Positions 1 to 64,000 of a stretch of DNA of 64,000 nt are shown here, one piece after another. Positions within the stretch are counted from its first letter, which is position 1; each line of letters opens with the position of its first letter. The stretch is from the NCBI GenBank assembly GCA_963730605.1, contig CAVSSM010000002.1, positions 394,416 through 458,415 on the forward strand. Direction: 5' to 3'. Source of the stretch: an uncultured Chlamydiae bacterium (GTDB lineage: Bacteria; Chlamydiota; Chlamydiia; Chlamydiales; SM23-39). The notes beneath the pieces were generated by a model. That model did no database searches, was not told the origin of the DNA, and was given only the letters and a program-made list of their open reading frames with translations. The translations under genes were made by a program, and so were the position numbers.

Positions 1-489
1 ACCCCAAGGCAAATAGTGTCCTTTTCCAAAAGGATCTTCCTTTTTTGTAAGAACGATCTCGAAATCGCGGGCGAGCTTCCGGTGTTGCAAGCCATCGTCG
101 AGGAGGATCAGATCTGCGCCCTCCTTGGCGGCCCGCTTTGCGGTCAATGTCCTCTTTTTGCCGATATAGATTTTCGCTTCGGCCAAACGGCGCTGTAAAA
201 GCATCGCTTCGTCGGGGATTTTTCCATAGCCCCGTGAAAGGATCGCGACGCGCCGTGTTGCAAAGGAGGCCGCCATCATCTGGACAAACGGCGTCTTGCC
301 CGTTCCTCCGGCGACGATATTGCCGACGCTGACGACGGTGCAGGGAACTCTGACGCTGCGGATCCATTTCAGATCGAAGAGTTTGTTTTTGCAAAAGACT
401 AAGCCTGCAAAGATCCAGCTGATCGGCGCGAAAAACCAAGCGCCCCGTTCAATGAGCCGGCGTCCCAGCAAGAGGACTTTGTTTCGCAT
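1..489 (-). CDS. lpxK: Tetraacyldisaccharide 4'-kinase, N-terminal part (runs off window start)
   Basis: Manual minus-strand translation from ATG 489 gives VSVGNIVAGGTGKTP, ILSRGYG and LLDDGLQH, the LpxK motifs. Not in the ORF track. Confidence 0.93.
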   Translation of the reverse strand, partial: MRNKVLLLGRRLIERGAWFFAPISWIFAGLVFCKNKLFDLKWIRSVRVPCTVVSVGNIVAGGTGKTPFVQMMAASFATRRVAILSRGYGKIPDEAMLLQRRLAEAKIYIGKKRTLTAKRAAKEGADLILLDDGLQHRKLARDFEIVLTKKEDPFGKGHYLPWG

Positions 490-1057
490 AGAATAATTGG
501 TGTTCGACTTGTTCGATGAGAATATGGATTGCCGCCATCTGGGCTTCTTGGATCCGGTCAGAAAAAGGAAAGCCGGAGACGATCCACTCGAGATCGCAAA
601 GCCCTCGCATTTTTCCTCCGGTTTTTCCGAGAAATGCAATTGTTTTCAGCCCTTTTTGTCTTGCCGCGTGTGCCGCGGCGATGAGATTTTCAGAATTTCC
701 GCTCGTCGTCATTGCGACAAACACATCTCCCGGCTGGCCGAGAGCCTCGACGCCTCGCGAGAAAACCGATTGGAATCCCATATCGTTTCCAACGCAAGTT
801 AAATGTCCGGGATCTGAGAGAGCAATCGCGGGCAGCGCGGGGCGAAATTTTCGATAGACCCCTGTCAATTCTTCGGCAAAGTGCATGGCGTCGCAAAGAC
901 TGCCGCCATTGCCCGCGACCAGCAATTTCCCTTTATTCTGGAAGCAATCTGAAATCCAATACGCGGCCGTCTCGATGAAATGAAGGGCTTGAGGACTTTT
1001 AAGCGCATTGGCAGCACGGATCGCCTCTTCGACTGATTTTAGGATCCCGTTTTTCAT
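449..1057 (-). CDS. gmhA: Phosphoheptose (sedoheptulose-7-phosphate) isomerase
   Basis: GNGGSLCDAMHFAEEL, TSGNSEN and RIQE motifs. Start placed at MKNGILK because the ORF-track extension upstream is IS sequence. Confidence 0.93.
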   Translation of the reverse strand: MKNGILKSVEEAIRAANALKSPQALHFIETAAYWISDCFQNKGKLLVAGNGGSLCDAMHFAEELTGVYRKFRPALPAIALSDPGHLTCVGNDMGFQSVFSRGVEALGQPGDVFVAMTTSGNSENLIAAAHAARQKGLKTIAFLGKTGGKMRGLCDLEWIVSGFPFSDRIQEAQMAAIHILIEQVEHQLFYAKQSPLAGTPAH

Positions 1058-1098
1058 GGATGGTTTATCCCTAGACACGAGAAAACCCAGTCCTTCTT

Positions 1099-1290
1099 TT
1101 AAGCCTGAGGCGATTCTTGCTGATTCGATATACCGCCGAATCACAGCGAGTGGCGCGCTTCCGCATACTCCCGCGAAATAGCGGGAGACTGAAGACTGTC
1201 TCCCCATAAAGCATTCTGAACGCTCGGATGCTTCTCTTTTCGAACCAATTCTTGCAGAGACACCTTTCAGGCTGTTGACATTTGCATAGA
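1099..1290 (-). pseudogene. tnpA: IS200-type Y1 transposase (TnpA) C-terminal remnant
   Basis: VNSLKGVSAR...YFAGVCGSAPLAVIRRYIE resembles the TnpA C-terminus. The N-terminal HUH part is missing. Confidence 0.75.
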
Positions 1291-1310
1291 CCAAAGCATA
1301 ACATAGCGCC

Positions 1311-2432
1311 ATGTTAGTTCGGAAATCATTTCAATTCAGGCTGCGTCTTACAAAGAAACAAGCCAAGGCATTGCAAGCCCAGCTAGACGAATGTAGATGG
1401 CTCTATAACGAACTGCTCGAGCAGCGCAAACTTGGCTTACGAGGAACTGGATATTTCTCTATCCAAATATCAGCAACTCATGTTCTTGCCTCTGTTAAAA
1501 GAAGAAAGACCCTGCTCTTGATCAAGTCCATTCGCAGGTATTGCAAAATGTCGTAGATCGTCTGGATAAAGCTTTTCAGGCATTTTTTCGAAGATGCAAG
1601 GCAGGAGAAAAGCCTGGATTTCCCCGTTTTCGCGGTATGCATAGATACAATAGCTTTTGCTATCCGCAAAGCGGATTTTCCCTCGTTGGCAAAAAACTCA
1701 AACTCTCGAAACTCGGCACCATTCGCGATCAAGATGCATCGCCCCATAGAAGGAGAGGTCAAAACCTGCACATTGCGAAAAAATGCTTCAGGCGAATGGG
1801 ATGTCTCTTTTTCTTGCGAAGTGAATGTAGAGCCTCTAGCTCCCAAGCAAGAAGCAATAGGAATCGATGTGGCCTTGAACATTTTGCAACTTTGTCCAAC
1901 GGACAAGAGATTGCAAACCCGCGGTTTTTCAAGCACGGAGAAAAGGCGCTTGCAAAAGCACAAAGAAAACTTCAAAGCTGAAAAAAGGCACGCAGGAGAG
2001 GCGAAAACAAGGGAAAGGAGTAGCCAAGATTCATGAGCAAATCAGCAATCAGAGAAAAGATTTTTGCCACAAAGAGTCTAAAAAAATCATCGATCAATAC
2101 CAATACATTTGCGTAGAAGATCTGGACATCAAAAAAATGGTAGAAGGATCTCGTTTCGCAAAAAGCATTACAGACGCAAGTTGGAATCAGTTTCGTCAGT
2201 TCCTCACCTACAAAGCGGCAGAAGCTGGTAGGAAATTGGGATTGGTGAACCCTGCCTATACGACACAAGAATGCAGTCAATGCGGATACCGGGAGAGAAA
2301 AAACTCTCCGAAAGGAAGCATTGCTGCTTACGATGTGGGTATAAGACGACAAGGGATCTCAACGCAGCGCAGAATATTTTGGCCCTCGGATTGGATGGCC
2401 TGGGAGAAATCCCTAGAAGCCCTCGCCTTTAG
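1311..2432 (+). pseudogene. tnpB: TnpB RNA-guided nuclease, multiply frameshifted
   Basis: Fragments: HTH (CRWLYNELLEQRK), KPGFPRFR, AIGIDV, VEDL, YKAAEAG, TTQECSQCG and RDLNAAQNIL, spread over several frames. Confidence 0.9.
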
Positions 2433-2460
2433 GCGAGGGAGCAGTCACAGTACTCTCAAT

Positions 2461-3489
2461 ATGCAAAACACTGCAATCGTCGGAGCAACTGGAGCGGTCG
2501 GACAAGAGATCCTCCGCCTTTTGGGAGTGCGTGCATTTCCGGTAAACCGCCTCCGGTGTTTTGCCTCATCTCGTTCCGTGGGAAAAAAGATCCGTTTCAA
2601 ATCCGATGAGATCATTCTTGAAGCTTTGGATGAACATTCTCTAAAAGAGAGGGATCTTGCGTTTTTTGCCGCAGGAGGAACGGTATCCAAGGAATGGATC
2701 CCGCGAATAAAATGTATGGTCGTCGATTCAAGCAGCGCATTTCGGGAATCGGCGCCTCTCATCATTCCTGAAATCAATGCCCACGCTCTAAAAACGCATC
2801 GAGGAGTCGTCGCATCTCCCAATTGCGCAGCGACGATTTTGTTGATGCCCCTTTTTCCACTACACTGTCAATACAAGGTCAAGCGCATCATCGCTTCCAC
2901 TTACCAAGCAGCGAGCGGCGGCGGGGCTTTTTTACTCCAAGAGCTGAAACGGGAAACGGCCGCTTTTCTCGAAAACCGCCCCTATTCCAACACTCTCCCC
3001 TTTCCCTACGCGTTCAATCTTTATCCTCATAATTCGTCCCTTCATCCGTCCGGCTACGTCGAAGAAGAGCGGAAAATCCTCTTTGAGACGCGCAAAATCC
3101 TCGAAGATCCTACGATTCAGGTGAGCGCGACCTGCGTGCGCGTTCCCGTGCTGAGAGCCCATTCGATCTCAGCCAACGTTGAATTTCACCGCCCTTTTTC
3201 CCTCGATGCCATTTATGCGGCATGGTCGCGCACTCCCGGATTGAAAATCTTCGAAGACAGATCCAACAACCGTTTTCCGACCCCTTTCGACGCTACGGGA
3301 AAAGACGACGTTTTCTGCGGGCGGCTCCGCATTGATCCGAGCCAGCCCAATACGCTCGAATTTTGGGCCGTCGGAGACCAGCTTCTGAAAGGCGCTGCCC
3401 TCAACGCCGTGCAAATCGCAGAGCTTCTTGTTCAATCAAAGGGCGCGGGCGTCTCGAACGTCAGCAGCTCTTTTGTCACAGGATGTTGA
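2461..3489 (+). CDS. asd: Aspartate-semialdehyde dehydrogenase
   Basis: VGATGAVG, SPNC, TYQAASGGG, CVRVPV and DQLLKGAALNAVQIAE. Start at ATG 2461. Confidence 0.95.
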   Translation: MQNTAIVGATGAVGQEILRLLGVRAFPVNRLRCFASSRSVGKKIRFKSDEIILEALDEHSLKERDLAFFAAGGTVSKEWIPRIKCMVVDSSSAFRESAPLIIPEINAHALKTHRGVVASPNCAATILLMPLFPLHCQYKVKRIIASTYQAASGGGAFLLQELKRETAAFLENRPYSNTLPFPYAFNLYPHNSSLHPSGYVEEERKILFETRKILEDPTIQVSATCVRVPVLRAHSISANVEFHRPFSLDAIYAAWSRTPGLKIFEDRSNNRFPTPFDATGKDDVFCGRLRIDPSQPNTLEFWAVGDQLLKGAALNAVQIAELLVQSKGAGVSNVSSSFVTGC

Positions 3490-4082
3490 AAGGCCAGTTT
3501 TTGTCCGTGGAGTCGGATGGAGGCGCCGTCTCCACTTTGACTGCCGTAGCGTTTGTCGCCCACAATCGGGTGGCCGATGGCGGAAAATTGCGCCCGGATC
3601 TGATGATAGCGCCCCGTTTCTAATTCGATTTCGATGACTGTCGAATGGATCTTGTGTTTGAGCGTCTTGTAATAGAGGCGGGCGTGTTTGGCTCCCTCGT
3701 CGTCTTTTTTTGCAAGCAGGGCCTGATGGTCCCCGTGGATCAGGTAATGGTCGAGCCGCCCCTCCTTTTTTGCAAGGACCCCTTCCACTTCCGCGAGATA
3801 AATTCTTTGGATCTCCTGCAGCCTCGATTGCTCATTTAATCGGCTTAAAGCTTTGCTCGTGCGGGCGAAAAGGACAAGGCCGCTCACAGCGCGGTCGAGA
3901 CGGTGGATGGCGTGGAGGAACACATTGCCTTTTTTGTGGTACTCCCGTTTCACCCAAAGCTTCAGATGAGCTTCAAGGCTAGGAGATGTCTCATCCGGCT
4001 GGGTCAGCATGCCGCAAGGCTTTGCCGCCACAGCGATATGATTATCGGCGTATAGAACTTCGGCGCTGTCTAACGACTTCAT
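3432..4082 (-). CDS. RluA-family pseudouridine synthase
   Basis: HRLDRAVSG, TGRYHQIRAQ and GHPIVGDKRYG motifs. Confidence 0.92.
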   Translation of the reverse strand: MKSLDSAEVLYADNHIAVAAKPCGMLTQPDETSPSLEAHLKLWVKREYHKKGNVFLHAIHRLDRAVSGLVLFARTSKALSRLNEQSRLQEIQRIYLAEVEGVLAKKEGRLDHYLIHGDHQALLAKKDDEGAKHARLYYKTLKHKIHSTVIEIELETGRYHQIRAQFSAIGHPIVGDKRYGSQSGDGASIRLHGQKLAFQHPVTKELLTFETPAPFD

Positions 4083-4842
4083 AAAGGAGCAGAGTGGTGG
4101 CCGATGCGACGTTGAGCGAATCGGCGGTTCCGAACATGGGAATCCGCACCGAGATATCGGCCTCTTTCATCCACATTTCCGAGAGTCCATATTGCTCCGT
4201 TCCCATCGCGATCGCAAGAGGAACTTTAAAATCCGCGCTCGTAAACTCGAGCTCCGCATGGGGAGTTGCCGCGGCAATCGCTATGCCCCGCTCTTTCAGG
4301 AAGCGGATCGTCTCCTCGCTTCCCGCCTCACAGACCGCTTGAGTAAAAAGAGTGCCCACGCTGGAGCGGACGACATTCGGGTTATGGATGTCGGTGGTCC
4401 GGTCGCAAACGATCACGGCGTCGACGCCGGCCGCATCAGAGGAACGGAGGATGCTGCCGAGATTGCCCGGCTTTTCGATGCTCTCGGCGATGAGAAAAAA
4501 GGGACATGCGGAAAGGGACAAATCGGTCAGTTTTCGATGCATCTGCTTCGCAATAGCGAGCAGGCCGTCAGGGCGGTCCCGGTACGATAGTTTGTTGAAT
4601 ACCGCGAGGCTGCACGCAAACGCGCTGCAGTGGGCATCCGCAATGAGGGCCTCTTCGTTTACACTTAAGAAAAATTCCGGACAATAAAAAATGGTCTCGA
4701 CTTGAACTCCCGCATCCACAGCCCGCTTCAACTCGCGATACCCTTCGATCAGAAACTGGTCCGCTTCATCTCGATCGCGTCGATCGCGAAGCCGCACAGC
4801 AACTTTCACTTTCGGATTTTGCAGGCTGGTAATTTCTGTCAT
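4042..4842 (-). CDS. TrmH/SpoU-family RNA methyltransferase
   Basis: EKPGNLGSILRS, GTEQYGLS and SLNVASA SPOUT motifs. Confidence 0.93.
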   Translation of the reverse strand: MTEITSLQNPKVKVAVRLRDRRDRDEADQFLIEGYRELKRAVDAGVQVETIFYCPEFFLSVNEEALIADAHCSAFACSLAVFNKLSYRDRPDGLLAIAKQMHRKLTDLSLSACPFFLIAESIEKPGNLGSILRSSDAAGVDAVIVCDRTTDIHNPNVVRSSVGTLFTQAVCEAGSEETIRFLKERGIAIAAATPHAELEFTSADFKVPLAIAMGTEQYGLSEMWMKEADISVRIPMFGTADSLNVASATTLLLYEVVRQRRSSIRR

Positions 4843-6122
4843 GAGCCTATCCGCAAGGTATACCCAAGGAAATTCAAAACTTGGCAGCAGGTGCCTGAAA
4901 GGGACTAAATTTATCCCTAACCCGGCTTCTTAAATCCCGGCCTAAAGTTGACTCCGCGGTCATAGTCGCCAATACAGCGAAAAAACCAAGAATCGCTCCT
5001 CTAAAGTCTTCAAAGTACTCGTAATAAGTATTGTAAACTACCCGCTCCTTCATCCATTTCCACAGTCGTTCTATCGGGTTTAGATTGGGGCTATAGGGCG
5101 GTAAAAAGTGCAAACAAACTTTTGCCGTTTCTAGGTACTGCCTCACAGCCCTATTCCGATAGTACGGTGCATTATCGCAAAATACATGGATCTTTCGTTT
5201 ACTCGGGTAAAATTCTTCGATCTTTTGGAAAAACCGGATTATCGATTCTGCGTTTAAAGTCTCGTCTTCTTGGATTACCACACTGTGGGTGATGACATCG
5301 ATGCTCCCTGAAAGATTGAGCCTGGCACGTCCTGTGTTTGCTGGGATCTCTTTACGCACGCCTTTTTTGATCCACCCATAAGCAGGCTGCACATTGTGCG
5401 TTGGATGAACGCCGTCAATAAAGCAGATAGTCTCATCCTCGAGGAGTTCTGCCTTGAGTTTCTCGTATCCGGCGAGCCACTTTTGTTGCTGCTCTTTGTT
5501 GGCTTTCCCGGGTACAACGGCGGGTTTTTTGTAGGAAAATCCGTGTCTTCGCAGCCAATCCCTCAATCCGTGGACGGTATAGACAATACCGAAAGTCACT
5601 TCTACATATGCGACGATATCCTTGACGTAAAGGTACGTGTGTTCTTGAAGATGAGCCTCAAGTTGCTCGGACTGCGTTTGGGATAGTTTCTCCTCGGAGC
5701 CGCCGCTTTCGGGGCGCAATTTTTTCGACGTTTTGTATGCGTCAACATGGTGACGAACTGCTTCGTCAGAAATCAACAGAACCCTGGCAATGTCTTTGGG
5801 AGCCCACCCCTCATCATAGAGGAGAACAGCCTTTATTCGATCACGCACCCGCCCATCGCGGTCCCCCCGGTGCCGGAGTTTGAGTTCCTGTCGTTCTGAG
5901 TCGGTTAAAAAATTCACGCAGCCATTGTGCAGTCAAGGGAAATTTTCACGCATCAAAATTTTGAATCACGAGCGGTATAGAGTGAAAAAGATACGCAGAG
6001 ATTTTGAGATGATTTTTGCGATTGGAGCCGAAGGCAAGGCTAGAAGCCTTGCCGAGGAGAAAGCGCAAAAAGCGCTCAAAAGATCCCGTAGATTTTTTAT
6101 TCCACTTTGCGGATAGGCTCAT
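4841..6122. repeat. ~163-bp palindromic MITE-like element (ATGAGCCTATC ends), split by an IS630 insertion
   Basis: Arms ATGAGCCTATCCGCAA (4841) and TTGCGGATAGGCTCAT (ends 6122). Imperfect pairing continues inward once the IS630 is removed. Confidence 0.8.
4861..5977 (-). mobile_element. IS630-family element, copy 1 (1117 bp; transposase 4874-5917)
   Basis: HTH plus DDE (DGVH, CDNAPYY, LPPYSPNLNPIE). TA duplication at 4859-60 and 5978-79. Near-identical to 30900-32016. Confidence 0.95.
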
Positions 6123-6922
6123 AAAGAGATTCTCGCTACGCATCCGCTCGGAATGGAATAGGTTTCTTCAGATTCGAGCAGCATTTCATAAGCGTCGATT
6201 GGCGCATTGAAAAACTGGCCGAAAAGTTGTTTTAAGACGACCGGAGTAAATCCCGGGGTATGACAGGAAAAAATCAAAAACCGAGGGCTTCCCGAAAGCA
6301 CTTCCCTACAGAGTTCGATGAGAGGCTGAATGTCTCTTTCGATTTTAAAAACTTCCCCCTTGCTTCCCCTTCCGAAAGTGGGAGGGTCGAGAAGAATGCC
6401 ATCATAGCGGCTTTTTCTTTTGGCCTCTCTTTTCAAGAATTTGATCGCATCGTCGACGATCCAACGGACCGGGGCGGAAGTCAGATCGTTCAGAGCGGCA
6501 TTCTCGCGGGCCCAATCGACCATTCCCTTGGAAGCGTCGAGATGGCAGACGGATGCCCCTTTTTGGAGAGCGGATAGCGTCGCCCCTCCCGAATAAGCGA
6601 AGAGATTGAGCACTTTCATGCCAGGGCTTAAACGCTCTTGCATCCAACCCCAAACGCTAGCGTGTTCTGGAAAAACCCCGATGTGGCCAAAATCCGTTGG
6701 CGCGATTTTCATCTTCACCCCTTCGATTCGTATTTCCCAAGAGGCAGGGATCTTGCGATGAAAGGTCCACTTCGATCCTTCTATTCGGTTAAAGGTCGCA
6801 TGAGCCTCAGCCTTTCCTTGCGGCCTCCACACTGCTTGCGGACAAGGGCGGTCCAAGATAAAATCCCCGAACCTCTCCCACTTGCGGCCATTGCCGCTGT
6901 CAAGAAGCTGATAATCCATCAT
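6119..6922 (-). CDS. Class I SAM-dependent (RlmI/RlmK-like) methyltransferase
   Basis: VLNLFAYSGGA and ILLDPPTFG motifs. Confidence 0.85.
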   Translation of the reverse strand: MMDYQLLDSGNGRKWERFGDFILDRPCPQAVWRPQGKAEAHATFNRIEGSKWTFHRKIPASWEIRIEGVKMKIAPTDFGHIGVFPEHASVWGWMQERLSPGMKVLNLFAYSGGATLSALQKGASVCHLDASKGMVDWARENAALNDLTSAPVRWIVDDAIKFLKREAKRKSRYDGILLDPPTFGRGSKGEVFKIERDIQPLIELCREVLSGSPRFLIFSCHTPGFTPVVLKQLFGQFFNAPIDAYEMLLESEETYSIPSGCVARISL

Positions 6923-8025
6923 GAAAAAGTCGCTGAGTTGTGAACAATGCGGCGCCATAAGGCCCCCAAAGCTGTCTGGACGGAGAACTCGATGCCGGCT
7001 CTTCGGTCCTGAGGGGCGCTCAAACGGCCGACATCGATCTCTTTTCCTCTTTCCGCTACCGCGATATAGACCGTTCCCACGGGTTTATGAACGCTGCCGC
7101 CTTTCGGCCCCAATGTTCCAGAAACGCTGATGGCAAAATCGCACTCAGTCTCTTCGAAAAGACCTTGGATCATCTCTTCGACCGTTTCTCTACTCACCGC
7201 GCCCTTACGCGATAAGGTGTCGTGGCGCACGCCCAAAAACCGCTCTTTCCATCGATTGGAATAAGCGACGATCGATCCGGCAAAGAAAAACGAGGCGTCG
7301 GGAATGGCAGAGAGCCTTGCTGCAAGCGCGCCGCCGGTGCATGATTCGGCGAGGCTTAACGTTTTCTTCCTTGCAATCATTTCACGGTGGACCGCAACTT
7401 CGAGCGTCCCTTCCCCTACATAAAAAGTGGGAAACTGCTCTTGCACTCTACGGATCAAGCCGTCTACCGGATGGGGGCTCCGAAATACGACTTGGAGCGA
7501 TCCGTAGGAGGGATAAATGCCGATTTCTAAACCCGGCGCCTGCAGCTTCCTAAGAAAAGGATCGACTTCCAATTCGCGGAGTAGCGCGAGCGTGCAGCAG
7601 CGGAGATAATAACGTTTATCCAAAGGATAGCGCTCTTCCAAAAGAGGGAGCGCCTCTTCTAAAAACATCCGCTCCATTTCTCTCGGGACGCCCGGCAAAA
7701 GAACTAGGTTGCCTCCAAAAACGCCCATCGCCGTCCCGAGGAGGTTTTTCAGTTCCAGAGGCTTTTCAGTAAAAAGAGGCAATACGGCTTGCCGCGTCAA
7801 ATCATCCAGAGTCGGGCCGAGCCCGCCCGTCGCTACGACAAAAGCGGAGCGGCGCATCGCTTCTTGCACGCATGCGCGAATCGCTTCGATCTCATCGGGC
7901 AAAATAGTATGGCGGCGGACTGAGTAGCCCCGATCGGTCAATGCGCGGCTTAAAAACGCGGCGTTGCTATTGACCGTTTGGCCTCTCAAGACCTCATCGC
8001 CGATGGAAAGAATCTCAACATCCAT
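6919..8025 (-). CDS. cinA: CinA-family protein (MoCF domain + NMN deamidase)
   Basis: IGDEVLRG, TGGLGPTLDDLT, LPGVPREM and AESCTGG motifs. Confidence 0.92.
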   Translation of the reverse strand: MDVEILSIGDEVLRGQTVNSNAAFLSRALTDRGYSVRRHTILPDEIEAIRACVQEAMRRSAFVVATGGLGPTLDDLTRQAVLPLFTEKPLELKNLLGTAMGVFGGNLVLLPGVPREMERMFLEEALPLLEERYPLDKRYYLRCCTLALLRELEVDPFLRKLQAPGLEIGIYPSYGSLQVVFRSPHPVDGLIRRVQEQFPTFYVGEGTLEVAVHREMIARKKTLSLAESCTGGALAARLSAIPDASFFFAGSIVAYSNRWKERFLGVRHDTLSRKGAVSRETVEEMIQGLFEETECDFAISVSGTLGPKGGSVHKPVGTVYIAVAERGKEIDVGRLSAPQDRRAGIEFSVQTALGALWRRIVHNSATFS

Positions 8026-8350
8026 GAGCCTATCTCACGATTCTAAAATAGCGATTTTTGATGAATTTTTTCGCATGTTTTATACCGAAACAACCTGAAG
8101 AATCGGGAATTTGACAAGGAGGCTCCTCAGAATTTGTGTTCGGAGCAAGCGACCATTGCGCGTGCGCAAGGCGCGAGTGAGAACAAAAATTCTGAGGTAA
8201 AGCCGACGCAGTCAAAAACCGATTCTTCAGGTTGTTTCGATATAGCCTCACTTCGCAGGCTATACTTGAGAATGTAGGCCAAGAAGCGAGGCTAAAAGAT
8301 TCGGAAAAAGGCGCGAAAAGCGCTGCTTTAGAATAGTGAGATAGGCTCAT
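8024..8350. repeat. Second ATGAGCCTATC-ended palindromic element (~165 bp) containing a nested MITE
   Basis: Arms ATGAGCCTATCTCACGATTCTAAA and TTTAGAATAGTGAGATAGGCTCAT. Confidence 0.85.
8081..8244. mobile_element. IS630-type MITE (TATACCGAAACAAC ends)
   Basis: 26-bp terminal inverted repeats with 1 mismatch, TA at both flanks, no recognisable coding content. Confidence 0.85.
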
Positions 8351-9018
8351 AAGATGGATATTCCTTGGCTCATCAGTTGGGGATGGCGGCCAATCCAGGA
8401 AAAGCATCCCTTTCCCAGCCGGATTGGACTGTTGATCCGCTCTCCTTCCACGATAAAGGGTGTGGCCCTCGACTCCTGCCTCACCCAAAGCCGCACCTCT
8501 TCGAACAGCTTGCCCCGCTCGACCTCTCGCAGTTCCATCGTCTTAGCATCCTGATAGAGGCTTGGAAAGGAAAATTGGATCCCCCAAAATACGCTTTGCA
8601 GCCCCATTGACATAGGGCGGAAGACACCATCCATTTTTGAGTAAGAAAAAGAGTGCGCCTGCGCCAGCAAGACCGGCTTTGCCATCTTCATCAGATACCC
8701 TTTGTCCGGCACCTCTTGCAGCCACAAAGAGTCAAGATCGTCTGTCATGGCCGCGGCGAGAATTTTCTTCAGCGCAAAATCTTCCGGAACGCGCCCTTCT
8801 TTTAACCCCGCGATCCAAGAACCATATTCGGCAAGGAAACTTTCCTCGGAAAGAGGATGCCCATTGACGATGCCAGTCAGAGGGAAAATGTAAAACGGCC
8901 TCAAGCGCAAAAAGAGCCGCTCGAGCTCAGCTTGTTCGCAAAGAACTTGGAATTTCAACCATTTGGAGCCTTGGTATTCACCCTCTTTCTCAGGGATGGA
9001 GATGCGGAGAAGTCTCAT
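8347..9018 (-). CDS. Hypothetical protein
   Basis: 223-aa ORF whose ATG overlaps the lspA stop. No motif recognised. Confidence 0.7.
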   Translation of the reverse strand: MRLLRISIPEKEGEYQGSKWLKFQVLCEQAELERLFLRLRPFYIFPLTGIVNGHPLSEESFLAEYGSWIAGLKEGRVPEDFALKKILAAAMTDDLDSLWLQEVPDKGYLMKMAKPVLLAQAHSFSYSKMDGVFRPMSMGLQSVFWGIQFSFPSLYQDAKTMELREVERGKLFEEVRLWVRQESRATPFIVEGERINSPIRLGKGCFSWIGRHPQLMSQGISIL

Positions 9019-9500
9019 ACAGGTTGAGGCGTCTTCTTGAAGGATTCTGCAATGAGGAGAAAAAAGACGCCGATCGTAATATAGGAATCGGCGAAATTGA
9101 ATACGGGAAAAGAGCGGCCCCAAAAAGTAAAATGGAAGAAATCGATCACATGGCCATAAAGGACGAAGTCAAGGGCATTGCCGATTGCGCCTGTGACGAC
9201 GAGCCAAAGAGGGAATGCTCCGCGCGCGCTCTTGTTAAAAAGGATCAGATACACCAAAAGACCTAAGATGATCGCCGCCCTGAGAGCAAAAAGTAGGCTG
9301 GGATGGCCCGGGAAAAGTCCGTAAGCTGCACCCGTATTCACAACGTAATTGAGAGAAAAACTGATCCCAAGAAAATCGGAAAAAATTCCGAGCCCGCCGA
9401 AAGGATAGCCGCCTTTTGTCATCGGAGGAATCCAGGCGATCGCCCCCATCTTCGACGCAATGTCTAAGAGGAAAAGCAAGAAGAGGACCTGATATCTCAC
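9015..9500 (-). CDS. lspA: Lipoprotein signal peptidase II
   Basis: NTGAAYG, GAIGNALD, VIDF and FNFAD motifs. Confidence 0.95.
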   Translation of the reverse strand: MRYQVLFLLFLLDIASKMGAIAWIPPMTKGGYPFGGLGIFSDFLGISFSLNYVVNTGAAYGLFPGHPSLLFALRAAIILGLLVYLILFNKSARGAFPLWLVVTGAIGNALDFVLYGHVIDFFHFTFWGRSFPVFNFADSYITIGVFFLLIAESFKKTPQPV

Positions 9501-9862
9501 AGGAGACCCTTTTCAAATTTTTCTTGGGCTTTTACAGTCATCGTCGCATAAGGGATCGCTTCGAGGCGCTTGACCGGGATCTCTTCTTCAGTGATATCGC
9601 AGACGCCATAACTTCCCTCTTCGATCTTTTGGAGGGCGCGGTCGATTTGGCGGAGGAGCCCGAATTCTTTGTTAGCGACTTCGAGATTGATTTGTTTGAC
9701 AAAGTCGTCCGTCCCCTCGTCGGCTGAATGCTGGGAATAGCCCTTCGCTTCATCGGGAGTCGTCGCCTCTTTTTTCGATCCTTCAATGGTCTGCATGACC
9801 TGAGCGCGCAATTCTAAAAGTCTTTTCTTGAAATGATCGATTTCACTTTTTTTCAACGGCAT
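9497..9862 (-). CDS. dksA: DksA/TraR-family transcription factor (single Cys)
   Basis: IDRALQKIEEGSYGVC...IPVKRLEAIPYA. Confidence 0.9.
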   Translation of the reverse strand: MPLKKSEIDHFKKRLLELRAQVMQTIEGSKKEATTPDEAKGYSQHSADEGTDDFVKQINLEVANKEFGLLRQIDRALQKIEEGSYGVCDITEEEIPVKRLEAIPYATMTVKAQEKFEKGLL

Positions 9863-10325
9863 TGGCATCCTCGTTTTGTTGCGGAGCAATCATCCGGATC
9901 GCCTCCAGGAGTTCTCGGATGTCCTTGAATCGCTTATAAACGCAAGCGAAACGGATATAGGCGACCACGTCGGTTTCTTTCAGGTGCTGCATCACAATCT
10001 CCCCAAGCTCGCGGCTCGCGATCTCCCGTACTCCGCGGGCCATCAGATCGGACTTGATCTTATAGGCCAAGGCGCGAACTTGATCGTGGCTAATGAGCGT
10101 GTGCCGGCAAGCGGCATCCATCCCAGAAATCAGCTTCTCCTGTTGGAAATCCTCGTAAGTCCCATCCCTTTTCTTCACTTGGAGGCTCAAATCGACAGTC
10201 TCGAAGGTCGTGAACCTCCGCATACACTGGCAACATTCCCTCCGGCGGCGGATTGCATTGATCTCGATAGCATCGCGCGAGTCGGTGACCTTCGACTCCT
10301 CATGATTGCAAAAAGGACATCTCAT
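9843..10325 (-). CDS. nrdR: Transcriptional repressor NrdR
   Basis: MRCPFC, RRRREC..C..RFTTFE, ATP cone and AYIRFA. Confidence 0.97.
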   Translation of the reverse strand: MRCPFCNHEESKVTDSRDAIEINAIRRRRECCQCMRRFTTFETVDLSLQVKKRDGTYEDFQQEKLISGMDAACRHTLISHDQVRALAYKIKSDLMARGVREIASRELGEIVMQHLKETDVVAYIRFACVYKRFKDIRELLEAIRMIAPQQNEDANAVEKK

Positions 10326-10378
10326 ATCTTTCGAAGACCTGTTTGACAGGTCTCCATTTTTTTGAAAAGAATTCGTTA

Positions 10379-10789
10379 CGGAGAGGGTGGGATCCCCTCA
10401 CGCGGGCCTTCGGCCCGTCTCCCGGGGCGGCGATTCGCGGACGCAGCCGCTCATTCGAATCCTACCCCGCAACACGCGCAGGCGTGTTGCTTCTTCCGCT
10501 TTTTGCGGCAAAAATCGGAGAGGGTGGGATCCCCTCACGCGGGCCTTCGGCCCGTCTCCCGGGGCGGCGATTCGCGGACGCAGCCGCTCATTCGAATCCT
10601 ACCCCGCAACACGCGCAGGCGTGTTGCTTCTTCCGCTTTTTGCGGCAAAAATCGGAGAGGGTGGGATCCCCTCACGCGGGCCTTCGGCCCGTCTCCCGGG
10701 GCGGCGATTCGCGGACGCAGCCGCTCATTCGAATCCTACCCCGCAACACGCGCAGGCGTGTTGCTTCTTCCGCTTTTTGCGGCAAAAAT
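10379..10789 (-). repeat. 3 x 137-bp identical tandem repeats downstream of tRNA-Ser
   Basis: Units start at 10379, 10516 and 10653. Each shares CGGAGAGGGTGGGAT (15 nt) with the tRNA 3' end at 10790. Confidence 0.97.
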
Positions 10790-10876
10790 CGGAGAGGGTG
10801 GGATTCGAACCCACGATACGTTTTCACGTATACACGCTTTCCAAGCGTGCTCCTTAAGCCACTCGGACACCTCTCC
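10790..10876 (-). tRNA. tRNA-Ser(GGA), CCA not encoded
   Basis: GGAGAGGTGTCCGAGTGG...CACGC-TTGGAAA-GCGTG, long variable arm, GTTCGAATC T-loop. Confidence 0.97.
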
Positions 10877-11084
10877 ACATACTTTCCAACCTAGCGAAAA
10901 GGCAAGAGAATATCCAAACCGAGCAAAACCCACAAGATGGAATGGCGATTAAAAAATTTTTAGGATACCCAGACCTTGAAGTCCGAGTCTATTTCAAAAA
11001 AATATTATAATTTATTTTTAGTTTTAGTTTTATTTAAACCACAAACATGTTAAAATACTAGAAATCAAAAAAAATGGAGGCATT

Positions 11085-11912
11085 ATGAGTTATGTTATTT
11101 CCACATCGGTTCCCGGCGTCTATGCCAGCCTGAAGAAGGAGGAAGTGTTATTATTGGCTGAACGCTTTTTCCAGTGCCCTGCTGCGGCTAAGCTTCTTGG
11201 TTCCGAGCGGTTCATCAAACCGCTTCTCATAGACTGCGAAAATATTCCGGGGTCTAAATCGGACGTTGAATATGAAAAGAGTAATGCTAATCCCTTAAGA
11301 GCGATGATCTTAATTCCGGAAAAGCTTCTTCAGTCGACAAAGGCTCTGCTGGATCTTGCCTTTGAGATCTTTAACACCCAAAGAAGTTCCTCCGGTTTGG
11401 ATTTGCAAAAGCAGGCTGAGCTTGGGAATGTGGGGATGGATTCTTATGCTAGGAAAAGAGAAGAGCGAGAGACCGCGGACACTCAGGAACACCATAAATT
11501 GATCAAACAATGCGCAAAATCATGGAAGCTATCTCCCAAAACACTGGAAGAATCTTTTCTCAAAGAAAATGAAAACCTAGAGGTTGACTTATTTAAGCAA
11601 GAATACGTGTGCCATACAGATCGGTACCGCCAAGAATGGATCGATATGTTTCAAAAAATTTATTGCAACAAACATCCTGACGATTTTGGCCGTTCTTGCA
11701 AGACTAAAAAGAAAGATCTTTGCGACCAGGATAAGTTGCTCAGAATGTCCCTGTCAGAGCGATCGGAGTTTGCGTTTAAGCGGGCTTGCAAACTATTTCC
11801 TCAAGCCCATGAAAACGTGAAAAACGACCCCGCCACTAGAAAGATGATCCAGAGGGAATGCCCGAGTGCGCTAGGTAAATCCTCGAATCAACCCATTAAG
11901 AAGGATCTTTGA
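11085..11912 (+). CDS. Hypothetical protein, Cys-containing C-terminus
   Basis: 275-aa ORF with GGAGG RBS behind an AT-rich upstream region. Confidence 0.75.
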   Translation: MSYVISTSVPGVYASLKKEEVLLLAERFFQCPAAAKLLGSERFIKPLLIDCENIPGSKSDVEYEKSNANPLRAMILIPEKLLQSTKALLDLAFEIFNTQRSSSGLDLQKQAELGNVGMDSYARKREERETADTQEHHKLIKQCAKSWKLSPKTLEESFLKENENLEVDLFKQEYVCHTDRYRQEWIDMFQKIYCNKHPDDFGRSCKTKKKDLCDQDKLLRMSLSERSEFAFKRACKLFPQAHENVKNDPATRKMIQRECPSALGKSSNQPIKKDL

Positions 11913-11922
11913 CCCTTCTTCT

Positions 11923-12987
11923 TCAGCCTTTTTTTTGGGCGAGGATGTAGTGGCTGGTGGTTACGAGGCCTAGGCGATCCGCTTCGATGAATGCGTCTCC
12001 GTCTTTGCAGAGCCGGTCGAACAGCAACTTGAAATGGCCCGGAAGAATCTTGCACTTAACCAGGAAATTGATAGCCCGATTGACCCGCGTAAAGAACTTA
12101 TCGGCATTCTCGATCAAAGGCGCTTGGTAGCCCCCAACGCTCGCATTTTCATTTTTCAGGATCTCGAACCCGGCCTCTTGCAAGAGACGGGTGCAGTTTC
12201 CTACGGAATGGGTGCCGATCGCGCCGATCAGCGGCTTGACCCGGCTCATCAAGGCGGCATGATGCGGATTTTTCGGGTCGTATTTATCGAGGCTCGCCCA
12301 TTCGAGGCATGCGAACCGCCCTCCGGGTTTGAGGAGCCGGTGAATTTCTTTGAAAGTTTTCCCCAAGTCTTTCGCGTAGGTGAATATGCACTGGATTTCA
12401 TAGATATGGTCGAAAGATCCGTCCGGAAAAGGATAGGGGATCTGATTTAAATTTCTTTTAATGAACTCAGTTCGGCTGGATAGTCCCTTTTGCAGCGCAT
12501 ATTTTCTCGCGCAGGTTAATTGATCGGGGTCGAGATTCAACCCGGTCACATGGGCTCCGGAACTTGTCGCCATTTGGCTTGCGACACGGCCTCTGCCGCA
12601 CCCGATATCGAGGGCTTTTTTGCCTGGCGCCAGCCCTAAGTCTTTGCACATATTCTTTTCAAAGAGCTTTTGGTTGGCCATAATGCTAGCCGATAGATCG
12701 ATGGCCGGAGGGATATACATCTTTTCCACCTGGCCGACAGAGCAAAGATGGTTGAGCACCGAGTAGTAATCGACAATTTTTTTTTGGATCTCCTGCTCGT
12801 AGTTCGGCCCAAGCTTTTTGATGAGGTCTTCTTCTTCAGCCCAATCGCAGTCGTAGATGACGTAAGAGTTGAGAAACGCGTCGACTTTCTCGGGAGGCAG
12901 AGTATATAGAGTCTTTAAAGACTTTAACACCGTCGATAACCGGTAAGACCAAAATTGGAACTTTGAAGGAAGCGTAGAAAGAGGCAT
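11923..12987 (-). CDS. SAM-dependent methyltransferase, sterol C24-methyltransferase (SMT/ERG6)-like
   Basis: ALDIGCGRG, VTGLN, FPDGSFDHIYEIQ and EIHRLLKPGGRFACLEW...YDPKNPHH follow the SMT motif order. AAGGTGG RBS before ATG 12987. Confidence 0.7.
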   Translation of the reverse strand: MPLSTLPSKFQFWSYRLSTVLKSLKTLYTLPPEKVDAFLNSYVIYDCDWAEEEDLIKKLGPNYEQEIQKKIVDYYSVLNHLCSVGQVEKMYIPPAIDLSASIMANQKLFEKNMCKDLGLAPGKKALDIGCGRGRVASQMATSSGAHVTGLNLDPDQLTCARKYALQKGLSSRTEFIKRNLNQIPYPFPDGSFDHIYEIQCIFTYAKDLGKTFKEIHRLLKPGGRFACLEWASLDKYDPKNPHHAALMSRVKPLIGAIGTHSVGNCTRLLQEAGFEILKNENASVGGYQAPLIENADKFFTRVNRAINFLVKCKILPGHFKLLFDRLCKDGDAFIEADRLGLVTTSHYILAQKKG

Positions 12988-13100
12988 GCAAACCACCTTA
13001 AATGAATTTCTTGAAATATTCATATCGAGCTCGATTCTGTCAACTTCTTTCATGTCCTTCCTTGACTTCGGGACCTTCATGCTGAGATACTGTCCTCGTT

Positions 13101-14249
13101 ATGCTTCTTTTTAGATATATACCGAAACAACTCGAAGATTTGGTTTCTGCCTTCGTCGGACAGCCACAAGCTTTGAGCCCGCCTGCACCCCACCCCAAAG
13201 ACGATGCGTCTTCGGGGACCCCGGCGTTCAACTTATTCAAGTTGAGCTGCTTCGGCGGCGCCTTCGCCTGGCTCAAATCTTGGGCGCTGCTTCGCATAAA
13301 AAAGGTCCATTCAAGGACCTTTTTTATGATTTCGCAGTGGCATTTTTCCCAAATCTTCAAATTGTTTCGGTATTTCCCGATCCTCATTTTGCTTCTTGCC
13401 GGATGCGGCCGGGCCCCGCAGCCTCTAGAAAACGCAAGGCCCCTCGTTCTCGTCAGCATCGCCCCTTATAAGTTTATCGCGGAGCGGATCGCAGGCAAAG
13501 CCTTGGATGTTCAGACGATCATCCCCCCGCGCTCTAATCCCCATGTTTTCGAGCCGACGTCGCGTCAAGTTCTCGAAATCTCTCGGGGCCAGGTATGGTT
13601 TCGCATCGGGGAGCCGTTCGAAGCGAAAGTGCTCCTCTTGCTTCAAGAGAGCCATCCCGGCTTGATCGTCTCTGACTTGCGGGATGGGATCGAGTTGCAG
13701 CCGTTGGAGGACGTTGACCACTCCCTATGCACTCATTGCTCGTCCGACTCTCTGGACAGACATATCTGGCTGAGCCCGAAGCTGGCCGGCCAGCAAGCAG
13801 TCCATATCGCCAAGGTTTTATCGGACCGCTTTCCAGAGCATAGGGAAGAGATCCAAAAAAACCTTCAAGAATGCCTTGCAGAGCTCAAAGACCTTGACTT
13901 AGAGATCCGAAAGCTTCTAGCCCCTCAACAAGCGCGCTCGTTCATCGTCTCCCATTCCGCTTTCGGATATTTTTGCCACGAATACGGACTAGAGCAGCTC
14001 TCCGTCGAACAGGAAGGGAAAGACGCCCGCCCGCGCCGTTTGGAAGAGATGCTCTCAAAGGCGAGACGCCTCTCTACAGCAGTCGCTTTTGCCCTGCCCC
14101 AGCATAATAACAAGGGCGCACAGATGATCGCAGATGAGATACACATTCCGATTCGGATGATCGACCCCTATTCGGCCGACTATTTCAACACCTTGCGAAC
14201 CCTTGCCCAACTCATCGCCGATCCCCGGAGTGAGATTTCTCCCTCATGA
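13101..14249 (+). CDS. Zn/Mn ABC transporter substrate-binding lipoprotein (ZnuA/TroA family) with MITE in the N-terminus
   Basis: Lipobox LAGC; PHVFEP, DRHIWLSP and HSAFGYF motifs. The true start may be ATG 13326. Confidence 0.9.
   Translation: MLLFRYIPKQLEDLVSAFVGQPQALSPPAPHPKDDASSGTPAFNLFKLSCFGGAFAWLKSWALLRIKKVHSRTFFMISQWHFSQIFKLFRYFPILILLLAGCGRAPQPLENARPLVLVSIAPYKFIAERIAGKALDVQTIIPPRSNPHVFEPTSRQVLEISRGQVWFRIGEPFEAKVLLLLQESHPGLIVSDLRDGIELQPLEDVDHSLCTHCSSDSLDRHIWLSPKLAGQQAVHIAKVLSDRFPEHREEIQKNLQECLAELKDLDLEIRKLLAPQQARSFIVSHSAFGYFCHEYGLEQLSVEQEGKDARPRRLEEMLSKARRLSTAVAFALPQHNNKGAQMIADEIHIPIRMIDPYSADYFNTLRTLAQLIADPRSEISPS
13118..13374. mobile_element. IS630-type MITE (net +255 bp) inserted in frame
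   Basis: TATACCGAAACAACTCGAAGATTTGG ... CCAAATCTTCAAATTGTTTCGGTAT; ends related to the 8081-8244 element. Confidence 0.8.
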
Positions 14250-15016
14250 AACCTGCCGTCGCCGCTTCCAAGCTTTGTTTTGCTTATGAAAAAACGAGCG
14301 TGCTGCAAAACGCCGCGTTTCAGATCAGGCATGGCGAATTCATCGGGATCATAGGCCCGAATGGCGGCGGAAAAACGACCCTATTGAAGCTGATCATGGG
14401 ATTCCTTGCGCCCCAACAAGGCGCTCTCCATGTTTTTGGGAAGCCTCCTATAGACGAGCGGCGCCGGATCGGATATGTGCCTCAAGTCAATCAGACGGAT
14501 CGCGATTTTCCGATCACTGTCTTAGAGTTAGTGATGCTGGGCTCTGCAAAAAGTTATTTTATCTATCCTGCCGCGGTAAAGAAAAAAGCCATTGAGGCGA
14601 TTGAAGAACTTGGGCTCGGTCCCCATAAATCAAAATCTTTTGCATCCCTTTCCGGCGGTCTTGCGCAAAAGGCCCTTCTCGCTAGAGCAATGCTCTCAGA
14701 CCCCGATCTCCTTCTCCTGGACGAGCCGACCGCGAACATCGATCACGCCTCTCGGATCGAGATCTCCAAGAAGCTGGAGGCCTTGAAAGGAAAAAAAACG
14801 ATCCTCCTCGTCACCCACGATCTTCGGACCATCATCGAGAATGTAGATCGGATCCTCTGCGTCCAGACGCAAATCACCTCCTATTTGCCTCGGGAAGTAT
14901 GCGAACATTTTGCCCTTGGCCTCTATCATGCCCCTCTTCTTCCAACTAAAGCGCCTGAACGGCTGGCGCACAAAGACCCCGAAAGGAGCGCCGGTGGCTT
15001 CCGCCTTTCTCGCTAA
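14246..15016 (+). CDS. Metal ABC transporter ATPase
   Basis: GPNGGGKTT, LSGG, LLLDEP and VTHD motifs. Confidence 0.93.
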   Translation: MKPAVAASKLCFAYEKTSVLQNAAFQIRHGEFIGIIGPNGGGKTTLLKLIMGFLAPQQGALHVFGKPPIDERRRIGYVPQVNQTDRDFPITVLELVMLGSAKSYFIYPAAVKKKAIEAIEELGLGPHKSKSFASLSGGLAQKALLARAMLSDPDLLLLDEPTANIDHASRIEISKKLEALKGKKTILLVTHDLRTIIENVDRILCVQTQITSYLPREVCEHFALGLYHAPLLPTKAPERLAHKDPERSAGGFRLSR

Positions 15017-15839
15017 CCCTTTCCTTCAGACGGCCCTAATAGCTAGCCTTCTCGCCTCGATTGCGAGTGGGACGATCGGCTCCTTCGTCGTCGTCAAAAG
15101 GATCGCTTTCATCGCAGGCGCGATTTCCCATTCGCTCCTGGGAGGCATGGGCCTTTGCCTTTGGCTCCAAAGGACCTACAGCCTCCTATGGCTTGATCCA
15201 TTGTTTGGAGCCTTTGCCGGGGCGATCGGATCGGCCATGCTCCTCGGATGGATCCATCTCAACTACCGGCAGAGGGAAGACTCGGTCATCGCAGCCATCT
15301 GGTCCTCGGGGATGGCTATCGGCGTCATCTTCATTTCCCTGACTCCGGGGACCAACGTCGAATTGATGAATTTCCTCTTCGGCAACATTCTTTGGATTAG
15401 TCAGAGAGACCTTCTCCTTCTCGGCGCCCTCGATGTATTCATCCTTGGCTTTATTTTATTTTATTACCGCCGCTTCCTCGCCCTTTGTTTCGATGAAGAA
15501 CAGGCCCTGCTCCGAGGCATCCCTGTGCGCCGCCTTTATATGCTTCTCCTGAGCCTCGTTGCTGTGACAGTCGTTTTCCTGATCCAGATCATCGGAACGG
15601 TCCTCGTCATCGCCCTTCTCACGATCCCCGCCACTTTAGCCGGGCTGTTTACCCATCGTTTGTCTGTGATGATCGGAAGCGCCATCGTCCTCTCCGCCCT
15701 TTTCAGCTTCTTCGGCCTCGAAGCTTCCTATTTACTCGATTGGCCGCCCGGCTCCACGATCGCTCTCCTGGCTGCCCTCGTCTATTTCGCCATTCTGCCC
15801 TTGAAAAGGAAAAAATTTGGTTGGCGCTCTGCCGCCTAA
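14910..15839 (+). CDS. Metal ABC transporter permease (ABC-3 family); start uncertain
   Basis: Hydrophobic; GAISHSLLGG, NFLFGNIL and FDEEQA motifs. Confidence 0.9.
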   Translation: MPLASIMPLFFQLKRLNGWRTKTPKGAPVASAFLANPFLQTALIASLLASIASGTIGSFVVVKRIAFIAGAISHSLLGGMGLCLWLQRTYSLLWLDPLFGAFAGAIGSAMLLGWIHLNYRQREDSVIAAIWSSGMAIGVIFISLTPGTNVELMNFLFGNILWISQRDLLLLGALDVFILGFILFYYRRFLALCFDEEQALLRGIPVRRLYMLLLSLVAVTVVFLIQIIGTVLVIALLTIPATLAGLFTHRLSVMIGSAIVLSALFSFFGLEASYLLDWPPGSTIALLAALVYFAILPLKRKKFGWRSAA

Positions 15840-15844
15840 TATGA

Positions 15845-15874
15845 TTGACATCGCGTTAGTCTATCGGATATGAT
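15845..15874 (+). promoter_or_regulatory. Sigma70/sigma66-type promoter of rplU
   Basis: TTGACA-18 nt-TATGAT, 30 nt upstream of the rplU ATG. Confidence 0.65.
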
Positions 15875-15903
15875 GTCTGCCAACATTTCTGGAGGATTCT
15901 ATC

Positions 15904-16215
15904 ATGTACGCGATCGTCAAAATCGCCGGTAAGCAATATCGGGTTCAAGAAGGGGATGTCATTGATGTTGATCTCCTCCATGCTGAAGACAAGGCCTTGA
16001 AATTCGACCAGGTTCTCTACTTCAACGACGGGACAAAGTCCCATGTAGGAATCCCTTATGTTCCAAAGTGCATCATCCACGCCGAACTAGTCGGCAATAC
16101 AAAAGGTCCAAAAGTGATCGCCTTCAAATATAAGCGATGCAAGAACTACCGCCGCACCGTGGGCCACCGCCAGAAATATTCTCGAGTGAAAATCACGAAA
16201 ATCGCAGCAGCTTAA
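15904..16215 (+). CDS. rplU: 50S ribosomal protein L21
   Basis: MYAIVKIAGKQYRV...GHRQKY. Confidence 0.97.
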   Translation: MYAIVKIAGKQYRVQEGDVIDVDLLHAEDKALKFDQVLYFNDGTKSHVGIPYVPKCIIHAELVGNTKGPKVIAFKYKRCKNYRRTVGHRQKYSRVKITKIAAA

Positions 16216-16227
16216 GAGGATGGATAA

Positions 16228-16476
16228 ATGGCACATAAGAAAGGACAGGGATCTACCCGCAACGGACGCGACTCCAATTCGCAACGCCTTGGTATCAAGG
16301 CGACCATGGGGCAATTCGTAACGGCTGGCAGCATTATCGTGCGACAGACGGGAACGAAATGGCACCCATGCAAAAATGTAGGACTCGGCAAAGATTATAC
16401 GATTTTCGCCCTTGTGGATGGGATCGTCTCTTTTCAGAAAACCGACAAGACCTACGTATCTGTAATCCCCCAGTAA
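16228..16476 (+). CDS. rpmA: 50S ribosomal protein L27
   Basis: [16 protein letters not shown]. Confidence 0.98.
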
Positions 16477-16491
16477 TCCTTTGGGCCTGCC

Positions 16492-17490
16492 GTGTTCGTC
16501 GATAGCGTGAATCTCCAGTTATCGGCGGGACGGGGTGGCAACGGGGTCATCGCTTGGCACCGCGCAAAATACATTCCTAAAGGGGGCCCAGCCGGAGGCG
16601 ATGGGGGCAACGGCGGCTCGATCATTTTAGAAGCCGATCCTGAAGTTTTCTCTCTCGAATATTACCGTAACCGTCGCATCGTCAAAGCCAAAAACGGCAT
16701 GCAAGGGGGCAGCAATAACTGCAAAGGGAAAAACGGCGCCGATCTCGTTCTCAAAATCCCGATGGGAACTCTTGTCAAAGACTCCGTAACCAAAGCAATT
16801 CTTTTCGACTTCACCGAGAAAGGACAGCGTTGGTCTCTTACCGGCGGTAAAGGCGGGAAAGGAAATACCCGTTTCAAGACCTCTACCCACCAAGCTCCCT
16901 ACATTTGCACGGAAGGAACCCCTGGACAGTCCTGCGAAGTGGAATTGGAGCTCAAGCTGATCGCCGATATCGGGCTTGTCGGCATGCCGAATGCCGGCAA
17001 ATCGACCCTGCTCTCCCGCCTCGCTCACATCGAGGTGAAGATTGCGCCTTATCCATTCACGACGCTCCGCCCCAATCTCGGCATCGTCCATTTCCCAGAG
17101 CGAAAAGTTTTGATCGCGGACATTCCCGGCATCATTGAAAATGCCCATCAGAATGTTGGGCTCGGCTTCGCTTTCTTGCGACATATCGAACGAACATTGG
17201 CACTTGTCTTCCTCATTGAACTTGCCCCCTATCAAGATCGAGATCCGTACGTTGAGTTTCTCGTTTTGCGCTACGAGCTCGAAGCCTATAATCCGGCATT
17301 GCTCGAAAAACCGTTCCTCGTTGTACTCAACAAGATCGACCAGGAAGGGGCGGCTGACTTGGCCGCCTCTTTTCGTTCTCGCTATACTATTGACAAGAGC
17401 AACCTCTTCGAGATCTCTGCTCTCGAAGGTATCGGCCTCGAGCGGTTAAAGCAGCGCTGCGAGAGCTTGTTCAATCAGTCTAAAAGCTAA
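16492..17490 (+). CDS. obgE: GTPase ObgE/CgtA
   Basis: Gly-rich Obg fold; GMPNAGKST, DIPG and NKID. Confidence 0.97.
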   Translation: MFVDSVNLQLSAGRGGNGVIAWHRAKYIPKGGPAGGDGGNGGSIILEADPEVFSLEYYRNRRIVKAKNGMQGGSNNCKGKNGADLVLKIPMGTLVKDSVTKAILFDFTEKGQRWSLTGGKGGKGNTRFKTSTHQAPYICTEGTPGQSCEVELELKLIADIGLVGMPNAGKSTLLSRLAHIEVKIAPYPFTTLRPNLGIVHFPERKVLIADIPGIIENAHQNVGLGFAFLRHIERTLALVFLIELAPYQDRDPYVEFLVLRYELEAYNPALLEKPFLVVLNKIDQEGAADLAASFRSRYTIDKSNLFEISALEGIGLERLKQRCESLFNQSKS

Positions 17491-19159
17491 CGATCAGCCC
17501 GAAGTTGTAACGGGAGTGGGTGGGATTGTCGAAACCGTTGTGCCAGAGCTGGACGCCGTAATCGAAGCGGATCGTCACATAGCGGTCGATCTGATAACGG
17601 ACGCCGGGACCGATGGAGCCTAGGCTCACAGTCCGGCTTTCGTGGACGAGGGGATTGGTATTGCCCCCATAGCCGCAATCGAAGAAGGCGAGAAAATAGA
17701 GCTCGTCGAAGGAACGGCGCGACCAACCGGCGAGTTTGCCGATGCTGAGTCGGGGCGTTTGGAGAGTGAGGTTGAAAAGAAGGGCGTTGTCGACGTTGAC
17801 GACCCGCTCTTCGAATCCCCGGACGGCGTTGTAGCCGGAAAGGGTGAATTGTTCGCTGGGAAGCAAGTTTTTTGTCGAAAGCTGACCATTGAGGTCATAG
17901 CTGAACCAGAAATGGTCGAAGCGGTAGGCGAAAGAATGGGAAAGCTTGAAATAAACATATGCTGGGCCTGCACCAGGACGGAAGACTTCAAATTTTTCCG
18001 TAGTGTTGCCGTGAGACATATTGCTTGGAGCGCCATACAGCTCGGCAACTAGAGCTACCTTATGGCAATGGCTCCTATGACCCAGGTCATAGCCGATCAT
18101 GAATTGATCGATGCTTACCAGGTTATTGAAAACCAAGACGCCCTTCGTCTTGATACGGGCGATCACCTGCTTATAATCGAATCCGAGAATGAACTCTTGG
18201 AGAAACGAAGTGTTCGTGATAATGGGGATCCGGTAGCGGCCATCGACTTGCCAGCTTTGCGATTTTTCAGTGTCTCCGTTCGGTAATTTGGGCTGCACTT
18301 GTGTATAGCCGCCATAAGCGATGAGAGTTTGCCTTGCGGGAAAAGGAACGCGGAAAAGGGCTGTCTGCGTATTGAACCGGTTCCAATTGGGAGAACAGGT
18401 GAATTGGTAGGAAAGTTCCGACTCTTCGACGATCGTTTTGCCGAAATTGATTCCGAAAAAGAAGCGGTCCCTGTCCGTCGGGTCCGTTCCCGTATTATCT
18501 GCGCCCATGTAAAAACGGTAGGGCCACCGGTCGATCGTGGCGAGCTCCAGATCTGCAGTCCCTACTTTCTTGCCTGGACGAAAGATGGCATCGGTTCTCC
18601 GGAACGGATTTTGGTTCAGCCGCGCCAAATCTTTCAACAATTGCCTCCCATCGATCGGAGATCCGCTCTTTGCGTTGATGGTTTTCTTGATTTGGCTGGG
18701 GGTATAATATTCATTTCCTCGCACTGTGATATTGCCGAGCGTCGCTTCCTCGATGACAACTCGTAAAACACCGTTCGTGACTGGTTGCCGCGGGATGCTG
18801 ACGATGACGAAGGGCTGCCCTTTTGCACAATAGAAATCGGCGATATCGGCCTTGAGTTTCCAAAGCGCGCCTTGCGTGAGCGTCCTGCCGACAAACTCTT
18901 CTTGCAGCCGTTTCAGGAAGTCCGGATTCTCAGAGAGAAGAACCACGCCGCTTGATTGCACGCCATTTAGTTCTTTAGGTTCCTTCTCGACCTTTTCAGA
19001 ACGGCCAACGATCCAAATGCCCATCAAGGGATCTGCCACCACATCCGATTGAAAAGCCCCCCTAACAGCCAGTGGGGCGCTATCGACTGCCAAGGAGTTG
19101 GGAGATCCCCAAAAAGACGAAAGGAGCGCCAAGAAACATGCCACGAATAAGTGTATCAT
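17480..19159 (-). CDS. ShlB/FhaC/HecB (TpsB, Omp85) outer-membrane transporter
   Basis: Signal peptide, POTRA-like region, DNTG, SEQFTLSGYNAVRGF motif and terminal Phe. Confidence 0.88.
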   Translation of the reverse strand: MIHLFVACFLALLSSFWGSPNSLAVDSAPLAVRGAFQSDVVADPLMGIWIVGRSEKVEKEPKELNGVQSSGVVLLSENPDFLKRLQEEFVGRTLTQGALWKLKADIADFYCAKGQPFVIVSIPRQPVTNGVLRVVIEEATLGNITVRGNEYYTPSQIKKTINAKSGSPIDGRQLLKDLARLNQNPFRRTDAIFRPGKKVGTADLELATIDRWPYRFYMGADNTGTDPTDRDRFFFGINFGKTIVEESELSYQFTCSPNWNRFNTQTALFRVPFPARQTLIAYGGYTQVQPKLPNGDTEKSQSWQVDGRYRIPIITNTSFLQEFILGFDYKQVIARIKTKGVLVFNNLVSIDQFMIGYDLGHRSHCHKVALVAELYGAPSNMSHGNTTEKFEVFRPGAGPAYVYFKLSHSFAYRFDHFWFSYDLNGQLSTKNLLPSEQFTLSGYNAVRGFEERVVNVDNALLFNLTLQTPRLSIGKLAGWSRRSFDELYFLAFFDCGYGGNTNPLVHESRTVSLGSIGPGVRYQIDRYVTIRFDYGVQLWHNGFDNPTHSRYNFGLIVSF

Positions 19160-19545
19160 TTAGAGCTGCCGGTAGTGATTGAGTGATGCATATCATAGAG
19201 GCGTTGGAGCGCAGTAGGATATGGCCAGTAAGGGCCATACTCAAATTCCTGATAGAAATCGAGAATTCGGACCGGTTCGCCGGAAATCGTCCAATGGGAA
19301 TAATAAAAACGGGAACAACCGATCGCTTTAGCGGCGGGGATTCCCTTTTCTTTCATCGGATGAGAATAAGACTTGAACTGTTCAGCAAAAGCCTTTCGGT
19401 CGACGATGATGGAAAATTCCTCAATGGATAGCCTTTCAGGAATCAACGTGCGGATCTGCTGCATCGCTTGAAGGCCTATGTTGAGATCGCTCCGAATGCT
19501 TCCGAAGAAAAGGGCGGGAGTGGCAAAAATCCAAAAAAAGCGCAT
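19156..19545 (-). CDS. Hypothetical protein coupled to the TpsB gene
   Basis: Stop overlaps the TpsB ATG (ATGA); hydrophobic N-terminus. Confidence 0.6.
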   Translation of the reverse strand: MRFFWIFATPALFFGSIRSDLNIGLQAMQQIRTLIPERLSIEEFSIIVDRKAFAEQFKSYSHPMKEKGIPAAKAIGCSRFYYSHWTISGEPVRILDFYQEFEYGPYWPYPTALQRLYDMHHSITTGSSK

Positions 19546-19624
19546 CGAGTTCACCTGAAAGAAGAGATATTGATACACAAAAAAGTTTAATCGAACAAGT
19601 AGTTATACCGAAAATTTGAAAAAT

Positions 19625-22108
19625 TTAAAAACTTTTGCCGATCTCGAGAACGCCCTGATGCGATTGATACTGCAAGCCAAACTCGCCTTGGTATCTTGCA
19701 TCGATGTAAGGCGCTTTGGAATTAGATGAGATATAGAGCATCGAAAATTCGAAAACGCCCAGGTTTTGAGCTCCCGTGAGCGTGCTTACACTGAACGACC
19801 CTGGAGACCCAACTAGAAAAGCTGTGATCTGCCCTGTATGAAATGTCTTTTGATACATGTAAGAGCCCTTCTCGCGAAAGACGAGGGAGCCCCATGAAAA
19901 TGCAGCGATTTCATGAAACCGCAGCCCTGTTTCACCTCGAAGAAAAGAACAAAACCGGCCCTCTTGGCCCATATTGAAACTGGTGGCGCCTTTTTCTTCA
20001 AACCCATTTTCCCAATTTGCCACCCAATCAAGAGACAGGAAGGGTTCGACCCCAAACCATTTGACGCTGCAAAAAGACGAGCGAAAGCCGTCATATCCAA
20101 ATTCAAAGTGGGGTGCTAACTGCCATCCATGAATATGCGATCTTGCAACGCCGCTGACTCCGAAAAAAGCAATCTGGCGTTCATTGCTGGTGAAGTAATA
20201 TCCGCCCCAAAGCCCCAAATCGAAATAGAAGTGATCTGCATTGACGGTGCCGTAAAAAGTGAGAAAACCCTGGTTGATTTTTGCATGCCCCATCCCTTGC
20301 TCGTCATGGACATATGTGAAGACATAAGCGCTTCCAGCCCCAATGGCATTATTCTCAATCCCATTATAGTCAAAGGCAGCAATCACCCCGCCCACGTTCA
20401 TGTTAAATTCAGGAGTCTGGTTTTGCGCTTTTTCCCTCGCGTACTCGCCAAACGGGCTGACCCAAACGGCGTAGGGAGATGGCCTGCAGCAAATTCTCTC
20501 ATCTGTTGTTTTCATATAAATCTTTTGGCCTGATGGTTGACTGCAAGTCTTCTTGATTTTTGGATTTTTCTGAATTTTTGTGGAGTTACTGGCTACAAGA
20601 TCGCTTTCAAGAACTGCGATCTCAGCTTGCGCTGCAGGCTGATTGTAAAATCGCCTTTGCCGCAGGTGATCGCTCATCGCTTGGCTCGAGGCAAGATATC
20701 CATTTTGCGAAGCATAAGTGCTGAAGGCATTGCGCGCAGGGGATACCGACTCCAGGGCCATCTCTTCTCCCGAAGGCAGCAGGGCAAGAGATCGGATGAC
20801 ATTGATCGGCGCATTGGCATTGAGATAGGTGGCAAGGCTCAGATTATTTCCAGTAAGGCCAGCCGTTGGCATCTGGAGAAGAAGAGCAACGCCGCCAATC
20901 GAAGCCCCGGGGATCTCTAAGAAGCTCCTCAACAGATGGATTGCATGGACATCGCTAGAATTGCCAACCACATAGGCTATTTTACCACTGAGCCCGTCGC
21001 TTTCGAAAGCAGAACTATCAACGCAAGGTGCTGGAGTCGCAGCCGTGATCGCATCCGTCTTCGATTCGACACTGTTGCTATCTCCATTCCCGGCTAGAGC
21101 CGCATTGACATCCGGGGGAGGGATCTGGGTGGATCCCGGCTCTATGGGATAAGGTGCTGGAGTCGCAGCCGTGATCGCAGCCGTCTTCGATTCGACACTG
21201 TTGCTATCTCCATTCCCGGCTAGAGCCGCATTGACATCCGGGGGAGGGATCTGGGTGGATCCCGGCTCTATGGGATAAGGTGCTGGAGTCGCAGCCGTGA
21301 TCGCATCCGTCTTCGATTCGACACTGTTGCTATCTCCATTCCCGGCTAGAGCCGCATTGACATCCGGGGGAGGGATCTGGGCGGATCCCGGCTCTATGGG
21401 ATTCGGGGCTACGGGTGTAAAGAAGCCCTTCTGCAAATCGACAATATACACATCGTCCGACTTTCCCTTCACATAAGCAGTATTAAAGTCGGAAAGGGCG
21501 ATTCCTTCAAGCTGAACGGATCCGTCTCCAAGGGAATTCGGGGTGACGGGGGCATAGGAGCCTGTCAGCAAGTTGACCGAATAGACGTTGCCATCGTTAT
21601 AACCAACTACATAAGCAAGCATTTCATTTGCGATCGCGATGTGGCCAGGTCCCGGATTGCCGGAAATGGTAGTCAGGAGAGAGTTTGCGCCTGTAGTCAA
21701 ATTGACGTTATAGACGCTATTGCTATTGTAGTCGACTACATAGGCTGTCGTATTGTTTGCCAAGGCCAAGCCAATGAGGTGAGATGCGCCAGAAACGGTC
21801 GTCACTAGCGAGTACGTGCCATTTTGCAAATTGATTGCGTAGACGCTATCAGAACTTATCGCATAAGCTAGACTGCTGTTTGCCAAGGCAATATCGTAGA
21901 CCCCTGCTACACCGCTTAAGGTCGCTACTTTAGAGCGCGCTCCCTTATCCAAATTGACCGAGTAAATCGTTGCATTGTCATCTCCCCCGCGCGGCACCTT
22001 GGAAAGGCTTGCAGAGACAAGCATGGGACATACAATCAATGAAGCAAAGCAGGAACGCGGTATCATGAAAATCTCTCTTGGAATTCCCACCATAGACCTA
22101 GTTATCAT
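19625..22108 (-). CDS. Autotransporter with beta-propeller-like repeat passenger
   Basis: Repeated AYVV..nsVY.VNL.tG blades; C-terminal ~290-aa beta-barrel-like region starting at VWVSPFGEY and ending in Phe. Confidence 0.85.
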   Translation of the reverse strand: MITRSMVGIPREIFMIPRSCFASLIVCPMLVSASLSKVPRGGDDNATIYSVNLDKGARSKVATLSGVAGVYDIALANSSLAYAISSDSVYAINLQNGTYSLVTTVSGASHLIGLALANNTTAYVVDYNSNSVYNVNLTTGANSLLTTISGNPGPGHIAIANEMLAYVVGYNDGNVYSVNLLTGSYAPVTPNSLGDGSVQLEGIALSDFNTAYVKGKSDDVYIVDLQKGFFTPVAPNPIEPGSAQIPPPDVNAALAGNGDSNSVESKTDAITAATPAPYPIEPGSTQIPPPDVNAALAGNGDSNSVESKTAAITAATPAPYPIEPGSTQIPPPDVNAALAGNGDSNSVESKTDAITAATPAPCVDSSAFESDGLSGKIAYVVGNSSDVHAIHLLRSFLEIPGASIGGVALLLQMPTAGLTGNNLSLATYLNANAPINVIRSLALLPSGEEMALESVSPARNAFSTYASQNGYLASSQAMSDHLRQRRFYNQPAAQAEIAVLESDLVASNSTKIQKNPKIKKTCSQPSGQKIYMKTTDERICCRPSPYAVWVSPFGEYAREKAQNQTPEFNMNVGGVIAAFDYNGIENNAIGAGSAYVFTYVHDEQGMGHAKINQGFLTFYGTVNADHFYFDLGLWGGYYFTSNERQIAFFGVSGVARSHIHGWQLAPHFEFGYDGFRSSFCSVKWFGVEPFLSLDWVANWENGFEEKGATSFNMGQEGRFCSFLRGETGLRFHEIAAFSWGSLVFREKGSYMYQKTFHTGQITAFLVGSPGSFSVSTLTGAQNLGVFEFSMLYISSNSKAPYIDARYQGEFGLQYQSHQGVLEIGKSF
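21025..21402. repeat. 3 x 126-bp in-frame tandem repeat (42 aa) in the autotransporter
   Basis: Units at 21025, 21151 and 21277, near-identical; peptide PIEPGS(A/T)QIPPPDVNAALAGNGDSNSVESKT(D/A)AITAATPAP. Confidence 0.95.
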
Positions 22109-22417
22109 TTTTTGTCCCCCACGCCGAATTTTCTCTATAGGGAACGACGAGCTTGCCGACCTTGCGGGGGGCCTTCGGCAATCTGCAACTACGGCTATAT
22201 TACGGCATTTTAAAAACCGACCAGCTTCGAAATATCACATAATCTAATCCTCCCCATACGAAATTCCTAGAATTCTCGAACCTTACCCTCTCTAGAAATG
22301 CCATAGAAATAACATAACTCGCTTATATAGACCATGTTACATAAATTCTTTTGATGCTTTTTATACGTTAAAGATTGGATATTGTCCAAATATCGACACA
22401 TAAGACACAATAAAGTT

Positions 22418-23173
22418 ATGAAGAATTCAACGCTAGGCATGAGCCTCTTACGCCATCTCGCTAATCAAGGGCTGAGAATTTTTTCGACAGCACAAGCTCA
22501 AGCGGCTGGTTCGGAAATAGGAATGAATCCTGATTATGTGTCAGAAGCTTTGCATCATCTGAAGAACGGAGGATGGGTTACTCGCTTAAAACGCGGAGTC
22601 TACGCTATCGCTGCATATGGGCCAGCTCCCCATGAATTTGCCATTGCAATGGCTCTTGTTACCCCCTCTGCGATTAGTCATTGGACAGCGATGCATTACC
22701 ACCATGTCACTCAACAAACTCCTAATAAAGTATTCGCCACTACTCCTCGAGGAACCTCTATTCCGAGATCTCTAGCTAATACTATGTTTCGTTTTATCCA
22801 AGTGAAGGAGGAGCATTACTTTGGCATAGAAACGGTATGGGTAGATGACATGAGGGTACAGATAACCAACCTCGAAAAAACCTTGCTTGATGGGCTTATA
22901 TCGCCTGAATACTGCGGCGATTTTAGTGAAGTATTACGTGCATTTAAAATGGGCAAGGACAAGATTCGTATTCAAGTCATTGTTGAATATGCATTAAAAC
23001 TCGATAAAGCAGTTGCAAAGCGTCTTGGCCTAATTTTAGATGGATTAGGGATCGAAAAAAAATACTTAGATCCTTTGCTAAAACTTCCAATGAAAAGTTA
23101 CTGTAAATTTGATCCTAGCGGTTCTGTTAAAGGACCTTATAATACAAAATGGAAAATCCGAGAAAACGCATGA
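22418..23173 (+). CDS. Type IV TA antitoxin, AbiEi family
   Basis: wHTH (RLKRGVY), ISHWTAMHYH and TNLEKTLLD motifs. Confidence 0.88.
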   Translation: MKNSTLGMSLLRHLANQGLRIFSTAQAQAAGSEIGMNPDYVSEALHHLKNGGWVTRLKRGVYAIAAYGPAPHEFAIAMALVTPSAISHWTAMHYHHVTQQTPNKVFATTPRGTSIPRSLANTMFRFIQVKEEHYFGIETVWVDDMRVQITNLEKTLLDGLISPEYCGDFSEVLRAFKMGKDKIRIQVIVEYALKLDKAVAKRLGLILDGLGIEKKYLDPLLKLPMKSYCKFDPSGSVKGPYNTKWKIRENA

Positions 23174-23283
23174 ATATCATACCTTTACGTAATCGCTTAG
23201 ATAGAGAGAGAAAAAAGAGCGGCATAACATTCGAAACAATTCAACAGGACTATCTCCTCTCCTGGCTCTTATCTGGATTATGA
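23170..23283 (+). pseudogene. AbiEii toxin 5' fragment truncated at the IS3 end
   Basis: ATGA-coupled to AbiEi. MNIIPLRNRL...IQQDYLLSWLLSGL matches the AbiEii N-terminal pattern and stops at the IS terminus. Confidence 0.8.
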
Positions 23284-24643
23284 GGTGGTCCCAAGTGTCA
23301 AGACCAAAAATCGCAAAAGCTAAGCTTATAACCTTGGGTTGTTAATACATCCTTCCTGGGTCTCCGAGAGCCTACCAAGAGGTCAGAGCATAATACCCTC
23401 TGACTACCGAAGGAAGGAAACCAGATCCCCCCATGGGGGGATCGCGCGCGGCGGCAATCCAATCTACCTTTCAAAATAGACCTCTGCCGGTGCTCGATAC
23501 TTAAGCCCTTGATGAGGCCGTTTCTCGTTATAAAAGTCGAAATACTTTTTCAGCCCTTGTCGAACTTCTTTCAGGCATTCATATCCTTTCGGATAGATGT
23601 CCTCATATTTCACGCTCCTCCAGAGCCTCTCGACGAATACGTTGTCCAAAGCCCTGCCCTTACCGTCCATACTGATCTTGATCCCATTATTCTCAAGCCT
23701 TCCGGTAAATTGATTGCTCGTGAACTGCACCCCTTGATCCGTGTTGAAAATCTCAGGCTTTTTCTTCAAAAGTCCTCTCTCTAAAGCCTCCATACAAAAA
23801 TCGGTATCGAGCAGATTGGAGAGTTCCCATGCGATCACATATCGGCTGAACCAGTCGATAATCGCAAAAAGATATCCAAATCCTGCGATTAGAGGGACGT
23901 AAGTTATATCTCCGGCCCAGGCCTGATTGGGATGATCAATAACAAGGTCTCTCAGTAGGTAGGGAAATTTTTTATGCTCCCTATTCGCTACGCTTAAATT
24001 CGGCTTCGGGTAAATGGCTTCCAATCCCATCACCTGCATCGCAGTTCTTACTCTTTTTGGGCCTACAAAAAAACCTTGTGCTCTCATCGCTATTGTCATC
24101 CGACGCCTCCCGTAATAGGGATGCTGAAGATATTCTTCATCGATGGCACGCATGAGCAGCAGCGTTTCCTCAGTTGGTTGTCTCGCCTCGTAATACAGCC
24201 CTGAACGATCCACTCCAAGGAGTCTACATTGTTCTCTCTGGGAAAAAACTGGATTTGCCGGTTCAATGAGGGCGCGTCGTTCATTCAGATCAAGGTCCCC
24301 AATTTTTTTTTAAGCCATTCATTTTCCATTTTCAGACGGCCGATCTGTTCAAACAGCTCAGCTTTTTCTCTTGATTCTTCACTTATCTTAGAAGCCTTTC
24401 TGGGTTTTTCAAAAATTTGAACCCCCACCTCTAGAAAATGCTTTTTCCAATCAGAGAGAGCCATAGGGTGTACGCCAAGTTCGCCAGCCAATTGAGTTGC
24501 CGTTTTTTCTCCCTTCAAAATCTCCATTACAGCCTTGAGCTTGAACTCAGGCGAATGCTTCCTTCGTATCCGGGTCATTTTGACCTCCATTTTCATGAAG
24601 GTTATAAGTTTAGACAGTGGTCGGAATTTTTGGGACCATTATA
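23281..24643 (-). mobile_element. IS3-family element (orfA 24285-24578; orfB to 23464, -1 frameshift at an A9 run)
   Basis: OrfA HTH; OrfB WAGDITY, NTDQGVQF and DNVFVERLWRSVKYE. Imperfect IRs around TGGTCCCAA...GACCA; no target duplication. Confidence 0.92.
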
Positions 24644-24744
24644 CTCAGTTTTGGATATTTTTTCTCTTTTCTGCATGACGACTTCCTCTTGAATTTTTGC
24701 CTTCAATTGTCTATCCTGTAGCTTTATTTTCAAAGGGTTCCCTA

Positions 24745-25794
24745 ATGTCTCAAAAGAAAATTTGCCTTGCTAGCGATAACTGGACACCGGCACACCCTCT
24801 TATCATCAAAGCCATCACTGAGGCAAACGAAGGCTACGCCCCTTCTTATGGTTCAGATGCCTGGACTGAAGAAGCAGGGAATCTAATTCAAAGGGCGTTC
24901 AAAAGCAAATGCAAAGTCTTTATTGTCCCTACCGGCACGGGCGCGAATATCTTTGCCCTTAGACTTTGCTCCAAAGCTTATGAGTCGATTATCTGTACGG
25001 ATATTGCTCATATTCAATATCAGGAGTCCGGTGCTGCTGAAGCTTTGGTAGGATGCAAACTTCTAACAGTGTCAAATAAAGAAGGCAAAATTACACCGGC
25101 AGAAATAGTAAAAAAGCTAAAAAGAGAAAGGGCCTTTGGAAAACACTCTACATCTCCCCGCGTTTTATCGATTACTCAACCTACCGAGGTAGGCACGGTT
25201 TATACTCTTGAAGAACTAAGAACACTCGCGAAGCTATGCAAACAAGAGAATCTTCTGCTTCACGTTGATGGAAGCCGCCTGTATAACGCAGCAGTTAGCT
25301 TAAATGCATCGCTACATGAAATTACAGAAGCCGCTCAGGTCGATATCCTATCTCTTGGAGGCACTAAAAATGGGTTGATGGGAGCAGAATCTCTGGTGAT
25401 TTTTAATCAACATTTGCAAGACGGTAGTGATCACTTACAAAAGCAAATGCTGCAATTACTTTCAAAGATGCGCTATTTGTCTGCCCAATATATTCCATTC
25501 TTTAAGAATGATTTATGGTATACACTAGCTACTCAAGCAAATCAAAAAGCGCAAGAGATTGCCTCTATCATCAAGTCTACATCTGGTCTTTCTTTGAGCT
25601 ATCCAGTCGAAACTAATCAGGTTTTCTTCACTGCACCTGCATCATGGATTCCACTTATCCAAGAGAAGATTTTCTGCTACCCTTGGGACGCTGAGAAAAA
25701 TGAAGTTCGTTTTATCTCCTCTTGGAACACTTCAGAACGAGACATCAAAGAGATACATTCCATCCTCTCTGAGGTATCTAAACATCCAAAATAA
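24745..25794 (+). CDS. ltaE: Low-specificity L-threonine aldolase
   Basis: ASDN, TGTGAN, ITQPTEVGTVY, HVDGSRLYNA and GGTKNG motifs. Confidence 0.9.
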   Translation: MSQKKICLASDNWTPAHPLIIKAITEANEGYAPSYGSDAWTEEAGNLIQRAFKSKCKVFIVPTGTGANIFALRLCSKAYESIICTDIAHIQYQESGAAEALVGCKLLTVSNKEGKITPAEIVKKLKRERAFGKHSTSPRVLSITQPTEVGTVYTLEELRTLAKLCKQENLLLHVDGSRLYNAAVSLNASLHEITEAAQVDILSLGGTKNGLMGAESLVIFNQHLQDGSDHLQKQMLQLLSKMRYLSAQYIPFFKNDLWYTLATQANQKAQEIASIIKSTSGLSLSYPVETNQVFFTAPASWIPLIQEKIFCYPWDAEKNEVRFISSWNTSERDIKEIHSILSEVSKHPK

Positions 25795-25802
25795 AGGACC
25801 CT

Positions 25803-26525
25803 ATGACAGCCCTTCTCTATCTCGAAAATGCTTATCTCAAAGAAATGGAAGCAACTATTATTGAAGTTGGAAAAGAGATCGATGGGCAACAGAGGTGGCT
25901 GCTCGTATTGGATAAAACCATTTTTTATCCTAGAGGCGGCGGTCAAGCAACTGATCAAGGATTTCTCTTCACAGATACTTGGAAAGGGAAAATAAGCCAG
26001 GTTTTGCTAAAAGAAGGTAAAGTTCTTCATTACGTTGAAGGCGATCAACCTCCGCCTGTTGGAGCATTAGTTAAAGGAACTCTAGATTGGAATAGACGCT
26101 ATCTCAATATGCGCCTTCACTCAGCGGGGCACATCGTTGATTTTGCGCTGTACCTGTTAGGTTATTCTACATCTCCATTGATGCCTTTTAAAGGCGAACA
26201 TGAGAAAAAACCAGTGATTTATTATCAAGGGACAATAGAAAAAGACTTTCAAGAAGAACTCGAGAAAAAAGCCAATGAACTCGTTGCTCAAGATCTGCCT
26301 TTCTCATTTCGTCTTGTTGATACCCAAGAACTCGAGCGTGAAACCATTTATCTCCAGCCTGGTTTGCCAACAAACAAGCCGTTAAGACTTTTAACTCTGA
26401 AAGGAGTAGGCAGCGTTGCCGATGGTGGCACTCAAGTTAAGAGCACAGCTGAGGTTGGATATATTTCTATTCTGCCCATCGAGAAAAAGGATGGCGTCAC
26501 CTTAGTTCGTTATCGAATCAACTAA
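25803..26525 (+). CDS. AlaX-type alanyl-tRNA editing protein
   Basis: TIFYPRGGGQATDQG, RLHSAGH and DGGTQV motifs. Confidence 0.88.
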   Translation: MTALLYLENAYLKEMEATIIEVGKEIDGQQRWLLVLDKTIFYPRGGGQATDQGFLFTDTWKGKISQVLLKEGKVLHYVEGDQPPPVGALVKGTLDWNRRYLNMRLHSAGHIVDFALYLLGYSTSPLMPFKGEHEKKPVIYYQGTIEKDFQEELEKKANELVAQDLPFSFRLVDTQELERETIYLQPGLPTNKPLRLLTLKGVGSVADGGTQVKSTAEVGYISILPIEKKDGVTLVRYRIN

Positions 26526-26595
26526 TTCAGAGAATGAAGCTCGATGAGCAGAGCCTCTTCTGCAAATGCATGCTTTTCACCTATTTCTTCAGTTT

Positions 26596-26717
26596 TGTAA
26601 GAAAAAGATAGCACTATTTCTTACATGAGCTGCCTACAACTCATTGATTGTAAGGCAGTTAAGAATCAATAAAAAACCGCTTGCATTTGTAAGAAAAACA
26701 TGCCAGTATTTCTTACA
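26596..26717 (+). promoter_or_regulatory. Two 30-bp operators TGTAAGAAA-N12-TTTCTTACA; the second overlaps the promoter and start codon
   Basis: Copies at 26596-26625 and 26688-26717; TTGCAT(26681)-17 nt-CAGTAT. Confidence 0.75.
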
Positions 26718-27339
26718 TGAAGAAGAATCAAAAAAAATCAAATAGCATTGATCATCAAATACTTAATGCAATAACTGCCCTTGGGCATGGCGCTGTATTT
26801 GTTCCAACGGACTTTTTGAGTCTTGGCAGTCGGCAGACTGTCGATATTGTTCTTCATCGACTCGTTCGAAAAGGAACCATTCGCCGCCTCGCAAGAGGAA
26901 TATATGATTTTCCTAAAGAACACCCTAAACTTGGAAAGCTTCAACCGTCTCCAGAAAAAATAGCAGAGGCATTAGTTGGCAGAGATTGCACTCGTATTCA
27001 ACCAACGGGCGCTTATGCAGCAAATATCCTGGGACTATCCGAACAAGTTCCTGCTAAAGTTGTATTTCTGACAGACGGGCCAAGTCGAACGGTAAAAATC
27101 GGTACAACAACCATTCAGCTTCGACGAACAACCCCAAAAATATGGCGATGGCAGGACGACTCAGCGGACTTTTAGTTCAAGCTCTCCGTGAATTAGGTAA
27201 AGAAAATGTCACTCCAGAACGACTTGAGCATTTAAAGCGGACTATTCCACTGGATGCACGACAAGAACTACTCAAGGATATTCGATTTGCGCCGGAATGG
27301 ATGCATTCCATTTTCAAGGAATTAGCCGAGGAGGTTTGA
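26717..27339 (+). CDS. DUF6088/AbiEi-like antitoxin (one A missing in a homopolymer at ~27140)
   Basis: wHTH RRLARGIY, GAYAANILGLSEQVPAK and FLTDGPSR. Adding one A joins the two ORFs as TTPKNMAMAGR. Confidence 0.85.
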
Positions 27340-27340
27340 A

Positions 27341-28408
27341 GTGAAACTTGAATTTTTAAAATTATCTTCTGACGAACGACGCCTGTACATTGAACAAGCT
27401 GCCATTCAGAGAAATATATCCCCTGTAATCATGGAAAAAGATTTCTTCGTGTGCTGGTTACTCAGTATTCTATTCGAGTCGGAGTTCGCTGAAAGCCTTG
27501 TATTCAAAGGGGGCACTTCCCTATCAAAAATATTTGGCGCAATCAATCGGTTTTCTGAAGATATAGATCTTTCGCTGTCGCCTACTTTTCTTGGACTTCC
27601 TGAAACCGCTGCAAATCGCAGTCAAGCTGACAAATGGTGGAAAAAAGCTGAAGAGGCATGTGAAATTGCTGTTCAAACTCAGATTATGCCGATGTTAGAA
27701 GCATCGACATTGGGCGTATTAGGAAAAAATGAGCAGGCAAGATTCGAGTTTTTAAAAGACCCTCAAACCAAGTCACCAGTAATTCTTTTTCACTACCCAT
27801 CATCGCTACCAACAGGGTTTGCCTATATCAAACGTTCTGTAAAACTCGAGTTCGGCTCTCTAACTGATCAGCAACCAACTGGGCGCCATACAATACGACC
27901 TTGGATTGCCGAGGTTTTCCCTGCAGCCTTTCCCGATTGGCAATGTGAAGTCATCGCTCTAGAGATCGAGCGAACTTTCTGGGAAAAGGCTACGATTCTA
28001 CATGCAGAATATCATCGACCGCTCGACAAACCAATGCGAGATAGGTTCTCCCGCCATTACGCTGATACCGCGGCACTAGCCAATCACCCTGAGGCAATCA
28101 AAGCTATTGATCAACATGACCTCCGAGATAGGGTCGTTTCATGGAAAAATCTGTTCTTTCGTGACTCATGGGCAAACTACACTCAAGCCAAACCCGGTAC
28201 TTTTCGCCTTGTTCCTAGAGCTGAAAGACTGCCTGAATTGCGACGTGATTACCAGTTGATGCGCGACATGTATCTTACTGAACCTGTAAATTTTGATGAC
28301 ATACTGAGCACCTTGTCCGAACTAGAACATCGTATCAATCTCACGACACCTCTGCTCTCTTTCAGGGCGAGCGCATCAAAAGTTAGCGGCCAGCAACACC
28401 CTGTGTAG
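27341..28408 (+). CDS. AbiEii/AbiGii nucleotidyltransferase toxin (last ~15 aa derived from ISAs1)
   Basis: EKDFFV, FKGGTSLSK, RFSEDIDL, ERTFWEK and SRHYAD motifs. Confidence 0.93.
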   Translation: MKLEFLKLSSDERRLYIEQAAIQRNISPVIMEKDFFVCWLLSILFESEFAESLVFKGGTSLSKIFGAINRFSEDIDLSLSPTFLGLPETAANRSQADKWWKKAEEACEIAVQTQIMPMLEASTLGVLGKNEQARFEFLKDPQTKSPVILFHYPSSLPTGFAYIKRSVKLEFGSLTDQQPTGRHTIRPWIAEVFPAAFPDWQCEVIALEIERTFWEKATILHAEYHRPLDKPMRDRFSRHYADTAALANHPEAIKAIDQHDLRDRVVSWKNLFFRDSWANYTQAKPGTFRLVPRAERLPELRRDYQLMRDMYLTEPVNFDDILSTLSELEHRINLTTPLLSFRASASKVSGQQHPV

Positions 28409-29573
28409 GTAGTCATTATCAAGCGCCGCCTTAAACCGTTTGGCTCTAAATTTTTGCCGCTAACAAGTTCACAGCCCTCAGATTTTCTGGAGCGTGCCCT
28501 TCTACTATCGGATTGCGATCTTCGGCGAATACCACATCCAATACCCAATGACATCTGCTCTCAATGCTCCAATGCCCTCTAATCACACGAGAGAGGGTTT
28601 CCGCTTCGGGTGGTAAACTGCTGATGTAATACTTGATTTCCTGTTGTCTTTTGCCCTCTGCCCATCTCACCGAGTCTAATTTGATGATAGACCGTAGGCC
28701 CACCCACTCGTTCTTCTGAGGCAACCAGTCCAAATCATCCGTCGCATAAATCTTTCTGAACTCCATTCGTCCATGACCTCTCTCCTCCGTTTGAAAAATG
28801 TTCAACGGTGCATATTCATCTCCGGCCTCTGCTGCCTGGTCGAAATAATTCGCCACTTCATCCTGAAGGGTGGGTTGATTTGCCTTCAGGGCTAATACAT
28901 AATCCGCTCCCATATCGCGTATCTGACTGGCGATATTTTTCTGTGTGCCTGCTGCGTCTATCGTGACGATGCTACCTTCCGGCAACACCAGTTGCTTGAG
29001 CAACTCGGGGATCGCCTTGACCTCATTGGACTTGGAATCATTGCGAAGGTGTCCCAAAACCATATGGTTTTTATCACACCAGGCAGAGACAATATGGAGG
29101 GAGTGTTCTCCTCGTTTTGACGCAGATCGGAGAGTCTTCCCATCTATATTTATCAATTCAGGAACGATGTTCTGTACCGCTTTAATCCATTCCAAGAATG
29201 CCTCTAGAAATGCGGTCGGATCAATGTGGCAAATAACCCGCCGAAAGGTGTCTGGTGATGGGATACCAGCTCGTAACTCGAGGAAGGATTGGAGCCAATC
29301 GATACGGCTTAACCCAAATTCCTCCATATCTTCCCATCCCTCAGCGCCACAAATCTTGGCCAGTAACGCAATCGTCACAATACCAACGAAGTCGTGGTCC
29401 AACCGACAGGTTCGTGGATCGGGAATCATCTCGATGTAAATGCTAATGTTGGTTGCTTGAATCATAGTGCCTCCTGAAAAAGGCGTCTATGATCGTAAAA
29501 TTTTTACTCAACAGTCAATAAAGTAGGGAGGTACGGACTAGAAAAATGCTGTTTTTTTGATGCGCTCGCCCTG
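28363..29573 (-). mobile_element. ISAs1-family element (transposase 28446-29465, C-terminus apparently damaged)
   Basis: IR CAGGGCGAGCGCATCAAAA; 9-bp target duplication GCTCTCTTT (28354-62 and 29574-82); IDGKTLR, TIDA and HWSIE motifs. Confidence 0.95.
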
Positions 29574-29582
29574 GCTCTCTTT

Positions 29583-29822
29583 AGGAGAAGCACTAATCAA
29601 GCAAAGAGGTGATGAATTAGTGCAATCCGTGACGAAAATCTTAAATGCAGGCGCTAACGTTAATGACACGTCCTGGAATGGACACCGTCCCTTGCAATTA
29701 TTAATTAAAGCCCAGATAGAATCACGTAAAAAACTTGAACTAGTCAAACGCCTAGTTAGTCTGGGAGCTGATATCCACTCTGCGGATAAAAGTGGACTAA
29801 CACCCTATCAGGTTGCTATTTC
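29583..29822 (+). pseudogene. Ankyrin-repeat segment, the former C-terminus of the AbiEii gene
   Basis: ILNAGANVN..WNGHRPLQLLI and LVKRLVSLGADIHSADKSGLTPYQVA; in frame with AbiEii after removing ISAs1. Confidence 0.85.
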
Positions 29823-30859
29823 ACGCGATGTGCGAGTTTCCGAAGCGGAAAATCGCACATGATTAATAGAGGACAAGATGCTCAAATTGCAAAGGCTCAT
29901 TTTTTGTGCGCAAGCTGAGCGCAATGCTGGCTGTATGTGCCAGTAATTTTCTCCAAAACCTAGAGCATTGATGCCATAGATCTCGAGCCCGCACTTTCTC
30001 AATGTGAAATCGCTCAGTCAATTGTCCTATGACTGTTTCAACAAGACGTCGAGTCCCCATCATCCATCGCAAAAAATCTTTCGGTCGCTCATCTTTCATA
30101 TTTTCTCGTAAAGGGGTCTCCAGATGCAATCCCTGCCCCTTAAGTTGATTCTGCAATTCAGGACGAATATATCCCTTGTCTCCCAGCAGAAGCCCCTTGA
30201 TTTTCTCGACCAGTTCAGGGCATACATCCCGTTCATCAACATTTGCTTTTGCAAATGCAGCCCCGGTTATCACCCCGGTCGAACTGATCACAACGTGTCC
30301 TCGAAAACCGTAGTAACGTTCTTTTTTGGTAGCACAATAACCATACGCGGCTTCCCCCTTAAAAATGTGACTGAAGTGAGCTCTCGCAAATTTACAAATG
30401 GGGATTGGCAGGCCGTCTATTATATGCAGGGTGTCTCCAAAAGCGTTCAAGCCAGTTGCTAAGCGCTCCTGTAATAGGCGTTTCACCACATGAAGGTTAG
30501 CAGCTTGTCTCGCAAAATTTGATCTGTCTGGAATTTTCGGAAAAAAATGAGACCAATGCCTTTTGAAATATTCCCAAATGGTTTTATCGCAATCCATCCC
30601 TAGAAATTCCCCCACGATTTCGATGGCGATTACCTCACTATCTCTCAGTCCTGGCCCAGGACCTCTTTGGCGCAGTTTTTTTCCTCTAAGAATTTTTTCC
30701 AGCTCATCGTCTATTAGACAAAAGACAGATATGATAAAGTCGTCGATCGACATGCCTTGCACTCCTGTTTGGTTTAAGCGCGAAAAGTGTGCAGAACGGC
30801 ATGTCATTTTTCAATTATTTCATGTGCGATTTTCCGCTTCGGAAACTCGCACATCGCGT
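29823..30859 (-). mobile_element. IS982-family element
   Basis: 40-bp perfect IR starting ACGCGATG; IIDGLPIP, YYGFRGH, LGDKGY and RRLVETV motifs; no target duplication. Confidence 0.93.
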
Positions 30860-30899
30860 TAATGCTTTACAGCGACCATTGGGTCAATATTTACCATTA

Positions 30900-32016
30900 T
30901 ACCGCTCGTGATTCAAAATTTTGATGCGTGAAAATTTCCCTTGACTGCACAATGGCTGCGTGAATTTTTTAACCGACTCAGAACGACAGGAACTCAAACT
31001 CCGGCACCGGGGGGACCGCGATGGGCGGGTGCGTGATCGAATAAAGGCTGTTCTCCTCTATGATGAGGGGTGGGCTCCCAAAGACATTGCCAGGGTTCTG
31101 TTGATTTCTGACGAAGCAGTTCGTCACCATGTTGACGCATATAAAACGTCGAAAAAATTGCGCCCCGAAAGCGGCGGCTCCGAGGAGAAACTATCCCAAA
31201 CGCAGTCCGAGCAACTTGAGGCTCATCTTCAAGAACACACGTACCTTTACGTCAAGGATATCGTCGCATATGTAGAAGTGACTTTCGGTATTGTCTATAC
31301 CGTCCACGGATTGAGGGATTGGCTGCGAAGACACGGATTTTCCTACAAAAAACCCGCCGTTGTACCCGGGAAAGCCAACAAAGAGCAGCAACAAAAGTGG
31401 CTCGCCGGATACGAGAAACTCAAGGCAGAACTCCTCGAGGATGAGACTATCTGCTTTATTGACGGCGTTCATCCAACGCACAATGTGCAGCCTGCTTATG
31501 GGTGGATCAAAAAAGGCGTGCGTAAAGAGATCCCAGCAAACACAGGACGTGCCAGGCTCAATCTTTCAGGGAGCATCGATGTCATCACCCACAGTGTGGT
31601 AATCCAAGAAGACGAGACTTTAAACGCAGAATCGATAATCCGGTTTTTCCAAAAGATCGAAGAATTTTACCCGAGTAAACGAAAGATCCATGTATTTTGC
31701 GATAATGCACCGTACTATCGGAATAGGGCTGTGAGGCAGTACCTAGAAACGGCAAAAGTTTGTTTGCACTTTTTACCGCCCTATAGCCCCAATCTAAACC
31801 CGATAGAACGACTGTGGAAATGGATGAAGGAGCGGGTAGTTTACAATACTTATTACGAGTACTTTGAAGACTTTAGAGGAGCGATTCTTGGTTTTTTCGC
31901 TGTATTGGCGACTGTGACCGCGGAGTCAACTTTAGGCCGGGATTTAAGAAGCCGGGTTAGGGATAAATTTAGTCCCTTTCAGGCACCTGCTGCCAAGTTT
32001 TGAATTTCCTTGGGTA
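30900..32016 (+). mobile_element. IS630-family element, copy 2 (transposase 30960-32003)
   Basis: Same 1117 bp as 4861-5977, inverted, with TA duplication. Confidence 0.95.
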
Positions 32017-32111
32017 TATATTTTCCGTTACTGGGACATTTATTTATATGATTTTTATTACTTATAATTTATAATAAATCAAATTAAACTATAAATAAAT
32101 ATGGTAAACAT

Positions 32112-34358
32112 ATGTCGATTAAAAATTTAAATTTATTACGTTACGCATCTGCAGCGCTCTTGCCAATCTTGACTCGGACAAATTCCATGGTGCCTTTGAC
32201 CATGATCACTGGAGCAGCAGTCCTGATGCAGGTGGGGGAGGTGGGGGATGCCCCTATTCTTCTTAATATTTGTCGTATAATTAGAGATCTAACAATAGGC
32301 AAGATCTCTCTTGCCTCGCCTATTTTAGGATTAGGGGCGAACTTGTTGACAGACGCTGGAATGTTCGTAGCGACAGCAATAGGAAGTATCCGCTCTCTCA
32401 AAGCCGGAATCACTGGTGATGATCAAGCTTTAGCAAGTTCAGCCCAAAGAACCGTTTTAAGCGGCATTGGAATCGCTGGATTGGCCTCAGTAGCGCACGG
32501 CCTCCAAAACCTAGTACCTGACCACAAAAGTTTTTAAAAAAATGTTTGAATAGTGTTCCATATATGCCTTTCATTTGGAGGCAGCTATGAACAAAAAATG
32601 GTCCGTTCATCTCACAGTTGAGGTGCGCAGCGAACTCGAGGACATTGTTAGAAAAGGGAAGTCATCCGCGCGGATTATCAGAAGAGCGCAAACTCTGTTA
32701 TTCGCTGATGAGAAGAAACCAGATAAAGAGATTGCCTCTTTGCTACGGTGCAGCGAGGTGAGCGTTTACAATACAAGAAAAGCCTACTGTGAACACGGGC
32801 TACAACAATCACTCAATGAAAAAGCGCGATCCGGAAGACCGGAGAAGATGGTTGGAAAGGCTAAAGCCCATTTAATCGCGCTTGCTTGCAGCGAGGCGCC
32901 CGAAGGACGCGCCTGCTGGACAATGCAGCTACTTGCGGATCGTTGCATTACGCTAGAGTTGACAGATTCCATATCGGACGAAACGGTTCGCAGAAACATT
33001 AAAAAAAACGAAATAAAGCCATGGCAAGTAAAGAGTTGGTGTGTTCCAGAAGTGGATTACGAGTATATTTGTCGGATGGAAGATGTTTTAGATTTATATG
33101 AGGAGCCGCTGAACGAAAAGAAACCCGTTGTGTGTTTTGATGAAACACCAGTCCAATTGGTAGATGATGTGTTGGCGCCAATTGCCGCAGTGCCAGGGAG
33201 AGTCAAACGCCGAGATTATGAGTACGAAAGGAATGGAACAAGCAACCTCTTTGTTTTTGTACAGCCCTTGGGAGGCTGGCGGGAAATAAAAGTCACAGAC
33301 CAGAGAACAAAAAAAGATTTTGCCGAGTGCATGAAGGATCTGGTGGACAAACATTTTCCCGAGGCAGAAAAAATTAGGGTTGTCATGGACAATTTGAATA
33401 CGCATCGACTGGCTAATCTCTACGAGACGTTTGAGCCCGAAGAAGCCAGGAGGATCATTAAGAAATTAGAGGTGCGCCATACGCCAAAACATGCAAGTTG
33501 GTTGAACATGGCAGAGATTGAAATTTCTGTTCTTGGCGGTCAGTGCCTCAAAAGGCGAATAGGCTCAAAAGAAGTTCTCGGTAGAGAGGTGGCCGCTTAT
33601 GTATCAGATAGAAATGCTAGACGGGCAAAGATCCTTTGGGGATTTGCTATCCCAGATGCGCGAGTGAAAATGAAGAGGCTCTACCCATGAAAACTTTTGT
33701 GGTCAGGTACTAGCTTTAAGTCTTGTTGCATATAGATCTCTTGATTCAGAACAACAGGACTTCATTTTAAAGCATCATTCTATAGAATCTCTTGCTGGGC
33801 AGAAGAAAAACTGCCATGCAGTCATTATCGATGGAAAGTCAAGCGAATGGGGAGCTGATAGATGATCATTCTGATCCTCTGGCAGTAGAACTCTATCGCA
33901 ATTGCGATGTACGGACATATCGGGCCGACCCTCATTCAATGGTTCCTCTTTGCGATGCTGCCGAGAAGGGAAAAAAAGCGCTTGGGGGGCCTGTGGATAT
34001 CCTCGCTATTTTTGGCCATGCGACTCAAACCCTTTTAGTACTAAAAAATTATACTTACTTTAAAGGAACAAGTTCCGAAACTGTCTGCTTAAGAGAACAC
34101 TTACAACCCGAAGCGCAGGTGATCCTCGCTGGCTGCAATACTGCGGCCGGAAACAACTCGTTAGCAGAAAAAGTTTCTCGCCACGTCAGCGGTATAGAAG
34201 TGGTTGGTTTCTCTGCTTATTTATATCCATTTTATACTACTTCCTCGTGGATCGGAAAAAAACTTAAGTTATCGGCTTACTCCATTAAAGATTCTCAAGG
34301 AAATTGGACCTTCCCGTGGACCAATATCGCTCGCACTTTTAAGAGCGCGTCGAGCTAA
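32112..34358 (+). pseudogene. Membrane protein with a C-terminal His/Cys (DUF4347/clan CD-like) domain, split by IS630
   Basis: The frame continues across the empty CTAG site (HGLQNL-ALSLVAYR...). One more frameshift near 33850 leads into ILAIFGHA...VILAGCNTA. Confidence 0.6.
32514..33710 (+). mobile_element. Second IS630-family species (transposase 32587-33690)
   Basis: Perfect IR GTACCTGACCACAAAAGTTTT; TA duplication in CTAG; CFDE, MDNLNTH and HASWLNMAEIE motifs. Confidence 0.95.
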
Positions 34359-34482
34359 ATCATGCAGGTTTTTTCCAGTTGAAAGCTGGGAGATTTATTT
34401 TGCTGTTTCGTAGCGAACATATCTTCCCATGACTTGACAAGTGTTGTTCCCGCTTCTTTTACAAGATCCTCATTGGAATATT

Positions 34483-34725
34483 TCATCGCAATGCCTCTCT
34501 AGATGACTTAAGCAACCCGCTCAGGTAGCTCCGTTCGGCTATCGCTTTCTCCGAATAGAAGCCGTGCTTAGTGTTCGCTTCGATCATGCGTTGGCGGCCT
34601 TCTTTCGTCTTTGCCCCGGTACATTTTCCGCCGTGTAAACGACATCTCCCGTTCTTCATAGCTGGTTGACGACATGGCTTATGGCCGTTTGTTCGTGCCT
34701 TAGCTCCACACTTTACGGCGAACAT
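34483..34725 (-). CDS. HGGxSTG-domain protein
   Basis: CGAKAR...PCRQPAMKNGRCRLHGGKCTGAKT...KHGFYS. Confidence 0.85.
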   Translation of the reverse strand: MFAVKCGAKARTNGHKPCRQPAMKNGRCRLHGGKCTGAKTKEGRQRMIEANTKHGFYSEKAIAERSYLSGLLKSSREALR

Positions 34726-35264
34726 GGCTTATCTCCTCGATTTTCTGGCATACCCCCGCCCCCGTAGTTGTTTACAACAGCCATCTTATCAGCGACATGA
34801 ACGACAGTTACTTTTTGTTCCCCACCACGTCGATAGCGTCCAAGAGCCTCAATGGTTTCATTGTGCAAGCGCATGTATTTAACGGCGATGTTTCCATAAG
34901 CGCTCATAAAATCTACTCGATCTGTTCTGTCAGCTCTTGAAAGACAGTCCATCCCGTTTCTGTAGAGGGCCGCTGCCTGCGAAATTAGCCGAGCTTCCAC
35001 CGCATCCTTCGGCCTCTGCTCATCCAACGTCTCAAGGGCAAGCTGCACAGATTTTACGTGATTTTGTGGGTCGACAGCGCAGGCGGTTTTAAGTGCTATG
35101 TGCTGAGCAAGGCTGCTTCTTTCCTGACCAACAGCGCTTTGTAGCGTTTGATAACAGTGTGCCATCCCCTCATCGATTCCGGCTTTACTGAGCTTGGAAT
35201 TATTCTCTTCAATCAGAGCCCTATTTTTTTCAATCTCTTCTCTATACACGGCTTCTTCTGTCAT
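34713..35264 (-). CDS. Hypothetical mobile-element protein
   Basis: 183-aa coupled ORF; PKDAVEARL and EALGRYRRGGEQKVTVVHV. Confidence 0.7.
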   Translation of the reverse strand: MTEEAVYREEIEKNRALIEENNSKLSKAGIDEGMAHCYQTLQSAVGQERSSLAQHIALKTACAVDPQNHVKSVQLALETLDEQRPKDAVEARLISQAAALYRNGMDCLSRADRTDRVDFMSAYGNIAVKYMRLHNETIEALGRYRRGGEQKVTVVHVADKMAVVNNYGGGGMPENRGDKPCSP

Positions 35265-35491
35265 TGATACCTCTCACAAAATTCCTTAGAAGCAATCCAA
35301 TCTTGCCATTCTTCCTGGCTTATTTTTCCGGATCGAAAAGCTTTTTCCATCATCTCGTCCGGGCAGCTGTTTGAATGATAAGCAGCGAACACCACGTCTT
35401 CAGGCGCAACTTGGACGCCTTCTTTCCATATATCTTCGCAAAACGCCTTCATTAAGCCATCTTCCTTGCGAGATCTTTTCTTTTTTGACAT
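35261..35491 (-). CDS. Small hypothetical protein
   Basis: 76 aa, ATGA-coupled to the next gene, GGTG RBS. Confidence 0.6.
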   Translation of the reverse strand: MSKKKRSRKEDGLMKAFCEDIWKEGVQVAPEDVVFAAYHSNSCPDEMMEKAFRSGKISQEEWQDWIASKEFCERYQ

Positions 35492-35529
35492 ACATCACCA
35501 AACATTATCATAAATCGAGTCTAGGCCAT

Positions 35530-36962
35530 TTAAAAGGCCTTTGATGAGACCCTTCCTCTTCTCTGACAAAACCGCTCCTGTAGAAGATCCGAAGCTGCAC
35601 CTTTGGTTAATCCAACTGGATGGGCAACACCAAACTTGAGCAAAGCAGCGATCTGTTTTTCTGACGCCGGATCATTTCGCCAGGGTGCATCTTTCCTTGC
35701 GAGGACAGCGGCTCGTTGATTACGCACCCAATCCTCTGCGACCCCTAGCGCGTAGCTCAAAGGCAATTCCCTTTCTGCAAGAGGCATAACCCGTTGATCA
35801 TCATTCAAAATAACACGGTAGCCGGTAGTTGAAACCTTACGCACCCAAATATCACGCCGATCTCCCACAGATAAATGCCAAGCGTCTCCAACTTGAACCC
35901 AAGCAAAAGAAGAACGGTTGAAGAAATCGATCTCTTTGATGTCTGATGTCTCAAAAGCCCCAGAGAAAACCTCAACTGGCTGCGCCTCCTCTTCAACTAA
36001 CTCTTTCGGTTTTTTCTCCCTGATTTCGAAGTTTGGCGAGACGATGCCTTCGAGAGAGTTTTCGAAGTTGCAGAGGCCCAGCCTAGACGCATCAACGAAG
36101 TCCATGACAAGGCAATTTGTCTTGCCGGGCGATACTCTAGTCCCGCGACCAACGCATTGAACATAAAGCCCTTGGCTTTTGGTTGGCCGGCACAAGAGAA
36201 TCGCGTCAATTTCTGGGCAGTCGAAGCCTTCGGTTAAGACGCCGCAGTTAGTCAATATGCGGATCTTCCCATCTGCAAAATCTTGGAGAATGCGGCGCCG
36301 ATCCTCAATGTCCATCCTGCCGTGAACTGTTGCCGACGGGATCCCAGAAGTCTTGAACGACGCGGCCAGGTCTACGGCATGTTTGACATCGGCACAGAAC
36401 GCCACAATCTTTTTCCTGTTCGATCCGTGTTGAATAAAAGAGTCGACGATCAGCTTATTTCTTCCTGGGACGTTAATTGTCCTGGCTAGCTGAGAGGCAA
36501 CAAAATCACCGGCCTGAGTCTGGACACCATTTAATGAAACCCTTGTATAAACTCGACTGCCGACAAGAGGGGATAGATAACCATTTCGAATTCCCCAGGC
36601 TATAGAGCGATTGAAGACGATCTCTTCGAAGATTGAGGACAGACCTACACCATCGCCGCGTTTAGGAGTAGCTGTCACTCCTAAGAGGAGTTTATTCGGA
36701 TCGCCTAGAAGGAACCCAAGCTCTCGGACAAGTCGCTCATAAGTGGGCGCGGCGCTGTGATGCGCCTCATCGATAATGCAAAGATCAAAACTGGCCTCCT
36801 TGAGATCGATGAGTCTGTTGTCTCTGGATGCGGATTGAATAGACGCAATGACGATTTGAGCTTCGGGCTCGTGCCTCTCTGCCTTTACAATCCCTATGTT
36901 TGCCGATCCATCCCAGATCATCCCAATCTTTTCGGCTGCTTGGGCAATCAGCTCATCGCGAT
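35530..36962 (-). pseudogene. SF2 DEAH helicase (ResIII/Irc3-like), 5'-truncated
   Basis: RDELIAQA (motif Ia), DEAHH, TATP, LTEGFD and QCVGRGTR present; Walker A lost at the IS66 junction. Confidence 0.85.
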
Positions 36963-37113
36963 ATGATATGTATCACGAAATAGTTGTAACTACCCTGAAG
37001 CGTCAGGGGAAGAAATGTCTAGATTATCTTGTGGAAGCCCTAGGCGCCTGGAAAACAGGTTCGTCGGCCCCCACCATTTTTAGCCAGCCCTGCTATACCC
37101 CCTGAACAAATAC
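36963..37113 (+). mobile_element. Probable IS66-family 3' remnant
   Basis: VVTTLKRQGKKCLDYLVEAL resembles a TnpC C-terminus; ends CCCCTGAACAAATAC. Confidence 0.6.
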
Positions 37114-37367
<254 letters not shown>

Positions 37368-37410
37368 AAAGCAGACTAGCATAGTAGGTTAGGGAGTTTT
37401 CAGGCAATAA

Positions 37411-37583
37411 GAGACTGTCTACGCACTTCGGTTTCGTCGAGTTTTTGGATTATTTTGGCCGCTTTTCGACTTCACAGCTTGGGGGGCCATATGCTGCTGT
37501 CGATATTGCCCCCCAAGTCTTGAATCGAAAATCGGCTCAAAAGAACCGAAAAATCGACAGAAACGAAGTTCGTAGACAGTCTC
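37411..37583. repeat. 173-bp palindromic MITE-like element (GAGACTGTCTACG ends)
   Basis: 13-bp perfect terminal IR, with imperfect pairing continuing to the centre (CTTGGGGGGC/GCCCCCCAAG). Confidence 0.85.
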
Positions 37584-37591
37584 CAAAATAT

Positions 37592-39610
37592 TCAGTCGGA
37601 GCCCGTGCGCTGGAATGCAGATTCCTGGGACTGAGCGGCCACATTGATCTGGATCATGTCTTTGACGACATGCACCGCTTCTTGCATCTGGAGGTCTTCA
37701 AGAGTCATTTCGATCGGCTCGTCGATTGAGTTGACCATCGAGCCTGATTGGCGCGCCCGAACCTTTTCGAGCTTTTTGAGAAATTTTTGATAACTTGGGC
37801 TGGCTGCTATCCTCTCAGCGCTTTTTTGCCTTAAGTCAGGAAGCGCCTTCTTCCAGAAAGGGACGACCCTTTGTAAATTGGGAAGGTACCGCTTTTCAAA
37901 AAGAAGTCGGGTCCTCTCATCCAGGTCGATGAGAGAGTCGGCATAAGCCGGCTCCACACTGTCCTGAGAAAGAGGGTATTCGAGGTAGCGCTCGCCGATG
38001 TTATAAGGCCCATATTGGGTCGGGACTACGATGTCGGCAATGACCCCCTCAATCTGGGTGCTTCTTCCGGAGACCGTATAGTAGCGTCCGACCGTGACTT
38101 TGAAAAAAAGGTCGGCGCTCTCATCGGTGATCGTCTGGTACTGGATCGACCCCTTTCCGAAAGTCCGCTCATCTCCCACCACGAGAGCCACGCCGTAGTC
38201 TTGGAGGGCTTGGGCGACAATTTCTGAGGCGGAGGCCGACATTTTTGAGGTAAGGACCACGAGCGGCCCGCTAAAGTAGCTCTTGCCGACGATATTGCGG
38301 AGATAGTAGGTATCCCCTTTCCCGTATTTCGAGATGACGATCACCCCATTCGCAACGAAAAGCCCCGCCACCCGGACAGCTTGGCCGAGAAAACCGCCGG
38401 AATTTTCCCTTAGATCCAAAACGAGCCCCTTAAGCTCCCCAATGCTCCGAAAATTGCGGATCGCTTCCTTGATATCCTTTTCGCTGCTGACCCCATCGCT
38501 GCTCTCGTAAAAGGAGTGGAGGGCGATTTTTCCTATGATGCCCCCTTCTACGACCTCATAGCTAGACTTGATCCGGTCATCCTTCATCGCGATCGGCCGC
38601 TTTCTGAGAGACACCCTAAAAAAAGTCTCTTTACTGACCGGATCGACCCGTTTGAACCCTAAAATGATCTCCGAGCGGTCCCTTTTTTTCAAGAGATCGA
38701 GAACCTCTTCAAAACTGGTCGACCCCAACGCTTTTCCGTCTATTTCTACGAGGAGGTCATTGATTTTGATCTGACCTGATTGCGCAGCAGGGCTCCCTTC
38801 GATCAGGTCGGTGATCATCACGCCATCGATCCCCTCCGAAAGGACCACGCCGACCCCCTCGAACTGCTTCTCGAGGGTAAGCCGCATCTCGTACGCCTCT
38901 TCAGGACTGAAAAAAGCAGTGTGGGTATCGAGGCTCTTCGCAAACGACTTCAAGATCCGTAAGGAAAGCAAGTGTTCGATTTTTTCATTAGCAAGCGGAG
39001 ATCCGGTCGGATCCAAAAAGAGATAGTTGTTTTCAAAACGGCGCATCTTTTTCTCGAAAAGGCCAAAAACGCTCACCTTCCGGTCGGCCGAGCCGAGCTG
39101 CGTGCGGGCCTGATGAAACTGGTAAAACCGGCCCATCCGGCTCTTCTGCCTCTCCATAATTTCAGATTCTGATTGTGGGTACCGGGCCAAGCCTAAAATG
39201 GGAACATCGGAGTCTTTGCCTCCTGCCGCAAGCATTTGTTCTACACCTAACTGCCTCAGGGTCTGCGCTCTTAGGATAGATCTTTCGATCACGGAGTTTA
39301 GCTCCATGAAATCTAAGTAATTTTTCTTTTGAACGCGGCTTAAAATCTCTTCGGCCCTGGAGTCTTTCATGTTGAGGTAAGGCGCAACTTCGCTCTCAAG
39401 GAGATAAGACTTTTCCAAATCGAACTGCTCGATATAAAGTTTTAGCGACCTTCGGATTAAAGAGGGGGTCAATTGTTTATTCTCGATGTGAAAATGGAAG
39501 AAACGCTCCATGACGCGCGGGATATCTCCCAATTTCAAATGATCTTGTGAGGAGGCTGGCGCTACCCAGGCCGCGAAGAAGAGGAATAGATACAAGATCT
39601 TGCGGCTCAT
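37592..39610 (-). CDS. tsp: Tail-specific protease (S41, PDZ)
   Basis: LDTHT, PDZ domain, LDLRENSGG, SASASEI and TFGKGSIQ. Confidence 0.93.
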   Translation of the reverse strand: MSRKILYLFLFFAAWVAPASSQDHLKLGDIPRVMERFFHFHIENKQLTPSLIRRSLKLYIEQFDLEKSYLLESEVAPYLNMKDSRAEEILSRVQKKNYLDFMELNSVIERSILRAQTLRQLGVEQMLAAGGKDSDVPILGLARYPQSESEIMERQKSRMGRFYQFHQARTQLGSADRKVSVFGLFEKKMRRFENNYLFLDPTGSPLANEKIEHLLSLRILKSFAKSLDTHTAFFSPEEAYEMRLTLEKQFEGVGVVLSEGIDGVMITDLIEGSPAAQSGQIKINDLLVEIDGKALGSTSFEEVLDLLKKRDRSEIILGFKRVDPVSKETFFRVSLRKRPIAMKDDRIKSSYEVVEGGIIGKIALHSFYESSDGVSSEKDIKEAIRNFRSIGELKGLVLDLRENSGGFLGQAVRVAGLFVANGVIVISKYGKGDTYYLRNIVGKSYFSGPLVVLTSKMSASASEIVAQALQDYGVALVVGDERTFGKGSIQYQTITDESADLFFKVTVGRYYTVSGRSTQIEGVIADIVVPTQYGPYNIGERYLEYPLSQDSVEPAYADSLIDLDERTRLLFEKRYLPNLQRVVPFWKKALPDLRQKSAERIAASPSYQKFLKKLEKVRARQSGSMVNSIDEPIEMTLEDLQMQEAVHVVKDMIQINVAAQSQESAFQRTGSD

Positions 39611-39925
39611 GAATCCTTAAGGTAAAAAATGGGAGATAGGGAACTTAAAGGACCGATTTCATACGAACTTAGCGTCGTAGCTTCGCCTTGTTCCCCTGGT
39701 CTCCCAATCCGAATCATAGTATAAAATAATTTGACATGTCAATAAAAAAATAATTTAAAATCATAAACTAAACAAATCCATGCTTTTCAAAAAGAACTAG
39801 AACAAATCAAACGGGGGGTGGGAGGGCGCGAACGGGCTGACGGCTCATGAGCCTTGTGTAAAAATCGATTCTCAGGATATATTTCTAAGCTATCGTTACT
39901 TTTGAAATTGAGGAGATTGGCGCTC

Positions 39926-40295
39926 ATGCCGACATTCAACCAACTCGTTAAGTTTGGCCGCACACCGAAGTTCCGTCGTCGCAAATCGCCGGCTCTGCAG
40001 CAGTGCCCGCAAAGGCGCGGCGTATGCCTTCAGGTCAAGACCAAGACGCCTAAAAAACCGAACTCGGCCCTCCGAAAAGTGGCCTGGGTCCGGCTCTCTA
40101 ACGGCCAGGAAGTCATCGCCTATATCCCCGGCGAAGGACATAACCTCAGGAACACAGCATCGTGCTTGTACGCGGCGGCAGGGTCAAAGACCTTCCCGGC
40201 GTCCGCTACCACATCGTCCGCGGGCTCTCGACTGCGCAGCGGTGAAAGACCGGAAAAAATCCCGCTCAAAATATGGAGCAAAGAAACCTAAATAA
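39926..40295 (+). CDS. rpsL: 30S ribosomal protein S12 (apparent frameshifts)
   Basis: [19 protein letters not shown] and [10 protein letters not shown] across frames. Confidence 0.95.
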
Positions 40296-40424
40296 CTTCA
40301 AATCAAGTAATTCCAGGAGATTGCAGATCAATTTCCTCGGCTGTGGTTTGACCTGGGTAAGGCTAGGTCGAACCCTGGGCGGGCCTACAAAGGCCGGGTG
40401 AAGTAAGAAAAAGGAAAAAAAACT

Positions 40425-40900
<476 letters not shown>

Positions 40901-40908
40901 GCAGTTTA

Positions 40909-43011
40909 ATGAGCAAACGACCCGAAACCGACAAACTTGAAAATGTTCGCAACATTGGCATCATGGCCCACATCGATGCGGGCAAGACGACTACGACCGA
41001 ACGTATTCTGTTCTATTCCGGCCGCGTCCACCGGATCGGCGAAGTGCACGAAGGAGCCGCGACCATGGACTTCATGGAGCAGGAGCGGGAGCGAGGGATC
41101 ACGATTACCTCGGCTGCGACGACCGTCTATTGGAAAGATTGCAAGATCAATATCATCGACACCCCCGGCCACGTCGACTTCACCATCGAAGTGGAGAGGT
41201 CTCTCCGCGTTCTCGACGGCGCTGTAGCTGTTTTTGATGCGGTTGCGGGCGTGCAGCCTCAATCCGAAACCGTTTGGCGCCAGGCGGATCGCTACGGAGT
41301 TCCCCGGATTGCGTTCGTCAATAAAATGGACCGGATCGGCGCTGACTTTTTCAATGCCGTCAAGACGATGCGCGAAAAACTCCACGCCAATGCGATCCCG
41401 GTCCAATGTCCGATCGGCGCCGAATCCGAATTCAAAGGGATGGTCGACCTCATCGCGATGAAGGCTTACCTCTTCCACGATGAAACGATGGGGGCTAAAT
41501 ACGACATCGAGAACGATTCCGGCCGATCTTCTCGACCAGTGCAAAAAAATGCGGATGGAACTTCTCGAAGAGCTCGCGACGATCGACGAAGCGAACGAAG
41601 AATTCATGATGAAAGTCCTCGAAGATCCCGATTCGATCACCGAAGAGGAGATCCACGCAGCCATCCGCAAAGGGGTTATCACGAACAAATTCAACCCGGT
41701 TCTTATGCGGCACCGCCTTCAAAAATAAAGGAGTTCAGCAAATCCTCGACGCCGTCGTCCGCTGGATGCCCTCTCCCCTCGATCGCGGGATGATTAAAGG
41801 CCATAAGCTCGACTCCGAAGAGTGGATCGAAATCGCGCCTTCAGACGATAGCCCGCTCTCCGCGCTTGGCGTTCAAGATCATGACCGACCCTTATGTCGG
41901 AAGACTGACCTTTATCCGCATCTACAGTGGAACGCTTGTCAAAAGGGACGCAGCCTCATCAATACGACGAAAGACAAGGACGAACGGATCTCTCGCCTTC
42001 TCGAGATGCATGCGAACCAGCGCAAAGACCGAGACGAATTCTTTACGGGAGACATCGCCGCCGTGCATCGGCTTGAAATACACGAGCACGGGAGACACGC
42101 TCTGCTCAGAAGACGACTCCTCTTCTCCTTGAAAAGATGAATTTCCCCGAGCCGGTCATTTCGATGGCGATCGAGCCGAAATCGAAAGCTGACCGAGAAA
42201 AGCTGTCCAATGGCTCTGGGCGCTCTTTCTGAAGAAGATCCCACTTTCCGCGTGAAGACGAACGAAGAAACAGGACAGACGATCATCATGGGAATGGGCG
42301 AGCTCCACCTCGAGATCCTCCGCGACCGGATGTTCCGCGAATTCGCCGTCGAAGCGAACGTAGGAAAACCAGAAGTTTCTTACAAAGAGACGATCACGAT
42401 CCCAGCAAGCACAGAAACCAAGTACGTCAAACAGATCCGGCGGCCGCGGGCAATACGCTCACGTATGCCTGGAAATCGAACCGAACGAGCCTGGCAAAGG
42501 CAACGAGATCGTCAGCAAGATCGTCGGCGGCGTCATTCCGAAGGAATACATCATCCTGCTGTATCAAAGGGATCGAAGAAGGCCTCGCAGACAGGCGTTC
42601 TGGCCGGCTATCCGCTCGTCGACATGAAAGTCGCGATCACATACGGATCGTACCACGAAGTCGACTCCAACGAAATGGCGTTTAAGATTTGCGCCTCGAT
42701 GGCGGTCAAAGAGGCTGCACGGAAAGCAAAGCCGATTCATCCTCGAACCGATCATGAAAGTCGTCGTCGACGACGCCTGAACACAAACATGGGCGACGTG
42801 ATCGGCGACATCAACCGCCGCCGCGGCAAGATCCTCGGCCAGGAGTCCGTCAAAGGGATCGTCGACGTCACGCTGAAGTGCCTCTCAGCGAGATGTTTGG
42901 CTATTCAACCAACTGCGCTCGATGACTTCAGGACGCGCCACCTATACGATGGAGCCAAGCCATTTCGAGCGGGTTCCCACAAAAATTCAAGAAGAAATTT
43001 GTAAAAAGTAA
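40909..43011 (+). CDS. fusA: Elongation factor G (many apparent frameshifts)
   Basis: [33 protein letters not shown] and GSYHEVDS. Confidence 0.96.
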
Positions 43012-43017
43012 GAGATT

Positions 43018-43338
43018 ATGGTGCAAAAGCAACCCAAGAAAAAAAATACGGATCCGCCTCAAGGCGTTCGACCAGCGGATGCTTGACCGGTCGGTTCAGA
43101 TATCGTCGAGACAGCCAAGCGCACAGGCGCCCGCGTCGTAGGGCCGATTCCGCTCCCGACAAGACGAGAGATCTATACCGTTCTTCGCTCACCTCACGTA
43201 GACCGCAAGTCCCGCGAGCAGTTTGAGATGAGAACCCACATCCGCGTCCTCGATCTTCTCGATCCCACCCTCGACACGATCGACAAACTCAAAGTTCTCC
43301 CTGTCGCTGCCGGCGTTGATATCAAAATCAAGGCTTAA
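43018..43338 (+). CDS. rpsJ: 30S ribosomal protein S10 (apparent frameshifts)
   Basis: [25 protein letters not shown] and GVDIKIKA by manual translation. Confidence 0.93.
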
Positions 43339-43409
43339 GGTGACCACCCTCAGGCCCCCCATGGCCTGGGATTGGCTCTCGCCGCGCTTGGAGGGTGTTA
43401 GGGTATAGG

Positions 43410-44249
43410 TTAGGCTCTCGAGTTAATCGGCTTAGAAGCCTTCTTAACGTCCCTATTTAGCATCAGAGTTGGAGTCTTTGGATCGTTTATTTTTTGCAAT
43501 TCCTTTTGCCGGGATCTCCGTTTTGCATAAAGACCTAGCCCGACTCCCATAACGCCGACTCCCGCAAAGATTGCCCCAATTGGCCAGACTTTTGCCTGGG
43601 ATGACGCGGGAGATGCAGTACTATTCCCCTCAGCGGAGTCAGTAGAATCTTTAGCTTTGGTCTTTAGGAAATGACCCCTGAAATTCTTAAGCGATGCAGA
43701 AAAGTGTTCCAAGATTTTTTCTTCATCTTCAACTTTAGGTACCATGAGATCGCGTACTTTTTCGCTACCGTAAGCGACCCTGAGTGGCTCGGCTTCATTA
43801 AAATAGATTATATTTTTGTCTGCGGAGTCCACAGACATATATTCAACCATATACTTACGCAACCCGTCCCTCTTCCCGTCCATTCCTATGCTCGTATAAT
43901 CTAAAATCTGAAATGCAAATTTTATTTCGGTATTATTAGAATAAAAAAACATGCTCAAAATCTTATCGTAACTGATTTGGAATAAAATCTTAGAATCGGG
44001 CGCGTCAGGAATATCGCATTCAGCCCTACATTTCGGCTTTTCGGGATTCTTCCACGTCTCTTCTTCAAAACAACGAGGATAAAGATTGCAAGATGTTAAA
44101 GCGTCCCCCCAAACCACTGACAATAATTCAAATAATTTATTTGCAAATTGCGCTACTTTAGGCTCATTAGAGGGATCGAATACATCATTTCGATATTTTC
44201 GACAAAAATCCGATAACTGATTAGTAGTGTTTAATGCTACTATTGACAT
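43410..44249 (-). CDS. AT-rich hypothetical protein with a C-terminal transmembrane helix
   Basis: 279 aa, GGAGG RBS, IGAIFAGVGVMGVGLGLY followed by a basic tail. Confidence 0.75.
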   Translation of the reverse strand: MSIVALNTTNQLSDFCRKYRNDVFDPSNEPKVAQFANKLFELLSVVWGDALTSCNLYPRCFEEETWKNPEKPKCRAECDIPDAPDSKILFQISYDKILSMFFYSNNTEIKFAFQILDYTSIGMDGKRDGLRKYMVEYMSVDSADKNIIYFNEAEPLRVAYGSEKVRDLMVPKVEDEEKILEHFSASLKNFRGHFLKTKAKDSTDSAEGNSTASPASSQAKVWPIGAIFAGVGVMGVGLGLYAKRRSRQKELQKINDPKTPTLMLNRDVKKASKPINSRA

Positions 44250-44358
44250 ACGCCTCCATTTGACGAGCGAATTTTAGCAGAAATGAACGAAAAATTCAAT
44301 AAATAGACTATCAAATAAATAATTTGATCACTGTGGACGCACTAGAAATTATTTTAAT

Positions 44359-44716
44359 CTATTCGCTGGTATCAGACCCTGCCGTTTGGGTCGTCTGCAT
44401 CTCATAGCTGTCGAAAATATAGGGAGGCGGAGAACTTTGATGGACCCGCTTCGAGACCACTTTCCCGTCTTTGATCAGCAAGAAATAATGCCTCTCCTCG
44501 GTATCGCGGCCTCCCACTTTGAACCGTTCGATATATTCATATTCTTCCGTACCGTCTTCTTTTTTGTGGATCGCGTACGGTTCGCCTGCAAGTTGCGACC
44601 ACCTCATTTTGCGAAGACCCTAAAGGGATGTCAAAAAAAGCTTGATTCGTCATAAGAGAGCCGCCAGAGGCGCAGGCCGATAATGCGAGCAGCAGCGCAA
44701 AAAGTTCTCTTTTCAA
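44359..44716 (-). CDS. Small lipoprotein (BamE/SmpA-like pattern), one apparent frameshift at ~44590
   Basis: TTG start gives MKRELFALLLALSAC lipobox; IPLGSSQNEVV..AGEPY. Confidence 0.65.
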
Positions 44717-45219
44717 AATTCTTCGTCCCCTTCGCTTTCTTGTTCTTCGTCCGAACTCGGGACCTCGTTTGTCCTCTGCCAGATCCTCGCTTCGATCTGG
44801 GTGCGGAACTGGTCGCTCGTCACATACTCGCCCCGCATCTCGTAGCTTCCGTCGGGCTGGACCGTATAGGTCTCGAACCCTTCAAAATTCATGTCGTTAT
44901 TGCGGAACTCCCAAGCGATCGCCTGCTCATCGTAGAGGCCCGTTCCGGCGATCCGGCCGATGTTCGGATTTTCCATATCGACGCAGAACGTTTTCTGCTG
45001 GAAATCATAGAATGTGAGTTCGTTCTGCATGTTGTCGGCAAGGCCTTGGATCTGGATCTCTTGAGAAGCTCCTACTTTGCCGGCAAAATCGCGGTTTTGG
45101 ACGGTCCAGTTGGTATTGAAGATCAGCTCTTCTTCTACCATGTTCAAGACGATTTTGCCCTCGCCGTACCAACTGCCCGGCGAGAAGATGAAAAGGTGGG
45201 TGAACCGTTCTCTATCCAT
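44713..45219 (-). CDS. Hypothetical protein
   Basis: 168 aa, coupled to the rodA stop, acidic tail. Confidence 0.75.
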   Translation of the reverse strand: MDRERFTHLFIFSPGSWYGEGKIVLNMVEEELIFNTNWTVQNRDFAGKVGASQEIQIQGLADNMQNELTFYDFQQKTFCVDMENPNIGRIAGTGLYDEQAIAWEFRNNDMNFEGFETYTVQPDGSYEMRGEYVTSDQFRTQIEARIWQRTNEVPSSDEEQESEGDEEF

Positions 45220-46337
45220 CAAAACATGAACCTTCTGCTGTATATGCTCTGTAGTAGGCCGAGCGCCGCCATGGTCGTCAAAAGCGAACTGCCTCCGTAG
45301 GTCACCAAGATGAGAGGGACGCCCGATATCGGCAGAAGAGCGCACATCATCGCGGTATTCACTAGCACATGCATGGCGAGATAAGCTGCCAGCCCTGCGG
45401 CAAGCAGCCGCCCAAAGGGATCCTTGGCCACTGCCGCCACCTGAAAACTAAAATAGATCAAAGCATAAAAAAGGAACAGCAAGAACACAACTCCCACAAA
45501 TCCAAACTCCTCGCCAAACGCCGCGAAGACCGAATCGGTGTGGGCGTAAGGGAGCCATTTGCGGCCGGAGAACTCGCTGCCCCTCCATCCCGTCCCAGTC
45601 AGGCCCCCAATGGCGATCGCCGTCTCCGCCGCCTTCTGGTGATAGGTGTTGGGATTAAGCCTCTCATATTGATATTCTTTCATGAAGGAGGTGAAGTAGG
45701 GGCGCATCTTTTCATGCGAGACGATCCCAAGGAAAAAGAGCCCGACTATGAAAAGGGCGGCGATGCCGCAGCTTAAGCCGAAGCGGAAGACCCCTTTATG
45801 GATCCCACCCACATATCCGAGAGTCATTGCAATCGGATAAAGGACAAGCGCCGTTCCCAAATCGGGCTGTTTCAAGATCAAAAGGAATGGAATCCCCGCG
45901 ATCGCAGCCATCTGGAAGGACGAGCGGAATGTATGGACGCTATTTCCTTTTCGCTCCAGGAACCAGCTCAAAGCGATCACGACGATCAGCTTCGCCTGTT
46001 CGGAGGGCTGGAGGCTGGCAAGATGGGGGATCCGATACCACCGGTGGACATTTTGGATGGGGCTTACGAAAAAAAGGCCCAAGAGGAGCAGGATGATGGC
46101 AACATAAAGAAATAGGCTCCACTGCCGCAGGCGCCGGTAATCGAAGAGGGCCGCGGCGAAAAAGACGGCCCAGCCCAAGCAAAACCAGCGGAGCTGTGTT
46201 TTTACGAGCGGGGTCCAAAAAACGGAGCTCTCAACCTCTCCCTGGTTCCCCGTCATCGATGAGATGATAAAAAGGCTGATCCCCATCAGACACACGATGA
46301 TCGGCAACACGCGGAAGTCAATGCGGGAAAGGGGCAT
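45219..46337 (-). CDS. rodA: Rod shape-determining SEDS protein
   Basis: QPSEQAK, QPDLGTA, HTDSVFA..GEEFG and TYGGSS. Confidence 0.93.
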   Translation of the reverse strand: MPLSRIDFRVLPIIVCLMGISLFIISSMTGNQGEVESSVFWTPLVKTQLRWFCLGWAVFFAAALFDYRRLRQWSLFLYVAIILLLLGLFFVSPIQNVHRWYRIPHLASLQPSEQAKLIVVIALSWFLERKGNSVHTFRSSFQMAAIAGIPFLLILKQPDLGTALVLYPIAMTLGYVGGIHKGVFRFGLSCGIAALFIVGLFFLGIVSHEKMRPYFTSFMKEYQYERLNPNTYHQKAAETAIAIGGLTGTGWRGSEFSGRKWLPYAHTDSVFAAFGEEFGFVGVVFLLFLFYALIYFSFQVAAVAKDPFGRLLAAGLAAYLAMHVLVNTAMMCALLPISGVPLILVTYGGSSLLTTMAALGLLQSIYSRRFMF

Positions 46338-46356
46338 ATACAGTATTGTATACACT

Positions 46357-47088
46357 ATGCAAATAACGGAAATCCATTTCGATTCAATCGATTCGACAAG
46401 CTCCTATGCAAAGCGGGAATACCCATCGTTCTCGCGGGACAAGATGACCGTCGTCACCGCAGACGAGCAGACAGCGGGTTATGGCCGCTACAAAAGAAAA
46501 TGGGTCTCTCCGAAAGGGGTCAATCTCTATGCGACCTTTTGCTTTCGATTGCCATCCAATGCCCTTCACCTTTCGAGCCTTGCAGAGGTCATGGGCTTGA
46601 GCCTAGCCTCGATGCTCATCGAAGAAGGGCTTCACCCTAAGATCAAATGGCCAAACGATGTGCAGCTCAATGACAAAAAAGTGTCGGGAGTTCTGTGCGA
46701 GACGGTTTTTGAAAAGGACTCCATTCAGATTTTCTTAGGGATCGGGATCAATGTGAATATGGAAAAGGAGGCCCTTGCGAGAATCGACCAGCCGGCGACC
46801 TCTCTGAAAAACGAAACAGGGCGCCCCTGGGACGCAAAAGCCTTTTTGAAAAAATTGGAAACCCGCTTTTTAGCCGATCTAGAGCGTTTTAAGAAAGAGG
46901 GCTTCGCTCCTTTCAAGGGCCGCGTGGAAAAGCTTTTGGCTTACAAAGGAGAAAGAATTCGCTGCTTCGATGGAAAAAAAGAATGGGTCGGCGTCTGCCA
47001 CTCGCTCAGTCCAGAAGGACTCCTGAATCTCTCTTTGCCGGACGGGACCATCCACGTAGTCCATTCAGGGGATATATTCACTGGCTAA
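46357..47088 (+). CDS. birA: Biotin-protein ligase
   Basis: DSTS, QTAGYGR, KWPND, KVSGVL and GIGIN. Confidence 0.95.
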   Translation: MQITEIHFDSIDSTSSYAKREYPSFSRDKMTVVTADEQTAGYGRYKRKWVSPKGVNLYATFCFRLPSNALHLSSLAEVMGLSLASMLIEEGLHPKIKWPNDVQLNDKKVSGVLCETVFEKDSIQIFLGIGINVNMEKEALARIDQPATSLKNETGRPWDAKAFLKKLETRFLADLERFKKEGFAPFKGRVEKLLAYKGERIRCFDGKKEWVGVCHSLSPEGLLNLSLPDGTIHVVHSGDIFTG

Positions 47089-47804
47089 AGCACAGGCACG
47101 ACTGTCAGAGTTGGATGAATCCGGCTTTTAATGATTTGCTGGATGGCGGTGAGGGTCGATCCAGTGGAAGAATGGCAGGTGGTGCAAGACCCCTCATAGG
47201 CGATATGCACCTCGCCATTTTCCTTGAGCTCGACAATCTTGATCCCGCCGGCGTCGAGTTCGATATAAGGGCGGATCTCCTTGTCGATCACCTCTTCGAT
47301 GATCTTCACTTTTTGCAGGTGGGTGAAACCATCCCATCCAGGCATTCCGCCGGGATTTTCCGATGAGTCCCACTCAATGGGAGTGACGTCGAAATCGGTG
47401 GCCGCATAGGGGATGTCGATGCACTGGTGGACGGCAAAGTCGATGGCTGCGATAGCCTGGTTGAGAAAAGAAAAGGCTTCTTTCGAAAATGCCGGGATCT
47501 CTTTGCGGTCGCGAACGAAACTGTCGAGAAGATCGGCCGAAATCCGGGAAGCCTGGTCGTAATTTTTCCGAAGGACCAGCTCGCTCGCAATTTCTCCGGC
47601 GGCGATCAAGGCGGGCGGCCCGAATACTTGGAACTTTGCATCGGCGATAATCCCATCCCCCTCGTCCACGAGCCAATAAAGACAAAGATTCCCCTCGCGG
47701 CCCGTAACGAGGCGCATGTGCTTTTCTTCGGCCTCCTTGACGGTGAAATAGCCAACGAACCTTAGATGGTCGAGCTTCCCTTGCACCTTTTTAGTGAATT
47801 CCAT
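47085..47804 (-). CDS. NifU-family protein (IscU-like + Nfu domain)
   Basis: DAKFQVFG; IRPYIELDAGG..YEGSCTTC. Confidence 0.88.
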   Translation of the reverse strand: MEFTKKVQGKLDHLRFVGYFTVKEAEEKHMRLVTGREGNLCLYWLVDEGDGIIADAKFQVFGPPALIAAGEIASELVLRKNYDQASRISADLLDSFVRDRKEIPAFSKEAFSFLNQAIAAIDFAVHQCIDIPYAATDFDVTPIEWDSSENPGGMPGWDGFTHLQKVKIIEEVIDKEIRPYIELDAGGIKIVELKENGEVHIAYEGSCTTCHSSTGSTLTAIQQIIKSRIHPTLTVVPVL

Positions 47805-48892
47805 CAGAAGAGATCCTCCGAAATTTTCCTGAGCTCCTGCACCCGATCGACCACCAGGCGGGCGGCCCTGAGGACCTCCTCTTGGCTCGTCATCCGGGAA
47901 AGCGAAAAACTTAAACCACATTCTCCCTCGAGCCCGGAAGAGGCGAGGATGCTATGCAAGTGCGGAGAGTAATCTCCTCCTAGGTTTGGATAAAGGCCTT
48001 TGCGGCATGAAAAATAATGGAGAGCCTCGGCATGGACACGGGGAAAAAAGAGCGCTGTGGTATTGGGCAAGCGGGGAGATTCCTTGTAGAGGATTTTCAT
48101 ATCGGGAAGCTGTTTTTGGATTTCGGTTTCGAATAAATCCCGAAGGCGCGCCCCTTCCAGACCCATCGAATCGAGGGAAAGGGTGGCAAGACGGGCGGCA
48201 GCGCCGAGGGCGGCAAGCGATGGGATATCGAGGGAGCCCCCCTTCAAGACATAGGGGACAAGAGGACTTCCCTTTTTAGCAAAGAGCGCGCCGGAGGACT
48301 TGACGCTATGGATCCGCTCGCCAGCGAAACTCAAGTAGTCGGCGCTGGACGTAGAAAATGAAAAATAGAGATTGCCGACGGCGTAGGAGGCGTCGAGGTG
48401 GAGCAAAACTTTCTTCTCCGAGGCTAGCCTGGAAATCTCTTCGATGGGCTGGATGACGCCGGTCAGCCCCTGGGCCATGCTGACGGAGATCAGTGCGGTG
48501 CGCGGAGTGATTAAGCTTGCCAGCTTCGCGACATTGATCTTTCCTTGCGTGTCGACAGGCGCGATTTTAACCAAGCAGCCAAGCTCCTCGCACCGCTTGA
48601 GCATCTGGAGAGTCGGCGCATCTTCGATGCAAGAGGTGATGAACTGCGTCTTCCCCTCTTTGCGGGAAATTTCAGAAAAAACAGACCAGATCGCCTGGCA
48701 AACCGCTTCAGCCCCCGACGAGGTGAAAACAAAAACGTCCTCCGGGGAAGCGGCGACCAAATCGTAAAGCGGGGCCGTAAGGGATGGCGGGTCCGGCGGC
48801 CTCTCTTGAAATGCAGCGGCCATCCTCTCTATCGCGGTTTGGCAGACCCGCGATTCGGTATGGGCATTGAGCTCGATTATCCCTTTGTCCAT
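47804..48892 (-). CDS. NifS/IscS-like class V aminotransferase, catalytic motifs degenerate
   Basis: FTSSGAEA, LTGVIQPI, HLDA and RLPNT. Confidence 0.85.
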   Translation of the reverse strand: MDKGIIELNAHTESRVCQTAIERMAAAFQERPPDPPSLTAPLYDLVAASPEDVFVFTSSGAEAVCQAIWSVFSEISRKEGKTQFITSCIEDAPTLQMLKRCEELGCLVKIAPVDTQGKINVAKLASLITPRTALISVSMAQGLTGVIQPIEEISRLASEKKVLLHLDASYAVGNLYFSFSTSSADYLSFAGERIHSVKSSGALFAKKGSPLVPYVLKGGSLDIPSLAALGAAARLATLSLDSMGLEGARLRDLFETEIQKQLPDMKILYKESPRLPNTTALFFPRVHAEALHYFSCRKGLYPNLGGDYSPHLHSILASSGLEGECGLSFSLSRMTSQEEVLRAARLVVDRVQELRKISEDLF

Positions 48893-49554
48893 TTTCCCCG
48901 GTCGTATGAATAGACGAGAGGGTCTCCCGTCGCGATCTCCAGTTTCACCACTTCCTCTTTCGAGAGCCCATCGAGATGCATGACGATGCCGCGGAGCGAA
49001 TTGCCGTGGGCGGCGATGAAGACGCTTTCCTCCTTTTCCAAATGGGGGATTATTTTTTGTTTGAAATAGGGGAGCGCCCTTGCTACCGTCATCTCTAAGC
49101 TCTCCCCATCCGGCGGGGCCGTAGCGTAGCTCCTCCGCCAAACCTGAACCTGTTCGGCCCCGAATTTTTTTGCCGTCTCGGCCTTGTTGAGCCCTTGCAG
49201 TTTTCCGTACATCCGCTCGTTCAGCTCCCACGCCATGGTGACGGGCCAAGTCCCTTTTTTCGCCGCTTCGCTATAAATCTTCGCCCACTCTTCGAGCTTC
49301 CCTTGCCCTGGATGCTGGAAAATGGGAATTTTGCCGCTTGAATGATGGAGAAGGGCCAGAACAACGGTCATCTGAGCGCGGATCAAACTCGATGTGAAGA
49401 TGACGTCGATGGGAAGGTCGCGGACCTTTTTGCCCCCTTCGATCGACTCTTGGATCCCCTCAGCGCTCAGCGGTATGTCGACCCACCCGGTGAAAAGATT
49501 TTGTTTGTTCCAAATCGACTGTCCGTGCCGCATCAAAATGAGTTTTGGAAGCAT
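48877..49554 (-). CDS. gpmA: 2,3-BPG-dependent phosphoglycerate mutase
   Basis: RHGQS.WN..NLFTGW, LNERMYG and AAHGNSLR. Confidence 0.96.
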   Translation of the reverse strand: MLPKLILMRHGQSIWNKQNLFTGWVDIPLSAEGIQESIEGGKKVRDLPIDVIFTSSLIRAQMTVVLALLHHSSGKIPIFQHPGQGKLEEWAKIYSEAAKKGTWPVTMAWELNERMYGKLQGLNKAETAKKFGAEQVQVWRRSYATAPPDGESLEMTVARALPYFKQKIIPHLEKEESVFIAAHGNSLRGIVMHLDGLSKEEVVKLEIATGDPLVYSYDRGKWTKG

Positions 49555-49611
49555 ATAAAAGAGTATAGCACATGGAGGAAAATAGGGCGATGGATTATAC
49601 TCAAATCTCTT

Positions 49612-50316
49612 ATGGAAAAGAAAAGATTGAGCAAGGCTTTGGCTGCAGCCGGGGTCGCATCGCGGAGGGCCTGTGAAGAATTGATTTTCAACGGCCGCGT
49701 CCAAGTCAACGGGACCACAGTCGCGATCCCTCAGACTCTTGTCGACTGGGACACAGACAAGATCCTCGTGGACGGATCGGCTGTCCGGGGAGAAGAGGAA
49801 AAAGTTCACTATATGCTCAACAAACCGGCAGGATATATCTGCTCCAGCGTCAGGCCCGGAAACAAGCCGATCATCCTCGACCTCTTTCCCAATGCCGAAA
49901 AAAGGCTCTTCACGGTGGGCCGCCTCGATAAAGAAAGTCAGGGGCTCCTCCTCGTGACCAACGACGGGCATTTTTCCAACCAAGTCATCCATCCGCGCCA
50001 CCGGATCGTCAAGGAATATGTTGTCAAAGCGGCCCAGGAAATCACGGGCGATACCCTTGGCATTCTTGCGGAAGGGGCTAGGGTCGATAACCGCTGGGTG
50101 CGCCCTGTTTTCGTGACCAAGGTTCGCCGCGGCACGGTAAAAATCTGCGTCAAAGAAGGGAAAAAGCACGAGATACGGATCATCGCCGAGAGAGCCGGCC
50201 TCGCGGTCTTAGAATTGACCCGGATCCGGATCGGGGGGCTTGTTCTCGGGTCGCTTCCGGAGGGGATGTTCAGGAAGCTCTCCTCCAAGGATAAAGAATT
50301 GCTCTTTTCTCGATAA
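49612..50316 (+). CDS. RsuA/RluB-family pseudouridine synthase
   Basis: S4 domain; VGRLDKESQGLLL. Confidence 0.92.
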   Translation: MEKKRLSKALAAAGVASRRACEELIFNGRVQVNGTTVAIPQTLVDWDTDKILVDGSAVRGEEEKVHYMLNKPAGYICSSVRPGNKPIILDLFPNAEKRLFTVGRLDKESQGLLLVTNDGHFSNQVIHPRHRIVKEYVVKAAQEITGDTLGILAEGARVDNRWVRPVFVTKVRRGTVKICVKEGKKHEIRIIAERAGLAVLELTRIRIGGLVLGSLPEGMFRKLSSKDKELLFSR

Positions 50317-50334
50317 TTATTTATCCTTTTTTCG

Positions 50335-51015
50335 ATGTTGACGATAGCCCGGCTTTTTGGAAAGTCCCCTTTTGCCCCGCTTCAGACCCACATGGACAAA
50401 GTCGCTTCATGCATTGGGGAGCTGCCGAATCTTTTCAAAGCGATTCTCGAACAAGACTCCGATGCAATCCAACGGATCCTCGACAAGATTTCCAAACTCG
50501 AACATGAAGCTGATCTGACCAAAAACGATATCCGCAACCATCTTCCCAGAAGTTTGTTTCTCCCTCTCGACCGAAGCGCTCTCCTCGCGATTCTTTCGCT
50601 CCAAGACGCTATTGCAGACCAGGCTGAAGAGATCGCCCAAACCGCCGCCCTGCTCCCATCGCCCATTGGGCTAATTCCCGAAATGAAAGACGATTTTTCA
50701 GCTCTTTGCCAAAAGAACGTCGAAGTATTTCGGCTGGCAAGGCAAGTGATCAAAGAACTGGAAGACCTTCTCGAATGTTCTTTTGGTGGGATCGAAGCGG
50801 AAAAGGTGAAAGGAATGGTGGAACAGATCGCATTTTATGAGTACGAGACGGCGCAAATCAAAAACAGGCTTCTCAAAACTCTTTATACCAAAGGGGAGCG
50901 CCTTCCCTACCCCTCCTTTCATCTCGGCTTGACCCTCATTCAGAAGATCAGCAATTTGGCCTATCTTTCCGAAAAACTCGGGAACCGGATCCGCATGTTG
51001 CTGGAGCTAACTTAA
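50335..51015 (+). CDS. DUF47/PhoU-like phosphate transport regulator
   Basis: LFGKSPFAPLQ.HM and LEHEAD; adjacent to the PiT gene. Confidence 0.9.
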   Translation: MLTIARLFGKSPFAPLQTHMDKVASCIGELPNLFKAILEQDSDAIQRILDKISKLEHEADLTKNDIRNHLPRSLFLPLDRSALLAILSLQDAIADQAEEIAQTAALLPSPIGLIPEMKDDFSALCQKNVEVFRLARQVIKELEDLLECSFGGIEAEKVKGMVEQIAFYEYETAQIKNRLLKTLYTKGERLPYPSFHLGLTLIQKISNLAYLSEKLGNRIRMLLELT

Positions 51016-52434
51016 GTGATAGATCTGGCGCTCGCTTTAAAATCGGTCACTCTCCTCCTCGGGTTCTACATGGCCTGGAACATCGGCGCCAATGATGTGG
51101 CCAATGCGATGGGAACCTCGGTCGGATCGAGAGCCCTTTCCTTAAAAAAGGCCGTGTTCCTCGCCGCGATTCTCGAATTTTCCGGAGCTTTTTTCGTCGG
51201 CTCGAGCGTTTCCGAGACGATCCAGAAAGGGATCATCGACCCTGCGATTTTCCATGCCGATCCGCAAGTCTTCGTCCTCGGGATGATGGGCTCGCTTCTT
51301 GCGACGGGGATCCTTCTCCAATTTGCTTCCTATTTCGGCCTCCCCGTCTCAACGACACATGCCATTGTCGGAGCCGTTCTCGGTTTCGGGGCCATGGTCG
51401 GGGGGGTTGACGCGATCTATTGGGCTGAGGTTGGCTGGATCATTGCAAGCTGGATCCTCTCCCCTCTTTTGAGCGGGATTGCCGCCTATCTCATTTTCCT
51501 CCTCATCCAAAAAAAAATCCTCTTCGCCCTAAATCCCATCGAAGCAGCGCGTTGGCTCGCGCCGTTTTTCGTATTCATGTGCTTCATTGTAGTTTCTTTG
51601 AGCATCTGCGGAAACGAACAGATTCTTGGACCTATCGATTTCGCCGAAGCCTTTTCGATCTCCTGCTGTTTCAGCTTTGCCGCCGCCCTTTTGAGTTACA
51701 GAGTTTTCAGAAGCCGCCCTCCCCCTTCTACTCTGTTGCCCTCCAGTTTCCATCCAGCCCAAGCCGTGAGCCTTGAAAAAGCGCTCCACCATATGCAACG
51801 GGTCCATCTTTCCAATCGCAGCGCCGATTATGCGGCCCGGATCTCCCGCATCTTGAATGACGTCCGAACTCTTAGCGATGATGTAAAAAAAGAAGCCCCT
51901 TTTCATGACTCGACCGCGCAATACTACGGCGTGGAAAAAACTTTCGTATTTCTCCAAATCCTGAGCGCATGCCTCGTCGCTTTCGCCCATGGCGCAAATG
52001 ATGTCGCCAACGCGATCGGCCCCGTCGCCGCTGTCCTGGAAGTCCTCAAGACGAACGCCTTTTCTTCTTATTCGGCCGTCCCGGCCTGGCTCCTCGCTTT
52101 GGGCGGCGCCGGGATCGTGATCGGTCTTGCGACCTGGGGATGGCGCGTGATTGAAACGATTGGCAGCAAGATCACAGAGCTGACACCCACCCGCGGGTTT
52201 GCCGCTGAGTTCGGAGCGGCTTTCACGATCCTCTTCGCTTCGAAATTAGGCATGCCCATCTCTACGACGCATGCCCTTGTCGGCGCTGTCTTCGGCGTGG
52301 GGATGGCGCGCGGCCTGAAAGCTCTCAATCTTCAGACACTGAAAGAAATCGTCGTTTCTTGGGTCGTCACAATCCCCCTATGCGCGATCTTAAGCATCGT
52401 CCTCTTCTATCTCTTAAAGTGGCTGCTATTGTAG
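51016..52434 (+). CDS. Inorganic phosphate transporter (PiT)
   Basis: Two GANDVANA and P(V/I)STTH signatures. Confidence 0.95.
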   Translation: MIDLALALKSVTLLLGFYMAWNIGANDVANAMGTSVGSRALSLKKAVFLAAILEFSGAFFVGSSVSETIQKGIIDPAIFHADPQVFVLGMMGSLLATGILLQFASYFGLPVSTTHAIVGAVLGFGAMVGGVDAIYWAEVGWIIASWILSPLLSGIAAYLIFLLIQKKILFALNPIEAARWLAPFFVFMCFIVVSLSICGNEQILGPIDFAEAFSISCCFSFAAALLSYRVFRSRPPPSTLLPSSFHPAQAVSLEKALHHMQRVHLSNRSADYAARISRILNDVRTLSDDVKKEAPFHDSTAQYYGVEKTFVFLQILSACLVAFAHGANDVANAIGPVAAVLEVLKTNAFSSYSAVPAWLLALGGAGIVIGLATWGWRVIETIGSKITELTPTRGFAAEFGAAFTILFASKLGMPISTTHALVGAVFGVGMARGLKALNLQTLKEIVVSWVVTIPLCAILSIVLFYLLKWLLL

Positions 52435-53235
52435 TAACCAGGAAGTGGCATCCCGGACCGCAGCCGCGGTTTGCGCCGCGCCTTCCGTGATGACACTATA
52501 AGCCGGAAGAATGAGCGACTGATAGGCGAACGAGCCCGATTTTTCGAGAGAGATTTTGAGCGCAGCCGTTGCCTGAATGATGCACTGGCTCGCAGGCAAT
52601 AACGCAGCCTTCCAGACCCAAAGGGACGCCGGGGCCAAAATAGACTGATAGACCCAATGAGCCGCTTTTACGACCTCCTCTAAGGCCGGCCCTATGACAG
52701 AACTCCAAGCCCAGATCGTAACATTTACCGTTAGTTCTGCCAAGAGCCGGAGCGAGTGGAAGGCGGCCTCGGCCGCCTTCGAGATTCCTTCAAAGCCGGG
52801 AACGATGACAGAGGTCCAAACCCACTTCGCCAGAGTGGCGAGCGGCTGCTTTATGTAATGAAATAGGGCCTCAGCCACTGCTTTGATCCCTTTCAAGGCC
52901 GGAGCGAGAATATATTCGTGATAAAGCGCCGCTCCCTTAGGAATCCCAACGGTGAGGATCCATTTGGGCACCACCCATGTGACCGTGTAAATGGGGACCG
53001 CTACGGATAAAAAGGCGCCTTTGCCCACAAAGACGAGCTTTTCTCCCGCAATGGTTGCCGCGCGCCCCACATGGCTCCACGCAGGCGTTGACAAAAGATG
53101 GGCGCCGCTAAGCTGTAAGAGCCTACCGCTTCCGGCCAGAGCGCCGGCGAAAAGCGTTATGCCCCCAACTCCTAATGCGATGTTCCTCAAAGTGAAAATG
53201 CGTCCCGGTTCCGAGAGGGAAGGTGCTGCAACCAT
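52426..53235 (-). CDS. Hydrophobic hypothetical protein with imperfect helical repeats
   Basis: AAGGAG RBS; recurring W..(S/A)(V/I)(I/L).PA motif. Confidence 0.7.
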   Translation of the reverse strand: MVAAPSLSEPGRIFTLRNIALGVGGITLFAGALAGSGRLLQLSGAHLLSTPAWSHVGRAATIAGEKLVFVGKGAFLSVAVPIYTVTWVVPKWILTVGIPKGAALYHEYILAPALKGIKAVAEALFHYIKQPLATLAKWVWTSVIVPGFEGISKAAEAAFHSLRLLAELTVNVTIWAWSSVIGPALEEVVKAAHWVYQSILAPASLWVWKAALLPASQCIIQATAALKISLEKSGSFAYQSLILPAYSVITEGAAQTAAAVRDATSWLLQ

Positions 53236-53459
53236 ATAAACCACTCCTTTTTTGATTCGCAATAGTAATAAACGCGACGAATAAAAACAAACAAAAAGAA
53301 ATAATTTTTGCTCAAGAAAATTATTAAATAAATTAACTTCCATGCTTCAATAAAAATATTAAATTTCCCTTAAAAAATCTATACTCCTTTACTTTTATCA
53401 TTAGCTCTTGCTAGGATGTCTGCATTGCAAAACGACCCTAAAACCCTAAGGAGGTTCAT

Positions 53460-53789
53460 ATGGCAATTACCCCAACAGGCAGCATGACTGCCGCAAAATC
53501 GGCAGCAGTATCATGCTCCAACACAGCGTGCACATGGATCGCAAACACAGCAAGATCCGCTGGAAACGCTGTCAATGCAGGCGCAGCGAAAGTCACAGCT
53601 CTTGCCAGCGCTGCATTTCAAGCGCTCGCGAAATATGCGTCCGCTATGGCCGGCCACACTAGAAATTTTGCAGTCGCTACCATGAACGCCCTCAAAGCCA
53701 ATCCTCAAATTGCAATTGGCGGATTAGTGGTATTACTCGCTGCTGCAGCCATTTACGCGTACACACAAAGAGCCGCAGCCGCAAATTAA
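53460..53789 (+). CDS. Ala-rich small protein with a C-terminal TM helix
   Basis: AAGGAGG RBS; IAIGGLVVLLAAAAIYAY. Confidence 0.8.
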   Translation: MAITPTGSMTAAKSAAVSCSNTACTWIANTARSAGNAVNAGAAKVTALASAAFQALAKYASAMAGHTRNFAVATMNALKANPQIAIGGLVVLLAAAAIYAYTQRAAAAN

Positions 53790-55966
53790 TACGCACCTGC
53801 GGTATAGTTGTGCTGCTCTCTGGCGGCGAGGATGCCTCGCCGCTCATCCCACCGGTAGGTCCAGAACGGACTCTCTTCCAGTGTTTCTTCTTCGATCATT
53901 AGATTGCCCCTTTCCTCTTTCACGCGCATCCGGATCCCGTCAGGGACATCAAAACGAAAATTGCCATCGAAAGTGACATCAACAGCCTCGAATTCAGAAA
54001 ATCCCTCCAAATGGATCTCCAAGACGCCATGACGGACAAATCGATTTTTCCAAAAGGGCGCACTTCTTGCCCAATCGACTCCTTCATTTTTGACGGAGAC
54101 GTTTTTCAGACGCGCGCGGCCTGTTTTGTTTGAAAAATGAAGGATCCCCTCCGGATCGAAATGGCCCAAGGGCTGGGATGCATGGATGAGAAGACTCCCC
54201 TCCAACTTCAGGTTATCGACCTCAAGATCGGCGATTTCAAGCTGCAGTTCCGATCCTAAAGAGAAGCTACCCACGGAAATTTTTTGTTTGATGAGAGAAT
54301 AGAGCGGACCTAAGGCCGGATGATAAAGGAAGAGGGCGTCCGGACCATGCAGGAGATACTCTTCGAGCGGGCGAGACGGAGGGAGCGAGAACCCGCACCT
54401 GGATAGCAGCTCTCTTGCAGATTGAAGCTGCACATAAAAACACTCTTCAGGAGTCTCTTGGACAGGGCCGCCTGAAATATACGCTTTTTTAGCTGTGGAG
54501 ATTGTTTTATGCCGGTGATTGTAAGTGACGAAAGTTTTTTCAGGCTTATCCGCCCAAGAGCGGCGGATGGACGATCCTGCTAACGCAGATTGTGGCTTTT
54601 CTGGCTTGGTTTTTTCAACGAAGACATCGGCAATATTTTGCATCGTCGATTCGAGACGCGCCATGGGCCCCTGCTGTTTTTCTCCTTTCGGGCCCAGGAA
54701 AGTAGAGGTCTTGAGATTGATGAGAAGCCCTGGAAACGGACAAGTTCGAACGGCGTTTTCGACAGCGTTGAGATCGGCGAACAGAATATTCGTATTCGAA
54801 GAGAAGCGGGAATAGAGACCTCCCTCTTTCAACGGCCGGTCTTCGATGCCGTACTTCGTAAAATCGCAATATTCGATGTTTGTTAAAGCGATATCGCCAT
54901 TTTTTTTCTCTACGATCACATTGACGCCTTCCGCCGAGCAGACCAGCCGGGGGCAAGAGGCAAAACCAAAAGATACCCGTTTCTTCACTCCCAGCCCGAT
55001 GAAAGCCAAAAGGCCATAATCAAGCCCGGCGATCGGATTGTTGATTTGGCGGATCAAGGCTTTTTTACGCCCCATGAACGCAAGCCAGTCGAAAATTCCC
55101 TGATCGCGCGCCAGTTTCCATAACGCCCCATGCCCCCCCGGTTTCAAAAGAGGGGAAAGGGGCCCTAAAAGATACCAGTTTCCCTTTGGATCGACTGCCG
55201 GAACGAGAGGCTGAGTGAAGAGGCGGAATCGATCTTTTTTTCGCCCAAACCATCTATGCTCGGAGCAAATATTCGATACGTGGCGGTCATTATCCTTTTC
55301 CTTCGAGGTCATGATCGCGATGGGAACTTCTACCTGTTTTCCATAGAGTTTGTAGTAGAGGAATTCGCGAGCCTGCAGATCGCGGATTAAGCCTTCGAAA
55401 AGCGTTCTCCCTCCGTAGCCGAGTTTTGCTGCCGGCAACTCGCTGCCTGTCTCCTCGTCGATCAAATGAAGCCGGTCCGCCGCCCCTCCGAGGGGGTACA
55501 TTTCGGCGATTTGAGGAAGAGTTTTTATCCCCATATGAATCGCTTCCAGCACTTCCGGCGTCTCTTCCGTAATATCGATGAAATCGGGTGCGCGGAAAGC
55601 CGCGATTTCCGATTGCCGTAAATCGGAAGATCCCCTTAAAAATTCCAGGACTTTCTTCTGATACCCTACGATCCCGCCAAGCTCTCGATAAAACGCATCC
55701 ATCGCCGTCATTTTTTCGAGCAGCTGCAACAATGCTGTCTGGTCGATAGGTCCCGCTCCTACCAATCGCTCCATTTGACCGATGGCAATCATCTGTTTCG
55801 CCGCAGCCTCCGATTCCGGAGGCATTTGAGCAAAGAGCTGATTGAAACTGGGAGTTTTTTGCAGAAATTCTCGGACTTGAGGAATAGAGTTGAGGAGGGC
55901 GATCTTATCACTGGCAGACTGCGCCTCCCGCAAATCCTCGCACAAATGTTCCAGTGTTTCTTCCAT
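53786..55966 (-). CDS. UTP-glucose-1-phosphate uridylyltransferase, UGP3-like
   Basis: YPLGGAADRL, IMTS, KPGGHG, RQINNP, NIEY and RLESTMQNIAD. Confidence 0.85.
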   Translation of the reverse strand: MEETLEHLCEDLREAQSASDKIALLNSIPQVREFLQKTPSFNQLFAQMPPESEAAAKQMIAIGQMERLVGAGPIDQTALLQLLEKMTAMDAFYRELGGIVGYQKKVLEFLRGSSDLRQSEIAAFRAPDFIDITEETPEVLEAIHMGIKTLPQIAEMYPLGGAADRLHLIDEETGSELPAAKLGYGGRTLFEGLIRDLQAREFLYYKLYGKQVEVPIAIMTSKEKDNDRHVSNICSEHRWFGRKKDRFRLFTQPLVPAVDPKGNWYLLGPLSPLLKPGGHGALWKLARDQGIFDWLAFMGRKKALIRQINNPIAGLDYGLLAFIGLGVKKRVSFGFASCPRLVCSAEGVNVIVEKKNGDIALTNIEYCDFTKYGIEDRPLKEGGLYSRFSSNTNILFADLNAVENAVRTCPFPGLLINLKTSTFLGPKGEKQQGPMARLESTMQNIADVFVEKTKPEKPQSALAGSSIRRSWADKPEKTFVTYNHRHKTISTAKKAYISGGPVQETPEECFYVQLQSARELLSRCGFSLPPSRPLEEYLLHGPDALFLYHPALGPLYSLIKQKISVGSFSLGSELQLEIADLEVDNLKLEGSLLIHASQPLGHFDPEGILHFSNKTGRARLKNVSVKNEGVDWARSAPFWKNRFVRHGVLEIHLEGFSEFEAVDVTFDGNFRFDVPDGIRMRVKEERGNLMIEEETLEESPFWTYRWDERRGILAAREQHNYTAGAY

Positions 55967-56275
55967 GTCTTAGCAAAAATGTGCCAGGGAGCATGAAAAA
56001 AAGACAAGCAGTGAATTTTCACGCATTCAGAAGCCTATAGAAAAAATCTGCCAGCGGCTTGGAAAAATGACAAGCAATGATTTTAATATCAGAAAAATAG
56101 AGACATGTTTTACAATATTAGAGTTTTACACAACAAAATCCTGCGGCGTGATTTTTTTCATGCGCGAGGAGAAGACGATTTTTTTTGACTATTAACCCCC
56201 TCGACGGATAAAAGATTTCTTTGAGGAAACTCTCAACACTTAGACAATCCGAGCCTTTTTAAAGGAGTAAGAAAC

Positions 56276-56536
56276 ATGGCAACGAAACCAAAAACTTCCA
56301 AATTCATGCAGCCAATGAAGCCAAGCAGAGAGCTAGCTGCGGTCGTCGGCGATGGCCCAATGCCTCGTACCGAAGTGACCAAGAAACTTTGGGCGTATAT
56401 CAAGAAAAATAATCTGCAAGATGCAAAAAATAAAAGAAACATCAACCCAGACGAAAAGCTCCAAAAGATCTTTGGCGGCAAGAAAGCAATCAACATGTTT
56501 GAAATGACGAAACTCGTCAACAAGCACCTTTCCTAA
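56276..56536 (+). CDS. Stand-alone SWIB/MDM2-domain protein
   Basis: PRTEVTKKLWAYIKKNNLQD..NKRNINPD. Confidence 0.93.
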   Translation: MATKPKTSKFMQPMKPSRELAAVVGDGPMPRTEVTKKLWAYIKKNNLQDAKNKRNINPDEKLQKIFGGKKAINMFEMTKLVNKHLS

Positions 56537-56627
56537 GATCTTTTCCGTTTGATAAACTCCTGGGGTGTAAAAACCCTGGGAGACTCCCCTGCTTAAAAAT
56601 ATTTTTACTCACACCCAGCGCTACAAG

Positions 56628-57356
56628 TTGACCATTGCCTATGACGGGACAAACTATTCCGGTTGGCAAGTACAGCCCAATGGCTTAGGCGTACAGCCAC
56701 TCATCCAGCAGGCACTCGCAACCGTCCTCCGATCCTCCGTTGACCTCACCGGCTCCGGGCGGACGGACGCCGGGGTCCATGCGCGCGGACAAACCGCCCA
56801 CTTCGATGCCCCTGAGACCGTCGAGATCTCCCGCATCCGTTGTTCACTGAACGCGCTTCTCCCGCCTGACATCCGGATCCTTCGAATAGAACGGGTCGAC
56901 CCCGATTTTCATGCACGCTATAGCGCCACTTCCAAAATCTACCACTACCACCTGCATCTTGATCCAGTGATCGATCCATTCGTCCGTTTGTATCGCCATC
57001 AAGTCTTCGGACCTTGCGATCTCGAGCGGATAAGGGAAGCCCTTCCTCATTTTCTCGGCACGCGCGATTTTTTCTCTTTCGCAAATGAGCCGAACCGTGG
57101 AAGCGCCTCTCGCGGCTCAGTGAGAACGCTTACCCGCCTTGACCTCATCGAGCAGAAGGGGGGCTATCGCCTCGAGTTCGAAGGCAATGGATTTCTCTAC
57201 AAGATGGTGCGCAATATCGGAGGGGTCCTTCTGGAGGTCGGCGCAGGGAAACGCGATGCGAGTGAGATTCCGCAAATCTTCGCTGCGAAAGACAGGCGGC
57301 GCGCCGCCGCCGCCCTCCCGCCCCAAGGGCTTTTTCTCATGGAAGTTCGCTACTAA
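56628..57356 (+). CDS. truA: tRNA pseudouridine(38-40) synthase (start may be slightly upstream)
   Basis: YDGT.YSGWQ.Q, GRTDAGVHA and FLYKMVR. Confidence 0.96.
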   Translation: MTIAYDGTNYSGWQVQPNGLGVQPLIQQALATVLRSSVDLTGSGRTDAGVHARGQTAHFDAPETVEISRIRCSLNALLPPDIRILRIERVDPDFHARYSATSKIYHYHLHLDPVIDPFVRLYRHQVFGPCDLERIREALPHFLGTRDFFSFANEPNRGSASRGSVRTLTRLDLIEQKGGYRLEFEGNGFLYKMVRNIGGVLLEVGAGKRDASEIPQIFAAKDRRRAAAALPPQGLFLMEVRY

Positions 57357-57388
57357 TTCCCCAAAAATGCTGCATTTTTGGGGTCTCC

Positions 57389-58063
57389 TTAAAGCAGCTT
57401 GTCTTTGGGGATTTCTTCGAACGATTCGAAATGGATGACCTCCCCTTCTGTCGCAATCTCGAGAAGGGGATGGTGTGAGGGACAGATCAGCACGGCAAGC
57501 GCGGAGGTTCCTTGAAGAGCCTGGAGCCCTCTTACGCTATCTTCGAATCCGATGATCCGGTCTCCGGGCTGCCCGTAGAGCTGTATCGCCCTGAGATAGC
57601 ACTCCGGGTTCGGCTTTGGCTTTTCATAATCTTCGCGGGTGATCCATTTCGGGATCGAATCGAGAACCGGCATCTTGGAGCGGATGAAGAGTGCCTGCTC
57701 GAGGGGAGAATTGGTGACGACGCATCGCCGGATATTCTCTTGCTCCAGCGCCTTGAGGAGCGGACTCACGCCCGGCATGAGCTTGAGCTTGCCCGCCGTA
57801 AGAAGCTCCAAATAGGCCTGTTTTTTCTCGGCATACACGATGTCCCAATTGGGCTCTAGATCAGGAAACTGGGCATACAACCCCTCTTTCAGAGCCGTGG
57901 CGTTGAGATGGGCCATCTCGCTGAACTGGGCGAAGGTCCATTCAAGCCTGAAGCCTCTCCGGGCCATCATGTTTACGTAGGCCGCGTAGTGGACCCCTTC
58001 GGTATCAACGAGAAGGCCATCTAAATCAAAGAGAAAGAGTTGAAAATCGCGAATCCAGTTCAT
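57389..58063 (-). CDS. HAD-family phosphatase
   Basis: FDLDGLLVDTE, KPKPNPE and FEDS. Confidence 0.9.
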   Translation of the reverse strand: MNWIRDFQLFLFDLDGLLVDTEGVHYAAYVNMMARRGFRLEWTFAQFSEMAHLNATALKEGLYAQFPDLEPNWDIVYAEKKQAYLELLTAGKLKLMPGVSPLLKALEQENIRRCVVTNSPLEQALFIRSKMPVLDSIPKWITREDYEKPKPNPECYLRAIQLYGQPGDRIIGFEDSVRGLQALQGTSALAVLICPSHHPLLEIATEGEVIHFESFEEIPKDKLL

Positions 58064-58092
58064 CTTTAAATTCTAATCATTATATTGAAAAC

Positions 58093-59991
58093 ATGGAAAG
58101 AAAGCAAATCGAAGTAAACTACCTTTACTTTGGGGCGTTTTTGGGTTTGCTGCTTCTAACTTCCGGAAGCGGGATCTTACTCAAAGAGAGCCTCGCCGGA
58201 TCCCGGACATTCTTTTTTCTTTACGCTGCAGGGCAGGCGGTTTTCGAAACCCTCGCCCTAGTCTTTTTAGCGTGGATGATCCGATGCTATTTGGGTAGAG
58301 CCGCCGCCATGGCCTTCATCGGGGCAACATTTACGTTCCTCATCCTCCATCTCATCGACTCCATAATAGATCGGATCCTGGATCTTTCGATTTGGGAAGC
58401 GATCGGCTTCGTCAACGGGGAGAGCTGGAGCAACTTCCTCTACCTCCTGGATGCCTCGGGGATTTCTCTCTGGATCTGGCTTTTCGCCTTTGCCGCTCTT
58501 GCGGCTATCCCCTTCTTAGGGATCGCATTCCATGCCTGGACAGACCGGATCGCCTGCCGGCGGCCTCTAATTTTGCGCAAAGAATGGCTGCTGCAGGCAT
58601 TTCTTTGCATCCCCGTCGCTCTTTGTTTTTGGGAATATTCGGCATCGCGCCTTCTTCATCCCGACGCCTACACTTCCTTGCTCCAATCCTTACCGTGGAA
58701 ATGGACGTTCCTTCAGCCGCAGGCCATCCACTATCCCATGCCAGCCTCTCTTCTTCATCCTCGAGGGGAAGCGGAAGTGCGGGCCGCGATCGATGCCGAC
58801 TCTACAGTACTTTCTCAAAAACCGAATATCTATCTTTTCGTTGTCGAATCGTTCCGGGAAGATTTCATCGATCCAAACGGCGCTCCCCATTTGCATCGCT
58901 TCAAACAAGAGGCAAACCATTTCGATCTTGCCCTATCGAATGCAAATGGATCGCACCAATCCTGGTTTTCCATTTTTCATTCTCAATTTTCCTATCTTTG
59001 GAACCATCTCCAGTCGAAGGGATGGACAATGGGAAGCCCTCCGATCCACCTCTTAAAAAAATGGGGCTACAAGGTGCGGCTCTATTCCTCCGCGCAATTG
59101 AAATACTACGGCATGGAGGAACTGCTCTTCGGCAAAGACTTACGATTAATCGATTCCTATCAAACCTTCCAGCACGCTCCGCCTGTTTCGGCCGCTGATA
59201 CCGACCGCCAGGGAATCGCAAAATGGAAGCAGGATCTCGCTGAAAACCCCGACCTAGCCCATGGGCAACTCGTCATCGTCTTTTGGGACTCAACCCACTT
59301 TGATTATAGTTGGCCGCAGGATTGGAAACTGAAATTTACCCCTATTTCCAAAAAGTGCGATTATTTCAATATTTTCCAATCCAAGGATAAGATCGAAAAA
59401 ATCAAGAACCGCTACCGCAACTCGGTCCATTACATCGATTCGCTCTTCGGCGTATTTTTCAAGGATATTCCTGACAAGGAAAACGCGATCGTGATCGTCA
59501 CAGGAGACCACGGCGAAGAATTTTTCGAACACGGCCATCTCTTCCATGGATCCCACCTGACCCATGAACAGACGAATATCCCCTTATACATGAAGTTCGG
59601 CGAAAGATTGGGAACAGCACTCCCCCGGGTCGTATCGCAAATGGATATTTTTCCGAGCCTGCTCCACTTTTTAAGCGGCAAACAGCCGGCATTTTTAGAA
59701 GGGAGGTCGATCTTTAGCCGCGACCATTGGCCTTACGCGATCATCACGAGATTCAATGCGGGCCGCGCGCCCTATGAATTTTGCATCCACAATGGAGATC
59801 ACAAACTCATTGCCCGGTTCGGCAAAAAAGATATGTTTTGCTCCGATTGCCTCAAGATCCGCTCTCTTTGGGACCGCAAAGACAGGTGTCCTTTCGATTG
59901 CAATCCCCGACAGGTGGCAAATTGGATTCAGATGGAATTTGGCCCAGCGATCGAGCGGCTATTCAGCCGCTTCCCCAGCGATCCTGAATAG
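58093..59991 (+). CDS. Membrane-anchored sulfatase/alkaline-phosphatase-superfamily protein
   Basis: About 5 N-terminal TM helices; VVESFRED, THFDY and TGDHGEEF. Confidence 0.85.
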   Translation: MERKQIEVNYLYFGAFLGLLLLTSGSGILLKESLAGSRTFFFLYAAGQAVFETLALVFLAWMIRCYLGRAAAMAFIGATFTFLILHLIDSIIDRILDLSIWEAIGFVNGESWSNFLYLLDASGISLWIWLFAFAALAAIPFLGIAFHAWTDRIACRRPLILRKEWLLQAFLCIPVALCFWEYSASRLLHPDAYTSLLQSLPWKWTFLQPQAIHYPMPASLLHPRGEAEVRAAIDADSTVLSQKPNIYLFVVESFREDFIDPNGAPHLHRFKQEANHFDLALSNANGSHQSWFSIFHSQFSYLWNHLQSKGWTMGSPPIHLLKKWGYKVRLYSSAQLKYYGMEELLFGKDLRLIDSYQTFQHAPPVSAADTDRQGIAKWKQDLAENPDLAHGQLVIVFWDSTHFDYSWPQDWKLKFTPISKKCDYFNIFQSKDKIEKIKNRYRNSVHYIDSLFGVFFKDIPDKENAIVIVTGDHGEEFFEHGHLFHGSHLTHEQTNIPLYMKFGERLGTALPRVVSQMDIFPSLLHFLSGKQPAFLEGRSIFSRDHWPYAIITRFNAGRAPYEFCIHNGDHKLIARFGKKDMFCSDCLKIRSLWDRKDRCPFDCNPRQVANWIQMEFGPAIERLFSRFPSDPE

Positions 59992-60050
59992 CCATTTGAC
60001 GTAAATCGAGAATCTGTTTAAAAGCTTTTCTCGATTCAATAGCGAGTACC

Positions 60051-61439
60051 ATGACGCTCCTCTCGGAAAAACAACATCTCCTTGAAGAAAAAATCCTTAG
60101 AGCCATGCGCATGCACCCTCATAGATTCGATGCAAGGCTGGGCAAAGGACTCCTTCATTTTATCGCAAAGAAAGAAAACAGTTTTTTTGATAGCCGCTCA
60201 ACTCTGCATCTTTTCAAAATCATACTGGCGCAGTTTTTCCTCCAAAAGCGGATGGAACGGACCATCGGCGCTAATGTTCAAGAAGACAAAGAAGTGTATG
60301 CGCGTATTTTTTCCGCCTCTTCGCGGATCTGCTTTGCGTTTGCGTTTACCTCCCAGCGTAAGTCGGAGACCTTCGATCAAGAGCACCTCATGACGGCAAT
60401 CGCAACCTTTGTTCCGGGAGTCAAAGAAATCCCCGATTCCTTCTTCACATGGCAGTCTCTCAAACACTCCTATCTCTTCTGTTATCTGGAATTGGAGACG
60501 CCGCGGGGAAAAACACTTTCCCAGGGCGAACTTAAAAAGCTGCAGAAACACTTGCAAGAGCACCTCCTGCACTGTACGGGAAGTTCCTGTCCCTATGTGT
60601 TTTCGCCGTATAATTACGAAGAATCGTATCGACAGCTTCTTCTTTTACAGCGAGAATTAAAAAGCCCGGAAGATCTTCCTCAAATATCGGTTCATTTTAA
60701 GGGACAAACTTCCTTGGATCTGGAATTTCTCGTCTATGTCGTCCGGCCAGAAACCCAAATTTCTCTAGAAGATGCGATGAAGCGGCTCCCCGCTTTTGTC
60801 CGGATTTCTTCGCACACCAATCAATATTGCAATACAGTTCCTCGTTCGGAGGCTTCCGCCTTTTCACTCCATGTCCCGATTCGCTGTTTGGATGCCGGGC
60901 CTGTCATCAATCAATTTAAGGCTCGTAAATATATCGTCGCCCTCCTTGAGAGGGTCTTCGGTCCCTTTAGAGATCTCAATGGAGGATTGCTCGCCAAGCA
61001 AGACGAAGCCTTTGAAAAAATCACGAAAGAGCTTAGAGAAAAAATCCCGCAATTTACCTTTTTTGCCGAATCCTTGTTCTATTCGTTGAAGCCGGTGGAA
61101 GCGCAAATTACTCTACGGATCGATCAAGCAGAAACCCTCTTCAGGGCGTTCGCGGCAACTCTAAAAGAAAAAAAGTCCTTTTTTGTCCGGCATGAGCCAA
61201 AGGGGATCTTGATCGTCAAAACAAAGGATAGTGCTCTTCTTGAACCGTTGATTCAGAAAAATAAAAAGCGGAAAAACACCGCCTATGCATCCATAAAGGT
61301 CTTGGATGCGCAATATCTCATTCTTCTAGATCCGACCACTGAGCATGCAACAGATCTCGAACAAGAGCTGGTAACGCTTTGCCGGCAAATGAAATCAAAG
61401 CCCCAACGCTTTGTCGGGAGGCCCGAACTCGTATCCTAA
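60051..61439 (+). CDS. Hypothetical protein
   Basis: Uninterrupted 462-aa ORF; no function assigned. Confidence 0.7.
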   Translation: MTLLSEKQHLLEEKILRAMRMHPHRFDARLGKGLLHFIAKKENSFFDSRSTLHLFKIILAQFFLQKRMERTIGANVQEDKEVYARIFSASSRICFAFAFTSQRKSETFDQEHLMTAIATFVPGVKEIPDSFFTWQSLKHSYLFCYLELETPRGKTLSQGELKKLQKHLQEHLLHCTGSSCPYVFSPYNYEESYRQLLLLQRELKSPEDLPQISVHFKGQTSLDLEFLVYVVRPETQISLEDAMKRLPAFVRISSHTNQYCNTVPRSEASAFSLHVPIRCLDAGPVINQFKARKYIVALLERVFGPFRDLNGGLLAKQDEAFEKITKELREKIPQFTFFAESLFYSLKPVEAQITLRIDQAETLFRAFAATLKEKKSFFVRHEPKGILIVKTKDSALLEPLIQKNKKRKNTAYASIKVLDAQYLILLDPTTEHATDLEQELVTLCRQMKSKPQRFVGRPELVS

Positions 61440-61689
61440 ATCTTCCGCTGAAGCGCGGTAGCCCCTGCCTGGATTGCGATGCGGCCTGCGATTTCGCTCA
61501 TCGGAACAAGAAGAGGGAGGCGGCCCCAGCCGTCAGTCACCGTCTCATAGGCGACCCCAACCACTTTTTTCGCAAGGAGATGCTTCGTCTGCTCTGGGTC
61601 GGGAGCTAGGTGGAGATAGCAAAAAAGATCCGCCCTTCGTAAAGAAGAGGAAATTCAGCGCTTTGAGGCTCTTTCACTTTGACGATCAT
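61436..61689 (-). pseudogene. ald: Alanine dehydrogenase internal fragment
   Basis: MIVKVKEP...CYLHLAPD...AYETVTD..GRLPLLVPMSEIAGRIAIQAGA, with one frameshift. Confidence 0.85.
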
Positions 61690-61729
61690 ATGGATTACAA
61701 TGCCTCCGTTTACAGGAAGGGATTATATT

Positions 61730-62497
61730 CTATGGCAAAATACCTGTGAAAACTTTTTCCGCTGGCCCTGTGAGAAAAAGCCGCCCTTCTTTTTCCCATA
61801 CTTCCAGGCATCCTCCCCGACAATGGATCGAGACCCTCCCTGTACCGCCAAAGAGCCGGAAAGCGACGGCTGCGACCGCAACGGCCCCCGTCCCACAGGA
61901 AAGAGTTTCCCCTTCGACCCCCCTTTCGAATGTCCGAATCCGGAGACTGCCATCCTGAGCAAGAGTTGCAAAATCGACGTTTGCATTCAGATGGCGGCGA
62001 AGAGATCTGCCGGCTATGGGAAGATCGACCTTATCTACGTCGGCGACGAATTGGACGGCATGGGGAACCCCGGTCTCGATATAATGGACGATCCCCCACT
62101 CGGTCGCTATCTCAAAGCGCATTTTCTCTGGTGCGCCCATATCGATCACAGGCTGTCCCTTGGCGAGCGTTGCGACGACAGTTCTTTCCTGGGTTTTGAT
62201 CCTATAATTTTTTTGAACCACCCCAAGATCCCGAAGAAAGCGGACGAGGCAGCGGAGGCCATTGCCGCAACTTTCGACTTCGCAGCCATCGCTATTGAAG
62301 ATCCTCATCTGGAAATCGGCGGTAGCTTCCGGCGAAAGGCCCAGGAGAATGACTCCATCGGCGCCGATCCCGAACTGCCTGTGGCATAGTTTGCGGATTA
62401 GAGCAGAGTCGAAGGCCGGAAAGCGACCCTCCCGGTCGTCGAAGAGGATGAAATCGTTTCCCGCGCCATGATATTTATCGAAGCGCAGTTTCGACAT
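61730..62497 (-). CDS. dapF: Diaminopimelate epimerase
   Basis: HGAGNDF, CGNG and [14 protein letters not shown]. Confidence 0.95.
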
Positions 62498-63085
62498 CTT
62501 TCATCGAAGTTACGATCTTGTCGAGAAGGCCAAATTCCAAAGCCTCTTCCGCGCTCATCCAATTGTCTCGGTCGATCGCTTTCTCAATGGTTTTTTTATC
62601 TTTGCCGGTGGCTTCCGAATAGATATCGACGAGCATGGCCCGGGTCTTGAGTATCTCTTTAGCCTGGATCTCGAGATCTGTCGCCTGTCCGCGGATGACG
62701 CCCATGATGAGAGGCTGATGCATCATGATCCGAGCGTTCTGCGTTGCTAGGCGCTTGCCTTTGCCCGACACCAAGACTTAGGAGCGATCCCATCGAAGCG
62801 GCCAGACCCGTCACCAAGGTGATCACGGGGGAAGAGATCATTTTGATTTGGTCCCAGATCGCAAAACCCGAATCGACCGAACCGCCCGGCGAGTTAATGA
62901 CGAAGAGGATCGGCTTGGCCGGGGCCCGTCGCATCCAAATACCAGAGCTTGCGGATGATATCTTTTGCCGAATCGGAGTCGACCCCATCCGACAAGAAAA
63001 ATCCTCCTCTTTTCCAGAAGAGCAAGGTCGATCTTATCATTTAGGAATTTTGAATGGATCTGCTTCTGCGTCTTGTTCCGCGCAT
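62475..63085 (-). CDS. clpP: ATP-dependent Clp protease proteolytic subunit (apparent frameshifts)
   Basis: [19 protein letters not shown] and [10 protein letters not shown]. Confidence 0.93.
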
Positions 63086-63113
63086 AAGGTCACCTCTTAT
63101 TTTGTCTTCAATT

Positions 63114-64000
63114 TTAATCGATGACGAGTTCGGGATAAAGGGGAAAATGCTTCAGAACGTCGCCTACCCGCTGTTGGGCCTGGGCTATGGACTTCGGCGG
63201 CACGTCGGCTTTGGCCGGGAGGGGCCCCTGTCTTTTCATCGGGCGTGGGCTTGGCCTCCTTAAGCAGGCGACTGCAATCGTGGCGATCTCCTCCATTTCC
63301 TTCTCTTTCATCCCCTAGAGTTGTGACGGCGGGCGTCCCGATCCGAACCCCCGAAGTATACCAGGGCCCATTAACGTCGCGAGGTATGCATTCCGGTTGA
63401 CGGTTAAATGGGCCTCGCCGTAAGGAGAGCTCCGCCTGCCGTCCAGTAAGGTGGAAGGTGGATGACAACATCCATCACAGAAGATGGTTATCGGTGCCTC
63501 CGGTTAGGACCTCATTCCCGCTTTGCGCAAGGTCTCCGCCAGGGCCTTCGCATTTTCGACGATCTGATGGGCATAGCTGTTAAAATCAGGAGCAAGCGCC
63601 TCTTTGAAAGCGATGGCTTTGGCCGCCATCACGTGGGGAGCGGCCCGCCGAGAACGAGTGGGACATCCTTTATCGACGACTTCCTTGAATTCCGGACTTG
63701 CAGAGGACAAGCCCTCCGCGCGGGCCCCGCAGCGTTTTATGCGTCGTCGTGGTGACGATATGGGCAAAAGGAACCGGGTTGTATCCCCTCCAACACTTTG
63801 CCGGCGACAAGCCCCGCAAAATGGGCCATGTCGACCATGAAGAGCGGCCCCGACGCTGTCGGCGATCTCCCGCATCTTCGCAAAATCGATGAGCCGCGGA
63901 TAGGCCGAATAGCCCGCGATCAGGATCAGCGGCTTTTCCTCCTTGGCTTGGGCCTGGAGCTCGGTATAATCGATAAGACCTGTCTTTTCATCGACCTCGT
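63114..64000 (-). CDS. glyA: Serine hydroxymethyltransferase, 3' part (apparent frameshifts)
   Basis: [32 protein letters not shown] and SGVRIGTPA across frames. Confidence 0.93.

Follow-up and report, generated by a model that had tools for sequence, protein, structure and literature searches.

A recombining ankyrin tail shared by AbiE-type nucleotidyltransferase toxins and Fic toxins of Chlamydiota, revealed by an insertion-split gene

Toxin-antitoxin systems of the AbiE and MenAT type combine an antitoxin gene with an overlapping downstream gene for a pol-beta nucleotidyltransferase (NTase), and carry palindromes in their promoters (PMC3985639, in the text available). According to a recent preprint, in its accessible part, AbiE has been reclassified as type VII (bioRxiv 10.64898/2026.01.19.700257). 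Other described toxins carry an added C-terminal region. VbhT and related BID toxins place one portable C-terminal domain on unrelated toxins, a Fic enzyme and another, while keeping their antitoxins (PMC5675462, available portion), and Legionella AnkX consists of a Fic domain followed by ankyrin repeats (PMC7228754, available portion). In the available text of two papers, AbiEii/DUF6088 pairs are listed without ankyrin (PMC12654330), as are Waddlia systems (PMC10880633). How AbiE-type and Fic toxins of toxin-antitoxin systems are triggered is a largely open field, and chlamydial toxin-antitoxin systems have barely been studied.

The locus described here lies in a 64,000-nucleotide stretch of DNA from an uncultured Chlamydiae bacterium, the whole of which is referred to as the window. 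Its source genome is 2.2 Mb in 12 contigs and rich in insertion sequences. The window holds an AbiE-type operon whose toxin gene is interrupted twice, together with the following features.

22382-23280, plus strand: second AbiE locus, with AbiEi at 22382-23173 and the first 37 codons of AbiEii at 23170-23280, cut by an insertion sequence
26596-26717, plus strand: imperfect palindrome in two copies (26596-26625 and 26688-26717), from its sequence a likely antitoxin operator
26717-27339, plus strand: DUF6088/AbiEi-type antitoxin gene, frameshifted near 27132 in the assembly
27341-28362, plus strand: AbiEii nucleotidyltransferase core of 340 codons, by profile match
28354-28362: left 9-bp target duplication, GCTCTCTTT
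28363-29573, minus strand: ISAs1-family insertion sequence, transposase at 28446-29465
29574-29582: right 9-bp target duplication, GCTCTCTTT
29583-29822, plus strand: first two thirds of the ankyrin tail, its last 39 codons missing
29820-30862, minus strand: IS982-like element with 43-nt inverted ends and without target duplication, interrupting the tail
37294-37367, minus strand: tRNA-Phe(GAA), the island boundary

The names ISAs1, IS982, IS630 and IS3 follow the first-pass annotation and the Pfam transposase families to which we take these elements to belong. That annotation had proposed a hidden fusion of AbiEii to ankyrin repeats split by ISAs1, and the sequence on either side of the element bears this out. 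ISAs1 has perfect 19-nt inverted ends and is bordered on both sides by the 9-bp duplication, exactly where it had been placed; of four further full-length copies in the genome, three are likewise flanked by 9-bp duplications and one is not. The AbiEii frame enters the left duplication in phase 2, and the matching frame is the sole open one to the right of ISAs1, with 0 stops in 80 codons versus 11 and 9 in the other two. Positions 27341-28360 match Pfam AbiEii at 126 bits, and positions 29584-29820 match Ank_4 at 23.7 bits (cut-off 22.7), so that the downstream peptide does score as ankyrin. Against a profile of the tail described below, the window copy reaches 117 bits and the genome's other ankyrins at most 56. 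At present the AbiEii reading frame extends 15 residues into ISAs1 and stops at 28408, and the last 39 codons of the tail are found neither behind the IS982-like element nor elsewhere in the assembly. The window copy is a decaying pseudogene.

Intact counterparts of the fusion exist. Homologs with both AbiEii and the tail are 457-488 aa long, and the closest, among the best 120 of 7991 matches, is an intact fusion of 459 aa whose core is 94% and whose tail is 91% identical and which does not end near the RINL residues that precede the insertion. One further locus (L001) presents the same island without the insertions, and its DNA is 96% identical across the operon and 92% across the tail. These homologs support the ancestral arrangement that had been suggested, a DUF6088 antitoxin followed by an NTase-ankyrin protein. 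The estimate of at least 420 aa cut by IS982 was right about the cut and short of the full length, which is 457-459 aa. The statement that the insertion had removed only the ankyrin part is incomplete: the second element took the end of the tail, and the antitoxin gene is frameshifted in the assembly. This gene matches Pfam DUF6088 in two pieces and PADLOC AbiEi at 1e-53, and in a DNA alignment it is one base short near 27132 relative to L001 and L019. The frameshift may be an assembly error, since the EF-G gene in the window is also split. Contigs from sequencing runs span neither insertion junction and reach the frameshift site in diverged strains only, and none of the carrier runs listed is an RNA run.

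In its organization the operon follows the AbiE/DUF1814 pattern, in which the NTase gene comes immediately after that of the antitoxin. The palindrome pattern recurs in 27 of 31 related loci and is absent elsewhere in the source genome, and by analogy with AbiE (PMC3985639, available text) it is likely the antitoxin operator; no sigma-70 promoter was called upstream. Motifs I and II (hG[G/S]...R..DhD), as defined in the available text of PMC3985639, are present in the window and in 27-28 of 28 full-length tailed homologs. The region of motif III reads FWEK in all 28, and motif IV reads RHYAD in the window's lineage (26/28) and +DxxD in most other tailed lineages. The model of P0003, an intact homolog, has a pLDDT of 89 and a pTM of 0.71, with a dip in confidence at the linker; its top ten Foldseek matches, which concern the core, are MenT3/TglT and MenT4 with probability 1.0. 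Modelled in isolation (pLDDT 91), the tail forms helix pairs at residues 4-25, 40-63 and 78-96 and a helix at 108-116, the end helix having conserved Pro, Gly and Tyr. The tail model aligns to an ankyrin fold with a Z of 12.2, a value of a kind common for repeats, and an rmsd of 2.7 over 113 residues. The linker between core and tail differs in length by up to 29 residues. The tail is predicted to fold independently into a small, capped stack of ankyrin repeats that a linker of variable length joins to the core. A complex prediction of NTase core with tail gave a score of 0.00 with controls that did not fold, and speaks neither for nor against binding.

Within the window's lineage the tail is often lost. 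Among the best 120 of 7991 homologs it is full-length in 27, partial in 3 and not detectable in 90, making the fused form a common minority; at 31 loci from near-complete genomes the tail is complete in 13, cut or frameshifted in 5 and absent in 13. Two distant relatives labelled as other phyla lack it, the labels Verrucomicrobia or Acidobacteria on some homolog records being those of the depositors. In a tree of the core, read without its root because the outgroup rows sit on long branches, tailed forms all fall in one weakly supported group (87), where they are interleaved with tail-less forms, and 16 of the 90 tail-less homologs end in apparent tail stubs as called by a pattern of our own making. 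Natural pairs of tailed and tail-less toxins occur at 85-95% identity.

The same module of about 120 aa, comprising three ankyrin-like helix pairs and a Tyr-rich end helix, is found well beyond this lineage. It is carried by 11 NTase toxin lineages, counted as groups at about 40% identity, and by Fic toxins of the mobile mystery protein B family; a query consisting of just the tail brought it up on three further NTase lineages. A first profile, built from NTase tails only, found the tail in 60 of 400 genomes of the phylum and already recovered the Fic-linked tails, and a broader second profile again found 60 of 400 genomes, at 70 places. Of these matches, 36 lie behind an NTase gene or its remnant, 31 behind a Fic gene or its remnant and 3 have no toxin upstream, although the toxin linkage of 67/70 is inflated by a profile that was itself built from toxin-linked tails. 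Between 11 and 29 candidates were scored per genome, so every tail count is a lower bound. One partial tail terminates a lipase-like gene. The 35 shorter matches are fragments or restarts of the known classes, and none of them places the tail on a small toxin of RelE, HicA or VapC size. The best models for the tailed NTases are seven different PADLOC AbiEii profiles and NTP_transf_8, with one lineage matching AbiEii only weakly. AbiEii matches number more than 700 in 280 of 401 genomes of the phylum sample, and the tailed NTases (about 36) correspond to about 5% of AbiEii genes.

On the Fic side, across 70 matches to mobile mystery protein B, all 32 frames of at least 296 aa have the tail, six of them in a form too diverged for the tail-profile cut-off, and several shorter frames terminate in stubs; of the remaining loci this survey fetched 20, with longer ones favoured. 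The tail spans deep branches of the family. Tailed members score 137 and 151 bits against TIGR02613 (cut-off 124.4), with an HTH partner gene upstream. An automatic Atlas cluster of 66 members, which has no description, is 100% Fic and 95% Ank and commonest in Chlamydiota; an Atlas search with the tail itself returned generic ankyrin clusters only. No match was obtained in PLSDB plasmids, GenBank phages or IMG/VR. In other phyla, the 151 genomes around G401 gave 1 match, an ordinary multi-ankyrin protein, and the 151 around G402 gave 0. An antitoxin-type gene lies upstream in every tailed NTase lineage with a fetched locus, which leaves aside two NTase groups for which none was obtained, and in the intact Fic loci.

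Tails have been exchanged between toxins. P0124 and P0125 are 86% identical in the tail and 23% in the toxin, and L011 is 75% and 77% identical to them, respectively, in the tail but 26% and 25% in the toxin. The same holds for L054 and L093 (tail 83%, toxin 26%) and for L101 and L110 (tail 65%, toxin 18%), and within one well-supported clade of tails (99/93) the carriers come from four toxin lineages. The tail of P0131 is chimeric, matching L117 at 33 of 42 residues before the NGHRPLQ motif and P0125 and L011 at 65-66 of 80 after it, and P0182, a cluster mate of P0131, ends in the first of these tail types. By eye, no common recombination site was seen at the toxin-tail junction in 12 loci. 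Several groups of tails are only 25-50% alike, and in a tree the tails are not separated as a single clade from ordinary ankyrins. The tail is also under purifying selection: across 17 intact loci from the window's lineage dN/dS is 0.09 in the core, 0.13 in the tail and 0.05 in its last 23 codons, figures that are means of non-independent pairs.

The genomic setting would bring such cassettes together. The window's operon sits in a low-GC island at about 22.3-37.3 kb (GC 0.45 vs 0.51) that contains two AbiE-type loci, and the AbiEii fragment of the second shares 34 of 37 residues with L093, a close relative that has the tail. Of 29 loci of the window's AbiEii lineage, 16 have a tRNA-Phe or tRNA-Ala at most 5 kb downstream, and five loci from two other tailed lineages are at the same tRNAs. 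Tailed loci have as neighbours a serine recombinase, transposases, other toxin-antitoxin pairs and defence-like genes. The labels AlaX-like and threonine aldolase-like are taken from Pfam matches.

We tentatively favour a reading, one we would put at slightly short of an even chance, in which the tail is a swappable handle that binds a partner and so governs the timing of toxin activity. The NTase would add nucleotides to tRNA ends and the upstream antitoxin would restrain it, on the model of AbiE and MenAT. The tail is nearly unchanged across unrelated enzymes, which suggests that its ligand would be a common third protein and not the toxin or antitoxin. Such a ligand might be a protein of the chlamydial cell or one of an invader, phage or mobile element. 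Once it is bound, any toxin bearing the tail would be released, stabilised or concentrated. Where toxin-antitoxin cassettes come to share an island, recombination between them probably spread the tail, the conserved NGHRPLQ motif serving as the crossover point. Several observations count against a partner-binding role: 90 of 120 close homologs do without the tail, which is therefore dispensable; about 36 tailed NTases stand against more than 700 AbiEii matches; the tails form groups only 25-50% alike that a tree does not set apart from ordinary ankyrins; and 3 of 70 tail matches are not behind a toxin, with one partial tail on a lipase-like gene. The toxins that carry it are of families catalogued for defence or as defence candidates (AbiEii; PDC-S04 for Fic), but a defence role is not assured, as the AbiE of S. 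agalactiae gave no protection against 32 phages in E. coli (bioRxiv 10.64898/2026.01.19.700257, accessible part). A bolder version, which we regard as rather unlikely, would make the tail a chlamydia-wide plug-in sensor or address tag that wires any incoming toxin-antitoxin toxin to one common signal, for example a protein of an invading phage or virus or a host-cell partner. If true, it would amount to a modular sensor-effector immune or effector system made from toxin-antitoxin parts in obligate intracellular bacteria.

The first-pass annotation had offered the ankyrin part as a trigger sensor, an autoinhibitory module or a host-targeting module, and the wider distribution bears unevenly on these. 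An inhibitor acting in cis, with the tail bent back onto its enzyme or competing for substrate until displaced or cleaved and so serving as a built-in second antitoxin, has precedent in the ankyrin repeats that provide immunity within polymorphic toxin systems (PMC3482391, available portion) and would suit a Tyr-rich end motif on carriers that are all nucleotide-transferring enzymes. A tail that moves between two enzyme folds on variable linkers, with antitoxins kept, is nevertheless unlikely to be adapted to a single active site, and its presence on many NTase lineages as well as on Fic argues against a tailored active-site autoinhibitor. The near-identity of tails on two enzyme folds and on NTases only 20-26% alike, the retention of cognate antitoxin genes, and the common loss of the tail with catalytic motifs still present make inhibition in cis distinctly unlikely. 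Low dN/dS in the tail (0.13) and above all in its non-ankyrin end motif (0.05) counts against another alternative, in which the tail would be a near-neutral passenger that came from an ankyrin gene, spread by recombination among island cassettes, and is kept only since a folded tail is less harmful than a misfolded one. Frequent truncation and loss, chimeric tails, restriction to a minority of AbiEii genes and the opportunity for exchange in common tRNA-Phe and tRNA-Ala islands would all be expected of such a passenger. We think it unlikely, because the toxins to which the tail is fused in frame transfer nucleotides in all 12 lineages, with almost no other island gene having it, and because 32 of the 70 genes for mobile mystery protein B carry it, across deep branches of the family.

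Export is the remaining alternative, in which these toxins, by virtue of the tail, would act as effectors sent to the host cell or to other microbes nearby, as with BID in VbhT or the ankyrins in AnkX. BID has been fused repeatedly to FicT and PezT toxins (PMC5675462, available portion), AnkX is the second Atlas look-alike of the Fic-ankyrin form, the tail is restricted to an intracellular phylum in the samples searched, and tail ends are mildly basic. Against this, targeting of the conjugative type finds support neither in the neighbourhood nor in co-occurrence: no conjugation family appears in 101 of the 168 neighbouring ORFs listed for 22 loci, and TraC of the F-type, the one system examined, is as common in tailed as in untailed genomes (5 of 40 in each), the latter being controls we chose from the same main families. 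The source genome does have TraC, on another contig. There is no relaxase among the 70 tail matches and no tail match in PLSDB plasmids, and the toxins appear to begin at the catalytic domain, without an N-terminal extension for type III secretion. We regard export as quite improbable.

Comparison with described systems indicates that the toxins belong to known families and that the shared, recombining ankyrin tail is a variant for which no description was found; titles and abstracts contained no ankyrin-tailed AbiEii or Fic toxins, and supplementary tables or subscription papers could hold one. The interest lies in the tail family revealed by the window and not in its own broken copy. The operon resembles AbiE and MenAT in gene order and promoter palindromes (PMC3985639, available text), in motifs I and II and in a predicted MenT3-like fold, and departs from them in its additional C-terminal ankyrin module, its DUF6088-type antitoxin and the RHYAD form of motif IV. 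Mobile mystery protein A/B (TIGR02613; PADLOC PDC-S04) accounts for 31 of the 70 tail matches, which lie behind an HTH partner, but TIGR02613 covers 186 positions and ends before the tail. AnkX shares with tailed mobile mystery protein B the order of Fic and ankyrin repeats, yet is secreted as an effector, measures about 950 aa and has a repeat region of about 450 aa (PMC7228754, available portion), whereas the chlamydial proteins have about three repeats, an HTH partner gene upstream and a tail that also occurs on NTases; among 13 of our proteins the best score to the NCBIfam AnkX model was 15.5 (cut-off 1400). VbhT and the BID toxins provide the nearest parallel. Here, however, the domain is ankyrin by profile and fold and not BID, and it is found neither on relaxases nor beside a conjugation system, nor is it enriched in genomes with one. 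The reuse of a single small domain by a dozen unrelated toxins, some in natural pairs with and without it, makes the question of their trigger directly testable, and the ankyrin tail joins BID in Bartonella as a second case of a portable domain grafted repeatedly onto such toxins among host-associated bacteria.

The island carries a second AbiE locus in addition to the main one (the DUF6088 antitoxin and the AbiEii nucleotidyltransferase with its ankyrin tail), and both of these toxin loci are broken. At the second locus, an insertion sequence interrupts the toxin gene after 37 codons, and the toxin belongs to a lineage that bears the tail in other genomes. The features of the window considered here are as follows.

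17480-22108, gene for a ShlB-type transporter, and an autotransporter that has three proline-rich repeats
22300-37370, the island, low in GC and rich in insertion sequences, at the 3′ end of tRNA-Phe
22382-23280, second AbiE locus, sharing the island with the main one
40894-43004, EF-G, broken up by frameshifts into several ORFs

The island is adjoined by a tail-specific protease gene. At L001, a related locus, an intact toxin-antitoxin pair is preceded by the threonine aldolase-like and AlaX-like genes that the island also has; both labels come from Pfam matches. Separately, the ShlB-type transporter and autotransporter genes lie immediately beyond the island edge.

The split EF-G points to indel errors in the assembly of the window. 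The ISAs1 copy in the window lacks 32 bases at 28449-28450, near the end of the transposase, and these bases are present in other copies of the element in the genome and in contigs from sequencing runs.

AbiEii is abundant in the phylum sample, being found in 280 of 401 genomes with at most seven matches in any one of them, and was not found in 30 genomes of family f4, whose small size suggests that they are probably those of vertebrate pathogens. In other loci, the tail also occurs apart from intact toxins, and the toxin also occurs without the tail.

L142, 695-2185, tail copy with an acidic linker, in frame beyond a repeat protein's stop codon
L115, 704-2071, lipase-like protein with a partial, decayed tail at its C-terminus
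L146, 2666-3007, and L096, 2381-3031, Fic genes with internal in-frame deletions
L006, 6028-6100, tail-less AbiEii running into an antisense tRNA-Ala gene

The repeat protein of L142 has an apparent signal peptide, and no toxin lies in the vicinity of this tail copy. Both Fic genes retain the tail, but the deletions take out some or most of the Fic domain. Among the tail-less forms, the last residues of the proteins P0171 and P0034 and of that of L026 are Pro-Leu-Pro or closely similar, a motif that the tail has at its start as well as at its end. These ends suggest that such tail-less forms lost the tail by deletion between short repeats.
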